From contig JBMNFF010000001.1 in NCBI GenBank assembly GCA_050949165.1, positions 1,059,185-1,123,184 on the forward strand: DNA of 64,000 bases, written 5' to 3'. Position numbers and translations under genes: made by a program. This document shows, one piece after another, positions 1 through 64,000 of the stretch. The notes beneath the pieces were generated by a model. That model was not told the origin of the DNA, ran no database searches, and saw nothing but the letters and a program-made list of their open reading frames with translations. Source of the DNA: Bacillota bacterium. Lineage in GTDB: Bacteria > Bacillota > Proteinivoracia > UBA4975. Numbering within the stretch: the first letter of the stretch is position 1; every line of letters begins with the position of its first letter.

Positions 1-105
1 ACAAAATCCACTGAATGGTATAAAAAGTTATTTTAGTAAAAGAAAGGGGGACAGCGCAAGCCATCCCTCTTTCCTATAAGCACTTAGTGATTGGCTGACG
101 TACCC

Positions 106-1941
106 CTATTCGCCTTTAGAGATGTCGCAAATCATTTCGGCCCATTGCTTGAACGGGGTGGTGTTGAAGCCTTTAACCTCTTTGCGGTAGATGTCGTAGT
201 ACTGGTTGGAATACAGAGGAATAACAGGTAGCTCGTCGTTAAAGAGCTTCTGGAACTCCAGGAACAATGCGGAGTACTCTTCGGTCTGGGTGGGATCGAG
301 GCTGCGCATCTTGACGGTTACTTCGTCCACTTCGGGAGAACTAAACCGCTCGGTGTTGTAGCCATACCGATCCAGCATATCGCTGTGATAGCTGTAGTAG
401 GGGTCAAAGGCAGCGGAGAAGCCAGTTGCCAGGTTGAAGGAGTGGTACAGCCGCTCGTCCCCCATCATGTAACCATCATAGTAGTGGTCCAGCAACTGAG
501 CAAAGTCGCAACGAGTTACAGACCAGTCGATACCGGCATAGGGGGTATTGGCGAGCAACTGGATTTCGATGTTGTCGGTAACGTTGTTGTCTTCGGTTCC
601 CAGGTGCCGGATAACCAGTCTTTCACCGGCAGCATTGTGGCGATAGTAGCCGGTGTCCGGGCCAGCCTTGGACTTATCGAAGGGAGTCTTGCCGTCAGCT
701 TCGAACTTCCACTCGGTCAGATCCAAGAGTTCGTTGGCCTTGTCGGTGTTGAGGACGAAGTTGGGCAGGGCATCGATTTCGGCCTTGTTGTCCTCGTACA
801 TCCACTGGGCAAGACCGTACATGCCGTTGGTCACGGAGCCATAGCCGCCCAGGACGTTCTTGATGATTTCCTGACGGTCCATCAGGTAAGCGACGGCTTT
901 GCGGACGTTCTTGTCAGCAGCAGGACCGAAGTCACAGTGCCAGAAGATTCCGCCGTAACCGTTACGGGGATAGAAGGTGACATCGGTGGTATCAGCAACC
1001 TTGGCCTTTTCAATCTTTTCGCCTTCGATGACGCCGGTTACGACATCAACGTCGCCGTTGATGACCTGGTCAACGTCGGTGGTCTGGTTGATGTAGCGAA
1101 TGATGATGAACTCGAGCTTGGGCTTGTCGCCCTTCCAGTCGCCCTTAAAGTATTCGTTCTTTTGCAGGGTGACAGCGTTGTTTTCAAAGCTCACAAAGTT
1201 GTAGGGGCCACAGGTAACTGTGGGTGCGTAGCGCTCGATCTGAGCGATCCGCATGGCATTGAAGGCCAGGGTCCACTCGGGATTGTCGCTGACCAGCATT
1301 GCGCCGTTGTCATTAGAATCGATGTCAGCTTCGGGACACCAGCTGTGCATGGGCAGGGGACCGTATGCAACATAGGTTACTTCGAAGAAATAGGGAAGTT
1401 CTTCTGCATCGATGGTCAGAGAGAACTTATAGTCGTCGATGAGCTTGACGCCAGCGAAGCGATCGGCTTCGCCGCTATGGTAGGCGGAATAACCCAGCAA
1501 GCCGTCGCCGGCGGAAGTACCTGCTCCAGCTGCTACCCACTCGTCGGAAGCGGAGAAGAGGATGTTGAAGACGTAGTCCTTGGCGGTAATCGGTGTGCCG
1601 TCATTCCACTTCAGGTCGTTGTGGATTTCGAAGGTATAGGTCTTGTTGCCCGCGCCGTCCACCACAGCGCTATAATCCTTGACGACAGTCGGGTTGATGA
1701 TGAACTCGCCCCCAGGGGTGACTTCGTAGGTGGAATAGTAGCCACCGGTCAAGTCTTTTACCCACTTGTCATAGGAGCTGTTGCCAAAACCGTAGATAAA
1801 GTCTCCGGAAATGGCAGGGCTGCCGATGATCAGCGTGTTTTGAGCGGTGGGGGTCTTCTTGTCGCCGCCTTCTTGGATACAACCAACCAAAGCGGCTGCC
1901 ACCAGAGCTGTCACCAGCACTAGTACCAAAAGCCTTTTCAA
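106..1941 (-). CDS. ABC transporter substrate-binding lipoprotein, family 5 (oligopeptide/nickel type)
   Basis: 611-aa ORF; N-terminal signal peptide with lipobox LVGC; family-5 SBP-like sequence; TTG start preceded by AAGGGAGG. Confidence 0.8.
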   Translation of the reverse strand: MKRLLVLVLVTALVAAALVGCIQEGGDKKTPTAQNTLIIGSPAISGDFIYGFGNSSYDKWVKDLTGGYYSTYEVTPGGEFIINPTVVKDYSAVVDGAGNKTYTFEIHNDLKWNDGTPITAKDYVFNILFSASDEWVAAGAGTSAGDGLLGYSAYHSGEADRFAGVKLIDDYKFSLTIDAEELPYFFEVTYVAYGPLPMHSWCPEADIDSNDNGAMLVSDNPEWTLAFNAMRIAQIERYAPTVTCGPYNFVSFENNAVTLQKNEYFKGDWKGDKPKLEFIIIRYINQTTDVDQVINGDVDVVTGVIEGEKIEKAKVADTTDVTFYPRNGYGGIFWHCDFGPAADKNVRKAVAYLMDRQEIIKNVLGGYGSVTNGMYGLAQWMYEDNKAEIDALPNFVLNTDKANELLDLTEWKFEADGKTPFDKSKAGPDTGYYRHNAAGERLVIRHLGTEDNNVTDNIEIQLLANTPYAGIDWSVTRCDFAQLLDHYYDGYMMGDERLYHSFNLATGFSAAFDPYYSYHSDMLDRYGYNTERFSSPEVDEVTVKMRSLDPTQTEEYSALFLEFQKLFNDELPVIPLYSNQYYDIYRKEVKGFNTTPFKQWAEMICDISKGE

Positions 1942-2477
1942 TTTTGTTTCCTCCCTTTAAAAAATTTTAGTGTAAAACACTATATTTTAGGCGGCAGTAG
2001 CCGCACTAAAACCGAACAAAAAGGTGGCATCATTTCCATTTATCTATATTCTACATGGAAGACAAAATTCCTGCTTTCCAGCGCCAAAAAACGGTCCCAC
2101 CGCTTCCAGATGCCGCCAGAGCTTGTCCAATCAGCTTTGCAAATATTATACTGCAATGAAAACAATAGTCAAGGCTGAGCCAAAGTGCTTTTGAGGATTT
2201 TCAACAATTATACTTTGATACTTTAGCGCAGTCAAGCCTTGACGCATGAACAAAAGTGGATTTTGTTCTCAATTTCCTTGTACAGCCCAGCAAAGTCCGT
2301 GGGGATGGAAACACACCGGTATTCAGTTGTCAAAGAGCTCTATATCGCAACTAAATTCAACAAAGGTCGCCGCCTCTCCTGCCTTGAAACAATCCTGAAA
2401 CATATCGGCAGGCAGGCCGGAGGCCGGATCCAGGCGGGAGAAAATCTTACCGCTGCTTTCCGGCCTCCGCGCTCCAA

Positions 2478-3650
2478 CTAAATCAGTTTCATTTCCCGGC
2501 CGACCCTGCCGAAGACATCCAGGGCAAAGTCCAGGTCTTCCCTGCTGTGGGCAGCCGAGAGCATAACCCTGATCCTCGCCTTGCCGTGGGGAACCAGGGG
2601 GAAGCCGATGCTGGTGGCAAAGATGCCCTCTTCAAACAGGCGCTTGCTGAATTCCGAAGCATCCCGGGCATCGCCGATCATCACCGGGGTGATGGGGGTT
2701 TCGGTGACGCCGGTGTCATAGCCCAGTCCCTGCAGGCCCTCCTTAAAGATCCGGGCGTTTTCCCAAAGCCTTTCCACCAATTCGCCGCTCTCCTGGAGGA
2801 TGCGCACTGCCTCCAGAGTAGCGGCAGTATCGGGCACCGTCAGGGCAGAGCTGAAGGTAAAGGGCCGGGCCTTCTGTTTGATATACTCCACTATTTCGGC
2901 GCTGCCCGCTATGCAGCCGCCCATGACGCCCAGAGCCTTGGAAAATGTGCCAATTTCCACATCCACCTGGCCGTGAAGGCCAAAGTGGTCGACGATGCCG
3001 CGGCCAGAGCGGCCCAGGACGCCTTCGCCGTGGGCATCGTCCACATAGGTCATGGCGCCGTACCTTTTCGCCAGCTCGACCATTTCCGGCAATTTGGCGA
3101 TGTCTCCGTCCATGCTGAAGACGCCGTCGGAGATCACCAGTACCCGTCCCTCCAGGTCCTCCTTAAGGACTCTTTCCAGACCTTCCATATCGTTGTGGGG
3201 ATAGACCTTGATTTGGGCCCTGCTCAAGCGGGCGCCGTCGATGATGCTGGCGTGGTTGAGCTCGTCGCTGACTATGGTATCGCCCTTGCCCACCAGGGCG
3301 GGAATTGCGCAGAGGTTGGCATTAAAACCGGACTGAACCGTCAGGCAAGCCTCCACACCCTTAAATTCCGCCAGTTCCCGCTCCAGCTCTTCGTGGATGG
3401 ACATGGTGCCGGCGATGGTGCGCACGGCGCCTGGCCCTACTCCGTACTTGTCGATGGCGGCCTTGGCTGCCTCCCGGATCCGCTCATGGGCGGCGAAGCC
3501 CAGGTAGTTGTTGGAGCAGAAGTTCAGAACTTTCCTGCCGCCAATCTGCACCCAGGCGCCCTGGGCGCTCTCGATGGTGCGGATGTTTTTGTACAGTCCC
3601 TTTTCCTTCAGTTCCTCCAGTTCCGGCTTGATAAAATCCAAAGTTCCCAT
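2478..3650 (-). CDS. kbl: glycine C-acetyltransferase (2-amino-3-ketobutyrate CoA ligase)
   Basis: 390 aa; alignable by eye to Kbl along whole length ([32 protein letters not shown]). Confidence 0.9.
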
Positions 3651-3668
3651 ACTATCTCCCTTCCCTCT

Positions 3669-4694
3669 TTATGGATATAAGATGATTTTGCCGCTATTGC
3701 CACTGATGGCCAGGGCAAAGGCCTCTTCAAACTCCTCAAATTTAAAGCGATGGGTAATCAGGGGTGTCAAATCCAGCCCTGCCCGGAGCAGGGCCTGCAT
3801 CTGGTACCATGTCTCATACATCCTGCGCCCATTGATGCCGTATACCTTGGCGCCCTTGAAGATAATCCCGTCGGCCAGGTCAATTTCCACCGGTTTTGAC
3901 GGCAATCCCAAGAGGGCGGCCCAACCTCCCTTGCGCAGAGCCCGAAAACCTTCGTTGATGGCCGGGGCCGTCCCCGCCATCTCCAGGAGCACATCCACGC
4001 CCAGGCCCTCGGTCTCTTCCAGAATCCGGGCCACCACATCGTCCCTGCCCACTTTGAAAACCCTGTCCGCCCCCAGCTTGAGGGCCAGATCCAGACGATA
4101 ATCATTGAGGTCGCTGGCATAAACCCTCGTGGCGCCTGCCTTTTTGGCGATGGCCGCCGCCGCTACGCCGATGGGACCGCAACCGGTGATGAGCACCGTC
4201 TTGCCCGTGATGGTGTCGGCCAGGGCGGTGTGCACGGCGTTGCCAAAGGGGTCGTGGATGGCGGCAACCTCGGTGGGAATGTCCTCATCCAACACCCAGA
4301 TGTTGCTGCGGGGCACCCGCACGTACTCGGCAAAGCAGCCGTCGGTATCCACGCCGATGATCTCCACATCCTGGCAGATATGGGCCTGACCGGTGCGGCA
4401 GAAATAACACTTGCCGCAGACAAAATGGCCCTCGGCGCTGACCCGGGTCCCCAGGGCCAGGTCTTCAACCCCTTCCCCCAAGGCCGCCACCTCGCCGCAG
4501 AACTCATGGCCGAAGACCAGGGGAGGCTTTATCCGCCCCGCCGCCCAGGGGTCCCAACTGTAAATATGCACATCTGTGCCGCAGATGGCGGCGGCGGTGA
4601 CCTTTACCAATACCTCTCCGCGCCGGGGTATGGGGACAGGAACCTGCTCCAGTCGAGCGCCCGCCTCCGGGGCATGCTTGACCAGAGCCTTCAT
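3669..4694 (-). CDS. tdh: L-threonine 3-dehydrogenase
   Basis: Zn-dependent ADH fold, MKALVK N-terminus and AAICGTDVHIY motif as in Tdh; start may instead be TTG at 4706 (RBS GAGGAGTGG) or the ORF-track GTG at 4736. Confidence 0.85.
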   Translation of the reverse strand: MKALVKHAPEAGARLEQVPVPIPRRGEVLVKVTAAAICGTDVHIYSWDPWAAGRIKPPLVFGHEFCGEVAALGEGVEDLALGTRVSAEGHFVCGKCYFCRTGQAHICQDVEIIGVDTDGCFAEYVRVPRSNIWVLDEDIPTEVAAIHDPFGNAVHTALADTITGKTVLITGCGPIGVAAAAIAKKAGATRVYASDLNDYRLDLALKLGADRVFKVGRDDVVARILEETEGLGVDVLLEMAGTAPAINEGFRALRKGGWAALLGLPSKPVEIDLADGIIFKGAKVYGINGRRMYETWYQMQALLRAGLDLTPLITHRFKFEEFEEAFALAISGNSGKIILYP

Positions 4695-4800
4695 AGTGTC
4701 AACCAAGGTTACCACTCCTCGAATAAGATTTGTCACCCTATTACTATTGGCTCACTTGGAAGAATACGACAAGAGAAATGTGAATTCCTGCCCAAAGAAA

Positions 4801-4850
4801 GGGGACGGGACTTTTCGTTTCACCGACCTGAAACGAAAAGCCCCGTCCCC
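4801..4850 (-). terminator. GC-rich hairpin (about 21-bp arms, 6-nt loop) between transketolase stop and tdh; probable terminator; GGGGACGG-type palindrome
   Basis: ggggacgggacttttcgtttca / tgaaacgaaaagccccgtcccc inverted repeat 8 nt after the tkt stop, followed by T-rich tract on the minus strand. Confidence 0.6.
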
Positions 4851-4857
4851 GTTGTTT

Positions 4858-5787
4858 CTACTTCTTCAGCTTAAGCCCGGCCTCGATGATCTCCTTGGCC
4901 GTCAGGCCATACTTCTCCAGGAGCTCCCCGGGTTTACCGGATTCTCCGAAGGTATCCCGGACGCCGATGCGCACCAGGGGCGTGGGATGTTCCTCGCCCA
5001 GGACTTCGGCGATGGCGCCGCCCAGACCACCGATGATGCTGTGTTCCTCGGCGGTGACCACCGCCCCGCAGCGCCGGGCATACTTGACAACCGTCTCGGC
5101 ATCCAGGGGCTTGATGGTGTGGACATTGACCACGGCGGCGCTGATTCCCCGATCCGCCAGGTCCGCCGCCGCCTCCAGAGCCTGGTGCACCATGTAGCCG
5201 CAGGCAAAGATGACCAGGTCGTCGCCATCCCGCAGCACCTGCGCTCTGCCCGGCTGGAGCTGGTAATCTTCTCCGTTGACGGTGGGCACCGCTGCCCTGC
5301 CTAAACGCAAGTAGACCGGGCCTTGGTGCTCTGCCGCCCAGCGGGTCATGGCTGCGGCCTCGGGGGCGTCGGCGGGCACCAGCACCGTCAGATTGGGCAA
5401 CGCCCGCATCAGGGCGATGTCCTCGTTCATCTGGTGGGTGGCTCCGTCCTCCCCCACGGTGAGCCCGGCGTGGGTGGCGGCAATCTTGACATTGAGATTG
5501 GGATAGGCTATGGAAGTGCGAATCTGATCATAGCAGCGGCCGGCGGCAAAGATGGCGAAGGTGCTGGCAAAGGGGACTTTGCCCGCGGCTGCCAGGCCGG
5601 CGGCGGCGCCCATCATATCCGCCTCGGCAATGCCGATATTAAAAAAGCGGTGGGGAAACTCTTTGGCAAAGAGGGCAGTCTTGGTAGACCCTGAGAGATC
5701 GGCGTCCAGGACGACGATGCGTTCATCCTCGGCCCCCAGCTGGGCCAGAGCCTTGCCGTAGGCCTCCCTGGTAGCTATCTTGGTCAT
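4858..5787 (-). CDS. transketolase, C-terminal subunit
   Basis: MTKIATREAYG start with GGAGGTGG RBS; transketolase C-terminal/pyrimidine-binding domain motifs; longer ORF-track N-terminus rejected. Confidence 0.9.
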   Translation of the reverse strand: MTKIATREAYGKALAQLGAEDERIVVLDADLSGSTKTALFAKEFPHRFFNIGIAEADMMGAAAGLAAAGKVPFASTFAIFAAGRCYDQIRTSIAYPNLNVKIAATHAGLTVGEDGATHQMNEDIALMRALPNLTVLVPADAPEAAAMTRWAAEHQGPVYLRLGRAAVPTVNGEDYQLQPGRAQVLRDGDDLVIFACGYMVHQALEAAADLADRGISAAVVNVHTIKPLDAETVVKYARRCGAVVTAEEHSIIGGLGGAIAEVLGEEHPTPLVRIGVRDTFGESGKPGELLEKYGLTAKEIIEAGLKLKK

Positions 5788-5788
5788 C

Positions 5789-6622
5789 CTACTCCACCTC
5801 CAATTCTCTAAGGGCCTGTTCGGCCTGTTCCCGGCTGGGTGCGCTGCCGTGCCAGCCCGCCTGATTCTCCATAAAGGACACGCCCTTGCCCTTAATTGTC
5901 CGGGCAATAATTACCGAGGGCTTGCCGGCGGCGGCTTTGGCTGCATCCACTGCAGCGAAGATCTGAGCGAAGTCATGGCCGTCGATTTCCTGCACATGCC
6001 AGCCGAAGGCTTCAAACTTGTCCTTGATGGGCGCCACCTCCATGACGGAGCTGACGGCGCCGTCGATCTGCAAGTTGTTATAGTCGACAAAGGCGATGAC
6101 ATTGTCCAGTTTATAATGGGCCGTGGTCATGGCTGCCTCCCAGACCTGGCCTTCCTGGAGCTCGCCGTCCCCCAAGAGCACGTAGATCCGGCGCTCATCC
6201 TGTCCATCCAGCCTGGCGGCCAGAGCCATGCCGTTGGCCGCGGAAAGCCCTTGTCCCAGGGAGCCGGTGGTCATATCCACGCCAGGGGTGAGCTTGCGGT
6301 CGGGATGCCCTTGGAGCCTGCTGTCAATTTTGCGAAAGGTGAGGAGCTCCTCCTTGGCAAAAAAGCCCCTTTCCGCCAAAGCGGAGTAGTACACCGGCGT
6401 TGCGTGGCCTTTGCTGAGGACGAAAATATCCCGCTCCTGCCAGCGGGGCCGGGTGGGATCCACCTTCATGATTTTGAAGTACAGGGCGGCGAGAATTTCC
6501 ACCGCCGATAGCGACCCGCCGGGATGACCCGACGCCGCTTCGGTTACCATGGAGACGATGTGACGGCGCATGCGCTGGGCAACAGCCTTCAGATTTGCAT
6601 ATCCTTCCACTCTCTTCTTCAC
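5789..6622 (-). CDS. transketolase, N-terminal subunit
   Basis: TPP-binding N-terminal half (GHPGGSLS, GDGELQEG); stop 1 nt before the C-terminal subunit start. Confidence 0.9.
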   Translation of the reverse strand: MKKRVEGYANLKAVAQRMRRHIVSMVTEAASGHPGGSLSAVEILAALYFKIMKVDPTRPRWQERDIFVLSKGHATPVYYSALAERGFFAKEELLTFRKIDSRLQGHPDRKLTPGVDMTTGSLGQGLSAANGMALAARLDGQDERRIYVLLGDGELQEGQVWEAAMTTAHYKLDNVIAFVDYNNLQIDGAVSSVMEVAPIKDKFEAFGWHVQEIDGHDFAQIFAAVDAAKAAAGKPSVIIARTIKGKGVSFMENQAGWHGSAPSREQAEQALRELEVE

Positions 6623-7479
6623 CTCTTTATTATATTTAGCGGTGCAAAGCCCATGCCCTGCACTTCGTGAACCTCGGTGACGATTACGAAGGCGTCGCTG
6701 TCTTGCTCCGCTACCAATGCCTTGAGTTTGGAGATTTCGCTGGCGCTGACCACCACCAGGAGGACTTCCCGCTCCCGGCCGCTCCAGGCGCCGCGACCGT
6801 CCAGAAGAGTCGCTCCCCGCTGGAGCTGCTCCAACACGGCGTTGGCAATGGCATTGCTGGCTTCGCTGATGATAAAGGCCGCCTTGGCCCGCCTGAGCCC
6901 CTGCTGGACCAGGTCGATGACCCAGATGGACACAATCAGGGCGATGAGGGCGTACATGGCCAGCTCGGCGTCAAAGACTATGCCCGCCAGGGCCACCACC
7001 AGAAAATCCACCCCCAGGAGGGACTGGCCGACGGTGAGGCCGGTAAATCTGTGGATTATCTGGGCGGCCAGGGCCGTGCCGCCGGTGGTGCCCTGGGCGC
7101 GAAAGACTATTCCCACCCCGACGCCCAGAGTAATGCCGCCGTAAATGGCTGCCAGCAAGAGATCCTCGGTCACGGGACCATAGCCCTCGGTGAGGGCGAC
7201 AAAGGCCGGCAGCAACAGGGACCCCACCAGGGTATTGATTCCAAACCGGGGCCCCAGGACAAACCAGCCCAGGATAAACAAGGGAATGTTGATGGCCAGC
7301 AAGAGGATGCTGACGGGAATGCCCAAAAGATGGGTCAAGACCACCGCAAGCCCGCCTGCGCCGCCCGGAGCGATCTGGTTGGGCACCAGGAGCAGGTTCA
7401 GGGCCAGGGCCGTCACCAGGCAGCCCAGGGCGATTCCCAAGATATTCTTGAGTCGGAACCCTCGAAACAGAGTCTTCAT
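6619..7479 (-). CDS. YitT-family membrane protein (DUF161/DUF2179-like)
   Basis: polytopic hydrophobic N-terminal domain plus soluble C-terminal domain; family call by eye. Confidence 0.6.
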   Translation of the reverse strand: MKTLFRGFRLKNILGIALGCLVTALALNLLLVPNQIAPGGAGGLAVVLTHLLGIPVSILLLAINIPLFILGWFVLGPRFGINTLVGSLLLPAFVALTEGYGPVTEDLLLAAIYGGITLGVGVGIVFRAQGTTGGTALAAQIIHRFTGLTVGQSLLGVDFLVVALAGIVFDAELAMYALIALIVSIWVIDLVQQGLRRAKAAFIISEASNAIANAVLEQLQRGATLLDGRGAWSGREREVLLVVVSASEISKLKALVAEQDSDAFVIVTEVHEVQGMGFAPLNIIKR

Positions 7480-8222
7480 GCCTTGCTGGCAACAATTATC
7501 ATGCGGCGGCTAGAAGCGGTAAAACTGCCGCCGCCGGTGTCGCCGTAGACCTCCTCTACGGAAAATCTGCTATGCCGGAGCAGGAGCATGATTTCCCGGG
7601 GAAAGAGCAGGCTGACAGCCGACTCTTCCAGGACCTGCTCCAGCAGGACGCCGCCTTTATACTGCTGATAGATGGTGGTCAGGTAACAGCGCTGGTTGAT
7701 GAGATCACAGCGGGAATGGACAGTGCGCAGCAGCTTGACATCGCCATCCAGGTTGACGCTGCGCCCGACGCTGGTCCCGCCCTGGAGCAATTCCAGCCTG
7801 GGCGGGTACAGGTCCAACACTATTTTTCCCCCCAGGACCAGAAGTTTACGCAGATTGGCCAGGCAGCGCAGCTGTTCTTCACTGCTGAGGAGGCGGGCGA
7901 AACTGCCCCGGGCCAACAGAGCCGTGGTAAACTGGCTCTCCCAGGGAAAGTCCTGTATATCTCCCTCGACAAAGTGCAGGCGCTCCCGGCTGCTGGGAGG
8001 GAGCTTGTCCGCCTTGTCCCGGGCAATGTCCAACATATAGGGGGAACTGTCCACCCCCACCACTTCCAGACCGGCTCCCGCCAGGTCCAAAGCCAGGGCG
8101 CCGGTGCCGCACCCCAGGTTCAGCACCGGCCCTCCCGTACTCAGGACAAGACGGCGGAAAAAGGGGATATCTTCCCTGCCGGCAAAGTAATCGCAGTAAA
8201 GAGACGCCTTCTTGCCATACAT
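7476..8222 (-). CDS. class I SAM-dependent methyltransferase
   Basis: VLNLGCGTG and VVGVDSS Rossmann methyltransferase motifs. Confidence 0.7.
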   Translation of the reverse strand: MYGKKASLYCDYFAGREDIPFFRRLVLSTGGPVLNLGCGTGALALDLAGAGLEVVGVDSSPYMLDIARDKADKLPPSSRERLHFVEGDIQDFPWESQFTTALLARGSFARLLSSEEQLRCLANLRKLLVLGGKIVLDLYPPRLELLQGGTSVGRSVNLDGDVKLLRTVHSRCDLINQRCYLTTIYQQYKGGVLLEQVLEESAVSLLFPREIMLLLRHSRFSVEEVYGDTGGGSFTASSRRMIIVASKA

Positions 8223-9336
8223 CTACTGCCCCTCCCCGTAGCCTGCTTGCCAGCGCAGCCAGGCGTCAATAAACACATCCACATCTCCGTCCAGGACGGC
8301 GTTGGCATTGCCCACCTCCACATTGGTCCGGTGGTCTTTGACCAGGCTGTAAGGATGAAACACATAGGAGCGAATTTGGCTGCCCCACCCGATTTCCCGC
8401 TGTTCGCCTCGAATCCTGGCCAATTCTGCCTCCTGCTCCTGGCGCTGGCGGTCGGCCAGCTTGGCCTGGAGAATCTTCATGGCAGCCAGCCGGTTGGCGT
8501 GCTGGGAGCGTTCATTCTGGCAGGAGACAACTATCCCCGTGGGCAGGTGGGTGATCCGCACCGCCGAGTCGGTGGTGTTGACATGCTGCCCCCCGGCGCC
8601 GCTGGACCGGAAGGTATCAATGCGCAGGTCGTCGGGATTGATTTCGATTTCCGAATCCTCACTGACCTCGGGAATGACATCCAGGGAGGCAAAGGAAGTG
8701 TGGCGCCGCCCCGAAGAGTCAAAGGGAGAAATCCGCACCAGGCGGTGGACTCCCTTCTCGGCCTTGAGATGCCCGAAGGCATACTCGCCCTTGATCAGCA
8801 GAGTCACGCTCTTGATTCCCGCCTCTTCATCGGGCAGGTAGTCCAGGATTTCCACCCCGAACTTATGCTTCTCCGCCCAGCGGGTGTACATGCGCATCAG
8901 CATCTCCGTCCAGTCCTGGGACTCCAGGCCCCCGGCCCCGGAATGCAGGGAGATGATGGCGTTGTTGCGGTCATACTTGCCGCCCAGGAGTTGGGTCAGC
9001 TCCAATTGGCTGAGCTCTGCCCGCAGCGCTTCCAAGCCCTGACCGATCTCGGCCGCCAGTTCCGCCTCGTCCTCGGCCAGGGCCAGCTCGGTAAGCTCCG
9101 CCAATTCCTGCCAATCCCCCTGGAGCTTGGTCCAGGCATCGGTAACCCGGCGCAGGGAATTGACCTGGCTGATGACGGCTTGGGCCTGCTGTTGATCATC
9201 CCAAAAGTCGGCCCCGGACATTTTGGCTTCCAGCTTCTCTACTTCCCTGAGCTTGGCGGGGAGGTCAAAGGGAGACCCCCATTTCCTCGATTCTCTTGCC
9301 AAGCTGCTGAAGTTCAGACCTGTATTCGCTTAGCAA
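8223..9336 (-). CDS. prfB: peptide chain release factor 2 (requires programmed +1 frameshift)
   Basis: RF2 core incl. SGAGGQHVN; frame-0 leader [23 protein letters not shown] ends at in-frame TGA within CTT TGA C (9264-9270, minus strand); TTG start at 9336 with GAGG RBS. Confidence 0.9.
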
Positions 9337-9361
9337 AAAAACACCTCGCTTTCCTGAGCAT

Positions 9362-9444
9362 CGCGACAACGGGGACGCTTCTCCCTGTCGCGGTTGTCAT
9401 TCATCGCCGCCGACGCGACAGGGAGAAGCGTCCCCGCTGTCGCG
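9362..9444. repeat. nested palindromic element: two 31-bp arms (CGCGACA..GGGGACGC..TGTCGCG) that are near-perfect reverse complements, 21-bp spacer
   Basis: arms 9362-9392 and 9414-9444 differ at one position from perfect inverted repeat; lies in secA-prfB intergenic region. Confidence 0.75.
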
Positions 9445-9445
9445 C

Positions 9446-11950
9446 CTACTGCCCGCAGCAGCGCTTGTACTTCTTGCCACTGCCGCAGGGGCAGGGATCG
9501 TTGCGACCCACCTTTTTGGCGGCCTGCTTGGGCCCGTGGACTGCGGCGCCGCCGCTGGGCGGAGTGGGATTGGCCACTGCCACTGAACGGCGCACCGGCT
9601 GGCTGACCAGGCGCACCCGCATGATCAAGCGGGCCACTTCTTCTTGGATGCTCTCGGTCATATTGTTAAACATATCGTAGGCTTCGAACTTGTACTCCGT
9701 CAGGGGGTCCTTCTGACCGTAGGCCCTGAGGCCGATGCCCTGACGCAGGTCGTCCATGGCGTCCAGCTGCTCCATCCACTTCCTGTCCACGGTGCGCAGC
9801 ACCACCACCCGCTCCAATTCCCGCATGGCTTCGGAGCCGATGGTCTTCTCGCGGAACTCGTAGAGGGAACGAGCCCTGGCCTCCAGCCACTCCCGGATCT
9901 CGTCGTGGATTTTGCCCTCCAGGTCTTCCACCTTGACGCTGCCCGGGACCAGGACGCTGTTCTCGATATATTCTACCAGCCCCTTGAGGTCGTATTCCTC
10001 GGGGTACACTTCCTTGCTGGCCCAGGTATCCACCGCCCGGGCAATCACTTCGTCCATCATCTTGAGGATCTGCCCCTTGAGGTCTTCGCCCTCCAGGATC
10101 TGGCGGCGCTGCCGATAGATGATGTCCCTCTGTTGGTTGAGGACATCGTCATATTCCAGGACATGCTTGCGGATGTCAAAGTTGCGGGCCTCAACCCGCT
10201 TCTGGGCCGATTCGATGGCCCTGGAAAGCAGGGGATGGTCGATGGGCATAGAGTCGTCCATGCCCAGTTTTTCCAACATGCCCATGTAGCGCTCCGAGCC
10301 GAAGAGGCGCATGAGGTCGTCTTCCAGGGAGATGAAGAATTGAGACGAGCCGGGATCCCCTTGGCGCCCGGAACGCCCCCGGAGCTGGTTGTCGATTCTC
10401 CGGGCCTCATGGCGCTCGGTGCCCAGGATGTGCAGGCCGCCCAGGTCGGCAACCCCTTCCCCCAGGACGATGTCGGTGCCCCGACCCGCCATGTTGGTGG
10501 CGATGGTCACGGCGCCCCTCTGACCGGCCCCGGCCACGATTTCCGCCTCCCGCTCGTGATGCTTGGCGTTGAGGACGCTGTGGGGGACCCCCCGCCGCTT
10601 GAGCATGGCGCTGAGGAGCTCCGACCTCTCGATGGATATGGTCCCCACCAGCACCGGCTGCCCGGTACTGTGACGCCGGACAATCTCATCCACCACAGCC
10701 TTGAACTTGCCTGCCTCGCTGCGATAGACGGCGTCGGGCAAATCCTGGCGGATCATGGGCCGATTGGTGGGAATTACCACCACATCCATGCCGTAGATCT
10801 TGCGGAACTCGTCCTCTTCGGTCTTGGCCGTTCCCGTCATGCCGGCAAGCTTTTTATACATGCGGAAGTAATTTTGCAGGGTAATGCTGGCCAGGGTCTG
10901 GCTCTCCCGCTCTATCTTGACATTTTCCTTGGCCTCGATGGCCTGGTGCAAACCGTTGGAATAGCGGCGCCCAAACATCAGGCGACCGGTAAATTCGTCG
11001 ACGATGATGACCTGGCCATCCTTGACCACATAGTCCCGGTCCCGCTTCATCAGAACGTGGGCCCGCAGGGCCTGGTTGACATGGTGGGAAACTTCCATAT
11101 TTTCAGGGTCATACAGATTCTCGATATTCAAGGCCTGCTCGATTTTGGCCACGCCCTCTTCCGTCAGGGCGACGTTGCGGGCCTTTTCATCAACTATGTA
11201 GTCAACTTCATTGCGGAGCCTCGGCACCAGCCGGGCATAGCGGTAGTACTGGCTGGTATCCTGATCGACGGCGCCGGATATGATCAAGGGGGTCCGGGCC
11301 TCGTCGATGAGGATGCTGTCCACCTCGTCGACGATGGCAAAGTGCAGGGGCCGTTGCACCAGGTTTTCCTTGTACAGCACCATATTGTCCCGCAGGTAGT
11401 CAAAGCCGAATTCATTATTGGTGCCGTAGGTAATATCAGCCAGGTAGGACTGGCGGCGTTGGCCCGGGTCGAGGCCGTGAACAATCAGGCCCACATTCAA
11501 ACCCAGCAGTCTGTAAATCTTGCCCATCCATTCACTGTCCCGGCTGGCCAGATAATCGTTGACAGTGACGACGTGAACGCCCTTGCCCTCCAGGGCGTTG
11601 AGATATGTAGGCATGGTGGCCACCAGGGTCTTGCCTTCACCGGTCTTCATCTCGGCGATGCGGCCCTGGTGGAGGACAATGCCGCCCAGGACCTGGACAT
11701 CGTAGTGGCGCTGGCCCAAAGTCCGCTTGGCCCCTTCCCGGACCAGGGCATAGGCCTCCGGCAAGAGGGCGTCCAGCGTTTCTCCCCGGGCCAGGCGTTC
11801 TTTAAACTCCCCGGTCTTAACCGCCAGGCTGTCGGTATTCAGCTTCTCAAATTCGGGTTCCAGGGCGTTGACTTTCTCCACAATGCGCATCAGCGCCTTG
11901 ATTTCCCGGGCGTCATCCCCGGTCAGCAGCCCCTTGATGAACTTAAACAT
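9446..11950 (-). CDS. secA: preprotein translocase ATPase SecA
   Basis: 845-aa ORF with DEAD-like motor motifs and C-terminal zinc-binding [14 protein letters not shown]; start taken at MFKFIKG. Confidence 0.95.
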
Positions 11951-12076
11951 CCTTCCACCCCATTCACTCAATCCTGTCTCCATGGCTATTCTTCATTCTA
12001 TCATCAAGGCAAATAGGTGGCAACCTGACCCCGCTCATAGCAAAAGGAGGATGCGGTTATCGCTATCCTCCTCTTA

Positions 12077-12487
12077 TTATGCTCCCGAATGGGCTTTGAT
12101 GTGTGCGCCCAGGACTTTGTCTGAACGCCGGATGTGGTTGTTGAGCCAGCCCGCCAGTATCCGGTTGGTAATTACCACGATGTGCACCCCAGGTCCCTCC
12201 TGGGCAAAGCGCTCCTTGACCTCGGTCAGGTTAGCGATGAATTCCTGGTGTTGTCGGCGGTGGCTTTCCATTCCGGGAAATTGGTATTTCTGCATATAGT
12301 CTTCCTCGGTGCCGAAGTGCAGGCGGGCATAGCTGTCCAAGAATGACAGGACTTCGCCAACCGCTTGCGCTCCCCGGCCCTGGTGACATGCCTCGATCAG
12401 CATGTTGATTTGCCGGAACAACTCCATATGCTGGTTGTCGATTTCAGTTACGCCCACCGACAAATCTTCAGTCCACTCAATAGCCAT
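12077..12487 (-). CDS. hemerythrin-like metal-binding protein (bacteriohemerythrin)
   Basis: 136 aa from MAIEWTEDL with GAGGAGGG RBS; His/Glu/Asp hemerythrin motifs (IDNQHMELF, HFGTEEDYM, HRRQH). Confidence 0.8.
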   Translation of the reverse strand: MAIEWTEDLSVGVTEIDNQHMELFRQINMLIEACHQGRGAQAVGEVLSFLDSYARLHFGTEEDYMQKYQFPGMESHRRQHQEFIANLTEVKERFAQEGPGVHIVVITNRILAGWLNNHIRRSDKVLGAHIKAHSGA

Positions 12488-12498
12488 GTTATCCCTCC

Positions 12499-12795
12499 TC
12501 AAGTAAAAAGGCCGATCAGCAGATCGTCGACAATTACCAGGCCGACGCCGACCAGGGCCAGGACCGCGCCTTCTAAACCTACCTTGGCTGGGGAGCAACT
12601 GCGGCTGAACAGCCCCTCTGCGAAACGGGCCCCGATCAGGCCCAGGATGAACCCAGCCTTGAGCAAGTTGAAATTTCCCAGTGCGGAGGCAAGGACGGCG
12701 AAAACCCCGATGACGGCGGCGCCGGCCAGGAGAGAGAGCATGAACCCCCTGGGGGAACAACGGGAAAACTCCTTAAACAAATCAAACCCTCCCAT
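12499..12795 (-). CDS. small hydrophobic membrane protein, unknown function
   Basis: 98-aa ORF with two to three hydrophobic helices immediately upstream of hemerythrin. Confidence 0.4.
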   Translation of the reverse strand: MGGFDLFKEFSRCSPRGFMLSLLAGAAVIGVFAVLASALGNFNLLKAGFILGLIGARFAEGLFSRSCSPAKVGLEGAVLALVGVGLVIVDDLLIGLFT

Positions 12796-13003
12796 ACTTA
12801 TCCTTTGGAGCAGACCTTACCCCGGTACGGGGCAAAGGTCTGTCCGCAGATTCCGCGATTGCTGAGTACTGGGCGGGGACTGGTACATGTGGGACATATG
12901 AGCTGCATGGAAAACATGTTGACGTTTATCGACTGTAGCGGAACCACAATAACTATACCATAATTTTCCGCATTTGCCCCCTTGTTGCCAAAAACTAAGC
13001 TTC

Positions 13004-13020
13004 CTGTAACAGTGTTACAG
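13004..13020. promoter_or_regulatory. perfect 8-1-8 palindrome CTGTAACA-G-TGTTACAG, candidate operator
   Basis: located in intergenic region upstream of the membrane-protein/hemerythrin genes. Confidence 0.35.
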
Positions 13021-13039
13021 CATTGGCAGGCCCAATCGG

Positions 13040-13624
13040 CTAATCTTCATCCCGCAGCAGGCGCTCCGCCTCGGCCAATTCTTCCAGGCTGTTGACATTA
13101 AAGAAGCTCTTCCCCAGTGGATCCCGGGCGGCAATCTGGACCTGGTCCACCACGGCAGGCTCCAGGCGGTCCAGCAAGCGGGCCAGGTGATAGCGCCTTT
13201 CGGCAAACATTTCTTCGATAACCCCGGCGGCCCAGCGGGGATACAGGCCCGGCAGAGGTTGCAGGCGCCCCCAGCGGGCCACGGCTCCGCCCCGGTTTTT
13301 GGCGGCCCACAGCAATTCCACCACTTCCCGGCAGATAAAGGGCATATCGCAGGCGCAGACCAGGACCCAGGGAGAGGAACTGGCCAGGAGGCCGGCATAG
13401 ATGCCCAGGAGAGAGCTGGGTTCATGGCCGGGGGGGTCTGGTATGTACCGAGCCTGCACCCAGGGGCGGGCTTGTCCCGCCACCAGGATGCGCCGGCCAC
13501 CCCAGGCGCCGGCATTGGTCAAGGCATGCTCCAGCAAGGTCTTGCCCGCGAGCTTTATGCCGGCCTTGTCCCTGCCCATGCGCCGGGAGCGGCCACCCGC
13601 CAGAATCACAATGTCAAAATTCAT
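13040..13624 (-). CDS. mobA: molybdenum cofactor guanylyltransferase
   Basis: MNFDIVILAGGRSRRMG N-terminus typical of MobA; start at 13624. Confidence 0.8.
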   Translation of the reverse strand: MNFDIVILAGGRSRRMGRDKAGIKLAGKTLLEHALTNAGAWGGRRILVAGQARPWVQARYIPDPPGHEPSSLLGIYAGLLASSSPWVLVCACDMPFICREVVELLWAAKNRGGAVARWGRLQPLPGLYPRWAAGVIEEMFAERRYHLARLLDRLEPAVVDQVQIAARDPLGKSFFNVNSLEELAEAERLLRDED

Positions 13625-13670
13625 GGAATCACCGCCTTGCCTTGCGCCCCTGCCGCAGGAGCGTCCCAAT

Positions 13671-13859
13671 TTACTCCTGGGGGATTATCAGCGCGGCAAT
13701 AATGTACACCAGAATACCGCTGAAGGCGGTGAATACTGTCAGCAGGACGTAGCCCAGGCGAACCAAAGAGGGGTCCAGACCAAAATAATCAGCCAGGCCG
13801 GCGCACACTCCGGCCAGCATGACATTGCTCCGGGAGCGATACAGGCGCTTTTCAGCCAC
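13671..13859 (-). CDS. PspC-domain membrane protein
   Basis: 62 aa; MLAGVCAGLADYFG PspC signature plus one TM helix. Confidence 0.6.
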   Translation of the reverse strand: MAEKRLYRSRSNVMLAGVCAGLADYFGLDPSLVRLGYVLLTVFTAFSGILVYIIAALIIPQE

Positions 13860-13880
13860 AGGGACAACCTCCTTTGCAAC

Positions 13881-15236
13881 TTATTCCCACTTTCTTCCCA
13901 ACTGCTCTTGAATTTCAATCTTGGCGTCCCTGATCAGAGACTGGGTGCCGACGATGACCACGGCGCCATCCTCCCCGGCACTCTCTACTGCCCGGGGCAG
14001 GGCAGACCCCATGCTATCGGCCACCCCGCTCTGGGAATTGTACTTATTGGCCTCGGCCAGCACGGCATCATCCCCGGGAAAGACCAGGTGCTTGTTGTTG
14101 GCCCGGGTCAGAATCAAGGAACTGGCCAGGGGCGCCAGGGTGCCGATAACGCCCCGCCAATCTTTGTCGGCCGGCACCCCGATTATCATATGCAAGGGCT
14201 TGCCGGTTTGCTGCAGCAATTCCCGCAGGTAACCTGCAGATTGAGCGTTGATGGCCCCGTCCAGGATGATCAGGGGGTCCCCCGGCAGCAGCTCACAGCG
14301 CCCCGGCCAGCGCACGGTGTCCAGACCGGCCTGGAGGAGCTCGTCGCTGCTGTCCGGGACGATCTCCTCGGCCAGGGCCAGGGCCACCCCCGCATTATAG
14401 GCCTGAAACGCCCCGGGCAGCGGCACGGTGAAGATGCCCTGCCGGCGCTGGGACCGGTAGCTGAACTTGCTGCCAGCCAGCCCCGTCTCCAGGACTTCCA
14501 CCTGAAAATCTTCGCCGGCCAATTTCAGGGGCACGCCAAAGCGCCGGCACATGGACTTGAGCAGGTCCACCACTTCCGGGGCCTGGTCATAGCTGACGCA
14601 CAGTTCCTGACCGGATTTGATGACGGCCATTTTATTGGCGGCGATGTCCAGCAGGGTAGGGCCCAAATTGCCCGGATGCTCCAGCATGATGGGGGTCAGG
14701 ACCGACCAGCGGTTGGCCATGACATTGACGTCGTCGGCCAGGGCGCCCCGCCCGCATTCCAGGACGTGAAAATCCGTGCCCTGCTCCCGGAACCACAAGA
14801 GGGCCACCGCCAGCACGGTGCCCACCGGCCCCATATAGTGGTCGGGAGGCATGGACCCGGTAATCTGTTCCACCTGGGGGCGGACCAGCTCGATGAGGCG
14901 GACCAGGTCCGGTTCGGGAATCTTATCCCCGTTGACGCGGATTCTTTCACAGAAGTCCACCAGATGGGGACCGGTGAAGAGGCCGACCCGGCGTCCCGCC
15001 GCCTGGAGCAACCGGGCCAGCATGACGCTGGTGGAGCCCTTGCCCTTGCTGCCGGCGATCAAAACCGACGGGGGCTGACTTCGGCTTAAACCCAGCTCCT
15101 CCAGGAGTTGGCGGCAGTATTCGGGATGCCTTTTGTGAACGTCCAATAAGTTGGGATCTATATGGGGTTGAGCTCTCACATACGACTGATAGATAAATTT
15201 AATTGCCTGGTACGAGTCCAACTGACTACCCCCCAA
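13881..15236 (-). CDS. folC: folylpolyglutamate synthase/dihydrofolate synthase family (Mur ligase fold)
   Basis: AGSKGKGST P-loop and DGAIN motif; start codon uncertain (no ATG near N-terminus, TTG at 15236 lacks clear RBS). Confidence 0.7.
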   Translation of the reverse strand: MGGSQLDSYQAIKFIYQSYVRAQPHIDPNLLDVHKRHPEYCRQLLEELGLSRSQPPSVLIAGSKGKGSTSVMLARLLQAAGRRVGLFTGPHLVDFCERIRVNGDKIPEPDLVRLIELVRPQVEQITGSMPPDHYMGPVGTVLAVALLWFREQGTDFHVLECGRGALADDVNVMANRWSVLTPIMLEHPGNLGPTLLDIAANKMAVIKSGQELCVSYDQAPEVVDLLKSMCRRFGVPLKLAGEDFQVEVLETGLAGSKFSYRSQRRQGIFTVPLPGAFQAYNAGVALALAEEIVPDSSDELLQAGLDTVRWPGRCELLPGDPLIILDGAINAQSAGYLRELLQQTGKPLHMIIGVPADKDWRGVIGTLAPLASSLILTRANNKHLVFPGDDAVLAEANKYNSQSGVADSMGSALPRAVESAGEDGAVVIVGTQSLIRDAKIEIQEQLGRKWE

Positions 15237-15349
15237 ACTGGAAGTCTGAGCCCGGAGTCACAAACTTCTCAATAGAATTCTCGGAACATCTGTCCTTTGC
15301 CTCAATGATAAAACAAAAGGGCCGGTAATACCAGCCCTTTGGCATGATT

Positions 15350-15874
15350 TCAAACCTGCGGCTCGATCAGGCCGTAGTTGCCGTCCTTGCGCCGGTAGAC
15401 GACATTGGCCTGGTTGGACTCGGCATTGGTAAACACGAAGAAGTCGTGTCCCAGCAGGTTCATCTGCAGCACTGCCTCGTCGGGAAGCATGGGCTTGATG
15501 GCAAAGCGCTTGGTCTTGACAATCCTCGGTTCGTCTTCATCCCAGATTCTGCCGTCTTCACCGGCAGCCAAGCCGGTTTGCCTAGCTTTGCGGTTGATTC
15601 TGGTCTTGTATTTGCGGATTTGGCGCTCCAGTTTCTCCACCACCAGGTCGATGGAGGCATACATGTCCGCCGATTCCTCTTCTGCCCTGATCAGCATTCC
15701 GCCATTGAGCAAGAGCATCGCCTCTACCACGTGGGATTCCTTGACCACACTGAGGGTGACCTGAGCTTCGGTGTTGGCATCAAAGTACTTGGCTATCTTC
15801 CCTATTTTCTTTTCCACATGAGCCCTGAGCGCGTCTGTTATTTCGATATTCTTACCCCGAGTAGTAATCCGCAT
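15350..15874 (-). CDS. hpf: ribosome hibernation-promoting factor (long form)
   Basis: MRITTRGKNIEITDALR start with AAAGGAG RBS; HPF N-domain plus C-terminal dimerisation domain. Confidence 0.9.
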   Translation of the reverse strand: MRITTRGKNIEITDALRAHVEKKIGKIAKYFDANTEAQVTLSVVKESHVVEAMLLLNGGMLIRAEEESADMYASIDLVVEKLERQIRKYKTRINRKARQTGLAAGEDGRIWDEDEPRIVKTKRFAIKPMLPDEAVLQMNLLGHDFFVFTNAESNQANVVYRRKDGNYGLIEPQV

Positions 15875-15973
15875 ACAACCAACTCCTTTCAGTGCTGTAC
15901 TATATTTATTCCCCAAATCCCCATGAAATCCTGCCAGTAAAAACTAAAATCCCGCCGAAGCGGGATGGTTAGT

Positions 15974-16171
15974 CTACAGTTTTACAACGTTTGCAGCTTG
16001 CAGGCCCTTGTCACTGTCCACCAAATCAAATTCGACAACGTCGCCTTCGTCAAGGGTTCTGTAACCTTCGCCTTGAATGGCGCTGTAGTGTACAAACACG
16101 TCGTCGCCATCCTCGCGCTGAATGAAACCCCAACCCTTTTTCTGATTAAACCACTTGACCTTTCCTTGCAC
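15974..16171 (-). CDS. cold-shock protein, CspA family
   Basis: 65 aa, GKVKWFN and GFGFI-like RNP motifs; GTG start with GGAGGT RBS. Confidence 0.9.
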
Positions 16172-16482
16172 TAAAACTTACCTCCAAAAATGATGTAGCT
16201 TGTAAAGCTCGATTCATCCTACCATAGTAAAAAGGCCAATGTCAATTTTACCGAAAAAACTGTCAATGAAGTCCGACAGCTGACCTGGTCTTTGCCCCCA
16301 CACTCGCCTGCTGGAGGGTTCGCGCTAACTACTGCCTCTCTCGGTTTTCCCGGCAGGACTTACTTCTAAGCCGCACCATGCTCGGCAGTTGGTTTTTTTT
16401 GCTGCCTTACGTGGGTCGTTTCGCCTGCGACTGGCCTCGACTTTCAACCACAGACCTGTCAGACATCATTAGAGTAACGTAT

Positions 16483-16734
16483 TCTGACCAAAATTGCAAA
16501 AGCAATTTTGGTCAGAATTGGGGACGGTCCTCAGCCCATTACCCCTTCCCACGGCAGGAGGCCCGTCCCATAAATTGCAAAAGCAATTTTGGTCAGAATT
16601 GGGGACGGTCCTCAGCCCATTACCCCTTCCCACGGCAGGAGGCCCGTCCCATAAATTGCAAAAGCAATTTTGGTCAGAATTAGGGACGGTCCTCAGCCCA
16701 TTACCCCTTCCCGCGGCAGGAGGCCCGCTCCCAT
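16483..16734. repeat. three tandem copies of an 81-bp unit, each containing a palindromic spacer and a GGGGACGG..CCGTCCC inverted repeat
   Basis: units at 16491-16571, 16572-16652, 16653-16733 (third copy with 3-4 substitutions); 34-bp palindrome TCTGACCAAAATTGC-AAAA-GCAATTTTGGTCAGA at 16483-16516. Confidence 0.9.
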
Positions 16735-16739
16735 CTCCA

Positions 16740-17390
16740 TCAGGCCGCCAGGGTCAGCACCAACACCCTCCTGGCCCCGGCTCTGATGAGGGCGCCGGCG
16801 CAGGCGTCGGCGGTAGCGCCGGTGGTAAAGACATCGTCCACCAGCCAGATATTTCCCGTCAGGTCTTGTCGGCGGGCATGGATATAATCCTCCAGACCCT
16901 GAAGGCGCTGGTGCCCGCTCAGAAATACCTGGGGCTGCCTGCCCGGCCGCCGGGCCAGAGCCCGGACCAGCGGTGCGCCGACATTCCTGGCCAGTTCCCG
17001 GGCCGTTAAGCCCACGGCGTCAAAATAGCGCCAGTGCTTCCCCGCCGCCGGCGCCGGCGTCACGGCCTGGGGCTTGGGAAAGCCGGCTTCCCCGGCCAGC
17101 CTGGCCAACTCCCGGGCCAGCTCCATCGTTACCCTCCGGTCCCGGGCAAACTTGGCGGCCTGGACCACCTTGCGCCAGGGCCCCAGATAATGGGCCAGGG
17201 AGAGCACCCGGCTATATCTGTGATCCAGGGGGGCGCAGGTGCGCCCCCCGCAGATTCGCCCACAGCGAATACAACCCCTGAGCCCGGTAAACTCCACCTG
17301 GGCCAGACATTGGGAGCAGAGGCCGAACTTCTCCCGGACATTCCGGCGACAATTCAAGCAGAGTGGCGGAAACAGGGCGTCCATCGCCAT
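16740..17390 (-). CDS. comFC: ComF-family protein (phosphoribosyltransferase domain, ComFC-like)
   Basis: N-terminal Cys-rich zinc finger (CLNC...CSQC...CIRCGR) and C-terminal PRTase motif VDDVFTTGAT. Confidence 0.7.
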   Translation of the reverse strand: MAMDALFPPLCLNCRRNVREKFGLCSQCLAQVEFTGLRGCIRCGRICGGRTCAPLDHRYSRVLSLAHYLGPWRKVVQAAKFARDRRVTMELARELARLAGEAGFPKPQAVTPAPAAGKHWRYFDAVGLTARELARNVGAPLVRALARRPGRQPQVFLSGHQRLQGLEDYIHARRQDLTGNIWLVDDVFTTGATADACAGALIRAGARRVLVLTLAA

Positions 17391-17457
17391 CACCCTTCCA
17401 CCTGATCTTTCGGAGGTAATTCTCCACCCGCCGCCGTCAATCCTGCCCCTGGCCAAA

Positions 17458-18330
17458 CTATTCCAGGTAGTCGGAAATCAGGACAAATTCATAGCCCCGG
17501 GCCCTGGCCTCATCGATAAATCGGGGCAGCACCTCCAGGGTAACCTGGGGACCGTCGTGAAAGAGGACGATGCACCCGGGCTTGAGCCCCGAGAGGGCCC
17601 TGTTCAGGACGATTTCCGGATCATCGTACTGCCAGTCCCGGGTGTCCACATTCCAGAGGACCAGCCGATAGCCCAGGGTCTCGGACACCTGGCGGACCTC
17701 TTCATTCCACTCGCCATAGGGTGGCCGCAGATAGGGCTGGGCCACCGCACCTGTGGCTGCCAAGGCCTGGGCGCTGTCGTCCACTTGGGCGATAATCTCC
17801 TCCCGCCCCAGCCCGGTGAGGTGGGGATGAGACCAAGTGTGGTTGGCAATCTCACAACCGGCCTCGACGATGGCCCGGACCAAGGCCGGCCGCTTTTGGG
17901 CATGGGAGCCCAGGAGAAAAAATGTAGCCGGCGCTTCCTTCTCCTCCAGGATGGCCAGCAACTTCCCCAGGGTGGACCTGGGACCATCGTCAAAGGTCAG
18001 GGCAATTACTTTGTCGTCGGTGGGCAGACTGCGGAAGACAACACTCCCCTCCCCGGTCCCTTGACCTTCTGCCTTCGCCTCTTCCTGCATTCCCTCGGCC
18101 GCGGGCAGCCGCCGGGGAGCGGGGATCCTCTCGTGATTCCACTGGGGATGCAAGATCACCATCACATCCCGAAGGCCGGGGGCGGTGCTTTTGGCAGCGG
18201 GCAGAGGTTGTCCGTCGGCCTTGACGGCCCTGCTCTCCATGGCAGCAAGGCCATGGGGATACAATAGCAGACAGACCAAGGCGATATTTGCCAGGAAGAA
18301 ACCCAAGTTAATCAGGAAATTTCTACCCAT
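17458..18330 (-). CDS. polysaccharide deacetylase family protein (NodB domain)
   Basis: TFDDGP and HTWSHP NodB motifs; start MGRNFL with AAAAGGGGGG RBS; N-terminal signal anchor. Confidence 0.8.
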   Translation of the reverse strand: MGRNFLINLGFFLANIALVCLLLYPHGLAAMESRAVKADGQPLPAAKSTAPGLRDVMVILHPQWNHERIPAPRRLPAAEGMQEEAKAEGQGTGEGSVVFRSLPTDDKVIALTFDDGPRSTLGKLLAILEEKEAPATFFLLGSHAQKRPALVRAIVEAGCEIANHTWSHPHLTGLGREEIIAQVDDSAQALAATGAVAQPYLRPPYGEWNEEVRQVSETLGYRLVLWNVDTRDWQYDDPEIVLNRALSGLKPGCIVLFHDGPQVTLEVLPRFIDEARARGYEFVLISDYLE

Positions 18331-18388
18331 AGTACAGCCCCCCTTTTCCATACAATTTATGTGACAGGGGGGCACGGTATGAAAGATA

Positions 18389-18922
18389 TTACTCTTGGGC
18401 CAGGACGGCCCGGATCAAGTCGAGCATTTGGCGCAAGCTTGGATTCCCCTGCCGGGACAGCATCCCTCCGCGCTCCAGCTCCCGCAGGACCAGTTGAGCC
18501 CGGAGCAGGCGATTGCGCAGGCTGGCCACCGAGAGGGCGCATTCCACCACATTGCCTCCCTCTAATTCCACTCTGCTACCCTTGCCCTGGGGGTGAACAG
18601 CCCGGACAGCCAGCAAATTTAGATAACCCGTCCTCTCTCCGCATTTTCCCAGGGCCAGGGGAACCAGAACCATTTCTGAACTCAGGGGAAGGGGCAGGTA
18701 GTTGCGGCCATGGAGCAACCTGCTGCACCGCTGGCGCAGGGCCACCAGGTCCACTGCATAGTGCCGGGCCATGGCTTCCAAAATGGCCCGGTTGCGCCGG
18801 GGGTCGTACACGCGCTTTCCATCCAGCAGGAACAGCTCGCTGACCCGCCCCTGACCCTCCAGGCAGACAGAACGCATGGCGGTTAAGTTGGCGGCAAATA
18901 CAGGTGTGGGTATTTTCTGCAA
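18389..18922 (-). CDS. hypothetical protein
   Basis: 177-aa ORF, TTG start with AAGGAGGG RBS; no motif recognised by eye. Confidence 0.4.
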   Translation of the reverse strand: MQKIPTPVFAANLTAMRSVCLEGQGRVSELFLLDGKRVYDPRRNRAILEAMARHYAVDLVALRQRCSRLLHGRNYLPLPLSSEMVLVPLALGKCGERTGYLNLLAVRAVHPQGKGSRVELEGGNVVECALSVASLRNRLLRAQLVLRELERGGMLSRQGNPSLRQMLDLIRAVLAQE

Positions 18923-19066
18923 GCACTGAACCCTCCTTGCGAATTCCCCCTGCTACAGTATATGGCCGGCCCGGGACATGTTTCTGTGCCAGACTCCCGC
19001 CGGACAAAAGGGCTAGGCAGACATAAAGGGAGCGGGGATTCCTCCCCGCCCCAAAGCTTTGGCCGC

Positions 19067-19306
19067 CTAAAACTCGATAATCGCATCCTCGTCCCTGGAG
19101 ACCACCACCGCCCTGACCTTGCTGACCAGGCCGCCGCCGGAAGTAATCACCACATCGGCAGCCAGGATCTGGTCCATGGCCTGCTCTACTGCCTGGGGGT
19201 CCAGTTCATCCAGGGGATCCGGGATGTTCAAGCTCACCCTGTTCCCCGCCAGGTTCAAAAACACCAATTGCAGGGTTTTGTTCACATGCATCACCTCCCT
19301 CGCCAA
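19067..19306 (-). CDS. small conserved protein (DUF2922-like)
   Basis: 79-aa ORF directly downstream of a DUF1659-like ORF and a sigma factor; family call tentative. Confidence 0.35.
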   Translation of the reverse strand: MAREVMHVNKTLQLVFLNLAGNRVSLNIPDPLDELDPQAVEQAMDQILAADVVITSGGGLVSKVRAVVVSRDEDAIIEF

Positions 19307-19318
19307 AATCTCCCGGCC

Positions 19319-19552
19319 CTAGGCCTGGGCGAGCACGGAATTGTCTATCCGGCGCACCTCTGCCACCGGATATTTCTGCAGGCCGGAAATGGCAGCGGCA
19401 ACCGCCCACAGGGCCTCGTCGCTGCCGTCGGACTTGACATTGGCCAGGGTCCGGGTGCTGTAAATCGGCTGATCCTGTTCGTCCACCCCTACCTGGTAGC
19501 GAACAGACAGGCGCGAGTTAAGCGCAACTCTCTCCACAGGCATACCTGTCAC
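19319..19552 (-). CDS. small conserved protein (DUF1659-like)
   Basis: 77-aa ORF in operon position after sigma factor gene; family call tentative. Confidence 0.35.
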   Translation of the reverse strand: MTGMPVERVALNSRLSVRYQVGVDEQDQPIYSTRTLANVKSDGSDEALWAVAAAISGLQKYPVAEVRRIDNSVLAQA

Positions 19553-19583
19553 CTCCCTTCACTTTACCAGGTGCCGGGAGGGT

Positions 19584-20045
19584 TCAGTTTTTACTACGGG
19601 ACTGGCGCCTGAGGGCTTCCAGACCCCGTTGCTTATGAGTGTGAACGGCGGAGAGGGATAGCCCCAGCTGCCGGGCTATTTCCCTCAGGGGCAAATCGTC
19701 TCGATAGTACATCGCCAGGACCTGCCGCTGGCGTCGGGTCAAACCCGCCACCAGCTCGTCAAACCCGTCCCTTGGCGGTCCGGGCTGGGGCATTTCCTCC
19801 ACCAGGCTGGAAGAGCGCCAGAACAGGGCATCCCGGCGATACCGGCGCAGGACATCTGCCAGGGCCGCCCGCACCCGGCACCGATAAAAGGCGGGACGAG
19901 CCCCCAACTCCGGGCGGTAATCCCTCCGGGCCTTGATAAGCGCCAACCAGGCCTCCTGGGCCAAATCCTCCCCCTCCAGCCCCGGGCCCCGGTAGCGCCT
20001 GACCATGGCCCGGACCAAGGGGGTATACTGACAAAGCTCATCCAT
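19584..20045 (-). CDS. sigma-70 family RNA polymerase sigma factor (short, ECF-like)
   Basis: region 2-like GEDLAQEAWLAL and region 4 HTH LPLREIARQLGLSLSAVHTHKQRGL; ATG with GGGGAGG RBS. Confidence 0.7.
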   Translation of the reverse strand: MDELCQYTPLVRAMVRRYRGPGLEGEDLAQEAWLALIKARRDYRPELGARPAFYRCRVRAALADVLRRYRRDALFWRSSSLVEEMPQPGPPRDGFDELVAGLTRRQRQVLAMYYRDDLPLREIARQLGLSLSAVHTHKQRGLEALRRQSRSKN

Positions 20046-20227
20046 CCTTACTGCCTCCCCGGCCGGCCATATTTTCCCCGGGGAGTTTAAGTTTAAGGGT
20101 CAGGGCCGGGGTGTGCAAAGGGAAGAGCGCGCCCCCAGCAGCCCCCGCCGGCGGCAGGGGCGCGGGAATCGCGCTCTCGCCCGGGGAATAGGCCCTCAGC
20201 CGAAAAAAGGCAAAAAAAATACCGGCC

Positions 20228-20713
20228 TCAACCGGTATTGACATCTGCCCGCCTTGCCATTTGCCCACTGCTGTGTTTGGGAGCCGTTTTCTGAAGGATG
20301 TAGCGGGCCGCCTTCAGGGCTTCTTTTACATGCAGCACCCGCAAATCCAGGATCAGGACGCCTTGGCGAAATTCCTCCAGGACTTCGCCCACTTGAGTCT
20401 CTTCCAGGGTGCGGAGGTGAAGGAAAGAAAATTCCCTGACCAGTCGGCGCAGAATTGCCAGTGTCTGGTCTTGGGAACCCAGGTCGACAACCAGCACCCG
20501 GCCCGGAACTGAATAACCCCCTAAGAAGTAACAGTCCAGGGCCAGCTGGCGGAACAGGCCTTCTACACTATCCTGATTGTTCTTGACCAGGAATAACAAA
20601 CTTACCTGGGGAGGGACAAATCGGAAGGAGAGTAACCAGCGCCAGATTGTCAAAGCCAACTGCCAAAGTCCGAACAGGGCCAGCAGCCAAAGTACGGTAT
20701 CCATGCCCTTCAC
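20228..20713 (-). CDS. hypothetical membrane-anchored protein
   Basis: 161-aa ORF with N-terminal hydrophobic helix; no recognised motif. Confidence 0.3.
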   Translation of the reverse strand: MKGMDTVLWLLALFGLWQLALTIWRWLLSFRFVPPQVSLLFLVKNNQDSVEGLFRQLALDCYFLGGYSVPGRVLVVDLGSQDQTLAILRRLVREFSFLHLRTLEETQVGEVLEEFRQGVLILDLRVLHVKEALKAARYILQKTAPKHSSGQMARRADVNTG

Positions 20714-20886
20714 CCCCGCACTCTATATATATGCGGAGGGAGGAAGAAAGTTGTTTGGGAGGGACAAAAGGAAGCTATCCGGCGCAACCCCCTGGATATC
20801 TCCCCGGGCTCTCCGGCAATGCTCGTCATTCAAGAGCAGCAGGCTGGCGGGGTCAATGTCCTGTATAACCAAATCTAAACTGTTAA

Positions 20887-20908
20887 GGCCCGACCAAATG
20901 GTCGGGCC
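20887..20908 (-). terminator. hairpin downstream of metK
   Basis: ggcccgacc-aaat-ggtcgggcc perfect 9-bp stem 7 nt after metK stop; T-rich tail weak. Confidence 0.45.
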
Positions 20909-20914
20909 CTAATT

Positions 20915-22105
20915 TTATTCTTCCAGTCCTGCCTCCCGGCGCAGCACCTCGGCCTTGTCGGTCTTTTCCCAGGGCAGGTCCAAGTCGGTGCGGCCCATGT
21001 GGCCGTACGCAGCGACCTGCCGGTAGATGGGGCGGCGCAGGTTCATGTCCCGGATGATGCCGCCGGTGCTGAGGTCAAAGTGCTTGGCAATCAGCTCTTC
21101 TATCTTGGCATTGGGCACCTTGCCGGTGCCGAAGGTCTCCACGCTGATGGAAACCGGCTGGGCCACGCCAATGGCATAGGCCAACTGCACTTCGCACTTG
21201 TCGGCCAGGCCGGCGGCCACCACATTCTTGGCAACCCAGCGGGCAGCATAGGCCCCGGAGCGGTCCACCTTGGTGGGGTCCTTGCCCGAGAAGGCGCCGC
21301 CGCCGTGGCGGGAATAGCCGCCGTAAGTATCCACGATGATCTTGCGCCCGGTGAGTCCGGCATCCCCCTGGGGTCCTCCCACCACAAAGCGGCCGGTGGG
21401 GTTTATGTAGTACTTGGTCCCGGCATCCAGGAGGTCGGCGGGGATGGACTTCTTGACCACTTCTTCGATGATCTCCTCCCGCAGCCGCTCCAAGGGAATA
21501 TCCGGCTTGTGCTGGGCCGAAACCACCACGGTGTGGACCCGGGCAGGCTTGCCGTCGATATATTCCACGGTGACCTGGGTCTTGCCGTCGGGACGAAGGT
21601 AAGGGAGAATCCGCTCCTTGCGCACCTCGGCCAGGCGCCGGGCCATGGTATGGGCCAAGGCGATGGGCATGGGCATCAATTCCGGGGTCTCAGCGCAGGC
21701 AAAGCCGAACATCATCCCCTGATCCCCTGCCCCCACCTGCTCGCCGTCTTTCTGCTCCCTGGCCTCCAGGGCTGTATCCACCCCCAGGGCGATGTCCGGG
21801 GACTGCTCGTCGATGGCAGTGAGGACGGCGCAGGTATCCCCGTCAAAGCCGTACTTGGCCCGGGTGTATCCGATTTTGCGCACTGTGTCCCGGACCAGGG
21901 AGGGGATGTCCACATAGCACTCGGTGGTAATCTCTCCCGTCACCAGGACCAGGCCGGTGGTGACCATGGTCTCGGCGGCTACCCGGGCATAGGGGTCGGC
22001 TTCTAGTATCGCATCTAAGATGGCATCGGATATCTGATCGGCGACCTTGTCGGGATGGCCCTCGGTAACTGATTCGGAAGTAAACAAGAACCTGTCAGCT
22101 TTCAA
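20915..22105 (-). CDS. metK: S-adenosylmethionine synthetase
   Basis: [19 protein letters not shown] and other MetK motifs; start moved to TTG at 22105 ([11 protein letters not shown]) preceded by GGAGGTG. Confidence 0.95.
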
Positions 22106-22144
22106 TTCCAACACCTCCACAAATATTCTGCTCAAACTGGCAAC

Positions 22145-22266
22145 AAAAAACCCCTTCAGGTTTGAAAGGGTTCGTCACCCCTCATCTGCGGGAATTGGCA
22201 CCGTGCCCCGTGGCCGGTTGCCGGGTTTCATCGGGCCCGCCCCTCCACCTCTCTCGATAAGAGCTC
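22145..22266 (-). ncRNA. SAM-I (S-box) riboswitch with intrinsic terminator, leader of metK
   Basis: minus-strand sequence CTCTTATCGAGAGAGGTGGAGGGGCGGGCCCGATGAAACCCGGCAACC...GGTGCCAATTCC...GCAGA matches S-box consensus; followed by hairpin and TTTTTT. Confidence 0.85.
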
Positions 22267-22427
22267 TATGCAGTTAGGGTCATTTTATCTGAGCAGGGGA
22301 GAAATGTCAATTGCCCCGCCGCTCTTTCTTCCCGGCACGGATAAATCCGGAAGAATTGTTGTAAAAGTAGGACTGCCCCCCTCCATTGTCGAATACATAT
22401 GCAAAGAAAAATCTGGAGGGAAGGATT

Positions 22428-23369
22428 ATGGACAAGGTGCTAATCGGCATCGACCTGGGCGGGACCAACATCCAGGGAGCCGCCGCCAGCGGCGAGGAAA
22501 TCCTGCGCCGGGGCAAGATCGCCACCCGGGCCGCCCTGGGCCCGGAGACAGTGTTGGCGGATATCGCCGCCCTGGCCCTGGAACTGGCCCAGGGCAAAGA
22601 AATTGCCGCCATAGGCTTGGGCGCCCCCGGGCTCCTGGATTTGGAGCGGGGAATCTGCCTCTTCTCAGGCAATTTGCGCTGGCAAGGAGTTGCCCTCACC
22701 CAGCCCCTTTCCGATGAGCTGGGGGCCCCCGTCTTTCTGGACAATGACGTGCGGGTGGCCGCCCTGGGCGAACTGTCCCAAGGCAAGGCCAAGGGCTGCA
22801 AGGACTTTATCTATCTGACGGTGGGCACCGGCATCGGCTCCGGAATCTTCATCGACGGCCGCCTGCTTCGGGGACCCCGCTGGTCAGCCGGGGAAGTAGG
22901 CCATATGATTCTGGACCCCCAGGGCCCCCACTGCACCTGCGGCAGGCAGGGCTGCCTGGAGGCCCTGGCCTCGGCCACGGCCATAGCCCGGGAAGGGCGC
23001 GCCGCAGCGGCAGCGAACCCCGCCAGCCTCCTCAACACCCTGGCCGGCTCCCCCGAGGAAATCGACGCCGCCAAGGTCTTTGAGGCAGCCTCCGCCGGCG
23101 ACCCGGCCGCAAGCCAGGTGGTGGATACCGCCATGAACTGGCTGGGGATAGGCGTGGCCAACCTCATCAACATCTTCAACCCCCGGCTGGTGGTCATAGG
23201 CGGCGGCGTTTCCCTGGCGGGAGAGCAGCTCCTGGCCCCGGTCCGGGCCCAGGTTCAGCGCTACTGCATGGAGGTGCAAAAGGAAACCGTCACCGTCACC
23301 ACCTCGGCCCTGGACGACAGCGCCGGGGTGGCCGGCGCCCTGGAGCTGGCGCGCCGGCGCCTGGGTTGA
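22428..23369 (+). CDS. ROK-family sugar kinase
   Basis: IGIDLGGTN N-terminus, ROK zinc motif CTCGRQGCLE; ATG with GGAGGGAAGG RBS. Confidence 0.8.
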   Translation: MDKVLIGIDLGGTNIQGAAASGEEILRRGKIATRAALGPETVLADIAALALELAQGKEIAAIGLGAPGLLDLERGICLFSGNLRWQGVALTQPLSDELGAPVFLDNDVRVAALGELSQGKAKGCKDFIYLTVGTGIGSGIFIDGRLLRGPRWSAGEVGHMILDPQGPHCTCGRQGCLEALASATAIAREGRAAAAANPASLLNTLAGSPEEIDAAKVFEAASAGDPAASQVVDTAMNWLGIGVANLINIFNPRLVVIGGGVSLAGEQLLAPVRAQVQRYCMEVQKETVTVTTSALDDSAGVAGALELARRRLG

Positions 23370-23382
23370 GGAGGATAAACCC

Positions 23383-24258
23383 ATGCTCATCAACCCTGCC
23401 CGTCTCTTGGTTAGGGCCAGGGCCCAGGGCCGGGCCCTGGCGGCCTTTAACATCTACAATCTCGAGACCCTCCAGGGAGTGGCCGCCGCCGCAGCCCGGG
23501 CCGGCAGTCCCCTCCTGCTTCAGGCTTCGCCCCGAACGGTGGAATTTGCCGGCGCAGCTTACCTGGTCGCCATGGCCCGGGCCGCCGCCCGCCACTGGCA
23601 GATTCCCGTCGCCCTGCACCTGGATCATGCCAGGGACTTTGATCTGGTTGAGGAATGCCTCAGGGCCGGCTTCACCTCGGTGATGTATGATGGCTCCCGC
23701 CTGCCCCTGCAGGAAAACATCGCCAACACCCGACAGGTGGTGGAACTGGCCGCCCGCTACGGCGCCGCCGTGGAGGGAGAGTTGGGCCAGGTGGGAGGCG
23801 GCGGGTTAAGCCCCGATGACGAACAATACACCGATCCCCAGGAAGCCAGGGAATTTGCCCGGGCCACCGGCGTAGATATGCTGGCGGTGGCGGTGGGAAC
23901 GGCCCACGGCCTCTACCGGGGCGAACCCCATCTGGACTTTGGGCGCCTTGCCGAAATTGCCCGGGAGGTGCCCCTGCCCCTGGTCCTCCACGGCGGCTCC
24001 GGGGTGCCGGCCCCGGCAATTCGCCAGGCCATCGCCCTGGGAATCGCCAAGGTCAATATCGCCACCGAGCTGAAGCTGCCCTTCACCCGCACCCTGGTTC
24101 AGGAGCTGGTCCATCTGGCCGACCGCTCCCCGGAGGAAAGCGATCCCCGCCGGTACATGGCCGCCGCCCGGGAAGCGGTGGAGAAAATCGCCGCCGTCAA
24201 GGTGGCCATGTGTTGGATCCAAACCACCGCAAAGGAGTGCTGCTATGATTCTCAATGA
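23383..24258 (+). CDS. class II ketose-bisphosphate aldolase (tagatose/fructose-bisphosphate aldolase family)
   Basis: LHLDHA and HGGSG metal-binding motifs of class II aldolases. Confidence 0.8.
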   Translation: MLINPARLLVRARAQGRALAAFNIYNLETLQGVAAAAARAGSPLLLQASPRTVEFAGAAYLVAMARAAARHWQIPVALHLDHARDFDLVEECLRAGFTSVMYDGSRLPLQENIANTRQVVELAARYGAAVEGELGQVGGGGLSPDDEQYTDPQEAREFARATGVDMLAVAVGTAHGLYRGEPHLDFGRLAEIAREVPLPLVLHGGSGVPAPAIRQAIALGIAKVNIATELKLPFTRTLVQELVHLADRSPEESDPRRYMAAAREAVEKIAAVKVAMCWIQTTAKECCYDSQ

Positions 24259-25315
24259 CCCCCATGCCCTGCGCCAATTGGACAGCCTGGGTTCTCTGGC
24301 CGCCACCGAAGACTATCCCAGCCAGTTTGCCCTGGGCTTGGAGCTTGCCGCCGACTTCTCCCTGCCCCCCTGCTTTAAGCGGGAGTACCACGAAATCCTG
24401 GTCCTGGGCACCGGCGGCGGCTCCTCCATCGCCGGCGCCCTCCTCACCTCCCTCTTCTTTGACCAGCTGAAGCAGCCGGTAATTATCAACCAGGGATACA
24501 ACATCCCCGCCCATGCCGACAGGGACACCCTGGTCATCGCCCTCTCCCATTCCGGCAACACCGAAGAGATCCTCTCAGCCCTGGGCCAGGCCCGGCGCCG
24601 GGGCTGTCCCGCCCTGGCCATCACCGCCGGCGGCGCCCTGGGGGATATTTGCCGGACCGAGGACATCCCCCACATCATCGTCCCCCGGGACATCGGCCAT
24701 CCCCGGCGGAACCTGGGCTACATAGTGCCGCCCCTGGTCCTGGCCCTGGCCCAACTGGGCCTGGTCCCGGACATCTCCGCCGACATCCGGGAGGCCATTG
24801 CCCTGATGGCGGATCTCAAGAACCAGTACGGCGTCGACACTCCCCTGGAGCAGAACCCGGCCAAGCAGCTGGCCGCCAGGCTCCGGGGTCACATCCCCCT
24901 GATCTACGGTTCCAGCGATTACCTCCAGGCCCCGGCCTGGCGCTGGAAGAACCAGTTCGGCGAGAACGGCAAGCTGATGGCCTTCTACAACCTCATCCCC
25001 CACCTCCACCACGATGAGGCGGTGGGCTGGGATATGGAGCCGGAGTTGCTGCGCCATTTCTTCTTAATCATACTCCGGGATGACCAATTGGACCTTCCCA
25101 AGGTCCAAAAGCGCAAGGAAATCACGGCCCAGATGCTGAGGGAGCGCATGGGGGGGGTAGAAGAAGTCTGGGCCCAGGGCCGGTCCCGCTTTGCCCGCCT
25201 CTTCTCCCTCACCTACCTGGGGGACTTTGTCAGCCTGTATGTGGCGGCAGTCCGGGGCATCGACCCCACCCCCGTGGCGATCATCAACCTCTTTAAGGAG
25301 AAGATGGGCCAGTGA
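24245..25315 (+). CDS. SIS-domain sugar-phosphate isomerase (bifunctional PGI/PMI-like)
   Basis: LGTGGGSSIAG and SHSGNTEE SIS motifs; start overlaps aldolase stop. Confidence 0.7.
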   Translation: MILNDPHALRQLDSLGSLAATEDYPSQFALGLELAADFSLPPCFKREYHEILVLGTGGGSSIAGALLTSLFFDQLKQPVIINQGYNIPAHADRDTLVIALSHSGNTEEILSALGQARRRGCPALAITAGGALGDICRTEDIPHIIVPRDIGHPRRNLGYIVPPLVLALAQLGLVPDISADIREAIALMADLKNQYGVDTPLEQNPAKQLAARLRGHIPLIYGSSDYLQAPAWRWKNQFGENGKLMAFYNLIPHLHHDEAVGWDMEPELLRHFFLIILRDDQLDLPKVQKRKEITAQMLRERMGGVEEVWAQGRSRFARLFSLTYLGDFVSLYVAAVRGIDPTPVAIINLFKEKMGQ

Positions 25316-26241
25316 TCCTCAGCATCTGCCTCAACACTTCTCTGGACACCCGCTACACCGCGCCCGGCTTTAAAAAGGGCGGCATCCACAGCGTGGCCCC
25401 GCCCAGCGTCACCGCCGGGGGCAAGGGCCTCAACCTGGCCCGGGTGGCGGCCCAGTTGGGCGCCTCCGTCACCGCCCTGGGCCTGGTGGGGGAAAGAGAC
25501 CTGGACTTCTTTACCCAAGCCATGGAGGCCGAAGGGGTGAGCCCCCGTTTCACCCCCCTCCCCTCCCCCAGCCGGCGCTGCCTCAACATCATCGACCCCG
25601 ATACCAAGAGCGTCACCGAAATCCTGGAGCAGGGCTACCCCGCCCGGCAGGAACACTTTCAGAGCCTCCTCAGTCAGGTGGAAGCAATGGCCCCCCAGGC
25701 AGCGGTTATCGCTGCCAGCGGCAGCGTTCCCCCGGGGTTGGACCCCGACGTCTATGCCCAACTGGGCGAGCTGGCCCGGCGCCTTGGCAAGCCCTTTGTC
25801 CTGGACGCCCGGGGCCGGCACCTTCAAGAAGGGCTCAAGGGCCGCCCCTTTGCCGTCAAGCCCAACCGAAGGGAACTGGAAACTTGGGCAGGGGCGCCCC
25901 TGGAGACGGATGCGGACATCGCCGCCGCCCTCTTGCGGCTGGCCCAAGCCGGCGTGGCCCTGGCCACCGTCAGCCTGGGGGCGGAGGGCGCCATGGCCGC
26001 CGCCCAGGGCAAGCTCTGGCTGGCCCGCCCGCCCCGGGTAGAGGTCGTAAACCCCGTGGGGGCAGGGGATGCCTTCGCCGCCGGCCTCTGCGTAGCAATA
26101 ACCCGGAATCTCAGCTTGCCCGAAACCCTGGCCCTGGCCGTAGCCAGCGGCGCCGCCAGCGCCATGCATCCCGAGACCGGCCATGTGGACATAATGCGCC
26201 TGGAGCAGCTGCTGCCCCAGGTAGAGATCACCGAAATCTAA
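25312..26241 (+). CDS. PfkB-family sugar-phosphate kinase (1-phosphofructokinase/tagatose-6-phosphate kinase-like)
   Basis: GGKGLN and C-terminal GAGDAF motifs of ribokinase/PfkB family; start overlaps upstream stop. Confidence 0.8.
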   Translation: MILSICLNTSLDTRYTAPGFKKGGIHSVAPPSVTAGGKGLNLARVAAQLGASVTALGLVGERDLDFFTQAMEAEGVSPRFTPLPSPSRRCLNIIDPDTKSVTEILEQGYPARQEHFQSLLSQVEAMAPQAAVIAASGSVPPGLDPDVYAQLGELARRLGKPFVLDARGRHLQEGLKGRPFAVKPNRRELETWAGAPLETDADIAAALLRLAQAGVALATVSLGAEGAMAAAQGKLWLARPPRVEVVNPVGAGDAFAAGLCVAITRNLSLPETLALAVASGAASAMHPETGHVDIMRLEQLLPQVEITEI

Positions 26242-26243
26242 AG

Positions 26244-26315
26244 CGCGACAGCGGGGACGCTACAGATTGTCGCACCCCCGGCGGCCGCGACAGGCCGAAG
26301 CGTCCCAGATGTCGC
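26244..26315. repeat. paired-hairpin element related to 9362-9444 (CGCGACA..GGGGACGC..TGTCGC and CGCGACA..GCGTCCC..TGTCGC)
   Basis: two 30-bp halves at 26244-26273 and 26286-26315 in the PfkB-GH36 intergenic gap. Confidence 0.6.
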
Positions 26316-26333
26316 AGACGGGAGGTTTAGAGA

Positions 26334-28322
26334 ATGCAATTTGGCAAAGCCCGCCTCAGCTTCCGCGACGCAGGGAGGGCAGAGACAGTGACCTTCTCTG
26401 ACCTGAGCTGCAGCCACCCCCGGCTGCAGGTCTCCCCTCACCTGCAAAAACTCCGCCACGGCGCCGTCCTCACCTTGACCCTGACCGCTTCCGAGCCGGT
26501 GGAACTGGAAGAATTCATCCTGGAGGCCCAGCTTCCCAAGGGGAATATGCTCAGCAACGGTTACCAATCCTGGTCCCGAACCAAGCTCTACCGCCCCGAC
26601 CAATATATGGCTCCCCTCTTCGCCCTGGCCCGGCCCCTGCTCAGTCCTTACGGGGATTACTCCCTGATTCGGCGCAGCGGCCGCCGCGGCCATTTCTTTT
26701 CCTGGTCCTGGACAGGCTTTGAGCAGGAGGGCAACTGGTTCTTGCTGGGTTCCGACGCCGAAGACTGGGGATACACCCTCTTTGAGGTCGATGGACGCCA
26801 GGAAAAACTCTATATCCGCCGGGACTGCCAGGGCGAAATAACCTCGTCCTACCCCCTCCTCCAGCTCTACTACGGCTGGGGCGGTGAAGGTGAGGTGTGG
26901 GATGAATATGCCTCCCTGCTGACCCGCCGACGTCCCAACGCCCGGCGCTGCACCGGCTGGACCAGCTGGTACAACTACTATACAAAGATCGACGAGGAGA
27001 TCATCCTGGACAACCTCCGGGCCCTTTCGACCTCGGGGCACCCCTTCCAGATCTTCCAAATCGACGACGGCTGGCAGGAGGCCATCGGCGACTGGCTGGA
27101 TATCAACGCAAAATTCCCCTCGGGCCTGGCCAGCCTCGCCCGGACAATTCGCCAACGGGGTTTCCGCCCCGGCCTGTGGCTTTCCCCCTTCATTTGCGAT
27201 AAAAAATCCCGCCTGTGGCGGGAGAATTACGACTGGGTCCTCAAGGACGAGAAGGGTCGTCCTGTCAAGGCCGGCTGGAACCCCGGCTGGAATGGCTGGT
27301 TCTACGCCCTGGACTTCTATGCCCCGGGCTTTCAGACCTGGCTCAAGGAGGTCTTTGCCACCATCCTGGACCAATGGGGGTTCCAGATGGTCAAGCTGGA
27401 CTTCCTCTATGCCGTGGCCCTGCGCCCCCACCACGGCCGCTGCCGGGGGCGGATCATGGCCGAGGCCATGGAGTTCCTGCACCAAATCTGTGGAGACAAT
27501 TTCATCCTGGGCTGCGGCGTACCCCTGGCCCAATCAGCGGGCCGGGTGGACTTCTGTCGCATCGGCGCCGACGTGGCCCCCTACTGGGAAGACCGATTCC
27601 TGCGGACGATAGGCTACCGGGAGCGGGTCTCCACCCGCAACTCCCTGGCCAGCACCCTGCACCGGCATATGCTGGACAGGCGGTTCTTCCGCAACGATCC
27701 CGATGTCTTCCTCCTCCGGGACGGCGTCCCCAAGGTCAATGAGAACAAGCTCAGCCTCGCCGAGCGCCATACTTTATTCTTCCTCAACAACCTCCTGGGC
27801 GGCCTGGTCTTCCTCTCGGACCATGTGGGGGAGTACACCCCGGAGCAGCAGGCCCAGCTGGCCGAGATGTTCCCCAGCCTGGAAGCAGAAATAACCCGCT
27901 TCCATTACCAGGGGGAACTGTTTGTAATTGAGTTCCAGGTGGAGGAGCGGGAATACGTCGCCCTGGTAAACTTAAGCCCCAAACCCGCTTACCTCGACCT
28001 ACCCCCGGGCCAGTGGTTCCACCCGGAGCTTAAAGTCTGCACCGGCCACCTGGATTTGCAGCCCCACCAGACCCTCTGCCTGGCCAAGGTCAAGCCCCAG
28101 GCCCAGCCCTATGTGCTGGGGAGCAGCGGCCACCTGTACCCCGGCGCCCAGGTAGAATCCTTTACCCGGGAAGGGGATGGCTGGACCCTGACCCTGAAAT
28201 CCTACTCTTCCCCCCACACCCGGGTCTGGATAGCCCTGCCTGAAGGGATGGAAGAACTGGTGGTCAACGGCACCCGCCCAGAAATCATCCACTGGGGACG
28301 GTTCCCAGTGGCGCAAATCTAA
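26334..28322 (+). CDS. glycoside hydrolase, GH36-like (clan GH-D, alpha-galactosidase fold)
   Basis: QIDDGWQ, GLWLSPF and MVKLDF motifs typical of GH36/GH27 catalytic domain; family assignment by eye. Confidence 0.6.
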   Translation: MQFGKARLSFRDAGRAETVTFSDLSCSHPRLQVSPHLQKLRHGAVLTLTLTASEPVELEEFILEAQLPKGNMLSNGYQSWSRTKLYRPDQYMAPLFALARPLLSPYGDYSLIRRSGRRGHFFSWSWTGFEQEGNWFLLGSDAEDWGYTLFEVDGRQEKLYIRRDCQGEITSSYPLLQLYYGWGGEGEVWDEYASLLTRRRPNARRCTGWTSWYNYYTKIDEEIILDNLRALSTSGHPFQIFQIDDGWQEAIGDWLDINAKFPSGLASLARTIRQRGFRPGLWLSPFICDKKSRLWRENYDWVLKDEKGRPVKAGWNPGWNGWFYALDFYAPGFQTWLKEVFATILDQWGFQMVKLDFLYAVALRPHHGRCRGRIMAEAMEFLHQICGDNFILGCGVPLAQSAGRVDFCRIGADVAPYWEDRFLRTIGYRERVSTRNSLASTLHRHMLDRRFFRNDPDVFLLRDGVPKVNENKLSLAERHTLFFLNNLLGGLVFLSDHVGEYTPEQQAQLAEMFPSLEAEITRFHYQGELFVIEFQVEEREYVALVNLSPKPAYLDLPPGQWFHPELKVCTGHLDLQPHQTLCLAKVKPQAQPYVLGSSGHLYPGAQVESFTREGDGWTLTLKSYSSPHTRVWIALPEGMEELVVNGTRPEIIHWGRFPVAQI

Positions 28323-28464
28323 ACCTGCGACAACAGGGATGTTTCAGATCGTCTCAAAATCCATCTCCGCACGCTCCCGGAACCAGGGAGGTAATCGGCT
28401 CTCGAGACGGCGCCCATAACACAACGGAAACAAATTTGAGACAGGTGCACGCGTCCCCGCTGTA

Positions 28465-29118
28465 TCATTGCGAAGGGAAAAAGTGCTGCATTGCCCTATT
28501 TTTATTTTCTTGTGACAGCTTAGTTATTTCATTGGATCGGTGGATATTATTTAATCTATACCTAACCCAAGCCGGAAATATCTCTTTCATGTCCTGGGCA
28601 TACAAAGAGCCGTCCCTGGGAAACTGTTTCCCGATTACCGTAAATCCGCCGTTGGTTAAATCCACTGTAACCAAACAGGGCATGGATGAACCGCTTTCCT
28701 TCACGACTCTTCCCTGTTGGGGAAAATAAATTTCCTCCAGCACCCAGAGGTAAACCTCCACCTTTTCATCTGAAATAAAAGAGTATCCATAGATTCTAAA
28801 GGATGCAAAGCTTTCTGCATTATCCGATTTGGCATGCCCCGCTGTCAAATATTCCTGAATAACTTTGATATTATCCTCAGCAAAGGACATGTTTCTTTGC
28901 TTGCCAAATAAAGTAATCATTTCACTAACGTTTCTACCCTTTTTCGCAACCTTATAGCCTAGGCCGATGTAAATAATTGCTTCATCAGTATCGGAAGTCC
29001 GAATGCTGAATATCGGATTTTTATTAGCCAGAAATCTGTAATAGTCCACTCCGAATAGTATGGTCCACGCAACCAAAATAACCAGACCAAAGAACAACAG
29101 TTTGCGTTTTAGTAACAA
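28465..29118 (-). CDS. hypothetical membrane-anchored protein encoded in an AT-rich insert
   Basis: 217-aa ORF, TTG start with AAGGGG RBS; N-terminal TM helix; local GC clearly below flanks. Confidence 0.5.
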   Translation of the reverse strand: MLLKRKLLFFGLVILVAWTILFGVDYYRFLANKNPIFSIRTSDTDEAIIYIGLGYKVAKKGRNVSEMITLFGKQRNMSFAEDNIKVIQEYLTAGHAKSDNAESFASFRIYGYSFISDEKVEVYLWVLEEIYFPQQGRVVKESGSSMPCLVTVDLTNGGFTVIGKQFPRDGSLYAQDMKEIFPAWVRYRLNNIHRSNEITKLSQENKNRAMQHFFPSQ

Positions 29119-29144
29119 TTATATTTCCCCTTAATCATTAGATA

Positions 29145-29168
29145 TGGCCAAGAAATATTTCTTGGCCA
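29145..29168. promoter_or_regulatory. 24-bp perfect palindrome TGGCCAAGAAATATTTCTTGGCCA upstream of the AT-rich-island gene
   Basis: about 27 nt upstream of the TTG start at 29118; candidate operator or terminator. Confidence 0.4.
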
Positions 29169-29400
29169 CTAGCCTCTATCTTCTAACCCTAGCGTACTTA
29201 GGGATATTGTTCTCCCAGCCGTTTACGGAACTACTTGTCCAAGCATGATAGTTGCTAGTGTGTTGAGCTACCTTATAGTCATAATAAGTTTTCCAGAATA
29301 TTGTACTCCTTATTATTTTATAATTTAACTATATTGCTACTTGATTAACATTTCAAGTATTTATATACAATAAATTTTTGTTTTAAAAGGAGGCATTGAA

Positions 29401-30735
29401 ATGTCCACCCTGGTAAAACCCCGCATGACCACCCGCGATAAGATCACCCTGGCCATCCTGGTCCTGATGTCTGTCTTCCTCTATGCCGACATGAACGCCA
29501 TCACTCCCGTGGTCACCGACATCATGGCCGAGTACGGCATCAGCGAAAGCGACATCGGCCTGGTGGGCTCGGCCTTCACCCTGATTGGCGCCATCGTCAG
29601 CATCGTCTTCGGCTTCCTGGCCGACCGCACTTCCCGCAAATGGCTGCTGGCCTTTGTGGTCCTGGTGGGGGAAATCCCCTGCTTCCTCACCGGCATCAAG
29701 TTCTTCACCCAAACCTATGAGCAGCTTCTCTTCCTGCGGATTTTGACCGGTCTGGGAGTGGGCGGCATCTTCCCCATCACCTTCTCCCTCATCGGCGACT
29801 ACTTCCACGCCCATCACCGCCCCATGGCGACGGCCTTTGTGGGAGCGGCCTGGGGCATCGGCGAAATTGCCGGCAGCATTATCGCTGGCTTCCTGGCCGG
29901 CCCCTACGGCTGGCGCCTGCCCTTCATCGTCGCCGCCGCCCCCAACTTCCTCCTGGTGCCCCTCTTCCTCCTCATCGCCAAGGAACCGGCCCGCGGCGCC
30001 CAGGAAGAGCAAGTCCAGGAACTCATGGCCCAGGGCATCGAGTACAACGAAAAGATCCGCCTCAAAGACCTCAAGTACGTCCTCACCAACAAGACCAATA
30101 TCCTGGGCTACCTCCAGGGAGTCCCCGGCTCTCTGCCCTGGGGCATCCTACCCTTCTACCTCATCGCCTATTACGAGGTTGTCCAGGGCTTCAGCAAGGA
30201 AATGGGCACCACCATCTTCTTCCTCTTCGGCGTTGGCGCCACCATCGGCGGCATCCTGGGGGGTTGGCTGGGCCAGGTTGTTTACAAAAAGGACCCCCGC
30301 TACATGCCCCTGCTGGCCGGCGGCACCGTCCTGGCCGGCATCATCCCTACCATGTTCCTCCTCAACATCTCCTGGCCCACCGACCCCGGACTGGTGGACT
30401 GGCTGCTGCCGGTGGCCTTTGCTATCTTTTCCGGAGCCCTGATCACCATTGCCGGGCCCAATATCAAGTCCATCCTCCTCAATGTCAACCCGCCGGAGCA
30501 CCGGGGTACCGTCTTTGCCCTCCACAATATCTTCGACTCTATCGGCAAGGGCGTGGGCCCCTTCATCGGCGGTCTCCTCATCACCAAAATTGGCTACACC
30601 TTCACCGTGTATTTTTCCGCCCTGATGTGGATCCCCTGCGGCCTCATCTTCCTGGCCATCTACTGGACCATCAGGAAGGACATCGACTATGTCAATCGCT
30701 ACCTGGACGAAAAAGCGGCCAAGCTGGCCGGGTGA
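29401..30735 (+). CDS. MFS transporter
   Basis: 444 aa, 12 predicted TM helices, MFS signature RxxRK-like loop between TM2 and TM3; AAAGGAGG RBS. Confidence 0.85.
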   Translation: MSTLVKPRMTTRDKITLAILVLMSVFLYADMNAITPVVTDIMAEYGISESDIGLVGSAFTLIGAIVSIVFGFLADRTSRKWLLAFVVLVGEIPCFLTGIKFFTQTYEQLLFLRILTGLGVGGIFPITFSLIGDYFHAHHRPMATAFVGAAWGIGEIAGSIIAGFLAGPYGWRLPFIVAAAPNFLLVPLFLLIAKEPARGAQEEQVQELMAQGIEYNEKIRLKDLKYVLTNKTNILGYLQGVPGSLPWGILPFYLIAYYEVVQGFSKEMGTTIFFLFGVGATIGGILGGWLGQVVYKKDPRYMPLLAGGTVLAGIIPTMFLLNISWPTDPGLVDWLLPVAFAIFSGALITIAGPNIKSILLNVNPPEHRGTVFALHNIFDSIGKGVGPFIGGLLITKIGYTFTVYFSALMWIPCGLIFLAIYWTIRKDIDYVNRYLDEKAAKLAG

Positions 30736-30744
30736 GGTGATAGT

Positions 30745-32046
30745 ATGAAGGGTTTTGAGCTGGGACAGGATTTCCTCCTGGGCACCGCCACCGCCGCCCT
30801 CCAGATCGAAGGGGGCGACCGCAAAAACAACTGGTACCGTTGGTGCGAACAGGGCAGAATCAAGGACGGGGCTCACTGCCTCCGGGCCAATGACCATTAC
30901 AACCGGGTGGAAGAAGACATCGCCCTGATGCAGGCCATGCACAACGAAACCTATCGCCTGGGCCTGGAATGGAGCAGAATTGAGCCCGCTCCCGGCCAGT
31001 GGAGCCAGGAAGGCCTGGACCATTACCGCCGGGAGCTGGAACTGCTCCTGGCCGCTGGCATCACTCCCCTGGTCACCCTCCACCACTTCTCCCACCCCCT
31101 CTGGTTCGAGGATATGGGGGGCTGGGAAAATAGCCAATCTCCCGAACTCTTCCGTCGCTTTACCCGCACCGTGGTGGAAAATTTGGGCGACCTGGTCCAG
31201 GATTGGATTACCATCAATGAGCCCAATGTCTACGCCATGGGTAGCTTCCTCACCGGGGAATGGCCCCCGGGCAAGAAGAGCATCCCTGCGTACTTCCGGG
31301 TCCTGAAGAACATGGTCCTGGGCCACATCCTGGCCTATCAGGAAATCCATGCCATCCGCAAGGCCCAGGGCTTCCCGGGTCCCACCCGGGTGGGCGTGGC
31401 CAACCACATCCGGGTCTTCTCCCCCGAGGACAATGCCCTGGCCCGCGGCGCCGCCCGTCGCCTGGACTACCTCTTTCATACCATGGTGGTCCGGGGCATG
31501 GTGGAAGGCAAGCTCTCCTTCCCCCTGGGAACCGGGGGCTACCCCCTGGGTAAGGGGTTCTATATGGACTTCTTTGGCCTCAACTACTATTCCCGGGACA
31601 TCGTGGCCTTCTCCTGGAAAAACCCCGGCATGCTCTTCGCTCAGCTCAGGACCGACCCCACCCTTCCTAAGAACGATCTGGGCTGGGATATCTATCCCGA
31701 GGGCTTGTACAGCATCTGCAAGGAGTATTATCAGCGGTACAAGGTCCCCATCTACATCACCGAAAACGGCATCTGCGACGCCGACGATGATCAGCGCCCA
31801 AGCTACATCTACCGCCACCTGGAGCAGGTGGCCCGGCTCCGCCAAGAGGGGATCCCCGTGGAGCGCTACTACCACTGGACCCTGATGGACAATTTCGAAT
31901 GGGCAGAGGGTGAGAGCGCCCCCTTCGGCCTCATCCACTGCAATTTCGAGACCCAGGAGCGCACCATGCGCGAGAGCGGCCGCTTCTATGGGGAAATCTG
32001 CCGCCGCAAGGCAGTGACCCAGGAGATGATCGAGAAATATCTATAG
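30745..32046 (+). CDS. glycoside hydrolase family 1 (beta-glucosidase/6-phospho-beta-glycosidase family)
   Basis: TINEP (acid/base) and ITENG (nucleophile) GH1 motifs. Confidence 0.85.
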   Translation: MKGFELGQDFLLGTATAALQIEGGDRKNNWYRWCEQGRIKDGAHCLRANDHYNRVEEDIALMQAMHNETYRLGLEWSRIEPAPGQWSQEGLDHYRRELELLLAAGITPLVTLHHFSHPLWFEDMGGWENSQSPELFRRFTRTVVENLGDLVQDWITINEPNVYAMGSFLTGEWPPGKKSIPAYFRVLKNMVLGHILAYQEIHAIRKAQGFPGPTRVGVANHIRVFSPEDNALARGAARRLDYLFHTMVVRGMVEGKLSFPLGTGGYPLGKGFYMDFFGLNYYSRDIVAFSWKNPGMLFAQLRTDPTLPKNDLGWDIYPEGLYSICKEYYQRYKVPIYITENGICDADDDQRPSYIYRHLEQVARLRQEGIPVERYYHWTLMDNFEWAEGESAPFGLIHCNFETQERTMRESGRFYGEICRRKAVTQEMIEKYL

Positions 32047-32236
32047 CACCCAATAAAAAAGGGTTACCGGAAATGACAGGTAACCCTTTCTTAAATTATG
32101 CAAGGCCTTTTAGCCATCCTGACGAAGCCGGGCGGCAAGAGCCGCCCCTGCAACGCCGCCACCCGCAGGTCCAGGGGGAGCAGCCGAACCATGTAATCGC
32201 CCCTCCGACACCGGGTGTGAAGCAAAAGAACCGTCC

Positions 32237-33574
32237 CTATGCTTCCAATGTTACGGTAAAGACCGCCCCCTGGTCATTATGCACCTGGATTTCTCCCCCA
32301 TGCTGCTGGACCACGGCCTGGGCGATGGAGAGGCCGATGCCATGCTTGCCGCCCAGGCCCTTGTAAAAGCGGTCAAAGATATGGGGAAGGTCCTGGTCGC
32401 TGATGCCAGGACCATCGTCGGCCACCCGGGCCACCGCCCGGCCTTGGACAAGGCGGCAGGACAGGGTGATGCGGCTGTCGGCATAGCGGATGGCATTGGC
32501 AATGAGATTGGAAAAGGCCCGGGACAGGCCCTCCTCGTCGCCCACCACCTCCACCGGCTCCGGGTCGAACTCAAAGGTGAGGGATATTCCCCCTTTCTCA
32601 GCCAAAGGGCGCAGGGTCTCGGCGCTGTTGGAGATGACCTCCCGCAGGTCCAACCGCTCCTTCTTTGCCGTGCCCAGGCTGCTGTCCATCCGGGAAAGGT
32701 AGAGCAGACCATCCACCATCTCCCTGAGTCTATCGGCTTCGTCGATGATAACACCGCTGGACTGCTGGCTGTCCAGGATGCCGTGCTGGATGCCCTCGGC
32801 ATTGCTGCGAATGGCCTGGAGGGGGGTGCGCAGTTCGTGGGAGACATTCTGAAAGAAGGTCTTTTGCTCCCGATCATAGCTTTCCAGCTGCTGCGCCGCC
32901 CAGTTCATGCTCTCGGCCAACTCTGCCAGCTCGGCATCCCGGTACTCCGGGCTGCTGGTCCGGAAATCCCCCTGCCCCAGGCGGGTGGCAAAGCGGGTCA
33001 GCTCCCGCACCGGCCGGGCGATGACCCCGGACAGGAAGAAGGCCAGGCCCACCGCCAGCAAGCCCGCCACCGCCATGACCCAGACCAAAGTGGTGTTGAT
33101 ACGGTCGGCAAAGGCAGAGATGGCTGTCATATCGAAGTAAAAGATATAATAGTAATAACTCCCGGGCTGGTTCACCGAGACAAAGTAGTAGTCCCGACCC
33201 GAGGCCCGGAGGTTCATAATCTTGTTACTGTCCAGGTTGACCTTCTCCGCCGCCAGCGCCCTGGCCAGGACGTAGACCTCTTTGAAGTTCTCCAAATAGG
33301 TCAGGCCCAGATCCGGCACCACCAAGTCGTAGTCCCTGGTGACGATGATGAACTGCCCCGACCCCGCCGGGCCCAGGGGCAGGCCGATGGTGCTGCGCCC
33401 GGGCGTTATCCGGAGCACTTCCCCCAGTTGGGCCTGGACGCTGCTCAAGATATAATCCCGAACCAGGTAGTTAAAGGCCACCTGGATCAGGAGAAAGGTC
33501 ACGGCCAGCAGGAGGAGGATGGAGATCAAGATACGGGCGCGGATGCTGATTTTTCCCCGGCTAGCCACGGCCAT
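32237..33574 (-). CDS. two-component sensor histidine kinase
   Basis: two TM helices, HAMP-like linker, H-box SHELRTPL, HATPase domain. Confidence 0.85.
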   Translation of the reverse strand: MAVASRGKISIRARILISILLLLAVTFLLIQVAFNYLVRDYILSSVQAQLGEVLRITPGRSTIGLPLGPAGSGQFIIVTRDYDLVVPDLGLTYLENFKEVYVLARALAAEKVNLDSNKIMNLRASGRDYYFVSVNQPGSYYYYIFYFDMTAISAFADRINTTLVWVMAVAGLLAVGLAFFLSGVIARPVRELTRFATRLGQGDFRTSSPEYRDAELAELAESMNWAAQQLESYDREQKTFFQNVSHELRTPLQAIRSNAEGIQHGILDSQQSSGVIIDEADRLREMVDGLLYLSRMDSSLGTAKKERLDLREVISNSAETLRPLAEKGGISLTFEFDPEPVEVVGDEEGLSRAFSNLIANAIRYADSRITLSCRLVQGRAVARVADDGPGISDQDLPHIFDRFYKGLGGKHGIGLSIAQAVVQQHGGEIQVHNDQGAVFTVTLEA

Positions 33575-34253
33575 CCCGCCTTTTTAAGCGAAAACCGAAA
33601 CCCCACACCGTTTCCACCACAGTGTCGGTATCCTGGATCTTCTTGCGCAGGCGCCGGACGGTGTCGTCGGCGGCCCGGGTCTCCACCGGGCTGTCAAAGC
33701 CCCACACCTTGTTCAGCAGTTCTTCCCGGGATACCGCCCGCTCCTGGTGCTCCACCAGGTAAGCCAGGAGGTTGAATTCATTGGGGGTGAGGTCCAGGGG
33801 TTTGCCCTGGGCGGTGACGGTCTTGGTCCTCTGATCGATGACCAGGTCGGCGAAGGTGAGGACGTCCTGGGCGGACCTCCCGGCCTCGTAGTCGATGCGG
33901 CGGAAGATGGCCTTGACCCTCAGGACCAGGGCCATGGCAGAAAAGGGCTTGGTAAAGTAATCGTCGCTGCCCAGGTTGATGCCCGTGGCATAGTCCAGGT
34001 CGCTGTCCCGGGCAGTGAGCATGATGATGGGAACGGTGCTGATTTTCCGCAGCTCCCGGCAGATCTCGAACCCGCTGCTGCCGGGCATCATGACGTCCAG
34101 AATAACCAGGTCCGCCGGCGCTACCCGGAATGCTTCCAAGAGCGCATCGCCGTCCTCGAAGGCAGTGACCTCATACCCCTCGCTCTCCAGAAAGGCCTTG
34201 ACCACCTCGCGGATATTCTCTTCGTCATCGGCCAGGTAAATTGTCCTCGCCAT
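33561..34253 (-). CDS. OmpR-family response regulator
   Basis: receiver domain (DDEE...D...K) plus winged-helix C-terminal domain; ATG with AGGGGGTG RBS. Confidence 0.85.
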   Translation of the reverse strand: MARTIYLADDEENIREVVKAFLESEGYEVTAFEDGDALLEAFRVAPADLVILDVMMPGSSGFEICRELRKISTVPIIMLTARDSDLDYATGINLGSDDYFTKPFSAMALVLRVKAIFRRIDYEAGRSAQDVLTFADLVIDQRTKTVTAQGKPLDLTPNEFNLLAYLVEHQERAVSREELLNKVWGFDSPVETRAADDTVRRLRKKIQDTDTVVETVWGFGFRLKRRDGRG

Positions 34254-34308
34254 CAGCCGCACCCCCTGCTGAAGTTCTATGACAGTCTACTTCCAGAGTA
34301 TAGCAAAT

Positions 34309-35427
34309 TTACTTCCTCTCTCCCAGGGTGAGCTCCACAGTATGGGTGCCGCCATCCCGGTAGATTTCCACTTCCACGGTATCCCCCACCTTGTGCTCCT
34401 TCAGGATGCCGGTGACATCTTTCAGGGAGCGGACCTTGATTCCGGCCAGGGAGAGGATGATATCATTGGCCTTGATTCCTGCCGCCTCAGCCCCGCTGCC
34501 CTCGACCACTTCATTTACCAGCAGCCCCTGGGGCACATTATTATACAGGGCTGCCATGGGACTGATTTCCGAACAGAAAATTCCCAGAGCGGGACGGCCC
34601 CTGACATAACCGTGCTCAATCAGGTCTTCAACTATGGGCAGGACCAGGTCGATGGGGATGGCGAAGCCGATGCCCTCCACATCGGTGGCGGCGATCTTAA
34701 TGGTGTTGACGCCGATGACCTTGCCCTGGGCGTTGACCAAGGCGCCGCCGCTATTGCCGGGATTGATGGCGGCATCGGTCTGGATCAGACGCTCGGCCAC
34801 ATTTTCCCCCGCCACCTGGCGGTTGATTCCGCTGATGACCCCTGCCGTGACGGATCCTTCCATGCCCAGGGGATTGCCGATGGCCATGGCAAAATCCCCC
34901 ACCCGGACCTCTTCAGAGCTGCCAAACTCCGCCACCGGCAAGTTGTCCAGCTCGATCTTGATTACCGCCAGATCGTTCTGCTCATCGCCGCCCACATAGG
35001 TGGCCTCAGCCGACCGGCCGTCGGCCAGATAGACCTCCAGCTGGGCCTGGTTGTTATTCAGCAATGGTTTGACCACGTGGTAGTTGGTAATAATGTAACC
35101 ATCCCGGGAAGCGATAATCCCCGAGCCCTTGCTGGTCTGTTCCCTGGTTTGAGGCAATCCCAAGGGACTGGAATTGGCAAGTCTGGTAGTGACGGTGATC
35201 CCCACCACCGAGGCCCCGGCTTTCTCGGCGATGTCGGCGGTGCTGAGGCCAGGAGCAGGATAGTCCACGGGGGTCAAGCTGGGTAACTCTTCCCCAACCC
35301 TTTCCAGGCTTTCCATCAACTCCTGGAATCTTGCATCATAGTCTGATTTCACCGCTGCCATTCCCAAACCACCAAAAAGTATCACAGCAATTAAACCCAT
35401 GGTTAAAAATTTATTTGCTCTTGTCAA
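34309..35427 (-). CDS. htrA: HtrA/DegP-family serine protease with PDZ domain
   Basis: N-terminal TM anchor, catalytic triad context (ITNYHVV, NDLAV, GNSGGAL), C-terminal PDZ; TTG start with AAGGGGGATG RBS. Confidence 0.85.
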   Translation of the reverse strand: MTRANKFLTMGLIAVILFGGLGMAAVKSDYDARFQELMESLERVGEELPSLTPVDYPAPGLSTADIAEKAGASVVGITVTTRLANSSPLGLPQTREQTSKGSGIIASRDGYIITNYHVVKPLLNNNQAQLEVYLADGRSAEATYVGGDEQNDLAVIKIELDNLPVAEFGSSEEVRVGDFAMAIGNPLGMEGSVTAGVISGINRQVAGENVAERLIQTDAAINPGNSGGALVNAQGKVIGVNTIKIAATDVEGIGFAIPIDLVLPIVEDLIEHGYVRGRPALGIFCSEISPMAALYNNVPQGLLVNEVVEGSGAEAAGIKANDIILSLAGIKVRSLKDVTGILKEHKVGDTVEVEIYRDGGTHTVELTLGERK

Positions 35428-35546
35428 TCAGCATCCCCCTTTTTTTGATTTCTCCAGTTATAATTTACCTGGGGGGCGACTTGGAAATCACCGCAGCGGG
35501 CAAGCAAAATTGCCGCAAACCTGCGGCAGAAGCATGGGGAAGCATG

Positions 35547-35609
35547 GGGACGGTTCTTTTGCTTCCCCAACAACGCCTTGGAAGGCAAAGGAAGCAAAAG
35601 AACCGTCCC
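35547..35609. repeat. perfect 20-bp inverted repeat GGGACGGTTCTTTTGCTTCC / GGAAGCAAAAGAACCGTCCC (GGGGACGG family) directly upstream of the ATP-grasp RBS
   Basis: arms 35547-35566 and 35590-35609 with 23-nt loop; preceded by tandem 10-bp duplication agcatgggga x2 (35531-35550). Confidence 0.8.
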
Positions 35610-35625
35610 ATTTGGAGGAGTGAGC

Positions 35626-36804
35626 ATGTACAATAACAAAGCCCTGGTCATCGGGGCCAATTACTATATCGGGCTCAGCGCCATCCGCTGCCTGGGCAGC
35701 CAGGGGGTGCCGGTGGCGGCGGTGGACTATTCCCGGGAAAGAGCCTATGCCTTCAAATCCCGCTGGTGTCGGGAGCAGTTGTTGGCGCCCAACTACCGCC
35801 GGCAACCCCAGGCGTTCATCGACTTCCTCCTGGAGTACGGGAAAAGGCAGAGCTCAAAGCCGGTACTGTTTCCCACCGCCGACGCCTATGCAGAAATCCT
35901 GGACCAAAATTATTACGCCCTCCGGGAATACTTCTTGCTGCCCAACCCCCGCCAGGGCTTCTATACTGAGCTCCTGGACAAGAACCGCCTCCATCGGCTG
36001 GGAATCCATCACGGCATGGCGATGCCCGAATCCCTGTCGGTGCGGGATATAGACCGGGTGGAGCGGGAGATTGGCTACCCCTGCCTGCTGAAACCCGTCA
36101 CCTCTCCGGATTTTGTCCGCATCTTCCGGGTCAAGGTCTTGGTGGCCCAGACAAGAGCCCAGTTGGAAGAGGCCATCGCCCTGGCCCAGAAGCACGGCCT
36201 GGAGACAATCATCCAGCGGATAATTCCCGGCTTCGACGATCACATGCACACTTACGACGCCTATGTCGACGGGAAGGGAAATGTTACCCACTGGACCACC
36301 TGCCAGAAAAAGCGCCAGTATCCCATCAATTTCGGGGCTTCGGTATTTACCCAGCAAAAGCACGTCCCCGAGCTGCACCGGCTGGGTTCAGAATTCTTCC
36401 GGCGCATCGGCTACCGGGGCTTTGGCGAAATCGAGTTCAAGTACGATGCAGACAGGAATAAGTACTATATGATTGAAGTCAATGTCCGCCTCAGCAACCT
36501 CAACGCCCTCCTGCACCGGGCCGGCCTCAACTTCCCCTATATCATGTACCGGGACCTCATCGGCGACTCCCTGGCTCCTGAGGCCATCACCTGGGATACC
36601 GGCCTCCACTTCTGGTCGGCCCTGGAGGATGCCTTCGCCCTCCGGGATTACCTGCGCCAGGGCCAGCTCACTCCCGGGCAGGTTGCCAGGTCCCTGCTCA
36701 GCAAAAAGGTCCCTTCAATCTGGGACTGGCGGGACCCCCTGCCGGGCCTGAGCTACGGCGGCCAGCTACTGGGCAAGGTTGGTAGAAAAATATTTCGCCG
36801 CTGA
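35626..36804 (+). CDS. ATP-grasp domain protein (predicted carboxylate-amine ligase)
   Basis: N-terminal Rossmann-like KALVIGANYY, central ATP-grasp motifs (CLLKP, EIEF), ATG with GGAGGAG RBS; ORF-track N-terminal extension rejected. Confidence 0.7.
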   Translation: MYNNKALVIGANYYIGLSAIRCLGSQGVPVAAVDYSRERAYAFKSRWCREQLLAPNYRRQPQAFIDFLLEYGKRQSSKPVLFPTADAYAEILDQNYYALREYFLLPNPRQGFYTELLDKNRLHRLGIHHGMAMPESLSVRDIDRVEREIGYPCLLKPVTSPDFVRIFRVKVLVAQTRAQLEEAIALAQKHGLETIIQRIIPGFDDHMHTYDAYVDGKGNVTHWTTCQKKRQYPINFGASVFTQQKHVPELHRLGSEFFRRIGYRGFGEIEFKYDADRNKYYMIEVNVRLSNLNALLHRAGLNFPYIMYRDLIGDSLAPEAITWDTGLHFWSALEDAFALRDYLRQGQLTPGQVARSLLSKKVPSIWDWRDPLPGLSYGGQLLGKVGRKIFRR

Positions 36805-36830
36805 AAATCACCCACTGAGAACCGTCCCCC

Positions 36831-37874
36831 GTGGACTTACCACTGGTAAAGAAGTATAATTTCAATCTAGCCCAGAGCGTGTTGAAAGCGGGTGATACGG
36901 TGATAAAACTGGAGGGAATCAACAAGACCTTTCGGGTTGCCAAGCGCCAGTCCGGATTTGGCCGGGCGGTAAAGGCGCTCTTCTCCCGGGAATATGAGAC
37001 AATCCATGCCCTCAGCGATGTCAGCTTCTCCATCAAGGACGGAGAAATGGTGGGGTACATAGGCCCCAACGGCGCCGGCAAGAGCACCACTATCAAGATT
37101 ATGTGCGGCATCCTCACCCCCGACAGCGGCAGATGTGAAATCGACGGGCGCACCCCCTGGCGGAACAGAATCGCCCATGTCCGCAACATCGGAGTGGTCT
37201 TTGGCCAGCGCAGTCAGCTATGGTGGGATGTCCCGGTCTGCGACAGTTTTGATCTCATCAAGGATATCTACAAGGTGGAGACAAGGCAGTATCGGCGCAT
37301 CCTGGATGAGCTGATCAGCCTCCTGGACCTGGCCGAGATTCTCAAGACGCCCACCCGCAACCTCAGCCTCGGCCAACGCATGCGCTGCGAACTGGCCGCC
37401 TCCTTGCTCCACAGCCCCAGAATCCTCTTTTTGGACGAGCCCACCATCGGCCTGGATGCCGTATCCAAGCTGGCGGTGCGTCAATTCATCAGGGAACTCA
37501 ACGCCAGGCAGGGAACCACCGTTATCCTGACCACCCATGACATGCAGGATATCGAGGCCTTGACCGAGCGCATTCTCCTCATCGGCAAGGGGAGAATCCT
37601 CCTGGACGGCAGCTTGGACGAGCTTAAGAAGCGCTGGTCAGGACGCAAAACCATAGTCTTCGAGTATAAAGGCCTGACCCCAGCTACCTGTGAAGGTATG
37701 ACCACGGTGGAGGATCGCCCAGGACGGCTGGTAATCGAGCTGGAGCCCGACCTTTGCCCGGTATCCGGGGCCATCGCCCATATTTCCGCCCAGGTGGATA
37801 TCACCGATATTTCGGTTTCCGGCATCAGCGCCGAAGAGATGGTGGCGGGCCTGTACCAGGAGTACCGCATATGA
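36831..37874 (+). CDS. ABC transporter ATP-binding protein
   Basis: Walker A GPNGAGKST, signature LSLGQRMR, Walker B LFLDEPT; start codon uncertain (GTG at 36831, poor RBS). Confidence 0.85.
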   Translation: MDLPLVKKYNFNLAQSVLKAGDTVIKLEGINKTFRVAKRQSGFGRAVKALFSREYETIHALSDVSFSIKDGEMVGYIGPNGAGKSTTIKIMCGILTPDSGRCEIDGRTPWRNRIAHVRNIGVVFGQRSQLWWDVPVCDSFDLIKDIYKVETRQYRRILDELISLLDLAEILKTPTRNLSLGQRMRCELAASLLHSPRILFLDEPTIGLDAVSKLAVRQFIRELNARQGTTVILTTHDMQDIEALTERILLIGKGRILLDGSLDELKKRWSGRKTIVFEYKGLTPATCEGMTTVEDRPGRLVIELEPDLCPVSGAIAHISAQVDITDISVSGISAEEMVAGLYQEYRI

Positions 37875-38674
37875 AAGCATACTTGGCACTTTTCCGCATC
37901 CGCTTTATCAACAGCCTTCAATACCGGGCCGCCGCCCTGGCCGGCATGGCCACCCAGTTTGCCTGGGGCTTCATGGAAATCCTGGCCTTCTCGGCTTTTT
38001 ACCGGGCCAATCCCGCCGCCTTCCCCATGGAATTTTCCCACACCGTCTCGTACATCTGGATGCAGCAGGCCTTCCTGGCCCTGTTCATGGTCTGGTTCTA
38101 TGAAAACGAAATCTTTGCTTCAATTACCAGCGGCGGCATCGCCTATGAACTGGCCCGCCCGGCAGACCTGTACACCCGCTGGTTTTGTCAAGCGGCGGCC
38201 AACCGGCTGGCCAAGGCGGTACTGCGCTTTCTGCCCATCCTGATGGTCGCCCTGCTGCTGCCCCAGCCCTTTCGCCTGTCCCCTCCGCCCAATGCCGGTC
38301 AATTCGCCCTCTTTCTGATCTCTGCCGCCCTCAGCCTGGGCGTGGTGGTGGCCTTTACCATGCTGGTCTACATATCCGCCTTTTATACCCTCTCCGCCAC
38401 CGGCCAGCGCGTTATCTCGGCGGTGCTGGCAGATTTCCTGGCCGGGGCAATCATCCCCCTGCCCTTTTTCCCCGAGCCCTTCAGGAGCATCGCCGAACTG
38501 CTGCCCTTTGCTGCCATGCAAAACATGCCCCTGCGCATCTACAGCGGCAATATCGCTGGCAGCGCCGCCGGATGGGGCATCGGCCTGCAGGTGCTCTGGC
38601 TGGTGGCCCTGATCGGCATCGGCAAGGGAATGATGAACAAGGCTCTGGGCAAAGTCGTGGTACAGGGGGGCTAA
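37871..38674 (+). CDS. ABC-2 family transporter permease
   Basis: six predicted TM helices; ATG overlaps upstream stop (ATGA); follows ABC ATPase. Confidence 0.65.
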   Translation: MKAYLALFRIRFINSLQYRAAALAGMATQFAWGFMEILAFSAFYRANPAAFPMEFSHTVSYIWMQQAFLALFMVWFYENEIFASITSGGIAYELARPADLYTRWFCQAAANRLAKAVLRFLPILMVALLLPQPFRLSPPPNAGQFALFLISAALSLGVVVAFTMLVYISAFYTLSATGQRVISAVLADFLAGAIIPLPFFPEPFRSIAELLPFAAMQNMPLRIYSGNIAGSAAGWGIGLQVLWLVALIGIGKGMMNKALGKVVVQGG

Positions 38675-38675
38675 C

Positions 38676-39452
38676 ATGAGGCTGTATTTGAAGTTTGTCG
38701 CCATGCACATACAGAGTCAGATGCAGTACAAGGCTTCTTTCTTCCTCACGGCCCTGGGCCAGTTCCTGGTCTCCTTTACCGCCCTCCTGGGAATTTGGTT
38801 TATGTTTATCCGGTTCAACGAAGTGGAAGGCTTTAGCTTTCCCGAAGTGCTGCTATGCTCTGCCACCACCCTGATGGCCTTTTCCCTGGCGGAATGCTTT
38901 GGCCGCGGCTTTGACCGCTTCCCCCGGATTATCAGCAATGGCGAGCTGGACAGGATGCTGGTGCGTCCCTGGCCGGTGGTGCCCCAAGTGCTGGCGGCAG
39001 AAATTGACTTTTCCCGCCTGGGCCGCCTAATCCAGGCCGTCCTGGTCTTCAGCTACGCAATCCCCGCCAGCCAGATTCACTGGACCATTGCCAAGATCAT
39101 CACTCTCATCCTGATGATTCTCTGCGGCAGCATCGTCTTTTTCTGCCTCTTCCTGATCTACGCCGCCTTTTCTTTCTTCACCATTGAAGGCCTGGAATTC
39201 ATGAATGTCCTCACCGATGGCGGCCGCGAGTTCGGACGCTATCCCTATTCGGTGTACGGCAATGATGTGCTGCGCTTCCTGACCTACGTCGTCCCCCTGG
39301 CCCTGTTTCAGTACTACCCCCTCCTCTACCTTCTGGACAGAAAAGACAGTATCCTCTACATGCTGGCGCCCCTGCTGGCCCTTCCCTTTGCCATCCCTGC
39401 CTACGCCTTCTGGCGCTACGGGCTCAGCAGGTATAAATCCACGGGTTCATAA
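38676..39452 (+). CDS. ABC-2 family transporter permease (second subunit)
   Basis: 258 aa, multiple TM helices, immediately downstream of first permease. Confidence 0.65.
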   Translation: MRLYLKFVAMHIQSQMQYKASFFLTALGQFLVSFTALLGIWFMFIRFNEVEGFSFPEVLLCSATTLMAFSLAECFGRGFDRFPRIISNGELDRMLVRPWPVVPQVLAAEIDFSRLGRLIQAVLVFSYAIPASQIHWTIAKIITLILMILCGSIVFFCLFLIYAAFSFFTIEGLEFMNVLTDGGREFGRYPYSVYGNDVLRFLTYVVPLALFQYYPLLYLLDRKDSILYMLAPLLALPFAIPAYAFWRYGLSRYKSTGS

Positions 39453-39625
39453 AAGCGGTTGCCCCGTGCATCGTAAGATATGGTGGTGATGTCTTCCTCT
39501 TCTTGAACCTGTATCTGACGATCCAACTCATCATAGGTGTAGCTTACCACCGTCCCGTCGGGGTAGCATGAATACAAAGAAAACCCGGTTACCGTTTTAC
39601 TTAGTAGCCGGGTATAAGTTTTGTC
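39419..39625 (-). pseudogene. RHS/YD-repeat protein fragment (no start codon)
   Basis: minus-strand frame translates to ...YPDGTVVSYTYDELDRQIQ...TTISYDARGNRF... (two YD-repeat units) bounded by stops; lies in AT-rich patch. Confidence 0.5.
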
Positions 39626-39904
39626 TTAAAAGATATTTTTGCATCAGCCAGAGAATGCGCAACCTGCGGTTCTAAACTAGCTCTACTGCCTTAAATGAAT
39701 AGCCGGTAAACCTATTCTTTTCGAAAACATCTTTAAACTGCTCGGACACAAAAAACCTTTGCTTATAATCTTTCAAACGAATAATATCAAACCCTAGAAG
39801 TTTTTCCTTCTGCAATACATATTTGATATTTTACAGATGTTAAGCTGGTAGGACCTGCTGATGGCCAAACAGATTGAGGGAGCTTGTGTAAGCTCCCTCG
39901 TTTC

Positions 39905-41023
39905 TTATTCCGCTAATATCTCTACATTGGCCCGGGGCACGGTGACCCGCTGGCCGGTATCCAGGGTGACCTCCAGGACCCGGACCTTGGCCTCGCTCTC
40001 GATTTTCTGCAACTGCACCGGGAGGGCGCTGACCGCCCCCAGGCGGCCAAACCAGGGGGTGCGGATTACCCGGACCCGGGTCCCTATTTCCAGCCCGGTG
40101 GCGGCGGCCTCTGCCTGGACCGCTGCTCCGCCGGGCCGCGCCACCACCACTTCGGGACGCAGTACCCCGGCCCGAATCTGGGTGGTCCCGTTGATGGAGG
40201 CCGTCTCGCCTGCCAGCTTCTGGAAAAGAGCGAAGGTCTTCTCGGCCATGGGTATTTTGCCGAAGCCCTCGGTGACCACCAGGGAAAGGGGAATGTCCTC
40301 GTGGCCGGTGATGGCCACCCCGATTTCATAGCCCAGGTATTCATGGAGGTCCCGGTCCAGGACGCCGCCGCTGACCAGACCCACCACGCCAACTTCGCCG
40401 GCCCGCTGCAGGGCGTCGGCGGTGACCAGGGCTCCGCCTACCAAGATGCGGCCCCGATCCCCGTCCAGGATCTGCCGGGCAGTGAGGGTATCGGTGGGCT
40501 TTTTCACCGCAATGCGCAGCGTGCCGCAGCCTTCACCGCCGATGCCGAAGATGCCCTGAATCAGGGCGGCGGGGGTCTCCACCACCACCCCTTCCCTGGG
40601 CAGGACCTCGGTGACGGTGCCGGAGATATACGCCTTCACTGCCACCGGCGCCGCCGGTTCCCGAATGGTGACCTGGCCGGTTACGGAGGATATGTGCTCA
40701 ATGGTTCCCGTGGCCGGGGACTGGCACTGCCCCCGAAAAAGGCCGAAGAAAGCAGAATAACGGGCGATTACCTCCCCTTCCCGGACGCTGTCTCCTACGG
40801 ACTTGACCATGACCTCATCAATTTCCGAGGGCTCTATATTCAGCTGGTTGGAGACCGCCACCAAGTGGGGGCGGCCGGGAATAAAGGCCTGGGCCACAAT
40901 TGTTTCCGGCTCTACCCTCATGCCCCGCTCGACCAATACCTCCCCCTTCAGGGGCAGGCGCCTGGCCTTGCGGATAATGGTTCCCTCACTGACTGTCAAG
41001 CCTGGCAAATACGCGTCGCTCAT
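39905..41023 (-). CDS. hypothetical protein, last gene of 7-gene operon
   Basis: 372-aa ORF, start overlaps stop of upstream GlmL-like gene; Gly-rich segments, no recognised family. Confidence 0.5.
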   Translation of the reverse strand: MSDAYLPGLTVSEGTIIRKARRLPLKGEVLVERGMRVEPETIVAQAFIPGRPHLVAVSNQLNIEPSEIDEVMVKSVGDSVREGEVIARYSAFFGLFRGQCQSPATGTIEHISSVTGQVTIREPAAPVAVKAYISGTVTEVLPREGVVVETPAALIQGIFGIGGEGCGTLRIAVKKPTDTLTARQILDGDRGRILVGGALVTADALQRAGEVGVVGLVSGGVLDRDLHEYLGYEIGVAITGHEDIPLSLVVTEGFGKIPMAEKTFALFQKLAGETASINGTTQIRAGVLRPEVVVARPGGAAVQAEAAATGLEIGTRVRVIRTPWFGRLGAVSALPVQLQKIESEAKVRVLEVTLDTGQRVTVPRANVEILAE

Positions 41024-42822
41024 AATTTTCCCCCCACCAGCATCGGGTACATTCCCACCTGCTCATACCATTTGAGCAGCTGGCGCACCCGGGTTTTCTC
41101 GTCTTCCGCCAGGAGCAGGGGCCGCCCCCGGCAGTCCAGGAAGAGTCCGCACGCGCCCCCAGCCAATTTCCGGCGCAAGGTGCGGCCCCGGCCGGCGCCA
41201 ATATTGGCTCCCCCCTGGGGATGAAGCTCCACCTGGAAGGGGCCCTCCCCGGAAATTAGCTGGATTTCTCCCCAAGCCACGTCCACAGCGGCACTGCCTT
41301 TGTCCCACTTGACGGCGCCGCGAATTGCCCGCTCGCCAATTCGGCCCCTGCCTGCGGGCGCCACTACGGTGCCCAGGTAAATGAGGCAGTCCTTCTCGAA
41401 GACCTGGGTGGCTCCCTGGGGATGAATCTCCGAAAGCACACCCAACTGGGGCATCATGAAGATGCTATCCACCGCCAGCCGGGTCACCCCCTGGGGCTGG
41501 AAGGCGTCCACCATCATCATGGCGCTCTGGACCCGGCGCGGGGCGTGGGAAAGGGCGCCGCCGCTGCCCACCAAGAGATCCAGCTCCAGCATGTCGATGA
41601 AGGTTTCCTCGCCGCTGGTCTGTTGGAAGGCATCGCCGATGGAGCGCTGGCGCTGTACTCCCCGGAGCCCCACCGCCAGGGTCTTGTGATGGGCAAAGGC
41701 CAGCCCCAAGGCCTCCCGGGCGATGGCCTGCTCGATTAAGAGGTCCTCCAGGGTGTGGGGAATGGTGGTGGGGCGGATCATCTTGTTGCGGATGCGGTTC
41801 TTCAGCTCCGCCGGGGCGATGCTGAAGGGCAGCCAGCGCAGAATATTGTCTATCCCCGTTTCCACCAGCACATTGCACACGCTGTAACTCATGCCCAAAT
41901 TGGCGCTGACGGTGCGGTTAAAGATCCCCGCAAACATGGAGAACACGTCGGTGGTAGCGCCGCCGATATCCACGCCGATGACATTGATTCCGTTTTCCCT
42001 GGCCACCGTCTGGATAATCTTGCCCACCGCCGCCGGCGTAGGCATGATGGGGGCATGGGTCCAGTCCAGCAGCTTTTTATAGCCCGGGGCCTGGGCCATG
42101 ACATGCTCCATGAAGAGATTGTGGATTTCCTCCCGGGCAGGACCCAGCTCCTCCTTCTCCAGCACCGGCCGGATATTGGGGAGAAAGCGCAGGTCTGTCT
42201 TATCCCGCAGGAGTTCTCCCACCTGGGGTTGGGCATGGGTGTTGCCGCAGTAGATTACCGGCAAATTGTAGCCGCTGCCCAGACGAGGCCGGGGATCCGA
42301 GGCGGCGAGGATTTCCGCTATCTCCACCACATGGGAGACGGTGCCCCCGTCGATGCCCCCCGCCACCAGAACCATGTCGGGGCGGAGCTGGCGGATGCGC
42401 TCGATCTTCTGGTAAGCCAGGCGTCCATCGTCCACGGCAATGGTGTCCATGACGATGGCCCCGGCCCCCAGGGCCGCCCGCTGGGCGCTCTCGGCGGTCA
42501 TCTTCTTGACCACCCCGGCCACCATCATCTGGAGGCCGCCCCCGGCGCTGCTGGTGGCCAGGAACAAGTCCACGCCCCGCTCATCCCGGGCGGGAGTGAT
42601 GATGCCTCGGGAATCCATAAATACGCGTCCCGTCAATTCCTCCACTTCCCGGATGGCATTCCTGACCCCCATGGTCACATCTTCAAAGGGCTTTTCCACC
42701 GTGGTGGGAGCTTCGCCTCGCACCTGCAGACGGTACTCCCCCTGGACCAGTTCAATGAGTATTGCCTTGGTGGTGGTGCTTCCACAGTCCACAGCCAGGA
42801 TTACCTGAACAGGTTTATTCAA
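41020..42822 (-). CDS. GlmL/MutL-family protein (ASKHA-fold ATPase-like), long form
   Basis: motifs shared with glutamate mutase accessory protein GlmL as recalled: DCGSTTTK, SSAGGGLQM, QRAALGAGA, GGIDGG, EPAREEI, IMPTPAAV, VDIGGATTD; about 130-aa C-terminal extension. Confidence 0.7.
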   Translation of the reverse strand: MNKPVQVILAVDCGSTTTKAILIELVQGEYRLQVRGEAPTTVEKPFEDVTMGVRNAIREVEELTGRVFMDSRGIITPARDERGVDLFLATSSAGGGLQMMVAGVVKKMTAESAQRAALGAGAIVMDTIAVDDGRLAYQKIERIRQLRPDMVLVAGGIDGGTVSHVVEIAEILAASDPRPRLGSGYNLPVIYCGNTHAQPQVGELLRDKTDLRFLPNIRPVLEKEELGPAREEIHNLFMEHVMAQAPGYKKLLDWTHAPIMPTPAAVGKIIQTVARENGINVIGVDIGGATTDVFSMFAGIFNRTVSANLGMSYSVCNVLVETGIDNILRWLPFSIAPAELKNRIRNKMIRPTTIPHTLEDLLIEQAIAREALGLAFAHHKTLAVGLRGVQRQRSIGDAFQQTSGEETFIDMLELDLLVGSGGALSHAPRRVQSAMMMVDAFQPQGVTRLAVDSIFMMPQLGVLSEIHPQGATQVFEKDCLIYLGTVVAPAGRGRIGERAIRGAVKWDKGSAAVDVAWGEIQLISGEGPFQVELHPQGGANIGAGRGRTLRRKLAGGACGLFLDCRGRPLLLAEDEKTRVRQLLKWYEQVGMYPMLVGGKL

Positions 42823-42872
42823 ATCTTACCACCTCCCAGAGTTAAGGGCCCGCCGGAGCGGGCCCGTTCAGC

Positions 42873-43502
42873 TTATAGAATCGACAGCCACTCACCCAGC
42901 AGGAAGTAGATCCTGCCTACCAGCAAGGACATTCGGGCCATGACGGTGTTGCCGAAAGACGCTCCGAAGGCGATCATCATCACCCACTTGCCGATGCTGG
43001 CACCGACCTTCAAGGGGCCCTTCTGCTCCCGGGAGAAGTAGAAATAGATTAGAGTCCCCAACACACCCAGGATAAAGAGCAGGGAGTCGATGCCGAACTT
43101 GGACATCACGCCCCAGAGGGGCAGGGCCATGGTGGAGGTAATCTGGCTCATAAAGGAAGCCCCGATTACGCCCCGGATGGCCAGGGCACTGCCGACCCCG
43201 ACGACAAAGCCCAGGGGAATACGACTGATCCACTTCCCCGTCTTTAAGAAGCGGGTGTAGAGGAGCACGCCCAGGACCAGGGGCACGATCATAATCCACT
43301 GGCGGGGCTCACCCTCGGCCGGATTGACGAGCGGATTCCACGCGTTGGTGACTATGGACTGGTAACCATAAAAGATGCCGATCCCCGCCGCTAACCCGAT
43401 AAACAGGTGTTCAGCAGTGCGGTAAAAGGGGTTTTCTCGGAGCAGGTAGCTGAGAATAGCCAAAGTGCAGAGGGCGCCTATCCAAATTCCCAAGGTTTCC
43501 AT
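42873..43502 (-). CDS. polytopic membrane protein, unknown function
   Basis: 209 aa, 5-6 hydrophobic helices. Confidence 0.5.
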   Translation of the reverse strand: METLGIWIGALCTLAILSYLLRENPFYRTAEHLFIGLAAGIGIFYGYQSIVTNAWNPLVNPAEGEPRQWIMIVPLVLGVLLYTRFLKTGKWISRIPLGFVVGVGSALAIRGVIGASFMSQITSTMALPLWGVMSKFGIDSLLFILGVLGTLIYFYFSREQKGPLKVGASIGKWVMMIAFGASFGNTVMARMSLLVGRIYFLLGEWLSIL

Positions 43503-43536
43503 AATTTCACCTCCTTGCAGCTCTTTTCAATCCGGA

Positions 43537-44373
43537 CTAATCCTTCTTCTTCCTGCCCACGGCGACATAGGCGATGTTGCCGATGAGGATCAGGGCAATT
43601 ATCACCAGGTGGGAAATGGACTGGGCATCCATTCCGCCCAGACCCAGCCCCGGCCGGTCCACCAAGACCTCGTACTGAGCGGCGCCGCTCATACCCGCCA
43701 GCAGGCCCACCAGGTCTCCCGACTGGAGATAGGGGAGCATGCCGGGAACGGAAACGGCAGTGACGCCACCGGTGATGGTGACGGGATACTGAGAACCGAT
43801 CTGCTCGATATAGGTCCGAAGACCGGGATCACCGGCAGAAAGGCAGATAATCAAGTCTATGTCCTCGATGGTCTTGATATCCTTCATCATGGGGATGCTG
43901 CCCGTCCGGGTCCGGGTGACGTCCTCGGGGAAGGTGGCGTGGATATCCCGGGCCAGGGAATTGAGGACCACGGCCTGCCCCGGGCGATAGCCCAGGTTGA
44001 CATAGTCTTCGCCGTACACCGCCTCCAGTTCGGGAGCGACGGCATTGTGGACCCTGTCGGCAAAGGTGGCGCCCTGGTTCCATAGGGCCACGGCCACTAA
44101 CTTGTGCTTCTTTTCCAGGATGTGCCTGGTCACGGCTTCGGCCTGAGGCAGGAGCTCCGGAGCGCTGGCGGCATCCCAGTCATAGGACAGCAACACCACC
44201 GAACCGGCGGGCAGCCTATCCACCAGGTCATACACCGCCTGGGTGTTTGCGGTGATGTCAACTGGGAGTCCCAATGGGAAGAGCAGGGGCAGGACGATGG
44301 ACAGGAACAGGAGCAGGTAGATAATCCGCCGGTCGATGGTCTGCAGTTTTTCCAACCACTTCACTGATTTCAC
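43537..44373 (-). CDS. bitopic membrane protein with extracytoplasmic domain, unknown function
   Basis: N-terminal and C-terminal TM helices flanking about 200-aa soluble domain. Confidence 0.5.
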   Translation of the reverse strand: MKSVKWLEKLQTIDRRIIYLLLFLSIVLPLLFPLGLPVDITANTQAVYDLVDRLPAGSVVLLSYDWDAASAPELLPQAEAVTRHILEKKHKLVAVALWNQGATFADRVHNAVAPELEAVYGEDYVNLGYRPGQAVVLNSLARDIHATFPEDVTRTRTGSIPMMKDIKTIEDIDLIICLSAGDPGLRTYIEQIGSQYPVTITGGVTAVSVPGMLPYLQSGDLVGLLAGMSGAAQYEVLVDRPGLGLGGMDAQSISHLVIIALILIGNIAYVAVGRKKKD

Positions 44374-44402
44374 CTCCCTGTATGCATATTAATCCGGGGC
44401 GG

Positions 44403-45032
44403 CTACTGCCCGCCAAAATACGATCTGTCGATGCCAAAGATTACCCGCAGGGCCGTCACTATAGCGCCCAGGGAGGCGCCGATCATGATTCCCCGCATGC
44501 CGGCGGTGGTAAACACCGTCTGCAGCCAGCCCGAGTATTCGGGAAAGCCGCTCCATATTTTCGCTCCCACCGGAGTCGCTCCCAACATCACCACCACGGC
44601 GGAAATCAGGAGCACTGTGGCCTCCTTGGTCCTGATCCGGAAGGCCCTGTACGCAGCCGAAGCGATATAGAAGGCCAACAGGGCAAACATCGTCCCGTTG
44701 AGATGCTCAAAGATATTGCTGAACAGGTACTGGTAAACGGCGTTCTGCTGGGTCCAGATAATGGGGATTACGGCCATGACCACCATAGCCACCAGCAGGA
44801 TCAGGCTGTTCCACCATTCCTTCTTGCGCTTGACAATCCTCTGCACGTGAATCCGCAGGAGATTGGCTGCCCCCAGCAAGAGGGCAAAGGCGGCGATGAC
44901 TATTGCCCATTCCAGGAAGTGACCAACCACATATTCGGAGAGGAAGGGAATCTTGACAAAGTAGTCCAACAAGAACAGGATGCCCGCCACAAAGGTAATG
45001 GCAATTGGAACTTCGCGACGCACTTCTTTCAC
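44403..45032 (-). CDS. polytopic membrane protein, unknown function
   Basis: 209 aa, same length and similar hydropathy pattern as 42873-43502 product. Confidence 0.5.
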   Translation of the reverse strand: MKEVRREVPIAITFVAGILFLLDYFVKIPFLSEYVVGHFLEWAIVIAAFALLLGAANLLRIHVQRIVKRKKEWWNSLILLVAMVVMAVIPIIWTQQNAVYQYLFSNIFEHLNGTMFALLAFYIASAAYRAFRIRTKEATVLLISAVVVMLGATPVGAKIWSGFPEYSGWLQTVFTTAGMRGIMIGASLGAIVTALRVIFGIDRSYFGGQ

Positions 45033-45089
45033 CTCCTCTTCTTCCAGATGTCTGCGGGAACCGCTTTCCCGCAGGGACTTTTCAGCTCA

Positions 45090-45887
45090 TCATGACGAGA
45101 ACTTGACCAGGAAGTCGCAGATTACCGGCCAGTTGAAGGTGGTGGTGATGGTGCCCACCACGATCAGGATGATGGCAGCGATCTTGCCCAGGTCCTGGAC
45201 CTTGATTCCTGCAACCTGCATGGGATCCTGGGAAAGATAGGCGCCGGCGGCAAAGAGCTCTTCTCCAATCAGGCAGTAATCGCAGGCGGCAATGAAGAAG
45301 GGAAGCTGATGGGTATTGGCAGTGCCCGCCACCTGGATGGAGCCCGACACAAAGCCGCCCTCGGCAAAGATCAGGGATTCCGCCCAGAATGCTCCCATCA
45401 TGATGTTGGCGGCCACCTTTTCCCGGGCCATGATCCCCATACATCCGGCGGCATAGGCGAATTGCTCGTCGGACAGGAAGCGGATATTATCGGGGTTATA
45501 GGACTCCGGCTTGCCCTCGGTGAGGTAGCTCTGGCGCACCACCTCCTCGCTGATAGGCAGGACCTCGGGCATCCTGTTGGTGACGATAAGATCGGTGTCG
45601 TACTTGGCCGTCAGCCGGGACACATAGCCCAGGACCGCCAGCCCTGCCAGGGTTTGGGCTGCCGTCTCTTCGCTGAGGGCGGCGATGCCGGGGCTGAAGT
45701 GCACCGGGCGCCCCATCTCGGTGGCCCGGCCTACAGCTTCATCAATGGCCTCCAGACCGCTGATGCGGCGGATAAAGAACTTCTTGCCCTTTTTGGCCTG
45801 CTTGATGGTGATGAGCAGCACCACGGCAATCAGCAGGGCAAACACCAAGAGCGCCAAGCGATTGACCACAAAGATCTCTTCTAACAC
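45090..45887 (-). CDS. membrane protein, unknown function
   Basis: 265 aa with N- and C-terminal hydrophobic helices. Confidence 0.5.
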   Translation of the reverse strand: MLEEIFVVNRLALLVFALLIAVVLLITIKQAKKGKKFFIRRISGLEAIDEAVGRATEMGRPVHFSPGIAALSEETAAQTLAGLAVLGYVSRLTAKYDTDLIVTNRMPEVLPISEEVVRQSYLTEGKPESYNPDNIRFLSDEQFAYAAGCMGIMAREKVAANIMMGAFWAESLIFAEGGFVSGSIQVAGTANTHQLPFFIAACDYCLIGEELFAAGAYLSQDPMQVAGIKVQDLGKIAAIILIVVGTITTTFNWPVICDFLVKFSS

Positions 45888-46174
45888 TGGGTTTTCACCT
45901 CCTTGCCTTTGTTTCTATCCAACTCCTCGAGCCGGGAGATCAGCCTCTCCACCTGCTCCCGGTCGCCGATGAGGTTGGCGAAGTCCTCGGTATTGGCCTC
46001 GCCGAAGATCCAGTCCAGCCCTGGCGCCGCAATCTGGATCAGGGCGCCGCCAACACCAGCCAGGGGCTTGTGCATTTCCAGAAACATTATTGCGGGAATG
46101 GTCAGACCATGGCGGTTGATGCGTTGGGCGATTCTTTCCGTCAGCTGATTCAGGCGTTCTTCCATACAATTCAC
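45881..46174 (-). CDS. small protein with one hydrophobic segment, first gene of operon
   Basis: 97-aa ORF overlapping next gene by 7 nt; start codon uncertain. Confidence 0.4.
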   Translation of the reverse strand: MNCMEERLNQLTERIAQRINRHGLTIPAIMFLEMHKPLAGVGGALIQIAAPGLDWIFGEANTEDFANLIGDREQVERLISRLEELDRNKGKEVKTQC

Positions 46175-46412
46175 CTCATGGGATTACTGGTAAAATATAT
46201 TGAAGAGGTGTGATAAAAATGCCTAATCGAAGAAAACCCCTGGGACAAAGCCAGGGAAAACACCCTTGCCAAGCCCCAGGGGACAAGCAATGCGCGGATA
46301 TTACGATTTAAGCACCCAATCCACCCTTATTTATTATTTTCTTCACATGGTCCACTCCGCCAATATGTGGTATATTACCAGTAATATTTTAAGTCATAGG
46401 GAGTTGCATGAT

Positions 46413-47182
<770 letters not shown>

Positions 47183-47186
<4 letters not shown>

Positions 47187-49036
47187 AAATTCAGGCGCCC
47201 CCTCCCCTGACCCAAGCTCCGCCCCCCCGCGGCTTCTGGCAGGATTTTCGCCTCCTCGCCGCCACCCAGTTGCGCCTGACCTGGAACAAGCTCAGGCATT
47301 GGCCGGCCAAGATCTGGATTCTCATCATCATATCCAGCCTGGGCTTTCTGGGAATGCTGACGGGTTTAGGATTTTTGGCCTTCGGCGCCTTTGCCCAACT
47401 CTCGCCTGACACCGCCCAAGGCTTTTTGTCCCTGCTCTTTATGGTTGGCGTTGCCGCCGAGATGTTCTTCGGCATTACCGCGGCCTTCACCACCCTGTAC
47501 ATGTCCGAGGATCTGGAGTTGCTCTTCGTAGCCCCCATCTCCACCCGGGCGGTATTTGCCGTAAAAACCTTGGTGATAGCCTTCAGCAACCTCCTGGCCA
47601 CCACAGTCTTAATAGTCCTGCCCGGCCTTTTTTACGGCCTGCTCTTCAAGGCCTCCCTGGCCTTTTTCCTCTGGCTGCCGGTGATTGCCCTGGCCCTGCT
47701 GGCCATCGGCACCGCCCTGGCCGAGCTCTTAAACATGGTGGTCATGCGCATCGTCCCGCCCCACCGCAGCAAGGAAGCGGTAGGCGTCATCGGGGCTGTA
47801 TCGGGAATCCTCATCGCCATAGTCTTTCAAATTCCCAACCTGCTCCTGAGCAATCAGGCAAATATAAATCTGGACCAGTGGCTGGCCGCCCAGGAACAGC
47901 TGCTGCATGTCATGAACTACTTCCCCTGGGGGTGGAGCGCCCAGGCCCTGATTGAGGCCAGCGCAGGCCGATACTTGCCTGCCCTGGGCTGGACCCTGTT
48001 GGTCCTGGCCCTGGGAGCGGGAATCTTTACCCTGGCCTTCCTCCTGGTGGAGCGAGGCTTTCGCCGGGGTTGGATCTCCTTGAGCCAGGGTGGTGGTCGC
48101 CGCCGCAAGGACCGGCAAACTAAGGAGGAGCAAACCCAGGCCCGGAAAAGGCGCGGGGAAATCCCCGTCCTTCCCCAAACTCAGCCCTGGCCTCTGACCT
48201 CACCCTGGAACGGGATGTGGGCGGTGGCCAGGAAGGACCTGCTCTACATGAAGCGGGATACCAGGGAATGGTTCGGCTACCTGACCCCTCTCCTGTTGAT
48301 GTTCTTTTTCACCGCCCGGGTCCTCTTCTTTCCCGGGCCTGGCGCCGAGCAGAGCCTGGTTATGGTCCTGATTATGTACACCATCATGTTCAGCGGCAAC
48401 ATTGCCCTGCAATCCTTTGGCAGGGAAGGTGAATCGGACTGGCTCCTGAACAGCGTGCCCCTGGCCGGATGGCCGGTGGTGTGGGGCAAGCTCATAGGCT
48501 CCGTCTTGCCTACCCTGGTCCTGATGGAGGCGCTCCTCACCGGCACCGGCCTGGCCATAGGCCTTCCTCCCAACATCCTGGTGGCCATGGCCGTGGGGGC
48601 AGCCCTGATCTCGGTGGGCTCCAGCGCCATCGGTCTCTACTACTCGGTGAATAACTGCCGCTACAATCCCGACGCCCCCCAGCAGAGAATTGCCCCCGGC
48701 GCCACCCTGCTGATGTACCTGGTCAACCTCCTTTTCATCGGCGTGCTGGCACTTTGCCTGGTCTATACCTTCCCGCCCCAGGGATTGCTGGCCTTTGTCG
48801 GGGAACTGCCGCCGGCGCCCTTTGTCTGGGGATTCCCAGAAACCTTGATCTATTTACTTTTCCTCATCCTGGCTCCCTTGCGCTGGCCGCCTGCGGCGCG
48901 CATAGGCTTAGGCTTGCTCTTCACCTTGTCCCTCTGGCTGGCTGTGTTCTTCAGCTTCATGAAGGCCACCGTCCGGCAAAGCCTTAAGGGCCTAAGGGTA
49001 GAGCTGGTTACAAGCACAGGCAAGAAAAGGAAATAA
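47183..49036 (+). CDS. large polytopic membrane protein, putative ABC exporter permease
   Basis: 617 aa, about 12 TM helices with a basic cytoplasmic loop; GTG start overlaps ATPase stop. Confidence 0.55.
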
Positions 49037-49068
49037 AATAATAAAGACCGCCGCAGCGGTCTTTATTA

Positions 49069-49563
49069 TTATTCAACAATCCTGAAGGCCTTGGCGCCTG
49101 CTCCGCAAATGGGGCACTTGTCCACCGGGGCCAGCTCGATATTGCCGCACACCGTACACAGGTGGAAGGTCAGTTCTTCTTGGGAATCCAGGTTATCCAA
49201 AAGCCTCTGGTAGAGGCCGGCGTGGACCCGCTCGGCTTCCATGGCAAATCTGAAGGAGCGGGCAGCTTCCTTTTCCCCGGCTTCTTCGGCACGCTTGACC
49301 ATGTCGGGGTACATGCTCTCGTATTCATAGGTCTCGCCGGCCACACCTTCCTTGAGGTTCTCGGCGGTGCTCCCAATTCCCTTCATGGCCCGCAGATGAG
49401 AATGGGCATGTATTGTCTCTGCCTCGGCGGCAGCCCGGAACATTTTGGCGGCGTTCTTATACCCCTCCTGCTCCGCCTTGGCAGCAAAAGCCAAGTACTT
49501 GCGGTTTGCCTGGGCCTCTCCGGCAAAGGCCTCCTTTAAGTTCTGCAAAGTCTTCTCATCCAT
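49069..49563 (-). CDS. rubrerythrin (ferritin-like diiron domain plus C-terminal rubredoxin-like CxxC...CxxC)
   Basis: ExxH diiron motifs and CTVCGN...CPICG; start at MDEKTL with AAGGAGG RBS. Confidence 0.85.
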   Translation of the reverse strand: MDEKTLQNLKEAFAGEAQANRKYLAFAAKAEQEGYKNAAKMFRAAAEAETIHAHSHLRAMKGIGSTAENLKEGVAGETYEYESMYPDMVKRAEEAGEKEAARSFRFAMEAERVHAGLYQRLLDNLDSQEELTFHLCTVCGNIELAPVDKCPICGAGAKAFRIVE

Positions 49564-49581
49564 TATTGGCATCCTCCTTAT

Positions 49582-49596
49582 CAGTAATGATTACTG
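49582..49596. promoter_or_regulatory. 7-1-7 palindrome CAGTAAT-G-ATTACTG, Fur/PerR-family-like box
   Basis: perfect dyad immediately upstream of rubrerythrin RBS in divergent promoter region. Confidence 0.45.
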
Positions 49597-49677
49597 CTTA
49601 ACTATACACCATGGGCGCCCTGCTGTCAAGAAAATATCTTGCATGGCGCCGGCCAATTGGCTATGCTCTATTAAGAG

Positions 49678-50364
49678 GTGATTGCCGTGCACAAATGCCC
49701 CTGCAATAACACATGCGCGTCCCGGGTTCCTATCTTCCAGGGGCTCACTCCCCATGAGTTGGGCCGCTTCAACGATATCCTCACCACCAGAGAATATCCC
49801 GATAGCGAGATAATATACACCCAGGACAGTCCAGCCCAGGTTCTCTGTATCGTCAATTCGGGAGCGGTCAAGCTGTTTAAGACCTCTCCCGAAGGCAAGG
49901 AACAGGTCCTGCGCATCCTGAGTCCCGGGGATTTCTTCGGGGAAGCGGTGCTCTTCAGCCAGCAAACCCGGACCAGCTCGGCCCAGGCCCTGGGCCCCAC
50001 CAAGATCTGCCAGTTGGACAAGTCCCAGGCCGAAGAGATCATCCAGCGCCATCCGGAAATCGCCCGCAAGCTCATTGCCGCCCTCAACCTCCGCCTCGCC
50101 CAGGCCGAGGAGCAGATAGAATACCTGGGGACCCGCACCACCCTGCAGCGGGTGGCCCGCCTGGTGGTGGACCTGGCCCGGGAGCAAGGGGACAAAATCG
50201 TCACCCTCCCCCTGAGCCGGGAGGGCCTGGCCAGCCTCACCGGCATGACGGTGGAAAACTTCAGCCGCAAACTCAGCGAGCTCACCGAGCAGGGACTGAT
50301 CACTCCCCAAGGGCGCAGAAAGTTAGTTATAAAGGACTTGGAGAGCTTGGAGAAGCTGACATAA
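49678..50364 (+). CDS. Crp/Fnr-family transcriptional regulator
   Basis: N-terminal Cys cluster (CPCNNTC), cNMP-binding-like fold, C-terminal HTH (REGLASLTGMTVENFSRKL). Confidence 0.8.
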   Translation: MIAVHKCPCNNTCASRVPIFQGLTPHELGRFNDILTTREYPDSEIIYTQDSPAQVLCIVNSGAVKLFKTSPEGKEQVLRILSPGDFFGEAVLFSQQTRTSSAQALGPTKICQLDKSQAEEIIQRHPEIARKLIAALNLRLAQAEEQIEYLGTRTTLQRVARLVVDLAREQGDKIVTLPLSREGLASLTGMTVENFSRKLSELTEQGLITPQGRRKLVIKDLESLEKLT

Positions 50365-50403
50365 AAAAAGAACAGGTCAATCTTCTAAGGATTGGCCTGT
50401 TCT

Positions 50404-51399
50404 TTAATTGCTGAGTTCCGCCCTAAGCTGCAAGACCTCAGATATGGGAAGCTCAGACACTTGCGCCACTTGCTCAGGAGTAAATCCCAGCCGGAGCGCA
50501 TTTCTGGCTGCTAGTCTCTTTGCCTCCAGAATCCCTTCAGCCCTGCCCTCTGCCCTGCCTTCTGCCCTGCCTTCAACCCGGTACTTCTGCCAGGTTTCCT
50601 GCAAGATTCGTTCAAAATTAGTTATCAATGATTTTCCCCCCTTCCTTCTCAAATGGATCAGGACTCGATCACGGTCGTGTTTCTCCATTCCCTTTAAGAG
50701 TACCTTACCTGTCCACCTAGAAAAACGCCGTACATCTTCTTCCGGCATCTGATCCAAGACTGCAGCAAGCTCACCGATTCCAAACAGCACCTCATCCATC
50801 CCTCTGTGTTGCTCCATATAGAAGACACTACCCATCAAATTGCCCAGGGCAAGCAGCTGGCCCTTGCCATATCTATTTACATCAACGAGGATGTATTTAA
50901 AATCTAATGCGTATTTGCTAAAGAACTGAAATCCTGCCTGACATTGGCTAAAGCTTGTCCCCGCCGTCCATTTGCCTTTCCCATTGTATAGCACGCACGG
51001 GACAATAACCGGCAGAGCGAAACTCCCTTTACAGGCAACCTCATTGAACCAATAATTGCGCCAGATTTCCACCATATACATCAATAAACGAAAGGGCATC
51101 ATTTGATCGACGGTAGATTGCAATTCCAGCAAGAGATAGAAGTATACATCTTGCTCGGCCAAACGAAGCCTGTAGATCAGATCGGCCTCTTGGTGCCGAA
51201 AGTCCTGTAGTATAAAGGATTTTGGAATAAGCATTACGTCTTTCGCCTGAATGCCCTTGACCCACTCTGCCTTAACAAAGGTCTGCAAGAATTGCAGAAA
51301 GGTCGACTTATTGGCCAGCAAATACTTGTACCCCGTATCATGCTTATTGCTGGGGACCGCATATTCCTGGTCTGGCTCCCTAACCAAGGCTAAGGACAT
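50404..51399 (-). CDS. Rpn-family (YhgA-like, PD-(D/E)XK) recombination-promoting nuclease / putative transposase
   Basis: N-terminal HDxxYKxL and nuclease core pattern, C-terminal repeat-containing domain (EGRA x3-4 then LGFTPEQVA...LP) as in E. coli Rpn proteins; start moved to MSLALV at 51399. Confidence 0.7.
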   Translation of the reverse strand: MSLALVREPDQEYAVPSNKHDTGYKYLLANKSTFLQFLQTFVKAEWVKGIQAKDVMLIPKSFILQDFRHQEADLIYRLRLAEQDVYFYLLLELQSTVDQMMPFRLLMYMVEIWRNYWFNEVACKGSFALPVIVPCVLYNGKGKWTAGTSFSQCQAGFQFFSKYALDFKYILVDVNRYGKGQLLALGNLMGSVFYMEQHRGMDEVLFGIGELAAVLDQMPEEDVRRFSRWTGKVLLKGMEKHDRDRVLIHLRRKGGKSLITNFERILQETWQKYRVEGRAEGRAEGRAEGILEAKRLAARNALRLGFTPEQVAQVSELPISEVLQLRAELSN

Positions 51400-51524
51400 A
51401 GTAGCCGCCGCCTTAATAATAATGTTAGCACAGTTTCCAATAATATAATATAGGAACACGTGTTCCCTGTCTAGCTTATCTTTTCTCTGATGGTAGCAGA
51501 AATAGAGTCTCCAATTAAGCGGGT

Positions 51525-51773
51525 GGGGCTGTCGCAAAATGAGATATTCGTACATATTCTCCCGAAAATCTCTCCGGGTAGGGGCCGAAAGTATAAAGAA
51601 GGAGCTGTCGCAAAACTAAATCTCCGCGCATATTACCTCAAGAAAATCTCTGTGGGTGGGGGCCAAAAGATCCCCCTATAAAGGTAATCCAATGTAGGGG
51701 CGGGTTTTCCCGCCCGACTCACAAGAATGGCTAATTGGGGAATATGGCGGATTGCCAGTTTTGCGACAGCCCC
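51525..51773. mobile_element. MITE-like element bounded by inverted GGGGCTGTCGCAAAA(T/C) termini, with internal partial duplication
   Basis: left terminus 51525-51541, internal direct copy 51601-51616, inverted right terminus 51758-51773; no ORF. Confidence 0.55.
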
Positions 51774-51779
51774 TTGCTT

Positions 51780-53702
51780 TTACGCCAAGGCCTTTTCTAT
51801 TTCCGCCATGGCCCTTTCCTCCAGGTCGCAGCATTGCCGGACCAAGGCGAGGACCGCCGGAGCCTTGCCAGGGTCAAAGGCCTGGCCCCCGGGCCCGGTA
51901 AAGGGGACCAAGCGGGTTATCTCCTGGTAATTCGCTGCCACCTGGCGGTAGAGGTCAATTGTACCCTCCAGGCCCTTTAGTTCACCGGACCGGGCGGCAA
52001 CATACTCCAGGTATTTGGCGATGCAGGCCTTGGAGTCAGCATAGACGTTGAGATTATAGGCCAGGCCGAAGGGGTCGTAATCTCCCCGTTCCAAAGTGCT
52101 TATGAGATTGGCATAGGCCTTTCTGCCGCAGGCATACCCGGGAGTCGAGTGCTGCTCTTTATTCCACTCCCTCAAGCCGTATTCCAGGGAATCCCGATAG
52201 ATCTTCTCCGGGTCGACCTCCACCCTGCCCTTGAGAATCTGCACAAACAGGTATGGAACCTCGGATATGCCCAGGTTGCCATAGCTCAAGGGATCCGGAT
52301 CTGAGTTGAGGCAATCTTGAACAAACAAAACTTCATCGCCGTCATCATAACCGTCAATCAGGCCAAATTCCAGGAGACCTGTCGGCGCCCAGGTGATCGC
52401 CGGCACCCCCCTGGCTATGGATGCTTTGATCTTTGCCAGGGCATCCTCCTGAATCATATGGAAAGTGTTGAGCCTGGGGTCCCTGAAGACCAGGACTATT
52501 TCGCTGTGCACGCCAATCCTGTCCAGCATGGTGAAATGCTCCATCCCCCAGTCGTACACCGTCACCGAGCTGGGGCAGGCCGTTTCGTGCACGATGAAGT
52601 GAAAGGCCATCCCCGTCATGCCCATGAGTTTATAGATCTCGTCCTGCCACCACTCCACCTTGCGCAAAGCGCCGTCCACGCTGGCGATATATGAGTTCCA
52701 GGTCATTCCCATCTTCGCACCCAGTCGCATTGCCGCATCAGTACCTCCTTTAACAGGTTGTGGCTCCATTATAATCGACGGGGTAGGACATAAAGTGTCG
52801 CACCCCTCAGGCATATTTGCCAAAATCATCTTTTGTAGCCTGGAACAGAAGCGCTGCCGTAACCAGCGGGGTGAAAGAAGGGTAAATTGTTCTACCCCGG
52901 CTATAATTGCCGCCAGAAATTTGCTGGAATTTGTGAATTCCACTCTGTAGACCTGAGGCTCTCCAGAGGGAGATACCCGCAGCCCCGCCTTTCTCAACTG
53001 ATTCTCCCCCTGGGTTTTTACAAGGGCCACATAAGGCCTGCGGTAGTTAAAGTCATCTTTATATTCCTCCGGATCAAACCAGGGAACGATGGTAAACTCC
53101 TCGTCCCGAACCAGGGCGCCTCTTATCCGCTCCAGTTTAAAGATGCGGACCTCCCCGCGGAGTTCACAATACCCGACCACATAATTGCCATCCCCCTGAC
53201 AGAAGAATTTATAGGGGCAGATGATCCTGCGGGATTTTACCCCCGCGGCGCTGACATACTCTATCTCAACTTTATGCCTCGATTGCATGGCTTTGCTGAG
53301 GAGCTTATATGCCCTGACCTCCCGGGGACCGGGATTGATAATTGGTAAATTCCTCTCGCCTTCGCAGTTTCCTTCCCCGCCCAAGCGGGCAAAGAGTTGG
53401 GCCAACTGCCGGGCCTGTCCACCTTCCCTGTTTCGGTAGTGGAAGGCCAGGTAATCCAGGGTGGCCTTTTCTTCTGCCGAAATAAAATTGGCCGGCAGGA
53501 TAAAAGCTCCCCCTCGGTAAAAATACCCGTTGTTCCTGGGACAATATGCAACGGGCGCCCCCAGGGAGTAGCGCAAGTACTCAATATCCCGGGAAGCCTG
53601 GCGGGTAGAAATCTCAAATTCCTCGGCAATAATTCGGCAATTGGGATACCTGCCATGGCGAATCTGCTGGTCAATCCAGAGTATCCTGTGTAAGCTGCTC
53701 AT
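51780..53702 (-). CDS. HTH-WYL domain regulator fused to about 340-aa uncharacterised C-terminal domain
   Basis: N-terminal HTH (NCRIIAEEFEISTRQASRDIEYL), WYL-type beta domain (RRIICPYKFFCQGDGNYVVGYCELRGEVRIFKLERI), continuous 640-aa ORF; ATG with GGGGGTGA RBS. Confidence 0.65.
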   Translation of the reverse strand: MSSLHRILWIDQQIRHGRYPNCRIIAEEFEISTRQASRDIEYLRYSLGAPVAYCPRNNGYFYRGGAFILPANFISAEEKATLDYLAFHYRNREGGQARQLAQLFARLGGEGNCEGERNLPIINPGPREVRAYKLLSKAMQSRHKVEIEYVSAAGVKSRRIICPYKFFCQGDGNYVVGYCELRGEVRIFKLERIRGALVRDEEFTIVPWFDPEEYKDDFNYRRPYVALVKTQGENQLRKAGLRVSPSGEPQVYRVEFTNSSKFLAAIIAGVEQFTLLSPRWLRQRFCSRLQKMILANMPEGCDTLCPTPSIIMEPQPVKGGTDAAMRLGAKMGMTWNSYIASVDGALRKVEWWQDEIYKLMGMTGMAFHFIVHETACPSSVTVYDWGMEHFTMLDRIGVHSEIVLVFRDPRLNTFHMIQEDALAKIKASIARGVPAITWAPTGLLEFGLIDGYDDGDEVLFVQDCLNSDPDPLSYGNLGISEVPYLFVQILKGRVEVDPEKIYRDSLEYGLREWNKEQHSTPGYACGRKAYANLISTLERGDYDPFGLAYNLNVYADSKACIAKYLEYVAARSGELKGLEGTIDLYRQVAANYQEITRLVPFTGPGGQAFDPGKAPAVLALVRQCCDLEERAMAEIEKALA

Positions 53703-53941
53703 GTTTCACCCCCAGGGAAATGATAGACGTCCCTGCACTGTTCTCAGCCTTCTCCTGCCCGGACAAAGGGCCGGCTGCCAAAGAACAGTTCTGCGCGGGC
53801 GCATCCCAACCTCGGCTCCCCGACCGCTTTTTCCCAGTATAGCATCTGAAAAAATAAATTTCTAATTTGATTTTTATCATGTTTTCCCTTTTCTGGCTCC
53901 TCCATAATGAAGACAGAACAAAGGTGAAGGAGTGTTGAAGG

Positions 53942-54178
53942 ATGAAAAAAATTACCTTGTTAGGAGTTGAAGGGTGCCCCACCTGCGCCCGCCTGGATGC
54001 AAAGGTTCAGGAGGCCGTGGCCGCCCTGGCCGCCCCGGTAGAGGTGGAGAAGATCGCCGATCCCGCGAAAATAATGGAAATCAATGCCGGCGGTCTGCCC
54101 GCCGTGCTCGTCGACGGGGAAGTCAAGGCCCTGCGCCGGGTCCCGGAAGTAAAGGAGCTGGTAGAATGGCTGCAGTAA
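53942..54178 (+). CDS. thioredoxin-fold small redox protein (CPTC active-site motif)
   Basis: 78 aa, GCPTC motif near N-terminus typical of glutaredoxin/thioredoxin-like proteins. Confidence 0.6.
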   Translation: MKKITLLGVEGCPTCARLDAKVQEAVAALAAPVEVEKIADPAKIMEINAGGLPAVLVDGEVKALRRVPEVKELVEWLQ

Positions 54179-54399
54179 AGGTAACCGCCCGTCTGGAACA
54201 ACTGTCCTGCCCCAGCTGCGCCGACATGATTGTCAATGTAGTCCGGAAAATCAAGGGCGTAGAGGAAGCGGAAGTACGCTACACCACCAGCAAGCTGCTG
54301 GTCACCTATGACGACGCTGTTGTAGCCTGGGATGAAATAGAAGATACCGTGACCAAGCTGGGTTACGCCGTTACCGGCAAGAGCGAGAGGAGGGATTAG
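54166..54399 (+). CDS. heavy-metal-associated (HMA) domain metallochaperone
   Basis: 77 aa from MAAVKV; CPSC metal-binding motif in ferredoxin-like fold context; AAGGAG RBS. Confidence 0.65.
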   Translation: MAAVKVTARLEQLSCPSCADMIVNVVRKIKGVEEAEVRYTTSKLLVTYDDAVVAWDEIEDTVTKLGYAVTGKSERRD

Positions 54400-54400
54400 C

Positions 54401-56287
54401 ATGGCCGTGGCCACAAACCGCATGCCCAAGCCCACCGGCCTTTGGCTGAGGAAAAATGAAAAGTTCCTGATACTGCTGGTTTCCGGCGCCCTCATCATCC
54501 TGGGCTGGCTGGCGGGATACCTCTCTCCCCAAGCCAGGGCCATCCTCATGGTGGCTGCGGCAATTGTGGCCGGCTACCGCATCGCCCAGACTGCCTGGTA
54601 CGCCCTCCGGGCCCGGGTGGTCAGCATCCAGCTCCTGGTCACCATCGCCGCCGTGGGTGGAGTCCTCATCGGCGACCAGTGGGAAGCCGCCGCCGTCACC
54701 TTCCTCTTTGCCCTGGGCAACTACCTGGAAGCCCGGACCCTGAACAAGACCCGGGATGCCATTCAGCAGCTCATGAGCATGGCCCCGGCCACAGCCGTGG
54801 TCCTCCGGGACGGCCGGGAAGTGGAGGTAGACCCCGATGAAGTTCGGAAGGGAGAGATCGTCCTGGCCCGCTCCGGGACCAAAATCCCCGTAGACGGCAT
54901 CGTCGTCAAGGGCAGCGCCTCGGTCAACCAGGCCGCCATCACCGGCGAGTCGGTGCCGGTGGAGCTCACCCCAGGCGGCCAGGTCTTCAGCAGCACCCTG
55001 GTGGAGGCTGGCTACCTGGAGATCCAAGCCCAGCGCGTGGGCGAGGACACCACCTTCGCCCGCATCCTCCACATGGTGGAAGAAGCCCAGGAGCGCAAGG
55101 CCCCCACCCAGAAGTTCATCGAGAAGTTTGCCCGCTGGTACACCCCTGCCATCATTGGCCTGGCCATTGTCACAGGCCTCGTCACCGGCAACCTGCACAT
55201 GGCTCTGACCCTCTTGGTCATCGGCTGCCCCGGCGCCCTGGTCATCTCCACCCCCATCTCCATGGTGGCCGGCATCGGCAACGCCGCCAAGAACGGCGTC
55301 CTGGTCAAGGGCGGCGAATTCCTGGAAAAGGCCGGCAAAGTCACCCTGGTGGCCTTTGACAAGACCGGCACCCTCACAGTGGGCCGACCCGAGGTCACCG
55401 CCGTCCTGGCCCTGGTGGGCAGCCAAGAAGATCTGCTCCGCCAGGTGGCGGCAGTGGAGAAGGGCTCGGAGCATCACATCGGCCGGGCCATAGTGCGCCG
55501 GGCCGAAAACCTGACCCTGCCCCAGGCCTCAGGCATCGAGGTCTTCCCCGGCGGCGGCATCTCCGGCCGGGTAGAGGCTGAAGAAATCCTGGTGGGCAAT
55601 CCCCGCCTCCTGGCCGAGAGGGGCGTCGGCCTGCCGGAACAGGTCCAGGATTGGATGGCTACCCGGGAGGAGCGGGGCGAAACGGCAGTGCCGGTGGCCG
55701 TCGACGGCCAGGTTCGCGGAGCAATTGCCATCGCCGATACCCTGCGCCCCGAGGCCAGAGAAGCAATCGCCGTCCTGCGCCGGTCCGGCAAAAAGGTGGT
55801 AATGCTGACGGGGGATAATCCCCGCACCGCCGCGACAATTGCCGCCGAACTGGGCCTGGACGACGTCAAGGCCAATCTCCTGCCCCAGGACAAGGTCAAG
55901 GCCATTCAAGACTACCGCCGCCAGGGCCACATGGTGGCCATGGTGGGAGACGGCATCAATGACACCCCCGCCCTGGCCGAGGCAGACCTGGGCGTAGCCA
56001 TGGGAGCTGCCGGCACCGATGCCGCCATCGAGACCGCCGACCTCACCCTGATGAGCGATAACCTCAACCGGCTGGTCCGGGCCCTGCACCTGGGCAAAGC
56101 CACCCTGAGCAATATCCGCCAGAACGTCGCCTTCGCCGTGGCAGTGGTCCTCCTCCTGGTCCTGGGCGTCCTGGGCCAGAAGGTCTTCTTGGCCACAGGT
56201 ATGCTGGCCCACGAAGCCAGCGTCATGCTGGTCATCCTCAACGCCATGCGGCTGCGAGTGTGGAAGCCCAAAAAGAACCCGCGTTAA
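54401..56287 (+). CDS. heavy-metal translocating P1B-type ATPase
   Basis: DKTGTLT phosphorylation motif, GDGINDTPAL, TGES actuator motif; TM6 motif reads CPG rather than CPC; no N-terminal HMA domain. Confidence 0.9.
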   Translation: MAVATNRMPKPTGLWLRKNEKFLILLVSGALIILGWLAGYLSPQARAILMVAAAIVAGYRIAQTAWYALRARVVSIQLLVTIAAVGGVLIGDQWEAAAVTFLFALGNYLEARTLNKTRDAIQQLMSMAPATAVVLRDGREVEVDPDEVRKGEIVLARSGTKIPVDGIVVKGSASVNQAAITGESVPVELTPGGQVFSSTLVEAGYLEIQAQRVGEDTTFARILHMVEEAQERKAPTQKFIEKFARWYTPAIIGLAIVTGLVTGNLHMALTLLVIGCPGALVISTPISMVAGIGNAAKNGVLVKGGEFLEKAGKVTLVAFDKTGTLTVGRPEVTAVLALVGSQEDLLRQVAAVEKGSEHHIGRAIVRRAENLTLPQASGIEVFPGGGISGRVEAEEILVGNPRLLAERGVGLPEQVQDWMATREERGETAVPVAVDGQVRGAIAIADTLRPEAREAIAVLRRSGKKVVMLTGDNPRTAATIAAELGLDDVKANLLPQDKVKAIQDYRRQGHMVAMVGDGINDTPALAEADLGVAMGAAGTDAAIETADLTLMSDNLNRLVRALHLGKATLSNIRQNVAFAVAVVLLLVLGVLGQKVFLATGMLAHEASVMLVILNAMRLRVWKPKKNPR

Positions 56288-56307
56288 GAGCCGCGGGTTC
56301 TTTGCTT
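56273..56307 (+). terminator. intrinsic terminator after P1B-ATPase
   Basis: aagaacccgcg-ttaagagc-cgcgggttctt hairpin followed by TTTGCTT. Confidence 0.7.
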
Positions 56308-56582
56308 ATGGGATAACCCGCTTCCTTCTACATGCTAAGAATAATGACGCCCTGCATGGTGAAAATAGCCTGACGGGTTGACATCCCACCAGCGACGGCA
56401 TGCCAACGGGTAGAGAATGACTATACTCATTCCCGGACCGAACTGCCACCCGCGCCGCTGCGTCACATTTATTGAGCAGAAGCCAGCTGACCTGTTACCC
56501 GTTTGCCAAGCCGATGCATTACCTTGGTAAACCTCTATATAAATATATTAAAATAACTTATTAAAGAAATTAAGGTAAGGGC

Positions 56583-56611
56583 TTGCAAAATAAAATTGAA
56601 CCCTGTATAAT
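56583..56611 (+). promoter_or_regulatory. sigma-70-type promoter TTGCAA-N17-TATAAT with AT-rich upstream tract
   Basis: -35 at 56583-56588, -10 at 56606-56611, AT-rich UP-like region 56530-56580. Confidence 0.6.
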
Positions 56612-56664
56612 TATGGCGGAAGGTAGCGGACATACCAGCGAGACGAAATAAGGAGGTGAATTCC

Positions 56665-56766
56665 ATGAAAGAAACCTTCCCCTATCGCCCCACCGGCCTC
56701 TCCACCGGCAAGGGCAAACCCCCAACCCGTCCCCCCTTTCCCATCCAACTGCTTCCACCCCGGTAA
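56665..56766 (+). CDS. small peptide, 33 aa (MKETFPYRPTGLSTGKGKPPTRPPFPIQLLPPR)
   Basis: ATG 7 nt after AAGGAGGTG; paralogous to next ORF; below ORF-track size cutoff. Confidence 0.5.
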   Translation: MKETFPYRPTGLSTGKGKPPTRPPFPIQLLPPR

Positions 56767-56793
56767 ACCAAAGCCATAAAAGGAGGTAAAACC

Positions 56794-56886
56794 ATGAACA
56801 GAACTTTCCCCTATCTGTCCACCGGCCTTTCCAGCAAGAGGAATCCGGCGCCGCGGCCAGTTAATCTGCCCCCGCGTCACTGCTAA
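56794..56886 (+). CDS. small peptide, 30 aa (MNRTFPYLSTGLSSKRNPAPRPVNLPPRHC)
   Basis: ATG 8 nt after AAAGGAGG; shares TFPY-xx-TGLS and LPPR with preceding ORF. Confidence 0.5.
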   Translation: MNRTFPYLSTGLSSKRNPAPRPVNLPPRHC

Positions 56887-56909
56887 AAACCCACTGGGAG
56901 GTGAATTCA

Positions 56910-56972
56910 ATGAAAAGAAAAGTTGCCGTCCGCATCCGCCACGACGTCGCCTTGCCGGGAAAGATGCGCTGA
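56910..56972 (+). CDS. small basic ORF, 20 aa (MKRKVAVRIRHDVALPGKMR)
   Basis: ATG 6 nt after GGGAGGTG; unrelated in sequence to the two preceding peptides. Confidence 0.3.
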   Translation: MKRKVAVRIRHDVALPGKMR

Positions 56973-57147
56973 TGAAAACACGCGGAAACATGGTTATCGG
57001 CACCGCAAGACACCGCAATACAGGATAAACGGGCTGTTCCCCGGTAAGGGAAGAGCCCGTTTGCGTTATATAAAAAGCGTGGCCTTGTCCCCCCGAGGCG
57101 ATAACAGATATAATTAACACAAGCGATTTTAAGAAGGAGGAAGAAAA

Positions 57148-57873
57148 ATGAAGAATACCGGTCTCGAGTTCCTGGAGCTGACCAAATACCCTCACCTCAG
57201 CGAGTCGGATCAGGAAAAGGACCTGCCCTGCCCCCAGTTGGAGACCCCGGAGAGCGGTGAACAGATAGACCTGCCTGGCCCCGAGAGCATCAGCCTCGCC
57301 GAAATCAGCATTCAGACGGCCATCAACAACCGGCGCAGCCTGCGCAAATTCAGCACCACTCCGCTGAGCATGGAAGAGCTGTCCTGGCTGCTCTGGGCCA
57401 CCCAGGGGGTCAAGGAAAAGCTGTCCCATGCCACCTTGCGCACCGTCCCCTCGGCGGGAGCCCGCCACCCCTTTGATACATACCTGGCAGTGGCCAATGT
57501 CTCCGGCTTGAAGCCCGGCCTCTACCGCTACCTGGCCCTGACCCACAAACTGGTCCTGATCAGGGAAGACAGTCAAATCGGGGAGAAAGTGGCAACTGCC
57601 TGCATCAAGCAGAAGTGGATTGCCAAGGCGGCGGCGACCTTTTTCTGGGCAGCCGTTCCCTACCGCACCACCTGGCGTTACAGCGAGCGGGGCTGGCGCT
57701 ACATCTTCCTGGATGCCGGCCACATCTGCCAGAACCTCTACCTGGCCTGCGAGGCCGTCGCCGCCGGCTGTTGTGCCGTCGACGCCTTCGACGACGACGC
57801 CCTCAACCAACTGCTGGGCCTGGACGGCAAAGAGCGGTTTGTTCTCTATGCCGCGCCTGTGGGCCATAAATAA
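57148..57873 (+). CDS. SagB-type dehydrogenase (nitroreductase-fold FMN enzyme)
   Basis: RRSLRKF, LLWATQG, PSAGARHP, GLYRY, RYSERGWRYIFLDAGHICQNLYLA, LGLDG motifs; ATG with AAGGAGG RBS. Confidence 0.7.
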   Translation: MKNTGLEFLELTKYPHLSESDQEKDLPCPQLETPESGEQIDLPGPESISLAEISIQTAINNRRSLRKFSTTPLSMEELSWLLWATQGVKEKLSHATLRTVPSAGARHPFDTYLAVANVSGLKPGLYRYLALTHKLVLIREDSQIGEKVATACIKQKWIAKAAATFFWAAVPYRTTWRYSERGWRYIFLDAGHICQNLYLACEAVAAGCCAVDAFDDDALNQLLGLDGKERFVLYAAPVGHK

Positions 57874-57876
57874 AAC

Positions 57877-57908
57877 GCAAAAACCTGCGGGTGACCGCAG
57901 GTTTTTGC
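57877..57908. terminator. bidirectional intrinsic terminator
   Basis: gcaaaaacctgcgg-gtga-ccgcaggtttttgc, 14-bp perfect stem flanked by A-run and T-run. Confidence 0.8.
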
Positions 57909-58316
57909 GTGGGTGTTATTTGCGCTTATTTTCCGGATTATGAGTCCGGACCGGGGAAGCTGCCCGCTACAGGGCCCGGTCTGACGATCTCAGTGCATGG
58001 CGCCATTAGAGGCTGTCCGGACTTGATTCCTGTCACCCGAAACCAATCCCGACCCAAGCACCTGGGCTCCCGATCTGCTACGCCACAGCCGCGCATAAGC
58101 TGGCGACACAGCAATACCGGGTAACCCGTCCTCATCACCCCTGCTTCCAAAATAGTTTCATTTACTATGATGCCCTAAAATGGAAAAGAGTTCAACCCCC
58201 GGCAGGATTTTTTTTCTGCTCCCCGTACAATATTATACGCGGAAAACCCATAGTTTTCAGGGGTTGAAGGCCAAATATTTTATTTTTTTCTAAAGCATGA
58301 AGAGTTTAAATGGATA

Positions 58317-58805
58317 TTACCTTCTCTTCAAATACAGGGCCAGGCCTCCGACCACAGCCAATACCGCCAGACCGCCTGCCGCCCAGATGAATGCCCCATT
58401 GGAATTGGAAATAGGCGCCGCCTCAATCGGTTCGGCATCATCCAGCTCTACATCCAGGTCCTCGGCGCCGGACAGGATTGTAAAGATGGGGTTCTCCGCC
58501 TGGGCATCGGCCTCGGCCTGGACCAGCTGCTGATATTCTTCCTCCCCCAGGATGACCTCCCGGGGCACATCGACATGGACGGTAACCGACTGGTCGTCCT
58601 TGACCAGGACGATGTTGAAGACCTCCCGGCCCAGAGCGACAAAATCCTGGACCCAGCTTTCCGAAACCTCGTAGCCGGGATATTCCTCCAGGGCCAGCCC
58701 ATGCAGGCGATTCTGCACCTCTTCGGGCAATATCCGCAAGACGGCGGAGGCTGGGGCGACGGCCAGCACCAGGATAATAGCGGTAAGAACCAACAAGCGT
58801 TTCAT
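58317..58805 (-). CDS. secreted protein with N-terminal signal peptide and C-terminal hydrophobic anchor plus KRR tail
   Basis: start MKRLLVLTAIIL with GAAGGAGG RBS; acidic central region; C-terminus ...GGLAVLAVVGGLALYLKRR. Confidence 0.6.
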   Translation of the reverse strand: MKRLLVLTAIILVLAVAPASAVLRILPEEVQNRLHGLALEEYPGYEVSESWVQDFVALGREVFNIVLVKDDQSVTVHVDVPREVILGEEEYQQLVQAEADAQAENPIFTILSGAEDLDVELDDAEPIEAAPISNSNGAFIWAAGGLAVLAVVGGLALYLKRR

Positions 58806-58875
58806 GTTTTTTCCTCCTTCACGCCAGTTTACAATAGGACGCCGAAGCCGGGCAATTGGTTCATTCATAAAGAAC

Positions 58876-58976
58876 GGGGCTGCCGCAAAATGTCCCCCTG
58901 TCATATTGGAAAGCCCGCCCTGCCGGGAATGTCCCGCAGCGGGCAATATGCAGAGATATCATTTTGCGACAGCCCC
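58876..58976. mobile_element. MITE-like element, second copy (GGGGCTGCCGCAAAATG ... CATTTTGCGACAGCCCC)
   Basis: 17-bp inverted termini at 58876-58892 and 58960-58976; same terminal motif as 51525-51773. Confidence 0.5.
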
Positions 58977-59258
58977 TATATTAACAAGCGCCCTGATGTC
59001 CAGCGATTCGGCAACCTGCCGCGGGTACCGCTATGGCGGCAAGAAATCGCCGAACGGGCGCTTGGTGGCAGGAAATTGTCCTGACTGTTGGGGGAAGGAA
59101 ATAGTGGGGGCAACTCCTGCCTGCTTTATTCTATTACCTGGTTCGCCCCATGGTGCTAGACATTGACCCCAGGCCGCCTGACACCCACGACCCTCCTAAG
59201 GCATAAAAAAACAGAGGTCAGCAACCCGCATCAATTCCGGGCTCCGACCTCCTTGCCT

Positions 59259-60803
59259 CTAACTGATTCGCCTTCTCAGCTTTCCGCTCAAATTGTCCAC
59301 CAACATCACCATGACCACCATACCCAGGAGGAGGAGGCCCACCCGCTCCCAGTTCCGGCCCGAAAGATTCATCATCAGCCAGGTCCCCAACCCGCCGGCG
59401 CCCACGATCCCCAGAATCGTCGCCGTGCGCACATTGGATTCCAGGCGGTAGAGAGAAGCGGAGAGGAAATCCGGCAGCACCCGGGGCAGCACCCCAAAAA
59501 ACCAGACCTGCAACGGCGCCGCTCCCGTGGCCTCGATTGCCTCCCAGCCCCTGCGGTCCAGGGCTTCCACCGCCTCGGTATAGAGCTTGCTGAGGACTCC
59601 GGCGGTATAGATGGTCAGGGCCAGCGCCCCGGCCAGGGCCCCCGGCCCCACCCCCCGGAAGAACATGATGGCCAGCACCACAGAGGGAAAGGTCCGGATT
59701 ACGTTGACCGCCAGTTTATTCAGCATGGGCCATACCTTGCGGCGCCACAGGTTCATGGCTCCCATGAAGGCCGCGGGCACTGCGGCTATGCTCCCCACCA
59801 GGGTGGCGAAGACGGCGATGGCCAGGCTCTCGGCCAGGCCCTGGGCCAAGCGGGGCCAGTAGCCCCAGTCGGGAGAGAGCATCCTCCCCACCATGGCTTG
59901 CCCCTGCCGAATTCCGATGCTGAAGCGCTCCCAGCTGAGGCCCAGGAGGGAAATCCCCCAGACCACGGCGACGGCCACACAAATTGCTCCCAGCCCCAGC
60001 TTCAGCCCCTGCCAGATTCGAAAGGACTTATAGCTGTCAAAGCTGAGGCCGGAAAAGGTCAGTTTCCGCCCCCGCCGGGCCAGCCAGCTCAAGCCGTCGA
60101 TGGCCGCTACCGTGACAAAGAGGATCAGAATTAAGGTGGCAAGGCGGTCATAGCGTAGGAAATTCAGATCCCGCCACAGGAGCTGGCCGATTCCCCCGGC
60201 CCCCACCAGTCCCAGGACGGTGGCCGCCCGCACATTGACCTCCAGGGTGAAGAAGAGCAGGGACCAGGCCTGCCCGGCAATCCGGGGCAGGATGCCGTAG
60301 GTCACCATGGCGCCCCAGCCAGCTCCTACGCCGGTCAGGGCTTCCAGCTGGCGTCCCTCCAAATTCTCGATGTACTCGCTGAGGAGTTTGGCGACAATAT
60401 TGGCGGCGGTGATGGTCAGGGCCATCACCCCGGCGCCCCGGCCAATGCTGAACACCGTCACCAGCAGCGCCGCCCAGACCACGTGGGGGATGGTGCGCAC
60501 CCCCGCCAGCAGCCCGCGCACCCCCCGGTGCAACAGGGGATGGGGGGAGATGTTCCCCGCCCCGATAATGGCCAGGAACAGGCCAATGACCGTGCCCAAC
60601 ACCGCCCCGGCCACCGCCATTTTCAGGGTCTCCACCAGGGTGACCAGAACCTCGGCGGCATAACTCCACTGGGGCGAGGCCATCCTCGCCAGGAGGTTGC
60701 CCATATCCGGCAGGCCCTGCCAGATCTTGACCGGATCCAGGCCCACCTGCCAGGCGCTGATTGCCAAAACCCCAAGGACCAGCAGCCACCTGAGCTTACG
60801 CAT
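59259..60803 (-). CDS. phnE: phosphonate ABC transporter permease (duplicated PhnE-type)
   Basis: two tandem permease domains each with binding-protein-dependent transport signature; start choice among three ATGs uncertain. Confidence 0.8.
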   Translation of the reverse strand: MRKLRWLLVLGVLAISAWQVGLDPVKIWQGLPDMGNLLARMASPQWSYAAEVLVTLVETLKMAVAGAVLGTVIGLFLAIIGAGNISPHPLLHRGVRGLLAGVRTIPHVVWAALLVTVFSIGRGAGVMALTITAANIVAKLLSEYIENLEGRQLEALTGVGAGWGAMVTYGILPRIAGQAWSLLFFTLEVNVRAATVLGLVGAGGIGQLLWRDLNFLRYDRLATLILILFVTVAAIDGLSWLARRGRKLTFSGLSFDSYKSFRIWQGLKLGLGAICVAVAVVWGISLLGLSWERFSIGIRQGQAMVGRMLSPDWGYWPRLAQGLAESLAIAVFATLVGSIAAVPAAFMGAMNLWRRKVWPMLNKLAVNVIRTFPSVVLAIMFFRGVGPGALAGALALTIYTAGVLSKLYTEAVEALDRRGWEAIEATGAAPLQVWFFGVLPRVLPDFLSASLYRLESNVRTATILGIVGAGGLGTWLMMNLSGRNWERVGLLLLGMVVMVMLVDNLSGKLRRRIS

Positions 60804-61554
60804 GGGCCTCTCCCCGGGGAGGACGCCCATAAATCCGGGCAAAGGTCTCCCCGTTCACCTCAGCCACGGGGCCGTCGTAGACAATCCTGCCCTCCCGCAT
60901 GCCCACCAACCGGCGGCCATACTCGGCAGCCAGGCCGATGTCGTGGAGGTTGACGATGACGGTGATCCCCTCCTGTTGGTTGATCCGGCGAAACCAGTCC
61001 ATTATATCCCGGGCGGTGGGGGGGTCCAGGCTGGCCACCGGCTCATCGGCCAGGATGGTATGGGGCTCCTGGGCCAGGGCCCGGGCAATGCTGACCCGCT
61101 GCTTTTGCCCACCGCTGAGGTCACCGGCCCTGTTGAACATCTTGTCCGCCAACCCAACCCGCTCCAAGGCCCCTTGAGCCAGGGCCACGTCGGCGGGGGG
61201 AAAGAACCCCAGCACCGTCTTCCAGGCGGGCAGGTAGCCCAGGCGGCCGGCCAGGACATTGGTCAGCACGGTGGAACGCTCCACCAGGTTGAAATCCTGA
61301 AAGATCAGGCCGATCCCCCGGCGCAACTCCCGCAGTTCCCGCTTCCCCAGGGAAGAGATATCCCGACCCCGGACCACAACCTGGCCGGAGTCGGGCCTGA
61401 CCAAACCGTTTATGGTGCGGAGCAAGGTAGACTTGCCGGCCCCGCTTTCGCCCACAATAACCACGAATTCCCCCGGCTGGATGCTCAGGTTCACATCGCT
61501 CATGGCCTGAACCCCGCCGGGAAAGGTCTTGTTTACTCCATGCAGTTCCAGCAT
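60796..61554 (-). CDS. phnC: phosphonate ABC transporter ATP-binding protein
   Basis: Walker A GESGAGKST, signature LSGGQKQR, Walker B ILADEP; start ATG at 61554 or GTG at 61578. Confidence 0.8.
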   Translation of the reverse strand: MLELHGVNKTFPGGVQAMSDVNLSIQPGEFVVIVGESGAGKSTLLRTINGLVRPDSGQVVVRGRDISSLGKRELRELRRGIGLIFQDFNLVERSTVLTNVLAGRLGYLPAWKTVLGFFPPADVALAQGALERVGLADKMFNRAGDLSGGQKQRVSIARALAQEPHTILADEPVASLDPPTARDIMDWFRRINQQEGITVIVNLHDIGLAAEYGRRLVGMREGRIVYDGPVAEVNGETFARIYGRPPRGEAHA

Positions 61555-61574
61555 CTCCTCACCCCAAATCCGAC

Positions 61575-62443
61575 TCACTCGCCCCGGAGGTCCACATCCA
61601 GGGCTTCGGCGGTATGTCGGACCACGTCATAATCTGCATCGGTGGCCCGGACAAAGCCGTGCATATTGAACATTTCCTTGAGCATGGCCGCTCCCTGGGG
61701 ATCTTCGGCAATGGCCAGGAGGGCGGCGCTGATCCTTTCCGCCAGTTCCTCATCCATATCTCCCCGCACCGTCACAGAAATATTGGGGATTTCCCTGGTG
61801 TAGCCGATGACGGCCACTTCTTCCTTAGCGGTGGGGAAATCTGCCGAATAGCGGTCGCGCACGTCCACAAAGGCCGCCGCCACGTCCACATCGCCGTTGA
61901 GCACCGCCTGCAGGGACTTGTCGTGGCCGCCGGCAAAGACCGAATCGATATCCTTATCGATATCGTAGCCCAGGCCGACCAGGTGGGCGGCGGGATAGAG
62001 ATACCCCGAAGCGGAAGAGGGGTCGACAAAGGCCACCTTCTTGCCCCTGATGTCGCTGAGATCGGCGATACCGCTGTCAACCCGGGCCATGAACTGAGAC
62101 CGGTAGTAGGGCAGATTGTCCTTGCCCAGGGCAGTGAGGATTACCCTGGCGCCGCTCTCGCTATTGGCCAGGACATAGCTGAAGGGAGGAATGAAGCCAA
62201 AGTCCACCTTGCCCGAACCGAGCCCCTCCACCACCGAGACGTAGTTGACGGCGGTAAAGGGCTTGACCTTGATGCCCAGTTCCTCCGAGAGCATTTCGGC
62301 CAGGGGCTCCACCTCTTCGATCAGGGCCTCGGCGTCCTTCATGGGCACAAAACCCATCACCAGCACTTCCTCCTTCTGACCGGAGCATCCGGCCGCTGCC
62401 AGAACTGCCAGCAACACAGCCAGTACCAAAGCGATTCTTTTCA
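61575..62443 (-). CDS. phnD: phosphonate/phosphite ABC transporter substrate-binding lipoprotein
   Basis: signal peptide with lipobox (AAGCSG), PhnD/SsuA-type periplasmic binding fold; ATG with AAGGAAAGGTG RBS. Confidence 0.8.
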
Positions 62444-62592
62444 TCTTTTTCACCTTTCCTTCAATATGTCCTTTACTATCCCGGTAAACCGGGATATAAT
62501 AAATGTATCGATACAATCATTTAGATTGTTCCTACTACCATTATTGCACTGGCTTGACGCGCTGTCAATAAGTTCAAAGGGGGAAAGTGAAA

Positions 62593-64000
62593 TTGTCAGA
62601 CGCCTTAAATAATGTACCCATACACCTCCAGAGAGATTCCCACCAGCCCCTCTATACCCAGATCGTCGCCGCCCTCTCCCAGGCCATAGACTCCGGGGTC
62701 CTGGCCCCGGGCGCCCGCCTCCCCTCCATCCGCGCCCTGGCCCGCCGCCTGGAGGTCAACGTCGTCACCGTGGTCACCGCCTATAAAGAGCTGGAACTGG
62801 GGGGATATATCTGGTCCCGGGTGGGCAGCGGCACCTTTGTCCGCACCGCCCCTCCCGCCGAGACCACCCGGCAGATCTACATCCCCCACCACGGCATCAA
62901 CTTCGCCAGCGCCACCCCTACGCCCGAGATCTTCCCGGCAGACGACTTTAAGCGCCTCCTCAACCAGGTCCTGGACCGGGACGGAGGCCACGCCTTCGGC
63001 TATCAGGAGAGCCAGGGCTGGCCGCCCCTGCGGGAGTCCATGGCCCAGTACCTGGCCAAGAACGGCATCCGGAGCTCGGTGGAAAACATCCACATCATCT
63101 CCGGAGCCCAGCAGGGCATCGACCTGGCCGCCAAGATTCTCGTCAATCAGAACGACACCATTTTCGTGGAAGAGCCCACCTACCACGGGGCCATCGCCTC
63201 CTTTCAATCCCGGGGCGCCAGGATAATCCCCATTCCCTTGGAGAACAACGGCCCCAACCTCAAAATCCTGCGCCATCAGCTGCGCCGGCACCGGCCCAAG
63301 CTCTTCTATGCCATGCCCAATTTCCAAAACCCCACCGGCTACTCCTATTCCAGGCAAAAAAAACAGGCCCTCCTGGACCTGGCCCGGGAACATCAATTTG
63401 CCGTGGTGGAGGACGACTACCTCAGCGAGCTCAGCTTCCAAGGCCCACCAGCTCCCCGCACCCTAAAGGCCATGGACAAGGAGGATCAGGTCGTCTACAT
63501 CAAGAGTTTCTCCAAAATCCTCATGCCCGGCCTGCGCCTGGGCCTGTTGGTGGCCCCGGCACACCTCAATCAAAGCCTGGGCGCCGCAAAACAGTTCTCC
63601 GATATCTCCAGCTCCGGCCTCCTTCAACGCACCCTGGACCTCTATCTCCGGGAAGAGGCCTGGCTGGCCCATTTGGAAAAACTGCGGCGAATTTACTCCG
63701 CCCGTTACCAGCGGGCAGAAGCGGAACTCAGGCGGCACCTGCCCCAACTCCGGTTTACCGCCCCCGGCGGCGGCCTCCACATCTGGCTGCAGCTGCCCCA
63801 GGGCATGAACGGCGATGAGTTGTATCGCCACTGCCTGCGGGAGGAGGTCCTCATCACCCCCGGCAGCTACTTCTCCCCCGGCGGCAGCTATCGCCAGTAC
63901 TTCCGCCTCAGCTATGCCGCCGTCACCCAGGAGGAAATTTCCCGGGGCATCGAGATCATGGGCAAAATCCTCGCCCAGACCGGCGCCCCCCCGACAATTC
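62593..64000 (+). CDS. MocR-family regulator (GntR HTH fused to aminotransferase-like domain), 3' end beyond window
   Basis: N-terminal PLYTQIVAALSQAI...LPSIRALARRLEVNVVTVVTAYKEL GntR HTH followed by class-I aminotransferase-like domain; open to end of window; TTG or GTG (62587) start. Confidence 0.7.
   Translation, partial: MSDALNNVPIHLQRDSHQPLYTQIVAALSQAIDSGVLAPGARLPSIRALARRLEVNVVTVVTAYKELELGGYIWSRVGSGTFVRTAPPAETTRQIYIPHHGINFASATPTPEIFPADDFKRLLNQVLDRDGGHAFGYQESQGWPPLRESMAQYLAKNGIRSSVENIHIISGAQQGIDLAAKILVNQNDTIFVEEPTYHGAIASFQSRGARIIPIPLENNGPNLKILRHQLRRHRPKLFYAMPNFQNPTGYSYSRQKKQALLDLAREHQFAVVEDDYLSELSFQGPPAPRTLKAMDKEDQVVYIKSFSKILMPGLRLGLLVAPAHLNQSLGAAKQFSDISSSGLLQRTLDLYLREEAWLAHLEKLRRIYSARYQRAEAELRRHLPQLRFTAPGGGLHIWLQLPQGMNGDELYRHCLREEVLITPGSYFSPGGSYRQYFRLSYAAVTQEEISRGIEIMGKILAQTGAPPTI

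Follow-up and report, generated by a model that had tools for sequence, protein, structure and literature searches.

We analysed a window of 64,000 nucleotides from an uncultured high-GC Bacillota bacterium, in which an AT-rich islet of approximately 0.9 kb, carrying the gene orf217, lies between a GH36/melibiase-like gene (26334-28322, plus strand) and an MFS gene (29401-30735, plus strand). An earlier note on this DNA had reported a sharp drop in GC over about 1 kb between these two genes, and sliding-window analysis bore this out, GC going from some 0.62 down to 0.32-0.42 there: in 300-bp windows GC was 0.32-0.48 across approximately 28350-29550 and 0.60-0.70 on either side, with the lowest window, at 0.32, spanning 29100-29399. 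The segment 28430-29400 has a GC of 0.384 as compared with 0.591 for the whole 64 kb, and the 600-bp bin 28801-29400 (GC 0.355) is the lowest bin of all. Homology delimits the foreign core of the islet to 28474-29384, where GC is 0.38-0.40 against about 0.61 in the flanks; its right edge lies a few nucleotides at most from 29384, and its left edge falls, with some uncertainty, somewhere in 28403-28474. Outside the islet, positions 28323-28402 (plus strand, GC 0.56) are host DNA, an ancestral spacer 3' of the GH36-like gene that aligns with the end of this gene or with the sequence that follows it in two related MAGs, L014 and L015. On the other side, 29385-29400 (plus strand) holds the MFS gene's ancestral RBS region (AAGGAGG), which L014 and L015 have kept and which marks the right-hand junction.

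The gene orf217 (28465-29118, minus strand) is intact and encodes, as the earlier note had described, a membrane-anchored protein of 217 amino acids. It starts with TTG, 7 nucleotides after an RBS read from the sequence as AAGGGGA (29126-29132, minus strand), and codon usage, proposed as a check, deviates in the same way as base composition, GC3 being 0.44 for orf217 and 0.78-0.86 for the neighbouring genes. The product is a signal-anchored protein of N-in, C-out topology, composed of a TM helix (residues 2-30), a five-strand beta subdomain (39-77) and an NTF2/cystatin-like cone (81-213) with the motif PRDGSxY..D.K..FP. The AlphaFold model reached a pLDDT of 95 with a 61-sequence alignment and of 51 with a 4-sequence alignment, and it displays the alpha+beta cone, with helices against a curved antiparallel sheet, by which NTF2-like folds are recognised. 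Matches of this fold to orf217 in the PDB include 3hzp, the ARC6 IMS domain (5gtb), VirB8 (2cc3) and scytalone dehydratase (1idp); these differ from it in sharing only 5-12% sequence identity and in that orf217 adds the TM anchor and the juxtamembrane beta subdomain. A sequence search of the PDB found no relative, a BFVD fold search gave nothing significant, and Pfam, NCBIfam, PHROGs and PADLOC returned zero matches, which places the protein outside the housekeeping families. Neither did any Pfam or NCBIfam model span the domain in 61 relatives, nor did the Pfam families Imm-NTF2, DUF4829 and DUF4830 match orf217 significantly. The orf217-type genes (orf217, orf219 and orf220) are intact in every lineage that carries them, with dN/dS of 0.23-0.37 at dS of up to 0.76; the start codon and the RBS are conserved, the latter as AAGGGG or AAGGAG in L009-L013, and the family-wide motif is kept. 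We conclude that orf217 is under purifying selection, and dN/dS, conservation and the confident fold together led us to reject a spurious ORF. Conserved coding sequence lies on the strand opposite a plus-strand ORF of 97 amino acids (28436-28729) and small ORFs within 29144-29328, all of which are thus antisense to it.

The comparison with relatives lacking the insert, which the earlier note had called for, was possible with L014 and L015. In both, the GH36-like, MFS and GH1 genes are contiguous, the insert and the GC dip are absent, and the GH36-like to MFS spacer measures 109 bp and 30 bp, respectively; their GH36-like proteins are 77% and 72% identical in amino acids to that of the window. 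Since these syntenic relatives are without the insert, the islet DNA is foreign. It is, however, neither private to the window nor recent, because it is fixed in nine contigs from several metagenomes and occupies the same site in the L009/L010/L017 and L011-L013 lineages, where the flanking DNA is 73-89% identical; window positions 28474-29301 are 85.7% identical to L009 and L010. Every sequence used for comparison is a metagenome contig, in some cases at low coverage; scanning metagenomes with close sequences brought in just one more, L017, which nearly duplicates L009. The islet is thus present in three lineages and missing from two at similar distance, and such a patchy distribution requires either that it was lost cleanly or that recombination spread it. 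That the site is shared is seen from the neighbouring sequence: in L009 and L010 the 3' end of the GH36-like gene (88-89% nucleotide identity) adjoins the orf217-type gene, and in L011-L013 a relic of the GH36 C-terminus is followed by the ROK/aldolase homologue. The left junction of the window is unlike that of L009 and L011.

The related contigs revealed that the islet once held a second gene. In L009 and L017 an intact gene for a 347-aa protein of the Amidase_6 family lies 61 nucleotides upstream of orf219 on the same strand (amidase 1179-2222, orf219 2284-2943). The L009 protein matches PF12671 with an E value of 2.6e-17, contains the family's invariant residues Cys205 and His293 and, like that of L017, begins with a Sec-type signal peptide, MKRILYCLLILLFCLPGFISA, identified by eye; among Firmicutes, 202 homologues were found at E <= 1e-5, the best being 39-51% identical. 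Adjacent co-oriented genes and an exported enzyme, the arrangement by which toxin- or hydrolase-immunity pairs are recognised, are both seen in L009 and L017. In the window, tblastn and blastp detected an in-frame remnant of this gene, residues 310-347 and the stop codon (29176-29292, minus strand), in which 35 of the 38 encoded residues (29179-29292) are identical to the C-terminus of the L009 amidase. The start codon is gone, and so are the catalytic Cys and His regions, both invariant residues being situated upstream of residue 310; lacking the Cys/His core of Amidase_6, the window copy is a pseudogene remnant. The earlier claim that orf217 is the only gene therefore holds for intact genes but overlooks this stump of 38 codons. 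The deletions in the window, L010 and L011 are distinct, L010 lacking L009 positions 1193-1941 and L011 retaining only about 15 amidase codons, so that three lineages have lost the amidase, each independently of the others.

The control region of the deleted gene has also survived. Positions 29302-29400 (minus strand) align with the promoter, 5' UTR and RBS of the L009 amidase together with a relic of the MFS RBS, at a local alignment score of 46 as compared with 11.6 +/- 1.9 for shuffled sequences. Within this segment lie a sigma-70-like promoter inherited from the amidase gene (TTGAAA, 17 nucleotides, TATAGT; 29328-29356, minus strand; 10 of 12 matches in the scan), which in the alignment corresponds to TTGAAA-17-TATAAT ahead of the intact L009 amidase gene, and a relic amidase RBS (AAGGAG; 29307-29312, minus strand), which aligns with those of L009 and L010 and just 3' of which the deletion begins. 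As the MFS RBS relic adjoins the amidase promoter in L009 as well, this junction is common to the window and L009. The relic promoter at 29328-29356 is the likely promoter of orf217, with the reservation that we called promoters and terminators solely by their match to a consensus. A promoter-like site on the plus strand (29252-29279, 9 of 12 matches in a consensus scan) could, speculatively, drive the MFS and GH1 genes; the count of promoter-like sites in the islet region was no higher than in shuffles.

The 24-bp palindrome noticed earlier, TGGCCAAGAAAT/ATTTCTTGGCCA at 29145-29168, is indeed perfect, being 100% complementary with no spacer, and it is the longest perfect one in the window, a 12-nucleotide arm occurring in 0 of 200 block-wise shuffles. 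It does not, however, belong to the promoter region to which it had been assigned: it sits 27 nucleotides 5' of the orf217 start, after the stop codon that ends the amidase remnant and before the RBS of orf217, and thus forms the core of an intercistronic stem-loop (29143-29170, minus strand) downstream of the likely promoter. RNA folding gave an 11-bp stem with a 4-nucleotide loop; in L011 the loop differs and the stem, of 12 bp, has undergone one compensatory change from T:A to A:T, and in L009 and L010 the stem is degraded. An intrinsic terminator was rejected, since the stem is followed by AUAUCUAAUGAUUAAGG and not by a U-tract and the terminator scan was silent here. A riboswitch or other known RNA in the leader was likewise rejected, as an Rfam search of 28300-29450 yielded a single, chance-level match, at 17 bits where the gathering score is 208. 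The strongly conserved stretch 5' of the hairpin proved to be former coding sequence, namely the amidase C-terminus. Most simply, the stem-loop is an mRNA element between two cistrons, a partial terminator or a stabiliser. Just past the orf217 stop, the consensus scan alone picked up a weak terminator-like hairpin (28438-28457, minus strand), which is not conserved in L009 and L011, where the end of the orf217-type gene abuts the GH36-like stop.

As to how the islet arrived, its ORFs include no integrase or transposase gene, it contains no tRNA, and neither significant flanking repeats nor a clear target duplication were found. Lacking terminal inverted repeats, a target duplication and a mobility gene, it is not an IS, a MITE or an integrative cassette. 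An IS3 element is present in the variant L012 only. We found no plasmid or phage match for the islet, and a phage or plasmid origin was rejected because orf217 has no phage match and the amidase no plasmid match; orf217 itself gave one weak match, unannotated, on a Niallia megaplasmid. The islet shares with horizontally acquired islets and with orphan immunity genes its compositional contrast and its absence from syntenic relatives, but differs in that our searches detected neither an integrase or IS nor a tRNA or target duplication. Of the proposal of a horizontally acquired cassette, the foreign origin stands, on composition and on the insert-free L014 and L015, whereas the one-gene cassette gives way to an eroded two-gene operon.

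To place orf217 in a family, we collected at least 380 relatives. Among 61 of them, the orf217-like domain forms the outer end of HTH_3-TM proteins in 10 and of BlaR1 M56 proteins in 4, and it is also the outward-facing end of zf-HC2 anti-sigma and PASTA proteins. In L021 and L022 a 325-aa HTH_3-TM protein bears a full orf217-like ectodomain (104.7 bits), and its gene immediately precedes that of the closest homologue of the amidase (49% identity), among genes that resemble those of conjugative elements. Adjacency of an amidase and an orf217-like domain was therefore seen in two independent cases, the L009-type islet and L021/L022. Amidase homologues in L023-L026 and in 15 viral contigs had no orf217-like neighbour, and no Amidase_6 gene was found beside orf217-family members in six other contexts, where the neighbours were an ABC-2 permease, a DHH phosphoesterase, an acetyltransferase, BioY and phage genes. 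A general amidase adjacency was not seen in the viral contigs, whether these encode relatives of the amidase or members of the orf217 family.

We consider it somewhat more probable than not that the islet is the remnant of a two-gene operon acquired horizontally from a low-GC Firmicute, and that orf217 is an envelope module working with the amidase. The original unit, on the minus strand, would have consisted of a promoter, an RBS, the gene for a Sec-secreted peptidoglycan amidase of the Amidase_6 family with a papain-like fold, the stem-loop, a second RBS and orf217. It may have entered the short GH36-like/MFS spacer in an ancestor common to the L009/L010/L017 and L011-L013 lineages. An internal deletion of amidase codons approximately 1-309 in the window lineage would then have left the amidase's promoter and RBS to drive a short remnant that cannot be translated, followed by the stem-loop and by orf217, still intact, whose transcription would thus proceed from the relic promoter. 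The orf217 ectodomain would be a cell-envelope binding module that was once partnered with the co-transcribed amidase. Its most plausible role is immunity-like: orf217 would bind the amidase and restrain the enzyme at the producer's own membrane surface, which would still pay while neighbours secrete amidase. An alternative is that orf217 senses the amidase or its wall products. The fusions of the domain to regulators favour sensing at least as strongly as immunity.

Several known systems resemble parts of this arrangement. As with orphan immunity genes, the partner is kept beside a truncated enzyme or toxin gene and the enzyme has been lost repeatedly and independently; toxin systems differ in that the amidase has a Sec-type signal peptide and no LXG, Rhs, CDI or T6SS/T7SS delivery domains, immunity in our case being deduced. 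Amidase_6 has been placed near Tae3 among papain-like amidases (PMC10318531), and in Tae3/Tai3, too, the gene for a wall amidase of papain-like fold lies directly beside that for a small envelope protein; that pair, however, belongs to Gram-negative T6SS with periplasmic immunity proteins, and no Tai protein matched orf217 in sequence or in fold among the top PDB hits. Imm-NTF2 immunity proteins belong to polymorphic toxin systems (PMC3482391), but differ from orf217 in being cytoplasmic and partners of nucleases. RsiV, the anti-sigma-V factor, is a receptor for lysozyme (PMC4183432, PMC5014341) and offers an analogy only: in it an extracytoplasmic domain, anchored in the membrane, binds a wall hydrolase and is part of a regulator, and orf217 relatives bear regulator modules, but no homology to orf217 was detected and orf217 has no cytoplasmic output domain.

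A possible, though rather unlikely, explanation is that orf217, instead of being an inhibitor, acts by itself as a sensor or co-sensor in the envelope, whose cone binds a small ligand or wall fragment and signals to a membrane partner, the amidase neighbour being either its regulated target or a coincidence. The same domain does form the extracytoplasmic end of HTH_3-TM, BlaR1/MecR1-type M56, zf-HC2 anti-sigma and PASTA proteins, the HTH-fused form in L021 precedes the amidase gene, the position expected of a regulator, and small-molecule binding is frequent among NTF2-like cones; yet orf217, with some six cytoplasmic residues, has no output domain, the islet holds no partner gene, and retention after three independent amidase losses is harder to explain for a sensor of the amidase. 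We regard as quite unlikely a sporulation module, in which a YhbB-like mother-cell or coat amidase was accompanied by a positioning membrane protein and orf217 survives as a minor sporulation protein. Amidase_6 (COG5877) appears among conserved sporulation proteins and Bacillus subtilis YhbB is sigma-E-dependent and spore-coat-associated, but the retained TTGAAA-17-TATAGT promoter is sigma-A-like, unlike those of sigma-E or sigma-K, the amidase is dispensable in three lineages, and a foreign islet missing from relatives is a poor fit for a core sporulation gene. B. subtilis YhbB and YjcM, themselves uncharacterised, belong to Amidase_6 (PF12671), the family of the deleted gene; the window differs in keeping only 38 C-terminal codons without catalytic residues. 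Both B. subtilis proteins are linked to sporulation rather than to antagonism. That the islet is decaying junk, with orf217 the part yet to erode and the palindrome functionless, is very improbable, for although the amidase is deleted, the junctions vary from lineage to lineage and L009 has a degraded stem, the ORF has stayed intact and under constraint at the divergence noted above, with RBS, start codon and motif conserved and a confident model.

Beyond the operon remnant that we favour, we venture, as a speculation that we hold to be improbable as it stands, that the orf217 family is an undescribed class of membrane-anchored, outward-facing NTF2-like proteins in Firmicutes that recognise secreted papain-like peptidoglycan amidases. 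The stand-alone forms would be immunity proteins or inhibitors and, by the parallel with lysozyme sensing by RsiV, the domain fused to BlaR1-type, XRE-HTH, anti-sigma and PASTA proteins would be a receptor for hydrolases or wall damage.

For annotation, the locus shows how an AT-rich insert with a single gene may be interpreted as what is left of a larger unit, comprising a promoter that was inherited, the stump of a gene and a hairpin between cistrons. In the host, the insert interrupts a sugar operon whose genes are contiguous in relatives, and it probably alters transcription of the MFS and GH1 genes. orf217 is a useful lead, as a confidently folded domain outside the curated family models that recurs in envelope-signalling proteins and is twice linked to Amidase_6. 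Without the amidase link this would be an ordinary small acquired islet with one orphan gene; if the link is true, it would provide a testable handle on both the orf217 family and the uncharacterised Amidase_6 hydrolases.

Sliding 300-bp windows gave a GC content of 0.60-0.70 on either side of a stretch at about 28350-29550, where it fell to 0.32-0.48, bearing out the sharp drop claimed in an earlier note; GC was 0.384 over 28430-29400 versus 0.591 for the whole window, and the lowest-GC bin in the 64 kb was 28801-29400. The sole intact ORF with coding support in this AT-rich islet is orf217 (28465-29118, minus strand; 217 aa, TTG start, RBS AAGGGGA 7 nt upstream), whose GC3 is 0.44 against 0.78-0.86 in every neighbouring gene. 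Its flanking genes are a GH36/melibiase-like one (26334-28322) and one for an MFS transporter (29401-30735), in a sugar cluster with ROK, aldolase, PGI-like and PfkB genes before and GH1 after the MFS gene. As the earlier note had proposed, we compared relatives lacking the insert: in two MAGs labelled only 'Bacillota bacterium' (L014 and L015; GH36-like proteins 77% and 72% identical to the window's) the GH36-like gene is directly followed by MFS and GH1, across a spacer of 109 bp in L014 and 30 bp in L015, and neither has a GC dip at this junction. Alignment with them revealed ancestral sequence both 3' of the GH36-like gene (28323 to about 28402) and in the MFS RBS region (29385-29400), indicating that the insert interrupts a short spacer in an operon whose genes adjoin one another in relatives. 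Foreign GC and GC3, together with the lack of the islet in these syntenic genomes, support the claimed horizontal acquisition, and we consider a foreign origin highly probable. Within its own population the islet is fixed, nine contigs from several JGI metagenomes carrying it at 99.5-100% identity in an unchanged context. Among the islet ORFs and in a repeat scan, nothing marked the insertion: no integrase, no transposase, no tRNA and no convincing repeat. The islet cuts the MFS and GH1 genes off from the upstream operon, so that they are now preceded by a gene convergent with them and by promoter-like, AT-rich DNA; their transcription is probably altered.

Elsewhere in the window, lower-GC bins (0.445-0.49) at 1801-2400 and 50401-51600 could represent further acquired segments or intergenic DNA, and one at 15601-16200 adjoins a raiA RNA motif (16271-16464, minus strand; RF03072 in Rfam, scoring 182 bits where the gathering score is 101). 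A SAM riboswitch (22179-22263, minus strand; RF00162, 71 bits) lies upstream of a minus-strand ORF (20915-22135), just ahead of the ROK gene of the sugar cluster.

Close resemblance to orf217 was confined to four protein clusters among 5.8 billion sequences. In two contigs from fermentation metagenomes, L009 and L017, its homologue orf219 (219 aa; 77% aa, 85.7% nt identity) is preceded by a complete 347-aa gene that ends 61 nt upstream and encodes an Amidase_6 protein (PF12671, E 2.6e-17) with a signal-peptide-like N-terminus. DNA similarity to L009 extends past the orf217 start up to window position 29301, and window 29179-29292 translates on the minus strand to KTYYDYKVAQHTSNYHAWTSSSVNGWENNIPKYARVRR*, identical at 35 of 38 positions to the C-terminal end of the L009 amidase; 29292-29176 thus holds an amidase remnant of the last 38 codons plus stop. 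Further upstream, 29302-29400 (minus) aligns with the DNA 5' of the L009 amidase (local alignment score 46; shuffles 11.6 +/- 1.9, maximum 22), encompassing the putative amidase promoter at 29356-29328 (TTGAAA, 17 nt, TATAGT, the -10 counterpart in L009 being TATAAT), a short leader and the amidase RBS AAGGAG at 29312-29307, beyond which the alignment takes in a relic of the MFS RBS. By comparison with L009, amidase codons ~1-309 are deleted between this RBS and the remnant, which is followed on the same strand by a stem-loop with a perfect palindrome core (29170-29143) and the orf217 RBS (29132-29126). Since both amidase C-terminal codons and promoter are matched, we conclude with high confidence that the islet is the remnant of an amidase-orf217 unit. 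Of the one-gene acquired cassette proposed in the earlier note, the acquisition stands and orf217 is indeed the only intact gene, a minus-strand one for an anchored protein, but the cassette was not a single-gene unit, as a promoter and a truncated amidase accompany it. A structured-RNA leader upstream of orf217 was rejected, because the conserved stretch is former amidase coding sequence and gave no Rfam match. On the plus strand, 29144-29328 holds two small hydrophobic ORFs of 34 and 27 aa, the first beginning within the palindrome; they run antisense to the amidase stub and, as the corresponding L009 stretch has a single fused antisense ORF of 80 aa, are probably antisense-frame by-products.

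The palindrome TGGCCAAGAAAT/ATTTCTTGGCCA at 29145-29168 is, as the earlier note had it, perfect over 24 bp, but its place is after the amidase stop codon and before the orf217 RBS, not in a promoter region. It exceeds every other palindrome in the window in length, and a 12-nt arm occurred in 0/200 block-wise shuffles. Folded as RNA, it gives an 11-bp stem closed by a 4-nt loop; the equivalent in contigs L011-13, which carry the homologue orf220, is a 12-bp stem (CAGAGGCCAAGA / UCUUGGCCUCUG) with a different loop and one compensatory exchange, T:A to A:T, at its base, and in L009 and a further islet-bearing contig, L010, the 3' arm has decayed from GGCC to GGAA. By these comparisons it is an inherited intercistronic stem-loop, of which the perfect 24-bp symmetry is the local variant. 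No U-tract follows it and a terminator scan made no call; it could serve as a partial terminator, an mRNA-stabilising end or a protein-binding site.

The islet occupies the same site in diverged lineages. Just past the orf219 stop, L009 and L010 carry the 3' portion of the GH36-like gene (88.5% and 89.5% nt identity), and the window and L009 also have their right-hand junction in common, where in L009 a relic of the MFS RBS adjoins the amidase promoter. L011-13, where orf220 is 69% (aa) and 77% (nt) identical to orf217, have the left junction of L009, and there a 29-residue GH36 C-terminal relic is joined to a homologue (73% nt) of window 22457-23485, that is, ROK and the beginning of the aldolase gene, indicating that ~4.7 kb of the sugar cluster was deleted. 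This deletion (seen at L011 2375-3468) runs from aldolase codon ~34 to GH36 residue ~618, and the GH36-like gene is frameshifted in L009 (3004-3765) and L010 (1361-1908); the sugar cluster of these sister lineages is decaying. The amidase has been inactivated three times, each by a different deletion: codons ~1-309 are gone in the window, L009 positions 1193-1941 are gone in L010, and ~15 C-terminal codons are left inside a 47-aa ORF in L011. The orf217/219/220 genes are intact in all lineages, with pairwise dN/dS of 0.23-0.37 at dS 0.34-0.76, and we have little doubt that orf217 is a functional gene. The islet distribution is patchy, flank identity to the window being 73% in L011, which has it, and 76% and 80% in L015 and L014, which do not; either two clean losses or flank recombination between related lineages would account for this. 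The window's left junction (28403-28473, GC 0.55) has no counterpart in L009 and orf217 ends in FFPSQ* instead of FFPLEFGN*, implying at least one secondary rearrangement. The object is a small, eroding, acquired islet of an ordinary kind.

The GH36-like C-terminus is lineage-variable (window 28270-28402, L015 7920-8010): the window stop is at 28322, the following 80 bp are homologous to still-coding L015 sequence (669 aa vs 662 aa), and, compared with L009 and L014, the final ~17 residues appear to be in a shifted frame. Within a GC-rich patch (0.58) in the AT-rich DNA of L009 (685-1100; also in L017), 28 of 29 nt match MFS codons 18-27 (window 29452-29480); as this match is oriented opposite to the MFS RBS relic at ~1076-1100 and the rest of the MFS gene is missing, it suggests an inversion or rearrangement. 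The patch also holds a 121-aa ORF, transposase-like by eye, with no Pfam match. In L012, a variant of the L011 lineage, the amidase stub and orf220 leader are immediately preceded by an inserted IS3-family element (rve and HTH_Tnp_1 ORFs; L012 114-1267), which is missing from L011 and L013. AT-rich DNA upstream of orf220 in L011 (268-630) holds a 120-aa ORF with no Pfam match, by eye like small helical immunity-type proteins, one of several such small ORFs in that island.

An exhaustive HMMER search with a four-sequence profile found 380 representatives related to orf217 at E <= 1e-3 and 38 at E <= 1e-10. Structure prediction from the four-sequence alignment reached a pLDDT of 51, and from a 61-sequence alignment 95.3 (pTM 0.84); the latter model predicts a TM helix (residues 2-30), a five-strand beta subdomain (39-77) and a cone made of helix and curved sheet (81-213). 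The KRK preceding the TM helix indicates an N-in, C-out orientation. The family signature comprises P147, P167-R-D169-G170-S-x-Y173 and F181-P182. The HMM search of the protein that the earlier note had suggested placed the domain outside every Pfam, NCBIfam, PHROG and PADLOC model, across all 61 relatives. Among these it forms the extracytoplasmic end of HTH_3/XRE plus TM proteins (10/61) and of BlaR1/MecR1-type Peptidase_M56 proteins (4/61), as well as the outer end of one zf-HC2 anti-sigma factor and one PASTA-repeat protein; this position on signalling proteins assigns the domain to sensing or binding at the cell envelope.

The L009 amidase has 202 homologues in Firmicutes at E <= 1e-5, the best 120 of which are 39-51% identical, and we viewed two of their contexts. 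In L021/L022 (GC 0.27) a TraG-like coupling protein and another protein resembling cell-wall hydrolases are encoded among the neighbours, by gene content apparently as in a conjugative element, and directly upstream of the amidase (49% identity) lies the gene for a 325-aa HTH_3-TM protein, the entire ectodomain of which matches the orf217 family profile (104.7 bits, E 1.5e-33). In L023-26 an amidase homologue (49% to L009) occupies an AT-rich islet between mfd and hydF (L023 3900-5600; GC 0.37-0.46, genome 0.62-0.69), followed by a 127-aa multi-TM protein and with no orf217-like gene; low-GC islets with Amidase_6 genes may be a recurrent feature of high-GC Bacillota. The pairing was missing from 15 viral contigs with amidase relatives, from two family members located on viral contigs and from six other family members. 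Thus, the amidase association is real in two independent architectures, yet it is no rule.

We propose that orf217 would be transcribed from the relic amidase promoter ~210 nt upstream, that its ectodomain would be a binding module facing the wall, and that it would originally have worked together with the co-transcribed secreted amidase; whether such a functional connection to the amidase exists is about evenly balanced. Loss of the enzyme three times, with the partner always kept, is the pattern expected of a protective, immunity-like partner, which would stay useful while related cells still secrete the amidase. NTF2-fold immunity proteins of polymorphic toxin systems (PMC3482391) and papain-like wall amidases with dedicated immunity proteins, such as Tae3 (PMC10318531), are known; a specific role as an immunity-like inhibitor is a tentative and rather doubtful assignment. 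Fusions of the orf217 domain to regulators suggest instead, by analogy, receptor-like sensing in the style of RsiV, which senses lysozyme (PMC5014341). B. subtilis Amidase_6 proteins, as yet uncharacterised, have been connected with sporulation (PMC10653849, PMC3533761). The lead to follow is this envelope domain, which lacks annotation, and the partnership it may have with Amidase_6 hydrolases.

Follow-up and report, generated by a model that had tools for sequence, protein, structure and literature searches.

Fragments of an rhs Gene and an Imm11 Immunity Gene Form an AT-Rich Insert Between Two Convergent Operons of an Uncultured Bacillota Lineage

In an uncultured lineage of Bacillota that has been seen in metagenome assemblies alone, the gap between two convergent operons holds truncated pieces of two gene families of polymorphic-toxin loci: a shard of an Rhs (YD-repeat) gene and the 3′ end of an Imm11 immunity gene. 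Both are foreign in composition, and the insert that they form is fixed in its species and absent from two sister species. We are nearly certain that this spacer is a nonfunctional scar derived from Rhs/Imm11 DNA, whether decay or direct capture produced it. Decay of a larger, acquired polymorphic-toxin locus is the origin that we favor, and we regard it as likely. The scar is an ordinary product of genome decay in well-known families and is new as an instance only.

Results

An AT-Rich Insert in a Terminator-Containing Gap

The window, by which we mean the whole 64-kb stretch of DNA that was analyzed, contains two intact, convergent genes separated by 452 nt (39453–39904). The left flank is an ABC-2 family permease gene (38676–39452, plus strand; PF06182, E 2.4e-45), which ends an ABC transporter operon and has its stop codon at 39450–39452. 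Its C terminus, ..RYKSTGS, is common to the three relatives L001, L002, and L003; this conservation indicates that the permease gene is intact. The right flank (39905–41023, minus strand) encodes a 372-aa protein, identified from the list of open reading frames and by its homologues in the same three relatives; it has no Pfam domain above threshold, and its gene shares operon and orientation with a MutL-like (PF13941) gene. This gene opens a minus-strand string of unknown function at 39905–45900 that is conserved in all three relatives, in the order 372-aa protein, MutL-like PF13941 protein, small proteins of 209, 275, and 209 aa, and a DUF6754 protein. The neighbors of the patch are an ABC transporter, an ATP-grasp gene, the MutL-like gene, and the DUF6754 gene, and none of the neighboring genes carries an N-terminal trafficking domain or a link to a secretion system (PAAR/VgrG, LXG/WXG, DUF6531, and the like).

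The patch is AT-rich relative to its surroundings, as had been proposed from the sequence alone. Its G+C content is 40.8%, and that of the Imm11 part 31.9%, whereas the window as a whole has 59.1% and the flanking genes have 55.7% and 64.5%. Among the 300-nt troughs of G+C in the 64-kb window, it ranks second lowest. The deepest trough (28306–29610, G+C 0.31) is possibly another foreign insertion; it holds a 217-aa ORF (28465–29118, minus strand) that matches no Pfam family and has a hydrophobic segment at its N terminus. A further intergenic stretch of ∼540 nt (1941–2478, G+C 0.38), flanked by a solute-binding protein gene and an aminotransferase-like gene, contains short ORFs only.

The AT-rich insert itself measures ∼420 nt (39453–39874) and runs from the permease stop codon to an intrinsic, bidirectional terminator hairpin at 39875–39900, found by terminator scan and folding. 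The hairpin has a G+C-rich stem of 10–11 bp, a GUGU loop, and a T-tract on the plus strand; it folds at −19.7 kcal/mol (z −3.8) and is the single structured element in the patch region. A distance of 4 nt separates it from the stop codon of the 372-aa gene, and L001 has a hairpin at the equivalent position. Both convergent operons probably use this element as their native terminator. Two of the six sites that vary among ten conspecific contigs, 39877 and 39898, are partners of one base pair of this hairpin. The changes, A>G in L085 and T>C in L087, are not compensatory, because they occur in different contigs.

A Shard of an rhs Gene with Two Clear YD Units

The minus-strand frame 39622–39455 translates to KTYTRLLSKTVTGFSLYSCYPDGTVVSYTYDELDRQIQVQEEEDITTISYDARGNR and matches the Pfam family RHS_repeat (PF05593) at 26.8–29.0 bits (E 1.4e-6 to 6.8e-6), above the gathering cut-off of 22 bits. 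It also passes TIGR01643, narrowly, at 16.3 bits against a cut-off of 15.8. Within it lie two clear YD units, YPDGTVVSYTYDELDRQIQV and EEDITTISYDARGNR. The sequence-only reading had named these two minus-strand units, and the RHS_repeat scores, together with alignments that span both of them, bear it out. Taken alone, the second unit (22 aa) has no Pfam match and is too short to score; it is supported only via alignments to the best database match, P0004. Upstream of the two clear units there is probably a third, damaged by indels (TYT..RLLSKT), to judge from several alignments that extend upstream and pair it with TYTYDxxGRLLSKT. An in-frame TAA at 39628–39626 bounds the frame upstream.

Database searches place the fragment among large Rhs proteins. 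An exhaustive HMMER search against 1.84 billion representative proteins matched 3782 of them at E ≤ 1e-3 and 361 at E ≤ 1e-10. Among the matches listed, nearly all are 600–7500 aa long and each aligns in 6–21 separate stretches, as a repeat unit does when it matches a repeat array. The five top matches that were checked are all RHS_repeat proteins, with 8–18 RHS_repeat stretches each, and two of them also carry DUF6531. When the fragment was compared with P0004 by BLASTP, residues 21–56, which comprise both YD units, aligned to a dozen repeats at 43–51% identity, and the YDELDR/YDALDR variant of the YDxxGR motif is common to both proteins. The expected similarity to Rhs proteins is therefore significant, in Pfam as in the 3782 HMMER matches. 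A word-indexed protein search with the same fragment returned only the fragment's own annotated ORF.

What remains of the gene is small and cut at both ends. The fragment holds two or three units in 56 codons; a long Rhs array, with tens of repeats in an unbroken ORF that opens with a start codon, is absent. Neither an Rhs core end (PxxxxDPxGL) nor a C-terminal toxin domain was found with Pfam and NCBIfam in any frame of the patch. The Rhs-like coding ends at an arginine codon (39457–39455), 3 nt from the permease stop, and the frame runs from there directly into antisense permease sequence.

The 3′ End of an Imm11 Immunity Gene

Upstream on the minus strand, 39672–39831 is the 3′ end of an Imm11 (DUF1629) gene, comprising its last ∼52 codons and a TAG stop at 39674–39672. 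The frame 39830–39675 translates to NIKYVLQKEKLLGFDIIRLKDYKQRFFVSEQFKDVFEKNRFTGYSFKAVELV and matches positions 146–192 of the 194 in Pfam Imm11 (PF07791) at 26.5 bits (E 4.8e-6; cut-off 22.1 bits). Thus, the short upstream frame that had been read as a fragment of a small protein is indeed one, and it corresponds to the C-terminal quarter of Imm11. A complete domain (∼194 positions, in a protein of ∼200–225 aa) is absent. DNA homology to Imm11 genes starts at ∼39831 and ends at the stop codon, and in-frame stops stand just upstream at 39833 and 39842; together these observations indicate that ∼145 codons were lost from the 5′ end. No cognate toxin gene (AHH/HNH/SHH) adjoins the fragment or occurs anywhere in the 64-kb window.

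Two short stretches accompany the fragments. The 46-nt spacer between the Imm11 stop and the start of YD-like sequence (39626–39671, minus strand) has no similarity to the DNA downstream of Imm11 genes at 17 related loci. The 43 nt between the Imm11 breakpoint and the terminator hairpin (39832–39874), for which a homology search found no match, are unassigned and may be native or foreign.

A metagenome scan whose query was an alignment of the Imm11 fragment with its first relatives yielded 15 loci. Complete Imm11 genes (∼200–225 aa) are present in 10 of them (L093, L095, L097–L101, L103, L104, and L106), and the gene in L096 runs off the contig start. The fragment is 64–76% identical in amino acids and 70–80% identical in DNA to the genes of L093–L106, which are mostly full-length; the contigs that carry related genes are metagenomic and have 29–49% G+C. 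A word-indexed protein search with the fragment matched only two short metagenomic ORFs. From the word-indexed searches with both fragments, we conclude that public proteomes hold no near-identical donor; a close paralogue of the fragments was likewise not found in the protein database. The window covers 64 kb of a 1.14-Mb contig, and an intact donor locus may lie elsewhere in this genome. In L098, the Imm11 gene directly follows a 3′-terminal stretch of Rhs coding sequence that ends in an AHH nuclease (PF14412), and an rhs-type gene with DUF6531 comes after it. At that locus (L098:2–5310) the Imm11 gene encodes 208 aa and overlaps the end of the Rhs-AHH gene.

Degraded copies are frequent among the closest relatives. 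L094 has an Imm11 3′ fragment downstream of an IS110 transposase; L091 and L102 have one where L096 has the full gene, and the L102 locus is that of L096 in shortened form. The second gene of L092 carries an internal deletion that joins its N-terminal 40 aa directly to the C-terminal tail, and the copy in L105 contains in-frame stops. The truncated copies (L094:2285–2476, L091:3–231, L102:7959–8147, L092:375–635, and 39831–39672 of the window) keep the C-terminal ∼50–65 residues, and their breakpoints lie at most ∼25 aa upstream of a DIIRL motif. This clustering could mark a hot spot of recombination or deletion, or it could be ascertainment only, the search having required C-terminal motifs.

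Just after the Imm11 stop in L091, L096, and L102 lies a 92-aa ORF with an ATG start (L091:263–541). It contains three YD-like units (YDQNGR, YDNLGR, and YDENGN), occurs in one lineage only, falls short of the RHS_repeat cut-off at 18.9 bits, and matches MORN_2 weakly. The ORF may represent a small protein of the YD/MORN type or one more shard of rhs. A conserved pair of Imm11 and such a mini-YD ORF was considered as the source of the layout in the window and rejected: the pair is confined to this single lineage and shows no specific similarity to the spacer or the YD piece of the window.

The Annotated ORF Is a Spurious Gene Call

The public metagenome-assembled genome annotates a 53-aa "hypothetical protein" (P0001, ACOX2G_05670) with a TTG start at 39416–39577 on the minus strand. 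Its first 41 residues belong to the Rhs remnant, and its last 12 (FYEPVDLYLLSP) read the conserved permease 3′ end in antisense. A near-identical peptide (YEPVDLYLLRP) is encoded antisense to the permease in L002, which is without the YD fragment. The ORF has no promoter-like site and no Shine–Dalgarno sequence. Gene counts should leave out ACOX2G_05670, a spurious call in which a pseudogene fragment is joined to antisense permease. These details qualify two earlier proposals. That the YD frame has no start codon is right as regards ATG and a Shine–Dalgarno sequence, but an in-frame TTG is present and is the one that the public annotation uses. That the frame overlaps the permease 3′ end is true of the ORF, but its overlapping tail is antisense permease, not Rhs.

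The Insert Is Fixed in Its Species and Missing from Sister Species

The closest species-level relatives that keep the gene pair are L001 (85% permease identity) and L003 (83%). In these the two genes stand only ∼70 and ∼55 nt apart, as against 452 nt here, and the L001 gap is filled by a terminator hairpin. In L002 (UBA5509), the junction instead holds a 2.6-kb gene for an 852-aa LRR + CotH kinase + Fn3-associated protein (L002:8877–11435, minus strand). The short gaps in two relatives and the different gene in a third mark the convergent-terminator gap as a variable site in the clade. The comparison with relatives that the sequence-only reading had suggested thus bears fruit in part: the patch is an insertion relative to L001 and L003, but none of the relatives examined has an intact rhs gene here. 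Across 80 related genomes, no ORF with at least three YD motifs lies downstream of the permease, and an intact rhs/Imm11 island occupies the junction in none of the relatives or strains examined. We read the event as a gain in this lineage rather than a loss in the relatives.

Ten independent conspecific assemblies (JGI, NCBI, and Logan) have an identical permease and patch and the same 452-nt gap. Their contigs vary at 6 of 4501 columns, none of them in the two remnant frames. Identity across ten independent assemblies rules out an assembly chimera. More generally, the reading of the fragments as chance ORFs or an assembly artefact in AT-rich intergenic DNA draws on their shortness and on the failure of the second YD unit to match Pfam by itself, and we give it a negligible probability. 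Two independent families are matched above curated cut-offs on one strand, ∼45 nt apart; the YD fragment has its 361 matches at E ≤ 1e-10; a loose YD-motif regular expression run over all six frames of the 64-kb window matches once, in the patch; and the Imm11 part retains its 70–80% DNA identity to Imm11 genes. Pfam, HMMER, DNA homology, and the ten identical assemblies together refute this reading.

Signals of Expression and Mobility

Signals of activity were sought throughout the patch region. A promoter scan found no sigma-70-like promoter in 39000–40300, and direct reading of the sequence found neither an ATG nor a Shine–Dalgarno sequence ahead of either remnant frame. An Rfam scan of 39300–40000 at E ≤ 1 returned no family at threshold; a match to the SurA sRNA (17.9 bits against a gathering score of 100) was treated as chance. 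As for mobility, neither terminal inverted repeats nor target-site duplications turned up in a repeat search, and a 9-nt inverted repeat (I3) with arms 420 nt apart is about what chance would give in 700 nt. By blastn, the patch had no match in 72,556 plasmids and 50,697 phages. The fragments thus appear not to be expressed, although their open frames leave a little room for translation.

One could suppose that the scar retains a function, either as a mini-immunity peptide of 47–52 aa, the C-terminal subdomain of Imm11, which would neutralize an AHH/HNH-type toxin from neighbors, or as the 53-aa YD peptide. Both frames are open, the patch is fixed in all sampled conspecifics, and C-terminal Imm11 pieces recur in unrelated contigs (L094, L091/L102, and the second gene of L092), with breakpoints clustered within ∼25 residues upstream of DIIRL. 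Such a function nevertheless seems to us very improbable. Besides the missing start and promoter signals, full-length homologues share no start codon at the breakpoint, only one quarter of the Imm11 domain is left, and antisense permease makes up a quarter of the 53-aa ORF. The clustering amounts to four cases and partly reflects a search that required C-terminal motifs, and fixation is uninformative because the conspecific contigs are near-clonal. It is a similarly long shot that the C-terminal ∼50 residues of this Imm11 subfamily form a self-sufficient mini-immunity peptide or, alternatively, a preferred recombination breakpoint or handle. If true, either would explain both the similar pieces in the window, L094, L091/L102, and the second gene of L092 and the fixation of the patch in the species.

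Discussion

Origin and Fate of the Scar

We propose that two convergent housekeeping operons, separated by a short gap with a terminator, received a low-G+C region with an Rhs toxin and Imm11 in that gap, and that deletions then cut this region down to the present ∼420 nt. The foreign DNA would now sit between the permease stop codon and the native hairpin terminator. In favor of decay, the RHS_repeat and Imm11 matches are both above their cut-offs, on the same strand, and ∼45 nt apart. Set against it is the state of the remnant frames, which are open over 52 and 58 codons without internal stops. Their openness makes truncation by deletion a better fit than long neutral decay. The term first applied to the patch, a decayed toxin/immunity cassette, holds up well, given the matches to both families and the insertion relative to the relatives; no toxin domain survives. 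Since no intact rhs/Imm11 island was found at the junction, we infer the step in which a larger locus was once present here and decayed, as opposed to the direct capture of a fragment.

Such a capture is the principal alternative. A ∼400-nt foreign Rhs/Imm11 piece could have been pasted in by one step, for example as filler during recombination or repair, and a complete toxin locus would then never have been resident at this gap. Both fragments are cleanly cut with their frames open, as truncation in a capture event would leave them, no strain or sister species examined has a larger island at the site, and mobile-element ends are lacking. However, the 2.6-kb accessory gene at the L002 junction indicates that whole genes integrate here, and the stepwise deletion of a toxin/immunity array is visible among the relatives when L102 is set beside L096. 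Capture and decay leave an identical end product, and we hold capture to be possible though rather unlikely.

On either origin, nothing would be expected to be made from the scar, because it has no toxin domain, no DPxGL core end, no secretion domain, no start signal, and no promoter. The transcript of the ABC transporter operon probably reads the ∼420 nt of antisense scar as a 3′ untranslated region before it reaches the hairpin at 39875–39900. This passive read-through is likely the sole present-day consequence of the insert.

The biological weight of the finding is small: it adds a further case of horizontally acquired toxin/immunity loci whittled down to scars. It does show that this lineage has been exposed to antagonism of the Rhs-AHH type. 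It also adds a third state to the gap between the ABC transporter and MutL-like operons, which is empty in two sister species, holds the CotH/LRR gene in a third, and carries the scar here.

Comparison with Known Rhs and Imm11 Systems

A functional Rhs shell needs dozens of repeats together with plug, core, and toxin domains. The piece in the window shares its repeat sequence, including the YDxLDR variant, with Rhs/YD toxins (WapA-type proteins, DUF6531-RHS proteins, and P0004), but where a functional shell has its dozens of repeats, the window has a 56-codon shard. The Imm11 fragment compares in a similar way with Imm11 proteins: it shares their C-terminal 47 profile positions, above cut-off, but is without the N-terminal three-quarters, including the conserved start MKWYQPIECDNTVKNPLVCD.

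Imm11 (PF07791, formerly DUF1629) comprises immunity proteins of Tox-AHH/HNH/SHH polymorphic toxins, and its association with Tox-AHH and RHS was tabulated by Zhang et al. 2012 (PMC3482391). The gene order in L098 agrees with this published association. Start-less rhs fragments downstream of immunity genes were described as a feature of rhs loci by Poole et al. 2011 (PMC3150448), along with a "C-terminal displacement" model of rhs evolution and orphan rhs-CT/rhsI modules. In functional orphans, which adjoin a full-length rhs gene, the DPxGL boundary is retained together with a C-terminal toxin and the cognate immunity gene. The scar, in contrast, has two or three repeats, no toxin, and no downstream immunity gene, and it is stranded between housekeeping operons in a 64-kb window without a main rhs gene. 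Its layout is nonetheless that of the orphan modules. On the minus strand, the Imm11 stop at 39672 is followed after ∼45 nt by YD-like sequence from about 39622–39625, so that a start-less piece of rhs core comes right after an immunity gene on one strand. Like the orphan modules, the scar is foreign, has a G+C content below that of its host, and arose as a by-product of the recombination and deletions that affect polymorphic-toxin loci.

Follow-up and report, generated by a model that had tools for sequence, protein, structure and literature searches.

Results

Seven minus-strand genes form an operon

The window, i.e. the whole 64,000-nt stretch of a Bacillota genome that we analysed (contig JBMNFF010000001.1, positions 1,059,185–1,123,184), harbours seven minus-strand ORFs, g1–g7, which span positions 39905–46174 and are tightly spaced or overlap (Table 1). 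A first-pass annotation had reported this set, and all of its ORFs were recovered at the stated coordinates. Independent gene calls on the same DNA (a public MAG and five Logan contigs) yield the same seven genes. The intergenic gaps, in order from g1 to g7, are −7, 57, 29, 34, 50 and −4 nt. The g1 stop and the g2 start overlap by 7 nt, and g6 and g7 share an ATGA stop–start overlap of 4 nt; the set is a real operon, with translational coupling of g1/g2 and g6/g7. GGAGG-type ribosome-binding sites lie upstream of g2–g7, and GAGGTGA precedes the ATG of g1. Gene callers place the starts of g1, g3 and g4 nine nucleotides later, giving 94, 206 and 275 aa. In g1 the later ATG, at 46165, sits after the ribosome-binding site, and 94 aa is probably the true length.

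The GC-rich hairpin downstream of g7, a candidate terminator with a poor T-run on the minus strand, is probably the end of the operon. The promoter presumably lies in the divergent intergenic region upstream of g1, where no consensus sigma-70 site is reported. The flanking ABC genes are on the opposite strand from the operon and are not among its conserved neighbours. The operon comprises two modules, a cytoplasmic module A (g1, g6, g7) and a membrane-bound module B (g2, g3, g4, g5).

Table 1. Genes and presumed control elements of the operon (positions in the window)
Feature	Position	Strand	Description
g1	45881-46174	minus	small protein, 97-aa ORF, module A
g2	45090-45887	minus	DUF6754 membrane protein, 265 aa; module B, first gene
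g3	44403-45032	minus	polytopic membrane protein, 209 aa, module B
g4	43537-44373	minus	membrane protein, 278 aa, module B
g5	42873-43502	minus	polytopic glycine-rich membrane protein, 209 aa; module B, last gene
g6	41020-42822	minus	ASKHA-fold (actin/Hsp70/sugar-kinase) putative ATPase, 600 aa, module A
g7	39905-41023	minus	372-aa partner of g6, module A
terminator-like GC-rich hairpin	39876-39899	minus	stem 10-11 bp, loop 4 nt, 6 nt past g7 stop
divergent intergenic region, g1 / plus-strand ABC transporter gene	46175-46412	.	presumed operon promoter region

Module A pairs a GlmL-like putative ATPase with a three-domain protein

The g6 protein matches PF13941 (MutL) over the full model (positions 1–450; 420 bits, E 1.3e-125), which makes it a member of this Pfam family with its gathering score of 27 bits. 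Like GlmL/MutL and Or-4, it carries the ASKHA phosphate-binding motifs, DCGSTTTK and DIGGATTD, both intact. However, g6 falls below every curated cut-off for GlmL, Or-4 and glmL_fam: it scores 230.7 bits against 475 for the GlmL equivalog NF040745, 162.6 against 204 for the GlmL subfamily TIGR01319, and 212.5 against 600 for NF040744, the GlmL-related ornithine degradation protein Or-4. The earlier assignment to the GlmL/MutL family thus holds for Pfam and fails for the NCBIfam GlmL models. Beyond the MutL/PF13941 core (residues 8–479) the protein continues for ~120 aa at the C-terminus; canonical GlmL has neither this extension nor the fixed partner g7. A Pfam search also gave a weak match of g6 to Hydantoinase_A, and the sole PHROG match of the operon, between g6 and an actin-fold partition protein, is likewise weak (E 0.002).

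The partner protein g7, listed as unknown in the first-pass annotation, does overlap g6 as stated there, and it is not featureless. Three domains can be recognised. At the N-terminus lies a barrel-sandwich hybrid of the RnfC/NqrA type; a swivelling beta/beta/alpha domain comes next, and the C-terminal domain is KOW/SH3-like. The similarity to RnfC_N is sub-threshold (17.4 versus 25.6 bits; 12 bits for TIGR01945). RnfC and NqrA are peripheral subunits of the ion-pumping Rnf and Nqr complexes; in contrast to them, g7 has no NADH- or FMN-binding or Fe-S domains, and there is no conserved Cys in g3 or g5. The g6/g7 pair may be likened to a split form of the large subunit of diol/glycerol dehydratase reactivases (DdrA/PduG), in which a swivelling domain is inserted into an ASKHA ATPase. 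In g6/g7, however, the two domains sit on separate polypeptides, g7 has the additional barrel-sandwich and KOW-like domains, and in place of a dehydratase and a small reactivase subunit (as in DdrAB/PduGH) the partners are membrane proteins.

In the third member, g1, the middle segment is hydrophobic and conserved, and the tail at the C-terminus is charged. Profile searches assigned it to no Pfam or NCBIfam family, and one homologue shows a sub-threshold PilO-like match (E 0.011, 16 versus 22 bits). Homologues of g1 (91–172 aa) adjoin g6 in 27 of 81 g7-centred loci and in most cases immediately precede it. In other genomes module A often includes a small protein with two transmembrane (TM) helices, c9, which places the module at the membrane.

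Module B is a set of four membrane proteins

All four membrane proteins named in the first-pass annotation were confirmed. In both g2 and g4 a domain of ~200 aa is flanked by a single TM helix at either terminus, and g3 and g5 are polytopic. In g2 the N-terminus lies outside and the TM helix leads into a Rossmann-like cytoplasmic domain of ~200 aa, followed by the C-terminal helix. This protein belongs to PF20539 (DUF6754; 337.5 bits, E 5e-101, gathering score 27 bits), a family to which no function is assigned and of which we found no mention in the literature. In other phyla, g2 bears FN3-like N-terminal extensions. The orientation of g4 is the opposite one: its two helices have basic cytoplasmic ends and an outward-facing domain of ~215 aa lies between them. 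The g4 family is large (5423 representatives at 50% identity), and some members contain CARDB or HEAT insertions.

The g3 protein has ~6 TM helices and a conserved motif, FALLAFYIASAAYRAFRxR. A Pfam family was found in 0 of 19 g3 homologues searched, and profile searches gave none for g4 and g5. The two 209-aa proteins g3 and g5 had been noted for their similar hydropathy; they are both polytopic, but homology between them is not detectable (hhalign E 0.04, probability 1%).

Sequence identity is graded across the operon. The mean pairwise identity of g6 is 63.5% across bacterial phyla and archaea, that of g7 is 54.6%, and conservation declines from the cytoplasmic to the outward-facing parts (g6 > g7 > g2 > g3 > g5 > g4).

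The gene set is assigned to no characterised system

Profile searches linked none of the seven genes to a transporter, a secretion or pilus system, or a defence or phage system that has been characterised, in keeping with the first-pass annotation, which had recognised no transporter, secretion or pilus signature. PADLOC anti-phage models gave zero matches for the seven proteins. ABC_tran, BPD_transp, ABC2 and ECF families are absent among the seven, Rnf/Nqr families among g2–g5 and their homologues, and PilM/N/O and the GspL/M platform of type IV pili and T2SS among the window proteins. Sequence comparison with the PDB revealed no relative of solved structure for g2–g7, g6 and g7 being unrelated at this level to any chain, and we found no paper on this gene set.

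Modules A and B recur together and apart

Relatives occur in hundreds of genomes of more than 15 phyla, both bacterial and archaeal, including Bathyarchaeia and Korarchaeia. The arrangement g1–g7 is not due to chance, as many phyla have these genes side by side. In most lineages sampled g6 is paired with g7, and the pair is often linked to the four membrane genes. Among 81 g7-centred loci, ~19 also contain three or all four B genes, and each B gene by itself occurs in 21–24. These loci span Bacillota, Zixibacteria, Eisenbacteria, Latescibacterota, Synergistia, Bathyarchaeia and Korarchaeia-type archaea, with differing gene orders and orientations. The proximity of A and B is far above chance. 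When near each other, they are usually co-operonic in variable order: in 19 of 33 A+B loci they share a strand with a gap of at most 150 nt, and ORFs overlap in 8.

Viewed from module B, the linkage is looser. We examined 27 B-centred loci that are 15 kb or longer and have B no closer than 7 kb to either end. In all of them (27/27) g2–g5 are together and form a fixed four-gene block. The ATPase pair g6/g7 is present in just 8 of these loci; in the other 19 (~70%), B stands without A within 7–10 kb on each side. The same is true of 7 of 8 B-centred contigs from outside the window species, which were looked up by exact protein. Conversely, g7 occurs without the other members in the fetched loci of Poribacteria (15 loci), Armatimonadota (5) and WOR-3 (6 of 7). 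Joint encoding of A and B, and even of g6 and g7, is thus not required. The dedicated seven-gene machine envisaged at the outset therefore has to be modified: the ATPase and membrane genes do recur across bacterial and archaeal phyla, in rearranged orders and mostly within one operon, but they are not an indivisible unit.

In several loci the two modules are present in unequal or multiple copies. One A is followed by three divergent tandem B blocks (38–55% identity) in three cases (L061, L069, L125), three B blocks lie beside g7 in a 13.5-kb locus (L120), and two A accompany two B in another (L053). Such arrangements mirror those of shared energising modules.

Discussion

From what is shown above on the genes and their domains, membrane topology, conservation and co-location, we derive a tentative model, to which we give slightly less than an even chance: the operon would encode an ATP-driven two-module machine at the membrane, with A as the power supply of exchangeable B units. 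Such a machine would probably be a transporter or mechanotransducer. From co-location and translational coupling we infer a physical A–B complex. Module A would be a cytoplasmic chaperone-like motor with g6, as the putative ATPase, for its engine, and module B a membrane complex of ~15 or more TM helices, in which A would probably dock on the Rossmann-like domain of g2. When g6 binds and hydrolyses ATP, the effect would pass via the mobile domain of g7 to g2; g3 and g5 would relay it across the membrane to the variable outward-facing parts, i.e. the g4 domain and, in other phyla, the FN3-like extensions of g2. An external substrate would thereby be moved or mechanically acted on, with specificity set by the interchangeable B units and the energy coming from the shared A.

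In favour of this model are the coupled gene pairs, the intact phosphate motifs and high identity of g6, the fixed B block, the proximity of A and B, the loci with several B blocks, the gradient of conservation, the c9 protein of module A and the outward-facing domains, which differ by accretion (FN3-like on g2, CARDB/HEAT in g4). The frequent absence of A from B loci and the solitary g7 genes count against it, as do the cytoplasmic domain of g2, a generic Rossmann fold with no informative relative, and the TM segments of g3 and g5, in which no conserved charged residues stand out for ion coupling. A further argument against it is that, to our knowledge, no ASKHA ATPase powers a transporter. 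An analogy may be seen in ECF transporters and multitask ABC ATPases, where one ATPase module also serves alternative membrane modules (here one to three) and the cytoplasmic parts are also better conserved than the outward-facing ones. However, g1–g7 include no P-loop/ABC_tran, EcfT or EcfS protein, the ATPase fold is ASKHA, and transport is a candidate role. Whereas Rnf and Nqr are driven by redox reactions, the energy source of g1–g7 would be ATP.

It is rather unlikely, yet to be taken seriously, that A and B are linked through a pathway without forming a complex. Here g6–g7 would be soluble and, as an ATP-dependent enzyme or chaperone akin to hydantoinase or GlmL, act on a compound or protein carried by g2–g5, an autonomous importer or exporter with its own energy source, and the shared operon would reflect the shared pathway only. 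It fits well that in most B-centred loci the four B genes have an operon to themselves, and several B blocks feeding one enzyme would also account for the loci with one A and three B. Moreover, the g6 superfamily consists mostly of kinases and ATP-dependent hydrolases, to which the Hydantoinase_A match may be added, and its extreme conservation suits an enzyme for a universal small molecule. On the other hand, module A has membrane-associated small proteins (c9 and g1), the large conserved cytoplasmic domain of g2 suits docking and has no evident catalytic family, and A and B genes overlap in the window as well as in the 8 loci mentioned. Furthermore, no substrate-metabolising candidate genes were found conserved near A or B. 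The least credible of all explanations is that g6 is an ordinary protein of the GlmL type, serving a coenzyme-B12 mutase as accessory or reactivase, and that the membrane genes are unrelated neighbours. The best NCBIfam matches of g6 (GlmL and the GlmL-related ornithine degradation protein) and the Pfam name MutL suggest it, but g6 is far under all three cut-offs (231/475, 213/600, 163/204), its C-terminal domain and fixed partner are foreign to canonical GlmL, and its linkage to the membrane block is seen again from phylum to phylum. In addition, the genes called in the 10 kb to each side of the operon include no B12-binding or mutase family and no other B12 enzyme (Pfam table, L001), and a glmS/glmE neighbourhood is thus missing.

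Because g6 has the actin/ASKHA fold, one may also think of a membrane-anchored cytoskeletal or morphogenetic system in which g6 would polymerise on a membrane platform, by analogy with MreB–MreC–MreD, PilM–PilN–PilO or FtsA, where the genes for an actin-fold cytoplasmic protein and for bitopic and polytopic membrane partners go together. Such partners are present here, some lineages have outward Ig-like domains, and the one PilO-like g1 homologue points the same way. We regard this as improbable, since PF13941/GlmL-type proteins group with the enzymes and chaperones of the superfamily, a branch that does not polymerise (PMC5597319), MreB, FtsA, PilM, MreC and MreD give no threshold match to g1–g7, and occurrence in archaea, monoderms and diderms, irrespective of envelope type, argues against a wall-specific role. 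Very improbable, in our view, is a role in ion homeostasis or as an accessory of the rotary V/A-type ATPase, with B modulating or assembling an ion-translocating complex. It was suggested by a B block within a V/A-ATPase operon (L096), by a solitary g7 followed 2 nt on by an ATP-synt_F gene (L045; E 3e-14), and by B blocks near TrkH/TrkA and a KdpD-like sensor (L093) or near CNNM/CorC genes (L087, L093). But other unrelated insertions also interrupt the L096 operon, housekeeping genes stand between the two in L140, RCK matches reflect Rossmann similarity of a generic kind, V-ATPase subunits are absent from all 27 B-centred loci that reach 15 kb, and none of the seven proteins matches a V/A-type ATPase family.

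The genes g1–g7 thus represent a widespread bacterial and archaeal gene set to which no function is assigned, with a very conserved g6/g7 pair. If A powers B, they would couple ATP to membrane work in a new way, beside ABC, P-type, rotary and AAA+ systems. A more daring proposal, which we make with greater reserve than the model itself, is that they constitute a new class of primary ATP-driven machines, in which an ASKHA-fold motor and its swivelling-domain partner dock on interchangeable four-protein membrane units. The motor would be neither a P-loop, nor a P-type, nor a rotary ATPase, and the system would be common to many uncultured bacterial phyla and archaea. Even without a complex, three large Pfam-less families (g3, g4, g5) and a new GlmL-like subfamily would be defined.

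Between bacteria and archaea g6 is conserved like a core housekeeping enzyme (63% identity), and it has gone unstudied because it is absent from the usual model organisms. The host lineages (Bacillota MAGs, Zixibacteria, WOR-3, Poribacteria, Bathyarchaeia) dominate anaerobic digesters, sediments and sponge symbioses, and the identity of the substrate could bear on how they feed or build their envelopes. Two cultured genera also have genes of this set: Anaerobranca species encode homologues of g7, g4 and g2, as does Alkalicella caledoniensis, where the spacing of the locus tags is consistent with the same gene order.

Gene organisation of the operon

The seven minus-strand genes listed by the first-pass annotation (g1-g7) are all open reading frames lying exactly where it had placed them, and hydropathy confirms its four membrane proteins. 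Successive genes from g1 to g7 are separated by -7, 57, 29, 34, 50 and -4 nt, g6 and g7 are translationally coupled, and a GGAGG-type ribosome-binding site lies ahead of each of g2-g7. The same seven genes appear in public gene calls on identical DNA, from the Bacillota MAG GCA_964472835.1 (contig CAYYLV010000031) and several Logan contigs, where g1, g3 and g4 start nine nt later; the g1 ATG at 46165 is preceded by a GAGGTGA site. On both sides the operon is flanked by plus-strand ABC-type transporter genes, which are not part of it. They form two separate operons, one with ABC_tran and ABC2_membrane_6 proteins, the other with ABC_tran and a 617-aa ABC_tran_2 family permease, and neither was found as a conserved neighbour at other loci.

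Coordinates of the operon genes and of related or neighbouring features (L numbers denote loci of relatives)
Feature	Locus	Position	Strand	Remark
g1	window	45881-46174	-	ORF
g2	window	45090-45887	-	ORF
g3	window	44403-45032	-	ORF
g4	window	43537-44373	-	ORF
g5	window	42873-43502	-	ORF
g6	window	41020-42822	-	ORF
g7	window	39905-41023	-	ORF
GC-rich hairpin	window	39876-39899		after g7 stop
AT-rich convergent spacer	window	39416-39870		450 nt, after g7
53-aa ORF	window	39416-39577	-	in spacer
ABC-type transporter operon	window	36831-39452	+	flanking
ABC-type transporter operon	window	46413-49036	+	flanking
raiA RNA motif	window	16271-16464	-	RF03072, 182 bits, E 2e-46
SAM riboswitch	window	22179-22263	-	RF00162, 71 bits
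Low G+C	window	28001-30000		0.51-0.53
Low G+C	window	50001-54000		0.51-0.53
Tandem B copies	L061	11533-21127
Tandem B copies	L069	11525-20855
g6'/g7' pair	L014	3370-6622		between g5 and g1
g6'/g7' pair	L034	4496-7763		between g5 and g1
g6'/g7' pair	L039	4364-7679		between g5 and g1
c9	L039	454-969
c9	L066	7278-7802
Cys-rich DUF483-like protein	L010	12110-13066
Cys-rich DUF483-like protein	L077			archaeal
Cys-rich DUF483-like protein	L079			archaeal
Ion-transport neighbours of B	L093	863-7800
Ion-transport neighbours of B	L087	14507-16842
B block in V/A-type ATPase operon	L096	3743-20794
Solitary g7 homologue and subunit F gene	L045	10001-11451

Two linked modules

When six-frame ORFs of g7-centred loci were searched with the seven window proteins, matches were obtained for g7 in 81 loci, g6 in 43, g1 in 27, g2 in 24, g3 in 23, g5 in 22 and g4 in 21. 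The genes fall into a cytoplasmic module A (g1, g6 and g7) and a membrane block, module B, in which g2-g3-g4-g5 keep a nearly constant order with a single permutation (L055). Relative to g6-g7, the B block may lie upstream, downstream or on the opposite strand. In metagenome loci of at least 15 kb centred on B, g2-g5 occur together in 27/27, and g6 and g7 are present in 8/27. Of the 33 loci that encode both modules, 27 have them on one strand no more than 1 kb apart and 19 no more than 150 nt apart, and in 8 their ORFs overlap. If a genome holds one or a few B blocks, chance would, by our estimate rather than a computation, place one within 10 kb of g7 in <1% of cases.

Both B and g7 also occur alone within loci. 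No other member accompanies g7 in the fetched loci of Poribacteria (15 loci), Armatimonadota (5) and WOR-3 (6 of 7), where 16 of the 27 loci of these three groups reach 6 kb or more to each side of g7, and an exact-protein look-up found B by itself in 7 of 8 B-centred contigs outside the window species. The genes recur together at loci of many other genomes of bacteria and archaea, as the first-pass annotation had proposed to check. Its description was accurate, and its interpretation as a dedicated machine is supported in part; instead of one obligate seven-gene unit there are two modules, which would have to form a complex.

The ratio of the modules varies. One A followed by three tandem B blocks is found in two Zixibacteria loci (L061, L069) and a metagenome contig (L125), the tandem copies being 38-55% identical to each other. 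Three B blocks also lie beside g7 on a 13.5-kb contig (L120) and, with no A in the locus, in L106, L107 and L132, and a Bathyarchaeota locus (L053) has two A and two B. The tandem copies could represent alternative specificities or a heterotrimeric assembly.

The cytoplasmic module

The first-pass annotation had assigned g6 (600 aa) to the GlmL/MutL family. Membership of PF13941 (MutL) is clear from an end-to-end match (E 1e-125); the curated definitions fail, since all NCBIfam cut-offs were missed (GlmL, 231 of 475 bits; Or-4, 213 of 600; glmL_fam subfamily, 163 of 204). Both ASKHA phosphate motifs, DCGSTTTK and DIGGATTD, are kept, and the protein carries a C-terminal extension of ~120 aa. 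The AF2 model of g7 (372 aa; pLDDT 83.5) resolves three domains, including a C-terminal KOW/SH3-like barrel, and no PDB entry matches it over the whole chain. DdrA is the large subunit of a reactivase, in which an ASKHA ATPase and a swivelling domain form an ATP-driven chaperone-like switch. Jointly, g6 and g7 show this domain logic, as judged from the fold match. A phospho-histidine relay in g7 was rejected: many homologues have Ser or Gln in place of the sole candidate His (GVAITGHED), which also lies off the canonical position. No g7 was found in the plasmid collection.

In three Bacillota loci (L014, L034, L039) a second, paralogous pair lies between the modules; its products measure 638-663 aa (g6') and 450-483 aa (g7'). 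The g7' protein carries a duplicated barrel-sandwich domain scoring above the RnfC_N cut-off. This pair hints at hetero-oligomeric motors. A further gene, c9, is present in 18 g7-centred loci, mostly directly upstream of g1, and is absent from the 64-kb window. Its product (~170 aa, no Pfam family) has two TM helices and a C-terminal domain that looks PH-like by eye.

The membrane module

Profile searches of all seven proteins against Pfam, NCBIfam, PADLOC and PHROGs matched only PF13941 (g6) and DUF6754 (g2). No Pfam or NCBIfam family was found for g1, g3, g4 or g5, nor any Pfam family when 19-20 homologues each of g3, g4 and g5 were scanned one by one; scattered sub-threshold matches of these homologues (TMD0_ABC, 7TMR-DISM and others) were discarded as noise from hydrophobic sequence. 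PADLOC gave no match and PHROGs no meaningful one, and nothing meaningful emerged from PDB sequences by profile searches of g2-g5 and g7 or a single-sequence search of g6.

According to charge distribution, g2 has its N-terminus outside and a Rossmann-like domain in the cytoplasm, and g4 has both ends in the cytoplasm and a 215-aa domain outside. Natural variants back this topology: in diderm phyla the first TM helix of g2 is preceded by a cleavable signal peptide together with an FN3-like domain, certain g2 proteins of archaeal or Bacillota type combine a signal anchor with an Ig-like or cohesin-like domain, and a CARDB domain is inserted into the outward domain of some g4 relatives. B12 binding by the Rossmann domain was dismissed, as His63 of g2 is not conserved across a broad alignment. 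The g3 protein spans the membrane about six times, and g5, which is rich in glycine, has fewer strongly hydrophobic cores. These two 209-aa proteins, which had been noted as alike in hydropathy, share no detectable homology, and the same is true of g2 and g4. An ancient duplication of g2/g3 and g4/g5 is unsupported (hhalign E ~0.04, probability ~1%); those pairs nonetheless ranked as the top two of six compared, at matching positions. A suspected g4-g5 fusion (P0429) proved not to be one.

Proposed mechanism and alternatives

Our leading, still tentative proposal is a two-module machine, in which a cytoplasmic motor of g6 and g7 would dock on g2 and drive a conformational change across the membrane. 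Consistent with such a motor, module A carries membrane-associated small proteins of its own (g1, c9), g2 has a large conserved cytoplasmic domain lacking a catalytic signature, overlaps between A and B genes occur in several genomes, and a single A may be accompanied by as many as three divergent B blocks. This one-to-three pattern and the variability of the outward domains recall transporters built around a common energising module, and we therefore favour a machine that would transport, or act mechanically on, an external substrate. Physical association of the modules, ATPase activity and the substrate are all inferred.

The main rival, a pathway link between the modules without a complex, draws on the frequent autonomy of B, and we regard it as distinctly less probable than the two-module machine. 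That the proteins build a cytoskeletal platform seems unlikely. A role as an accessory in ion homeostasis or of the V-ATPase is more doubtful still; the V-ATPase link, when followed through, was rare. A canonical GlmL reactivase is hardly credible, given the failed GlmL and Or-4 definitions and the lack of any B12 mutase near g6. An Rnf-type redox machine was discarded, as g3 and g5 have no conserved Cys or His and cofactor domains are missing. Hallmarks of Rnf/Nqr, ABC/ECF, type IV pilus platforms, V-ATPases and defence systems were looked for one by one and not found, and the earlier impression of no transporter, secretion or pilus signature agrees with the profile searches, which assign no such system.

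A search of the accessible literature returned no relevant paper on DUF6754, PF13941, GlmL-like proteins, ASKHA proteins with a membrane complex or such a cluster. The closest general sources, a survey of the actin superfamily (PMC5597319) and one of uncharacterised archaeal membrane proteins (PMC5898192), do not cover it. As no described system or paper matches, we class this two-module arrangement as categorically new in kind, with the caveat that its member families are already present in databases as unannotated entries.

Distribution and conservation

The feature is genuine; its conservation is strong and its distribution very wide. At 90% identity the g7 family comprises at least 8000 clusters; g2 has >6000, and g4, at 50% identity, has 5423 representatives. 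When one genome per species was scanned, at least 595 confirmed g7 matches were obtained. The best 80 loci belong to Bacillota, Poribacteria, WOR-3/Hydrothermota, Zixibacteria, Armatimonadota, Eisenbacteria, Latescibacterota, Planctomycetota, Ignavibacteria, Synergistia, Coatesbacteria and Stahlbacteria and, among archaea, to Bathyarchaeia and Korarchaeia-type Thermoproteota; g4 matches add TA06, Cloacimonadota and Edwardsbacteria. Cultured carriers are Anaerobranca species and Alkalicella caledoniensis, whose locus tags HYG86_07025 (g7), _07040 (g4) and _07050 (g2) are spaced as expected for the contiguous order of the window.

In 19 loci with g2-g7, mean pairwise identity is 63.5% for g6, 54.6% for g7, 45.2% for g2, 38.9% for g3, 36.5% for g5, 35.9% for g1 and 34.0% for g4. 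Judged by these values, the cytoplasmic engine is under constraint equal to that of a core enzyme, and it is the outward-facing parts that vary most, with extra domains gained in some lineages.

Neighbouring genes and other features of the window

A B block lies within a V/A-type ATPase operon on metagenome contig ERZ27247099 k141_455161 (L096): g2-g5 come after G, I, c, E and C(d) and are followed by genes for two unknown small proteins and then by F, A, B and D. Several further unrelated insertions interrupt the same operon. In L045, among glycosyltransferase genes, a V-ATPase subunit F family gene (PF01990, E 3e-14) comes 2 nt after a solitary g7 homologue that lacks a nearby g6, a pairing seen in none of the other loci. 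A Cys-rich protein of ~310 aa with a weak DUF483 match adjoins g7 or the membrane block in 10 Bacillota and archaeal loci. Genes for K+ uptake (TrkH, four TrkA_N), a KdpD-like sensor pair or a CNNM/CorC Mg/Co transporter adjoin some B blocks, which may be coincidence.

Elsewhere in the window there are a full-length raiA RNA motif and a SAM riboswitch, which presumably controls the minus-strand gene downstream. The 53-aa ORF in the spacer after g7 resembles a YD/RHS-repeat fragment and is possibly a gene remnant. The two stretches of locally low G+C, against a window background of ~0.60, may be acquired islands.

Follow-up and report, generated by a model that had tools for sequence, protein, structure and literature searches.

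Gene F, a 600-aa open reading frame with a TTG start (41020-42822, reverse strand) in the 64-kb stretch of DNA analysed here (the window), encodes a member of the GlmL/MutL (PF13941) family of actin-fold (ASKHA) ATPases and belongs to a large branch of this family, here termed the long-form branch. The branch is characterised by a 120-aa C-terminal beta-domain, a partner protein G, an upstream gene A and frequent linkage to the membrane-protein genes B to E, and neither glutamate mutase nor any other B12-enzyme gene is linked to it. We consider that F and G together would form a membrane-side ATP-switch module acting on B-E, a reading to which we give a probability of roughly one half.

The start codon of F is preceded by a ribosome-binding site (GGGAGGTGG). 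The ASKHA core occupies residues 8-479 (41386..42801, reverse strand) and holds an inserted flavodoxin-like domain at about residues 86-215. The Pfam profile PF13941 aligns to the core over its full length (profile positions 1-450 of 450, residues 8-479) with 420.2 bits and E=1.3e-125, the gathering threshold being 27 bits. Thus, the GlmL motif series recognised in an earlier, sequence-only reading of this DNA is not a chance match. Indeed, F aligns with E. coli O157 GlmL at 26% identity over 443 aa (E=2e-30), with the DxGST, GGxDGG, DxGGATTDV and GSGG motifs in register. The phosphate-1, phosphate-2 and adenosine motifs of the ASKHA fold are conserved in F, as is the two-lobe actin fold, and the ATP motifs are invariant among the F homologues compared. 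F is predicted to be competent for nucleotide binding. The AF2 model of the core has moderate confidence (pLDDT 50-85), and its fold is closest to those of FtsA, PilM and hydantoinase-A-type ATPases.

F is a distant relative of GlmL, not its orthologue. Membership was judged by the curated NCBIfam cut-offs. On the GlmL equivalog NF040745, F reaches 230.7 bits, half of the cut-off of 475 that E. coli O157 GlmL, the positive control, passes with 510.7; on TIGR01319 it reaches 162.6 bits, below the cut-off of 204.05, while E. coli GlmL scores 898.5. The score on NF040744 (Or-4, a GlmL-related ornithine degradation protein) is 212.5 bits against a cut-off of 600, and the context expected for Or-4 is also lacking, as no aminomutase family occurs among the Pfam-scanned open reading frames of the window. 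Identity to GlmL is only 26-32%, and F falls into one clade with its paralogue F' and with fusion forms, apart from three genuine GlmLs.

The two proteins differ further at the C-terminus. GlmL (about 460 aa) ends with the ASKHA core, at the equivalent of residue ~480 of F, whereas F continues with a branch-specific, beta-rich domain and a terminal helix (residues 481-600; 41023..41382, reverse strand). The C-terminal extension reported in the sequence-only reading is hence present, although its length is about 120 aa and not the ~130 aa given there. The extension carries the invariant motif D563-x-R565-G566-R567, is modelled by AF2 with a pLDDT of 90-96, and is found in all listed F homologues, in F' and in the fusions. 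It is absent from the GlmLs of E. coli, Peptoclostridium and Rhizobium, and plasmid-borne classical GlmLs match residues ~3-478 of F only. A relationship between the extension and G was considered and rejected (hhalign probability of 0.2%). Together with the coupling to G described below, the extension is a conserved feature of the branch. The scores below the curated cut-offs, the separate clade and the different gene neighbourhood all support the earlier suggestion of a distinct role for this branch.

F shares with GlmL the family, the ASKHA core, the inserted flavodoxin-like domain and the nucleotide-binding motifs. It might still be a cobalamin-enzyme reactivase, similar to GlmL, DdrA-DdrB (PduG-PduH) or EutA, which are among its closest known systems, and act on a B12-dependent enzyme whose gene lies elsewhere in the genome. 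We regard this as very improbable. When the 49 open reading frames of at least 130 aa in the window were scanned against Pfam, none matched a B12-binding, mutase, aminomutase, dehydratase or EutBC family, and searches with E. coli GlmS, GlmE and Mal (tblastn, phmmer) returned nothing from the 64 kb. Furthermore, no GlmS-type B12-binding domain, GlmE or Mal was found within about 10 kb in any of 87 related loci from more than 12 phyla. In contrast, every genuine GlmL examined is operonic with its mutase, in glmS-glmL-glmE-mal operons; F never adjoins glmS or glmE, and its conserved linkage is to membrane proteins. Of the features of DdrAB/PduGH-type reactivases, a swivelling domain is present, but on G; no B12 enzyme is nearby, and the sole recognisable family among proteins A-E is DUF6754. 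Nor did an Rfam scan at gathering thresholds, run on the window and on three loci, find a cobalamin riboswitch; regulation by cobalamin was rejected, since the scan gave only a raiA RNA and a SAM riboswitch, both elsewhere in the window.

A to G are seven genes of one cluster, all on the reverse strand. Gene A (45881..46174), the first of the cluster, encodes 94 aa (94-97 aa in homologues) and is called as a 94-aa gene on an identical contig (L001). In alignment, it shows a conserved hydrophobic hairpin (PAxxFLE..KP) and, after it, a C-terminal helix, and it has no match in Pfam, NCBIfam or PADLOC. Gene B (45090..45887, 265 aa) belongs to DUF6754 (PF20539, E=5.4e-101) and has, by hydropathy, an N-terminal transmembrane (TM) helix, a cytoplasmic domain of ~190 aa and a C-terminal TM helix. 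The DUF6754 core is assigned to the cytoplasm because B homologues in diderm phyla carry an extra N-terminal signal peptide and an FN3 domain. Genes C (44403..45032, ~206 aa) and E (42873..43502, 209 aa) encode polytopic proteins with about 5 and 5-6 TM helices, respectively. Gene D (43537..44373, ~275 aa) encodes a protein with a TM helix at each end and a domain of ~210 aa predicted to be extracellular, its charge distribution placing both termini inside; a profile search recovered 1,045 homologues of a uniform 272-284 aa, all labelled 'hypothetical' and devoid of Pfam domains. No Pfam family matched C, D or E, sequence and profile searches of the PDB with F, G, B, C, D and E gave nothing except the FN3 domain of diderm B, and profile and PDB searches did not place B-E in any transporter family. 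An anti-phage defence system was rejected, given that A-G have no match in PADLOC-DB 2.0 at E<=0.01 and that long-form F was not found on plasmids or phages.

Gene G (39905..41023, 372 aa) is usually found directly downstream of F in the branch. In the window, the TGA stop of F (41020-41022) overlaps the ATG of G as ATGA, which bears out the translational coupling to an unknown protein that had been noted before. G consists of an N-terminal barrel-sandwich hybrid (BSH), a swivelling beta/beta/alpha domain and a C-terminal KOW/SH3-like domain. A terminator-like hairpin (39876..39899, reverse strand), recognised by consensus match only, begins 6 nt past its stop codon; with a stem of 10-11 bp, 6 G-C pairs and a weak T-tail, it is probably the end of the operon. 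At the other end, a divergent gene lies upstream of 46174. Hence, the operon probably ends inside the window.

The closest known system for G is the N-terminal BSH domain of NqrA/RnfC. However, the membrane subunits of Nqr/Rnf and their flavin and Fe-S motifs are all lacking here, and the swivelling and KOW parts of G are unlike NqrA or RnfC. The swivelling domain also occurs in the large subunit of diol dehydratase reactivase. Two other roles for G were rejected: that of a lipoyl or biotinyl carrier, as the BSH domain lacks an invariant Lys, and that of a phospho-histidine relay of the PEP-utilising-enzyme type, as His241 of the swivelling domain is kept in 23 of 36 sequences and is otherwise Q or S.

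Since F and G occur as a single fused polypeptide in many lineages, we infer that they form an obligate complex; GlmL has no such BSH/swivel/KOW partner. We also infer that the complex works at the cytoplasmic face of the membrane. Some F homologues are fused to an N-terminal TM helix, and the C-terminus of the paralogue F' is an amphipathic tail, basic and aromatic, that resembles the helices by which FtsA and MinD are targeted to the membrane. In addition, membrane proteins are encoded in the cluster, among them B with its conserved cytoplasmic domain. The window's own F has no tail of the F' type.

In the mechanism that we propose, F would be an ATP/ADP switch, as has been proposed for DdrA and GlmL, its relatives of the reactivase type; what GlmL itself does is only inferred in the literature. 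Nucleotide would open and close the two actin-fold lobes of F, and this movement would be passed on to the BSH and swivelling domains of G and to the C-terminal domain of F. The moved domains could then drive or gate a B-C-D-E complex, which would act in transport or envelope assembly, possibly with a peptide-related substrate.

Foldseek matches F best to lactamases and carboxylases that are soluble and ATP-dependent: N-methylhydantoinase, acetophenone carboxylase, caprolactamase and acetone carboxylase beta lead the list (2.7e-11 to 6e-8). These matches fit an enzymatic role equally well. F-G might accordingly be a soluble ATP-dependent enzyme of the hydantoinase/oxoprolinase/acetone-carboxylase type that phosphorylates or ring-opens a small amide or keto compound, with B-E as a mere uptake system for a substrate that is possibly peptide-derived. 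In line with this proposal, F has a near-threshold match to Hydantoinase A (PF01968) around the phosphate-2 motif, although it scores 22.6 bits against a cut-off of 22.9, covers 46 residues only and is accompanied by TM-scores of about 0.27. Links to peptides also favour this reading. In Latescibacterota, the cluster is interspersed with genes for Opp/Dpp peptide importers, which are its neighbours in Brocadia and Marinimicrobia; Fermentithermobacillaceae encode S58 and C26 peptidases upstream of it, and one F homologue (P0249) is fused to an M1-aminopeptidase-like ectodomain. Nevertheless, no Hydantoinase_B (HyuB-type) subunit, the expected catalytic partner, is present among the Pfam-scanned window proteins, G and the adjacent cluster genes included, and the carrier or mobile-domain folds of G have no conserved acceptor, neither an invariant Lys nor an invariant His241. 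Moreover, the identity of F across phyla (60-66%, see below) is unusual for a peripheral catabolic enzyme, and TM-anchored F proteins and the F' tail make little sense for a soluble one. On balance, we find an enzyme of this type rather doubtful.

The F' tail, the TM-F fusions and the synteny with membrane proteins would be indirect signs of FtsA/PilM-type membrane anchoring in the branch, the window's F itself having no such tail. F could be imagined as a membrane-associated actin-like cytoskeletal protein of the FtsA/PilM/MreB type that forms polymers under the control of ATP, in place of a chaperone-like switch, and serves as the scaffold of an envelope machine made of B-E. This seems unlikely to us. 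GlmL-family proteins are classed among the non-polymerising actin-fold enzymes (PMC5597319), and known actin-like filaments contain nothing comparable to the inserted flavodoxin-like domain or to the obligate partner G. F also shows no detectable sequence homology to FtsA or PilM, of the divisome and the type IV pilus: structural alignments give 9-17% identity. The domain insertions are different as well, and the membrane partners of FtsA and PilM (FtsN, FtsQLB and PilNOP) are unrelated to DUF6754, C, D and E.

The membrane-side switch module is supported further by how its genes are distributed. The A-G set recurs, with gene order rearranged, in at least a dozen bacterial phyla, including Bacillota, Chloroflexota, Nitrospirota, Latescibacterota, anammox Planctomycetota, Zixibacteria and WOR-3. 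F from Bacillota is 60-66% identical to F from Nitrospirota, Latescibacterota, Brocadia, WOR-3 and others, and in 53 of 79 related loci an A homologue stands immediately upstream of F. In three loci (L018, L021 and L080), a single F-G pair is accompanied by two or three tandem B-C-D-E sets, as would be expected if F-G is a shared energising module. On the other hand, B-E are not found within 8-10 kb of F in about a third of the loci with full flanks (15/45), and a function of F-G that is independent of B-E is therefore possible.

More than 8,000 clusters at 90% identity match F, and those that carry a name in their source are mostly called 'glutamate mutase L' or 'methylaspartate mutase'. For the long-form branch, these labels are over-annotations, and they invite metabolic reconstructions of metagenome-assembled genomes to infer, falsely, that glutamate is fermented by a B12-dependent pathway. 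The branch itself accounts for the best 150 of 2,977 family representatives; neither this standing nor the seven-gene, phylum-spanning, membrane-associated module was apparent in the sequence-only reading. Literature searches found no paper on the branch. With its seven genes, an ATPase that keeps 60-66% identity over a dozen or more phyla and neither a structure nor a paper found, the module is a large conserved unknown of environmentally important organisms, among them nitrite oxidisers, anammox bacteria and Firmicutes of anaerobic digesters.

If F-G does energise B-E, this would be a new way to couple ATP to membrane work and could illuminate the evolution of reactivases of the GlmL, DdrA and EutA type. 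More tentatively, A-G may be an ancient, previously unrecognised membrane machine in which transport or the assembly of the envelope is driven, through four membrane proteins that represent novel families (DUF6754, C, D and E), by an actin-fold ATPase (F-G) and not by one of the ABC, P-type, AAA+ or rotary kind. Many poorly studied phyla (Nitrospirota, anammox Planctomycetota, Latescibacterota, Chloroflexota and many Clostridia-like Bacillota) would then have it as part of their core housekeeping, whereas the classical model organisms lack it.

Finally, gcvPB (glycine cleavage), lipoate ligase, fab-operon and tsaEBD genes repeatedly adjoin the cluster in particular phyla. These neighbours were treated as lineage-specific housekeeping synteny and not as functional evidence.

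F is a 600-codon ORF (41020-42822, minus strand) with a TTG start and GGGAGGTGG just upstream. Its residues 8-479 match PF13941 (MutL/GlmL) over all 450 profile positions (Pfam, E=1.3e-125). With the glmS-glmL-glmE-mal operon of E. coli O157:H7 Sakai as the reference, F is 26% identical to GlmL over 443 residues (direct BLASTP, E=2e-30), and the DxGST, GGxDGG, DxGGATTDV and GSGG motifs are in register; the GlmL motif series named in the sequence-only reading is thus real. Across 36 homologues, the phosphate-1, phosphate-2 and adenosine motifs show no variation. That reading had also described a C-terminal extension of ~130 aa and translational coupling to a second protein. The extension exists, but since the end of GlmL aligns with F residue ~480, it measures 120 aa (481-600); the coupling takes the form of an ATGA overlap between the TGA stop of F and the ATG of G, a 372-codon ORF (39905-41023, minus strand).

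MutL/GlmL is treated as a glutamate mutase chaperone (PMC4682846), and glutamate mutase is counted among the non-polymerising actin-fold enzymes (PMC5597319). Judged from its sequence, F is not a GlmL orthologue. Against the NCBIfam GlmL equivalog NF040745 it scores 230.7 bits (curated cut-off 475; E. coli GlmL control 510.7), against TIGR01319 162.6 bits (cut-off 204; control 898.5), and against NF040744 (Or-4) 212.5 bits (cut-off 600; control 255.2). In a quick neighbour-joining distance tree without support values, F, its orthologues from seven phyla, its paralogue and several fusion forms make up one clade, with three genuine GlmLs apart. The only plasmid-borne relatives of F are classical GlmLs, 25-30% identical, which match only F residues ~3-478 and have glmS adjoining. 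Searching 1.84 billion cluster representatives exhaustively yielded 2,977 members of the family, of which 758 reach E<=1e-30; the best 150 of the 2,977 all score at least 312 bits versus 111 bits for E. coli GlmL, and hence represent the long-form branch, i.e. F-type relatives with the 120-aa C-terminal domain and partner G. It should also be noted that long-form proteins (P0001, P0015, P0048, P0063 and others) are named 'glutamate mutase L' or 'methylaspartate mutase' in NCBI/UniRef, and that a Dictyoglomus genome paper inferred glutamate fermentation from 'glutamate mutase (Dtur_1345-1347)' (PMC5167688), genes that may be either true glmS/L/E or a long-form cluster. Our literature search found no paper on DUF6754, PF13941, TIGR01319 or the long-form branch.

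The window, whose genes were called with a codon-usage model, holds no B12-enzyme context for F, as the sequence-only reading had proposed. None of its 49 proteins of at least 130 aa belongs to the B12-binding, mutase, aminomutase, diol/glycerol dehydratase or ethanolamine ammonia-lyase families (Pfam), E. coli GlmS, GlmE and methylaspartase find no match by tblastn or phmmer, and Rfam detects no cobalamin riboswitch. A hairpin lies 6 nt past the G stop, and a divergent ABC-transporter gene lies upstream of A, the first gene of the cluster; hence the operon ends inside the window, and B12 genes just outside cannot form part of it. For the related loci, B12 genes or B-E scored as absent from the flanks (<=10 kb) may lie elsewhere in those genomes, and the GlmS-based search used there would miss very divergent B12-binding domains, while the window itself was checked by Pfam. 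We consider it highly improbable that F reactivates, in trans, a B12 enzyme encoded at a distant locus.

F and G instead close a cluster of seven genes, which lie head to tail on the minus strand with gaps of at most 60 nt or overlaps: A (45881-46174, ~94 aa), B (45090-45887, DUF6754), C (44403-45032, ~5 TM helices), D (43537-44373, a ~210-aa ectodomain between two TM helices), E (42873-43502, 5-6 TM helices), F and G. The positive-inside charge distribution of D predicts that its ~210-aa domain is outside the cell. A protein identical to F, with the same neighbours, occurs on a Bacillota MAG contig (GCA_964472835.1), and all seven genes recur in Alkalicella caledoniensis.

Scanning one genome per species gave >572 relatives of F, of which the best 80 loci were used; these are 59-66% identical over all 600 residues and span Bacillota, Nitrospirota, Latescibacterota, WOR-3, Eisenbacteria, Brocadiaceae, Scalinduaceae, Zixibacteria, Neomarinimicrobiota, Fidelibacterota, Ignavibacteria and Armatimonadota. 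Neighbours were counted by searching these loci with the seven window proteins (tblastn); ORFs there were called crudely as the longest ORF, which gave some shadow ORFs. G lies directly 3' of F in 53/72 loci and A directly 5' in 53/79. Of the 45 loci whose flanks are complete, 30 have B together with one or more of C, D and E in those flanks. Loci outside Firmicutes mostly read A-F-G-B-C-D-E; the order is B-C-D-E-F'-G'-A-F-G in a Chloroflexota MAG and F'-G'-A-F-G in Fermentithermobacillus. Two B-C-D-E sets accompany a single F-G pair at L018 and L021 (13.5-20 kb), and three do so at a Zixibacteria locus (L080:1-9000, minus strand). Linkage that outlasts such rearrangement across many phyla argues for A-G being one functional unit.

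The second, paralogous pair, F'-G', lies ahead of A-F-G in Chloroflexota and several Bacillota (L006:5295-7217 and L007:6080-7978; also L011, L013, L023, L026 and L042). F' is 51-55% identical to F, and G' has ~450 aa; within its 64 kb, the window organism has a single F-G pair. An eighth recurrent gene, 'c7' (L007:5283-5987 and homologues, 19 loci), encodes ~220 aa with a TM hairpin and a soluble C-terminal domain, and matches no Pfam family. In Bacillota, Eisenbacteria, Latescibacterota and Zixibacteria it directly precedes F' or A-F; the window's cluster has no copy beside it.

Several forms suggest ties of F to G and to the membrane. Six of the nine long representatives retrieved are F-G fusions (961-1,187 aa), with the G motifs QGIFGxGGE, TEGFG and NGxTQIRAGVxRP in their C-terminal halves. 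Other representatives, among them P0243, P0249 and P0252, place a large ectodomain and one TM helix before F. F' retains every ATP motif and the C-terminal domain and ends in an extra basic/aromatic amphipathic tail, e.g. KGGKKRGGLFSLFRR, which looks like the membrane-targeting helices of FtsA and MinD; in the alignment, similar tails end some A proteins. In diderm phyla, B carries an added N-terminal signal peptide and FN3 domain, an arrangement that puts its DUF6754 core on the cytoplasmic side, available as a possible dock for F, G or A.

The AF2 model of F (mean pLDDT 77.6; C-terminal domain 90-96) finds its best Foldseek matches in N-methylhydantoinase, acetophenone carboxylase and caprolactamase, with FtsA, Hsp70 and PilM ranking next. 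An FtsA-like polymer formed by F seems improbable. G has a swivelling beta/beta/alpha domain resembling RraA (8.7), PEP-utiliser mobile domains (~8.5) and the diol dehydratase reactivase large subunit (7.2), and a KOW/SH3-like barrel resembling Spt5, NusG and eL27 (~8). Since no invariant Lys or His acceptor was found in G, its mobile domains probably act by passing on movement, not by carrying a covalently bound group. By sequence, no PDB entry matched F, G, C, D, E or the DUF6754 core.

We read F as an actin-fold ATPase that would serve a membrane complex and that represents a divergent branch of the GlmL family. F and G would form an obligate complex on the inner face of the membrane, in which the ATP/ADP cycle of F would move the mobile domains of G and the C-terminal domain of F, and these movements would drive or gate a B-E complex. 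Taken as a whole, we give this mechanism a probability of about 0.5. None of A-G matches PADLOC models. It is possible, though doubtful, that the system as a whole is categorically new.

F-G might instead be a soluble hydantoinase-like enzyme with B-E as its transporter, which we regard as unlikely. The Foldseek ranking favours it, as do repeated links to peptides: in Latescibacterota, Opp/Dpp importer genes lie between F and G as well as after E; S58 and C26 peptidases lie upstream in Fermentithermobacillaceae; and the P0249 ectodomain has an M1-aminopeptidase-like HExxH (HEIAHQWFG). However, F is 60-66% identical across phyla whereas B-E are 32-56%, which suggests many simultaneous contacts of F and would fit a machine or scaffold somewhat better than a catabolic enzyme.

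Latescibacterota loci L039, L048, L062, L073 and L075 have the order F, SBP_bac_5, OppB, OppC, G, B, (C), D, E, their fetched flanks ending at or just after E; in sister Latescibacterota loci, E is followed by two oligo_HPY ATPases. ATPases of this type come after the cluster in Brocadia and Marinimicrobia/Fidelibacterota as well; the loci with importer genes after E or G are L037, L050, L058, L064, L065, L066 and L071. These ABC importer genes may hint at a peptide-related substrate.

Elsewhere in the window, a raiA RNA motif (16271-16464, minus strand; RF03072, 182 bits) lies upstream of a ribosome hibernation factor gene (15350-15916, Ribosomal_S30AE), and a SAM riboswitch (22179-22263, minus strand; RF00162, 71 bits) directly upstream of an S-adenosylmethionine synthetase gene (20915-22135). 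The segment 50404-53982, lower in GC (0.52 versus ~0.60), encodes a YhgA-like transposase (50404-51555) along with a 640-aa WYL-domain protein (51780-53702); it probably represents an insertion, either mobile or defence-related. A local GC dip (0.51) at 28300-29400, between glycoside hydrolase and MFS transporter genes, contains a 217-aa ORF (28465-29118) whose codon composition is atypical (GC3 0.44).
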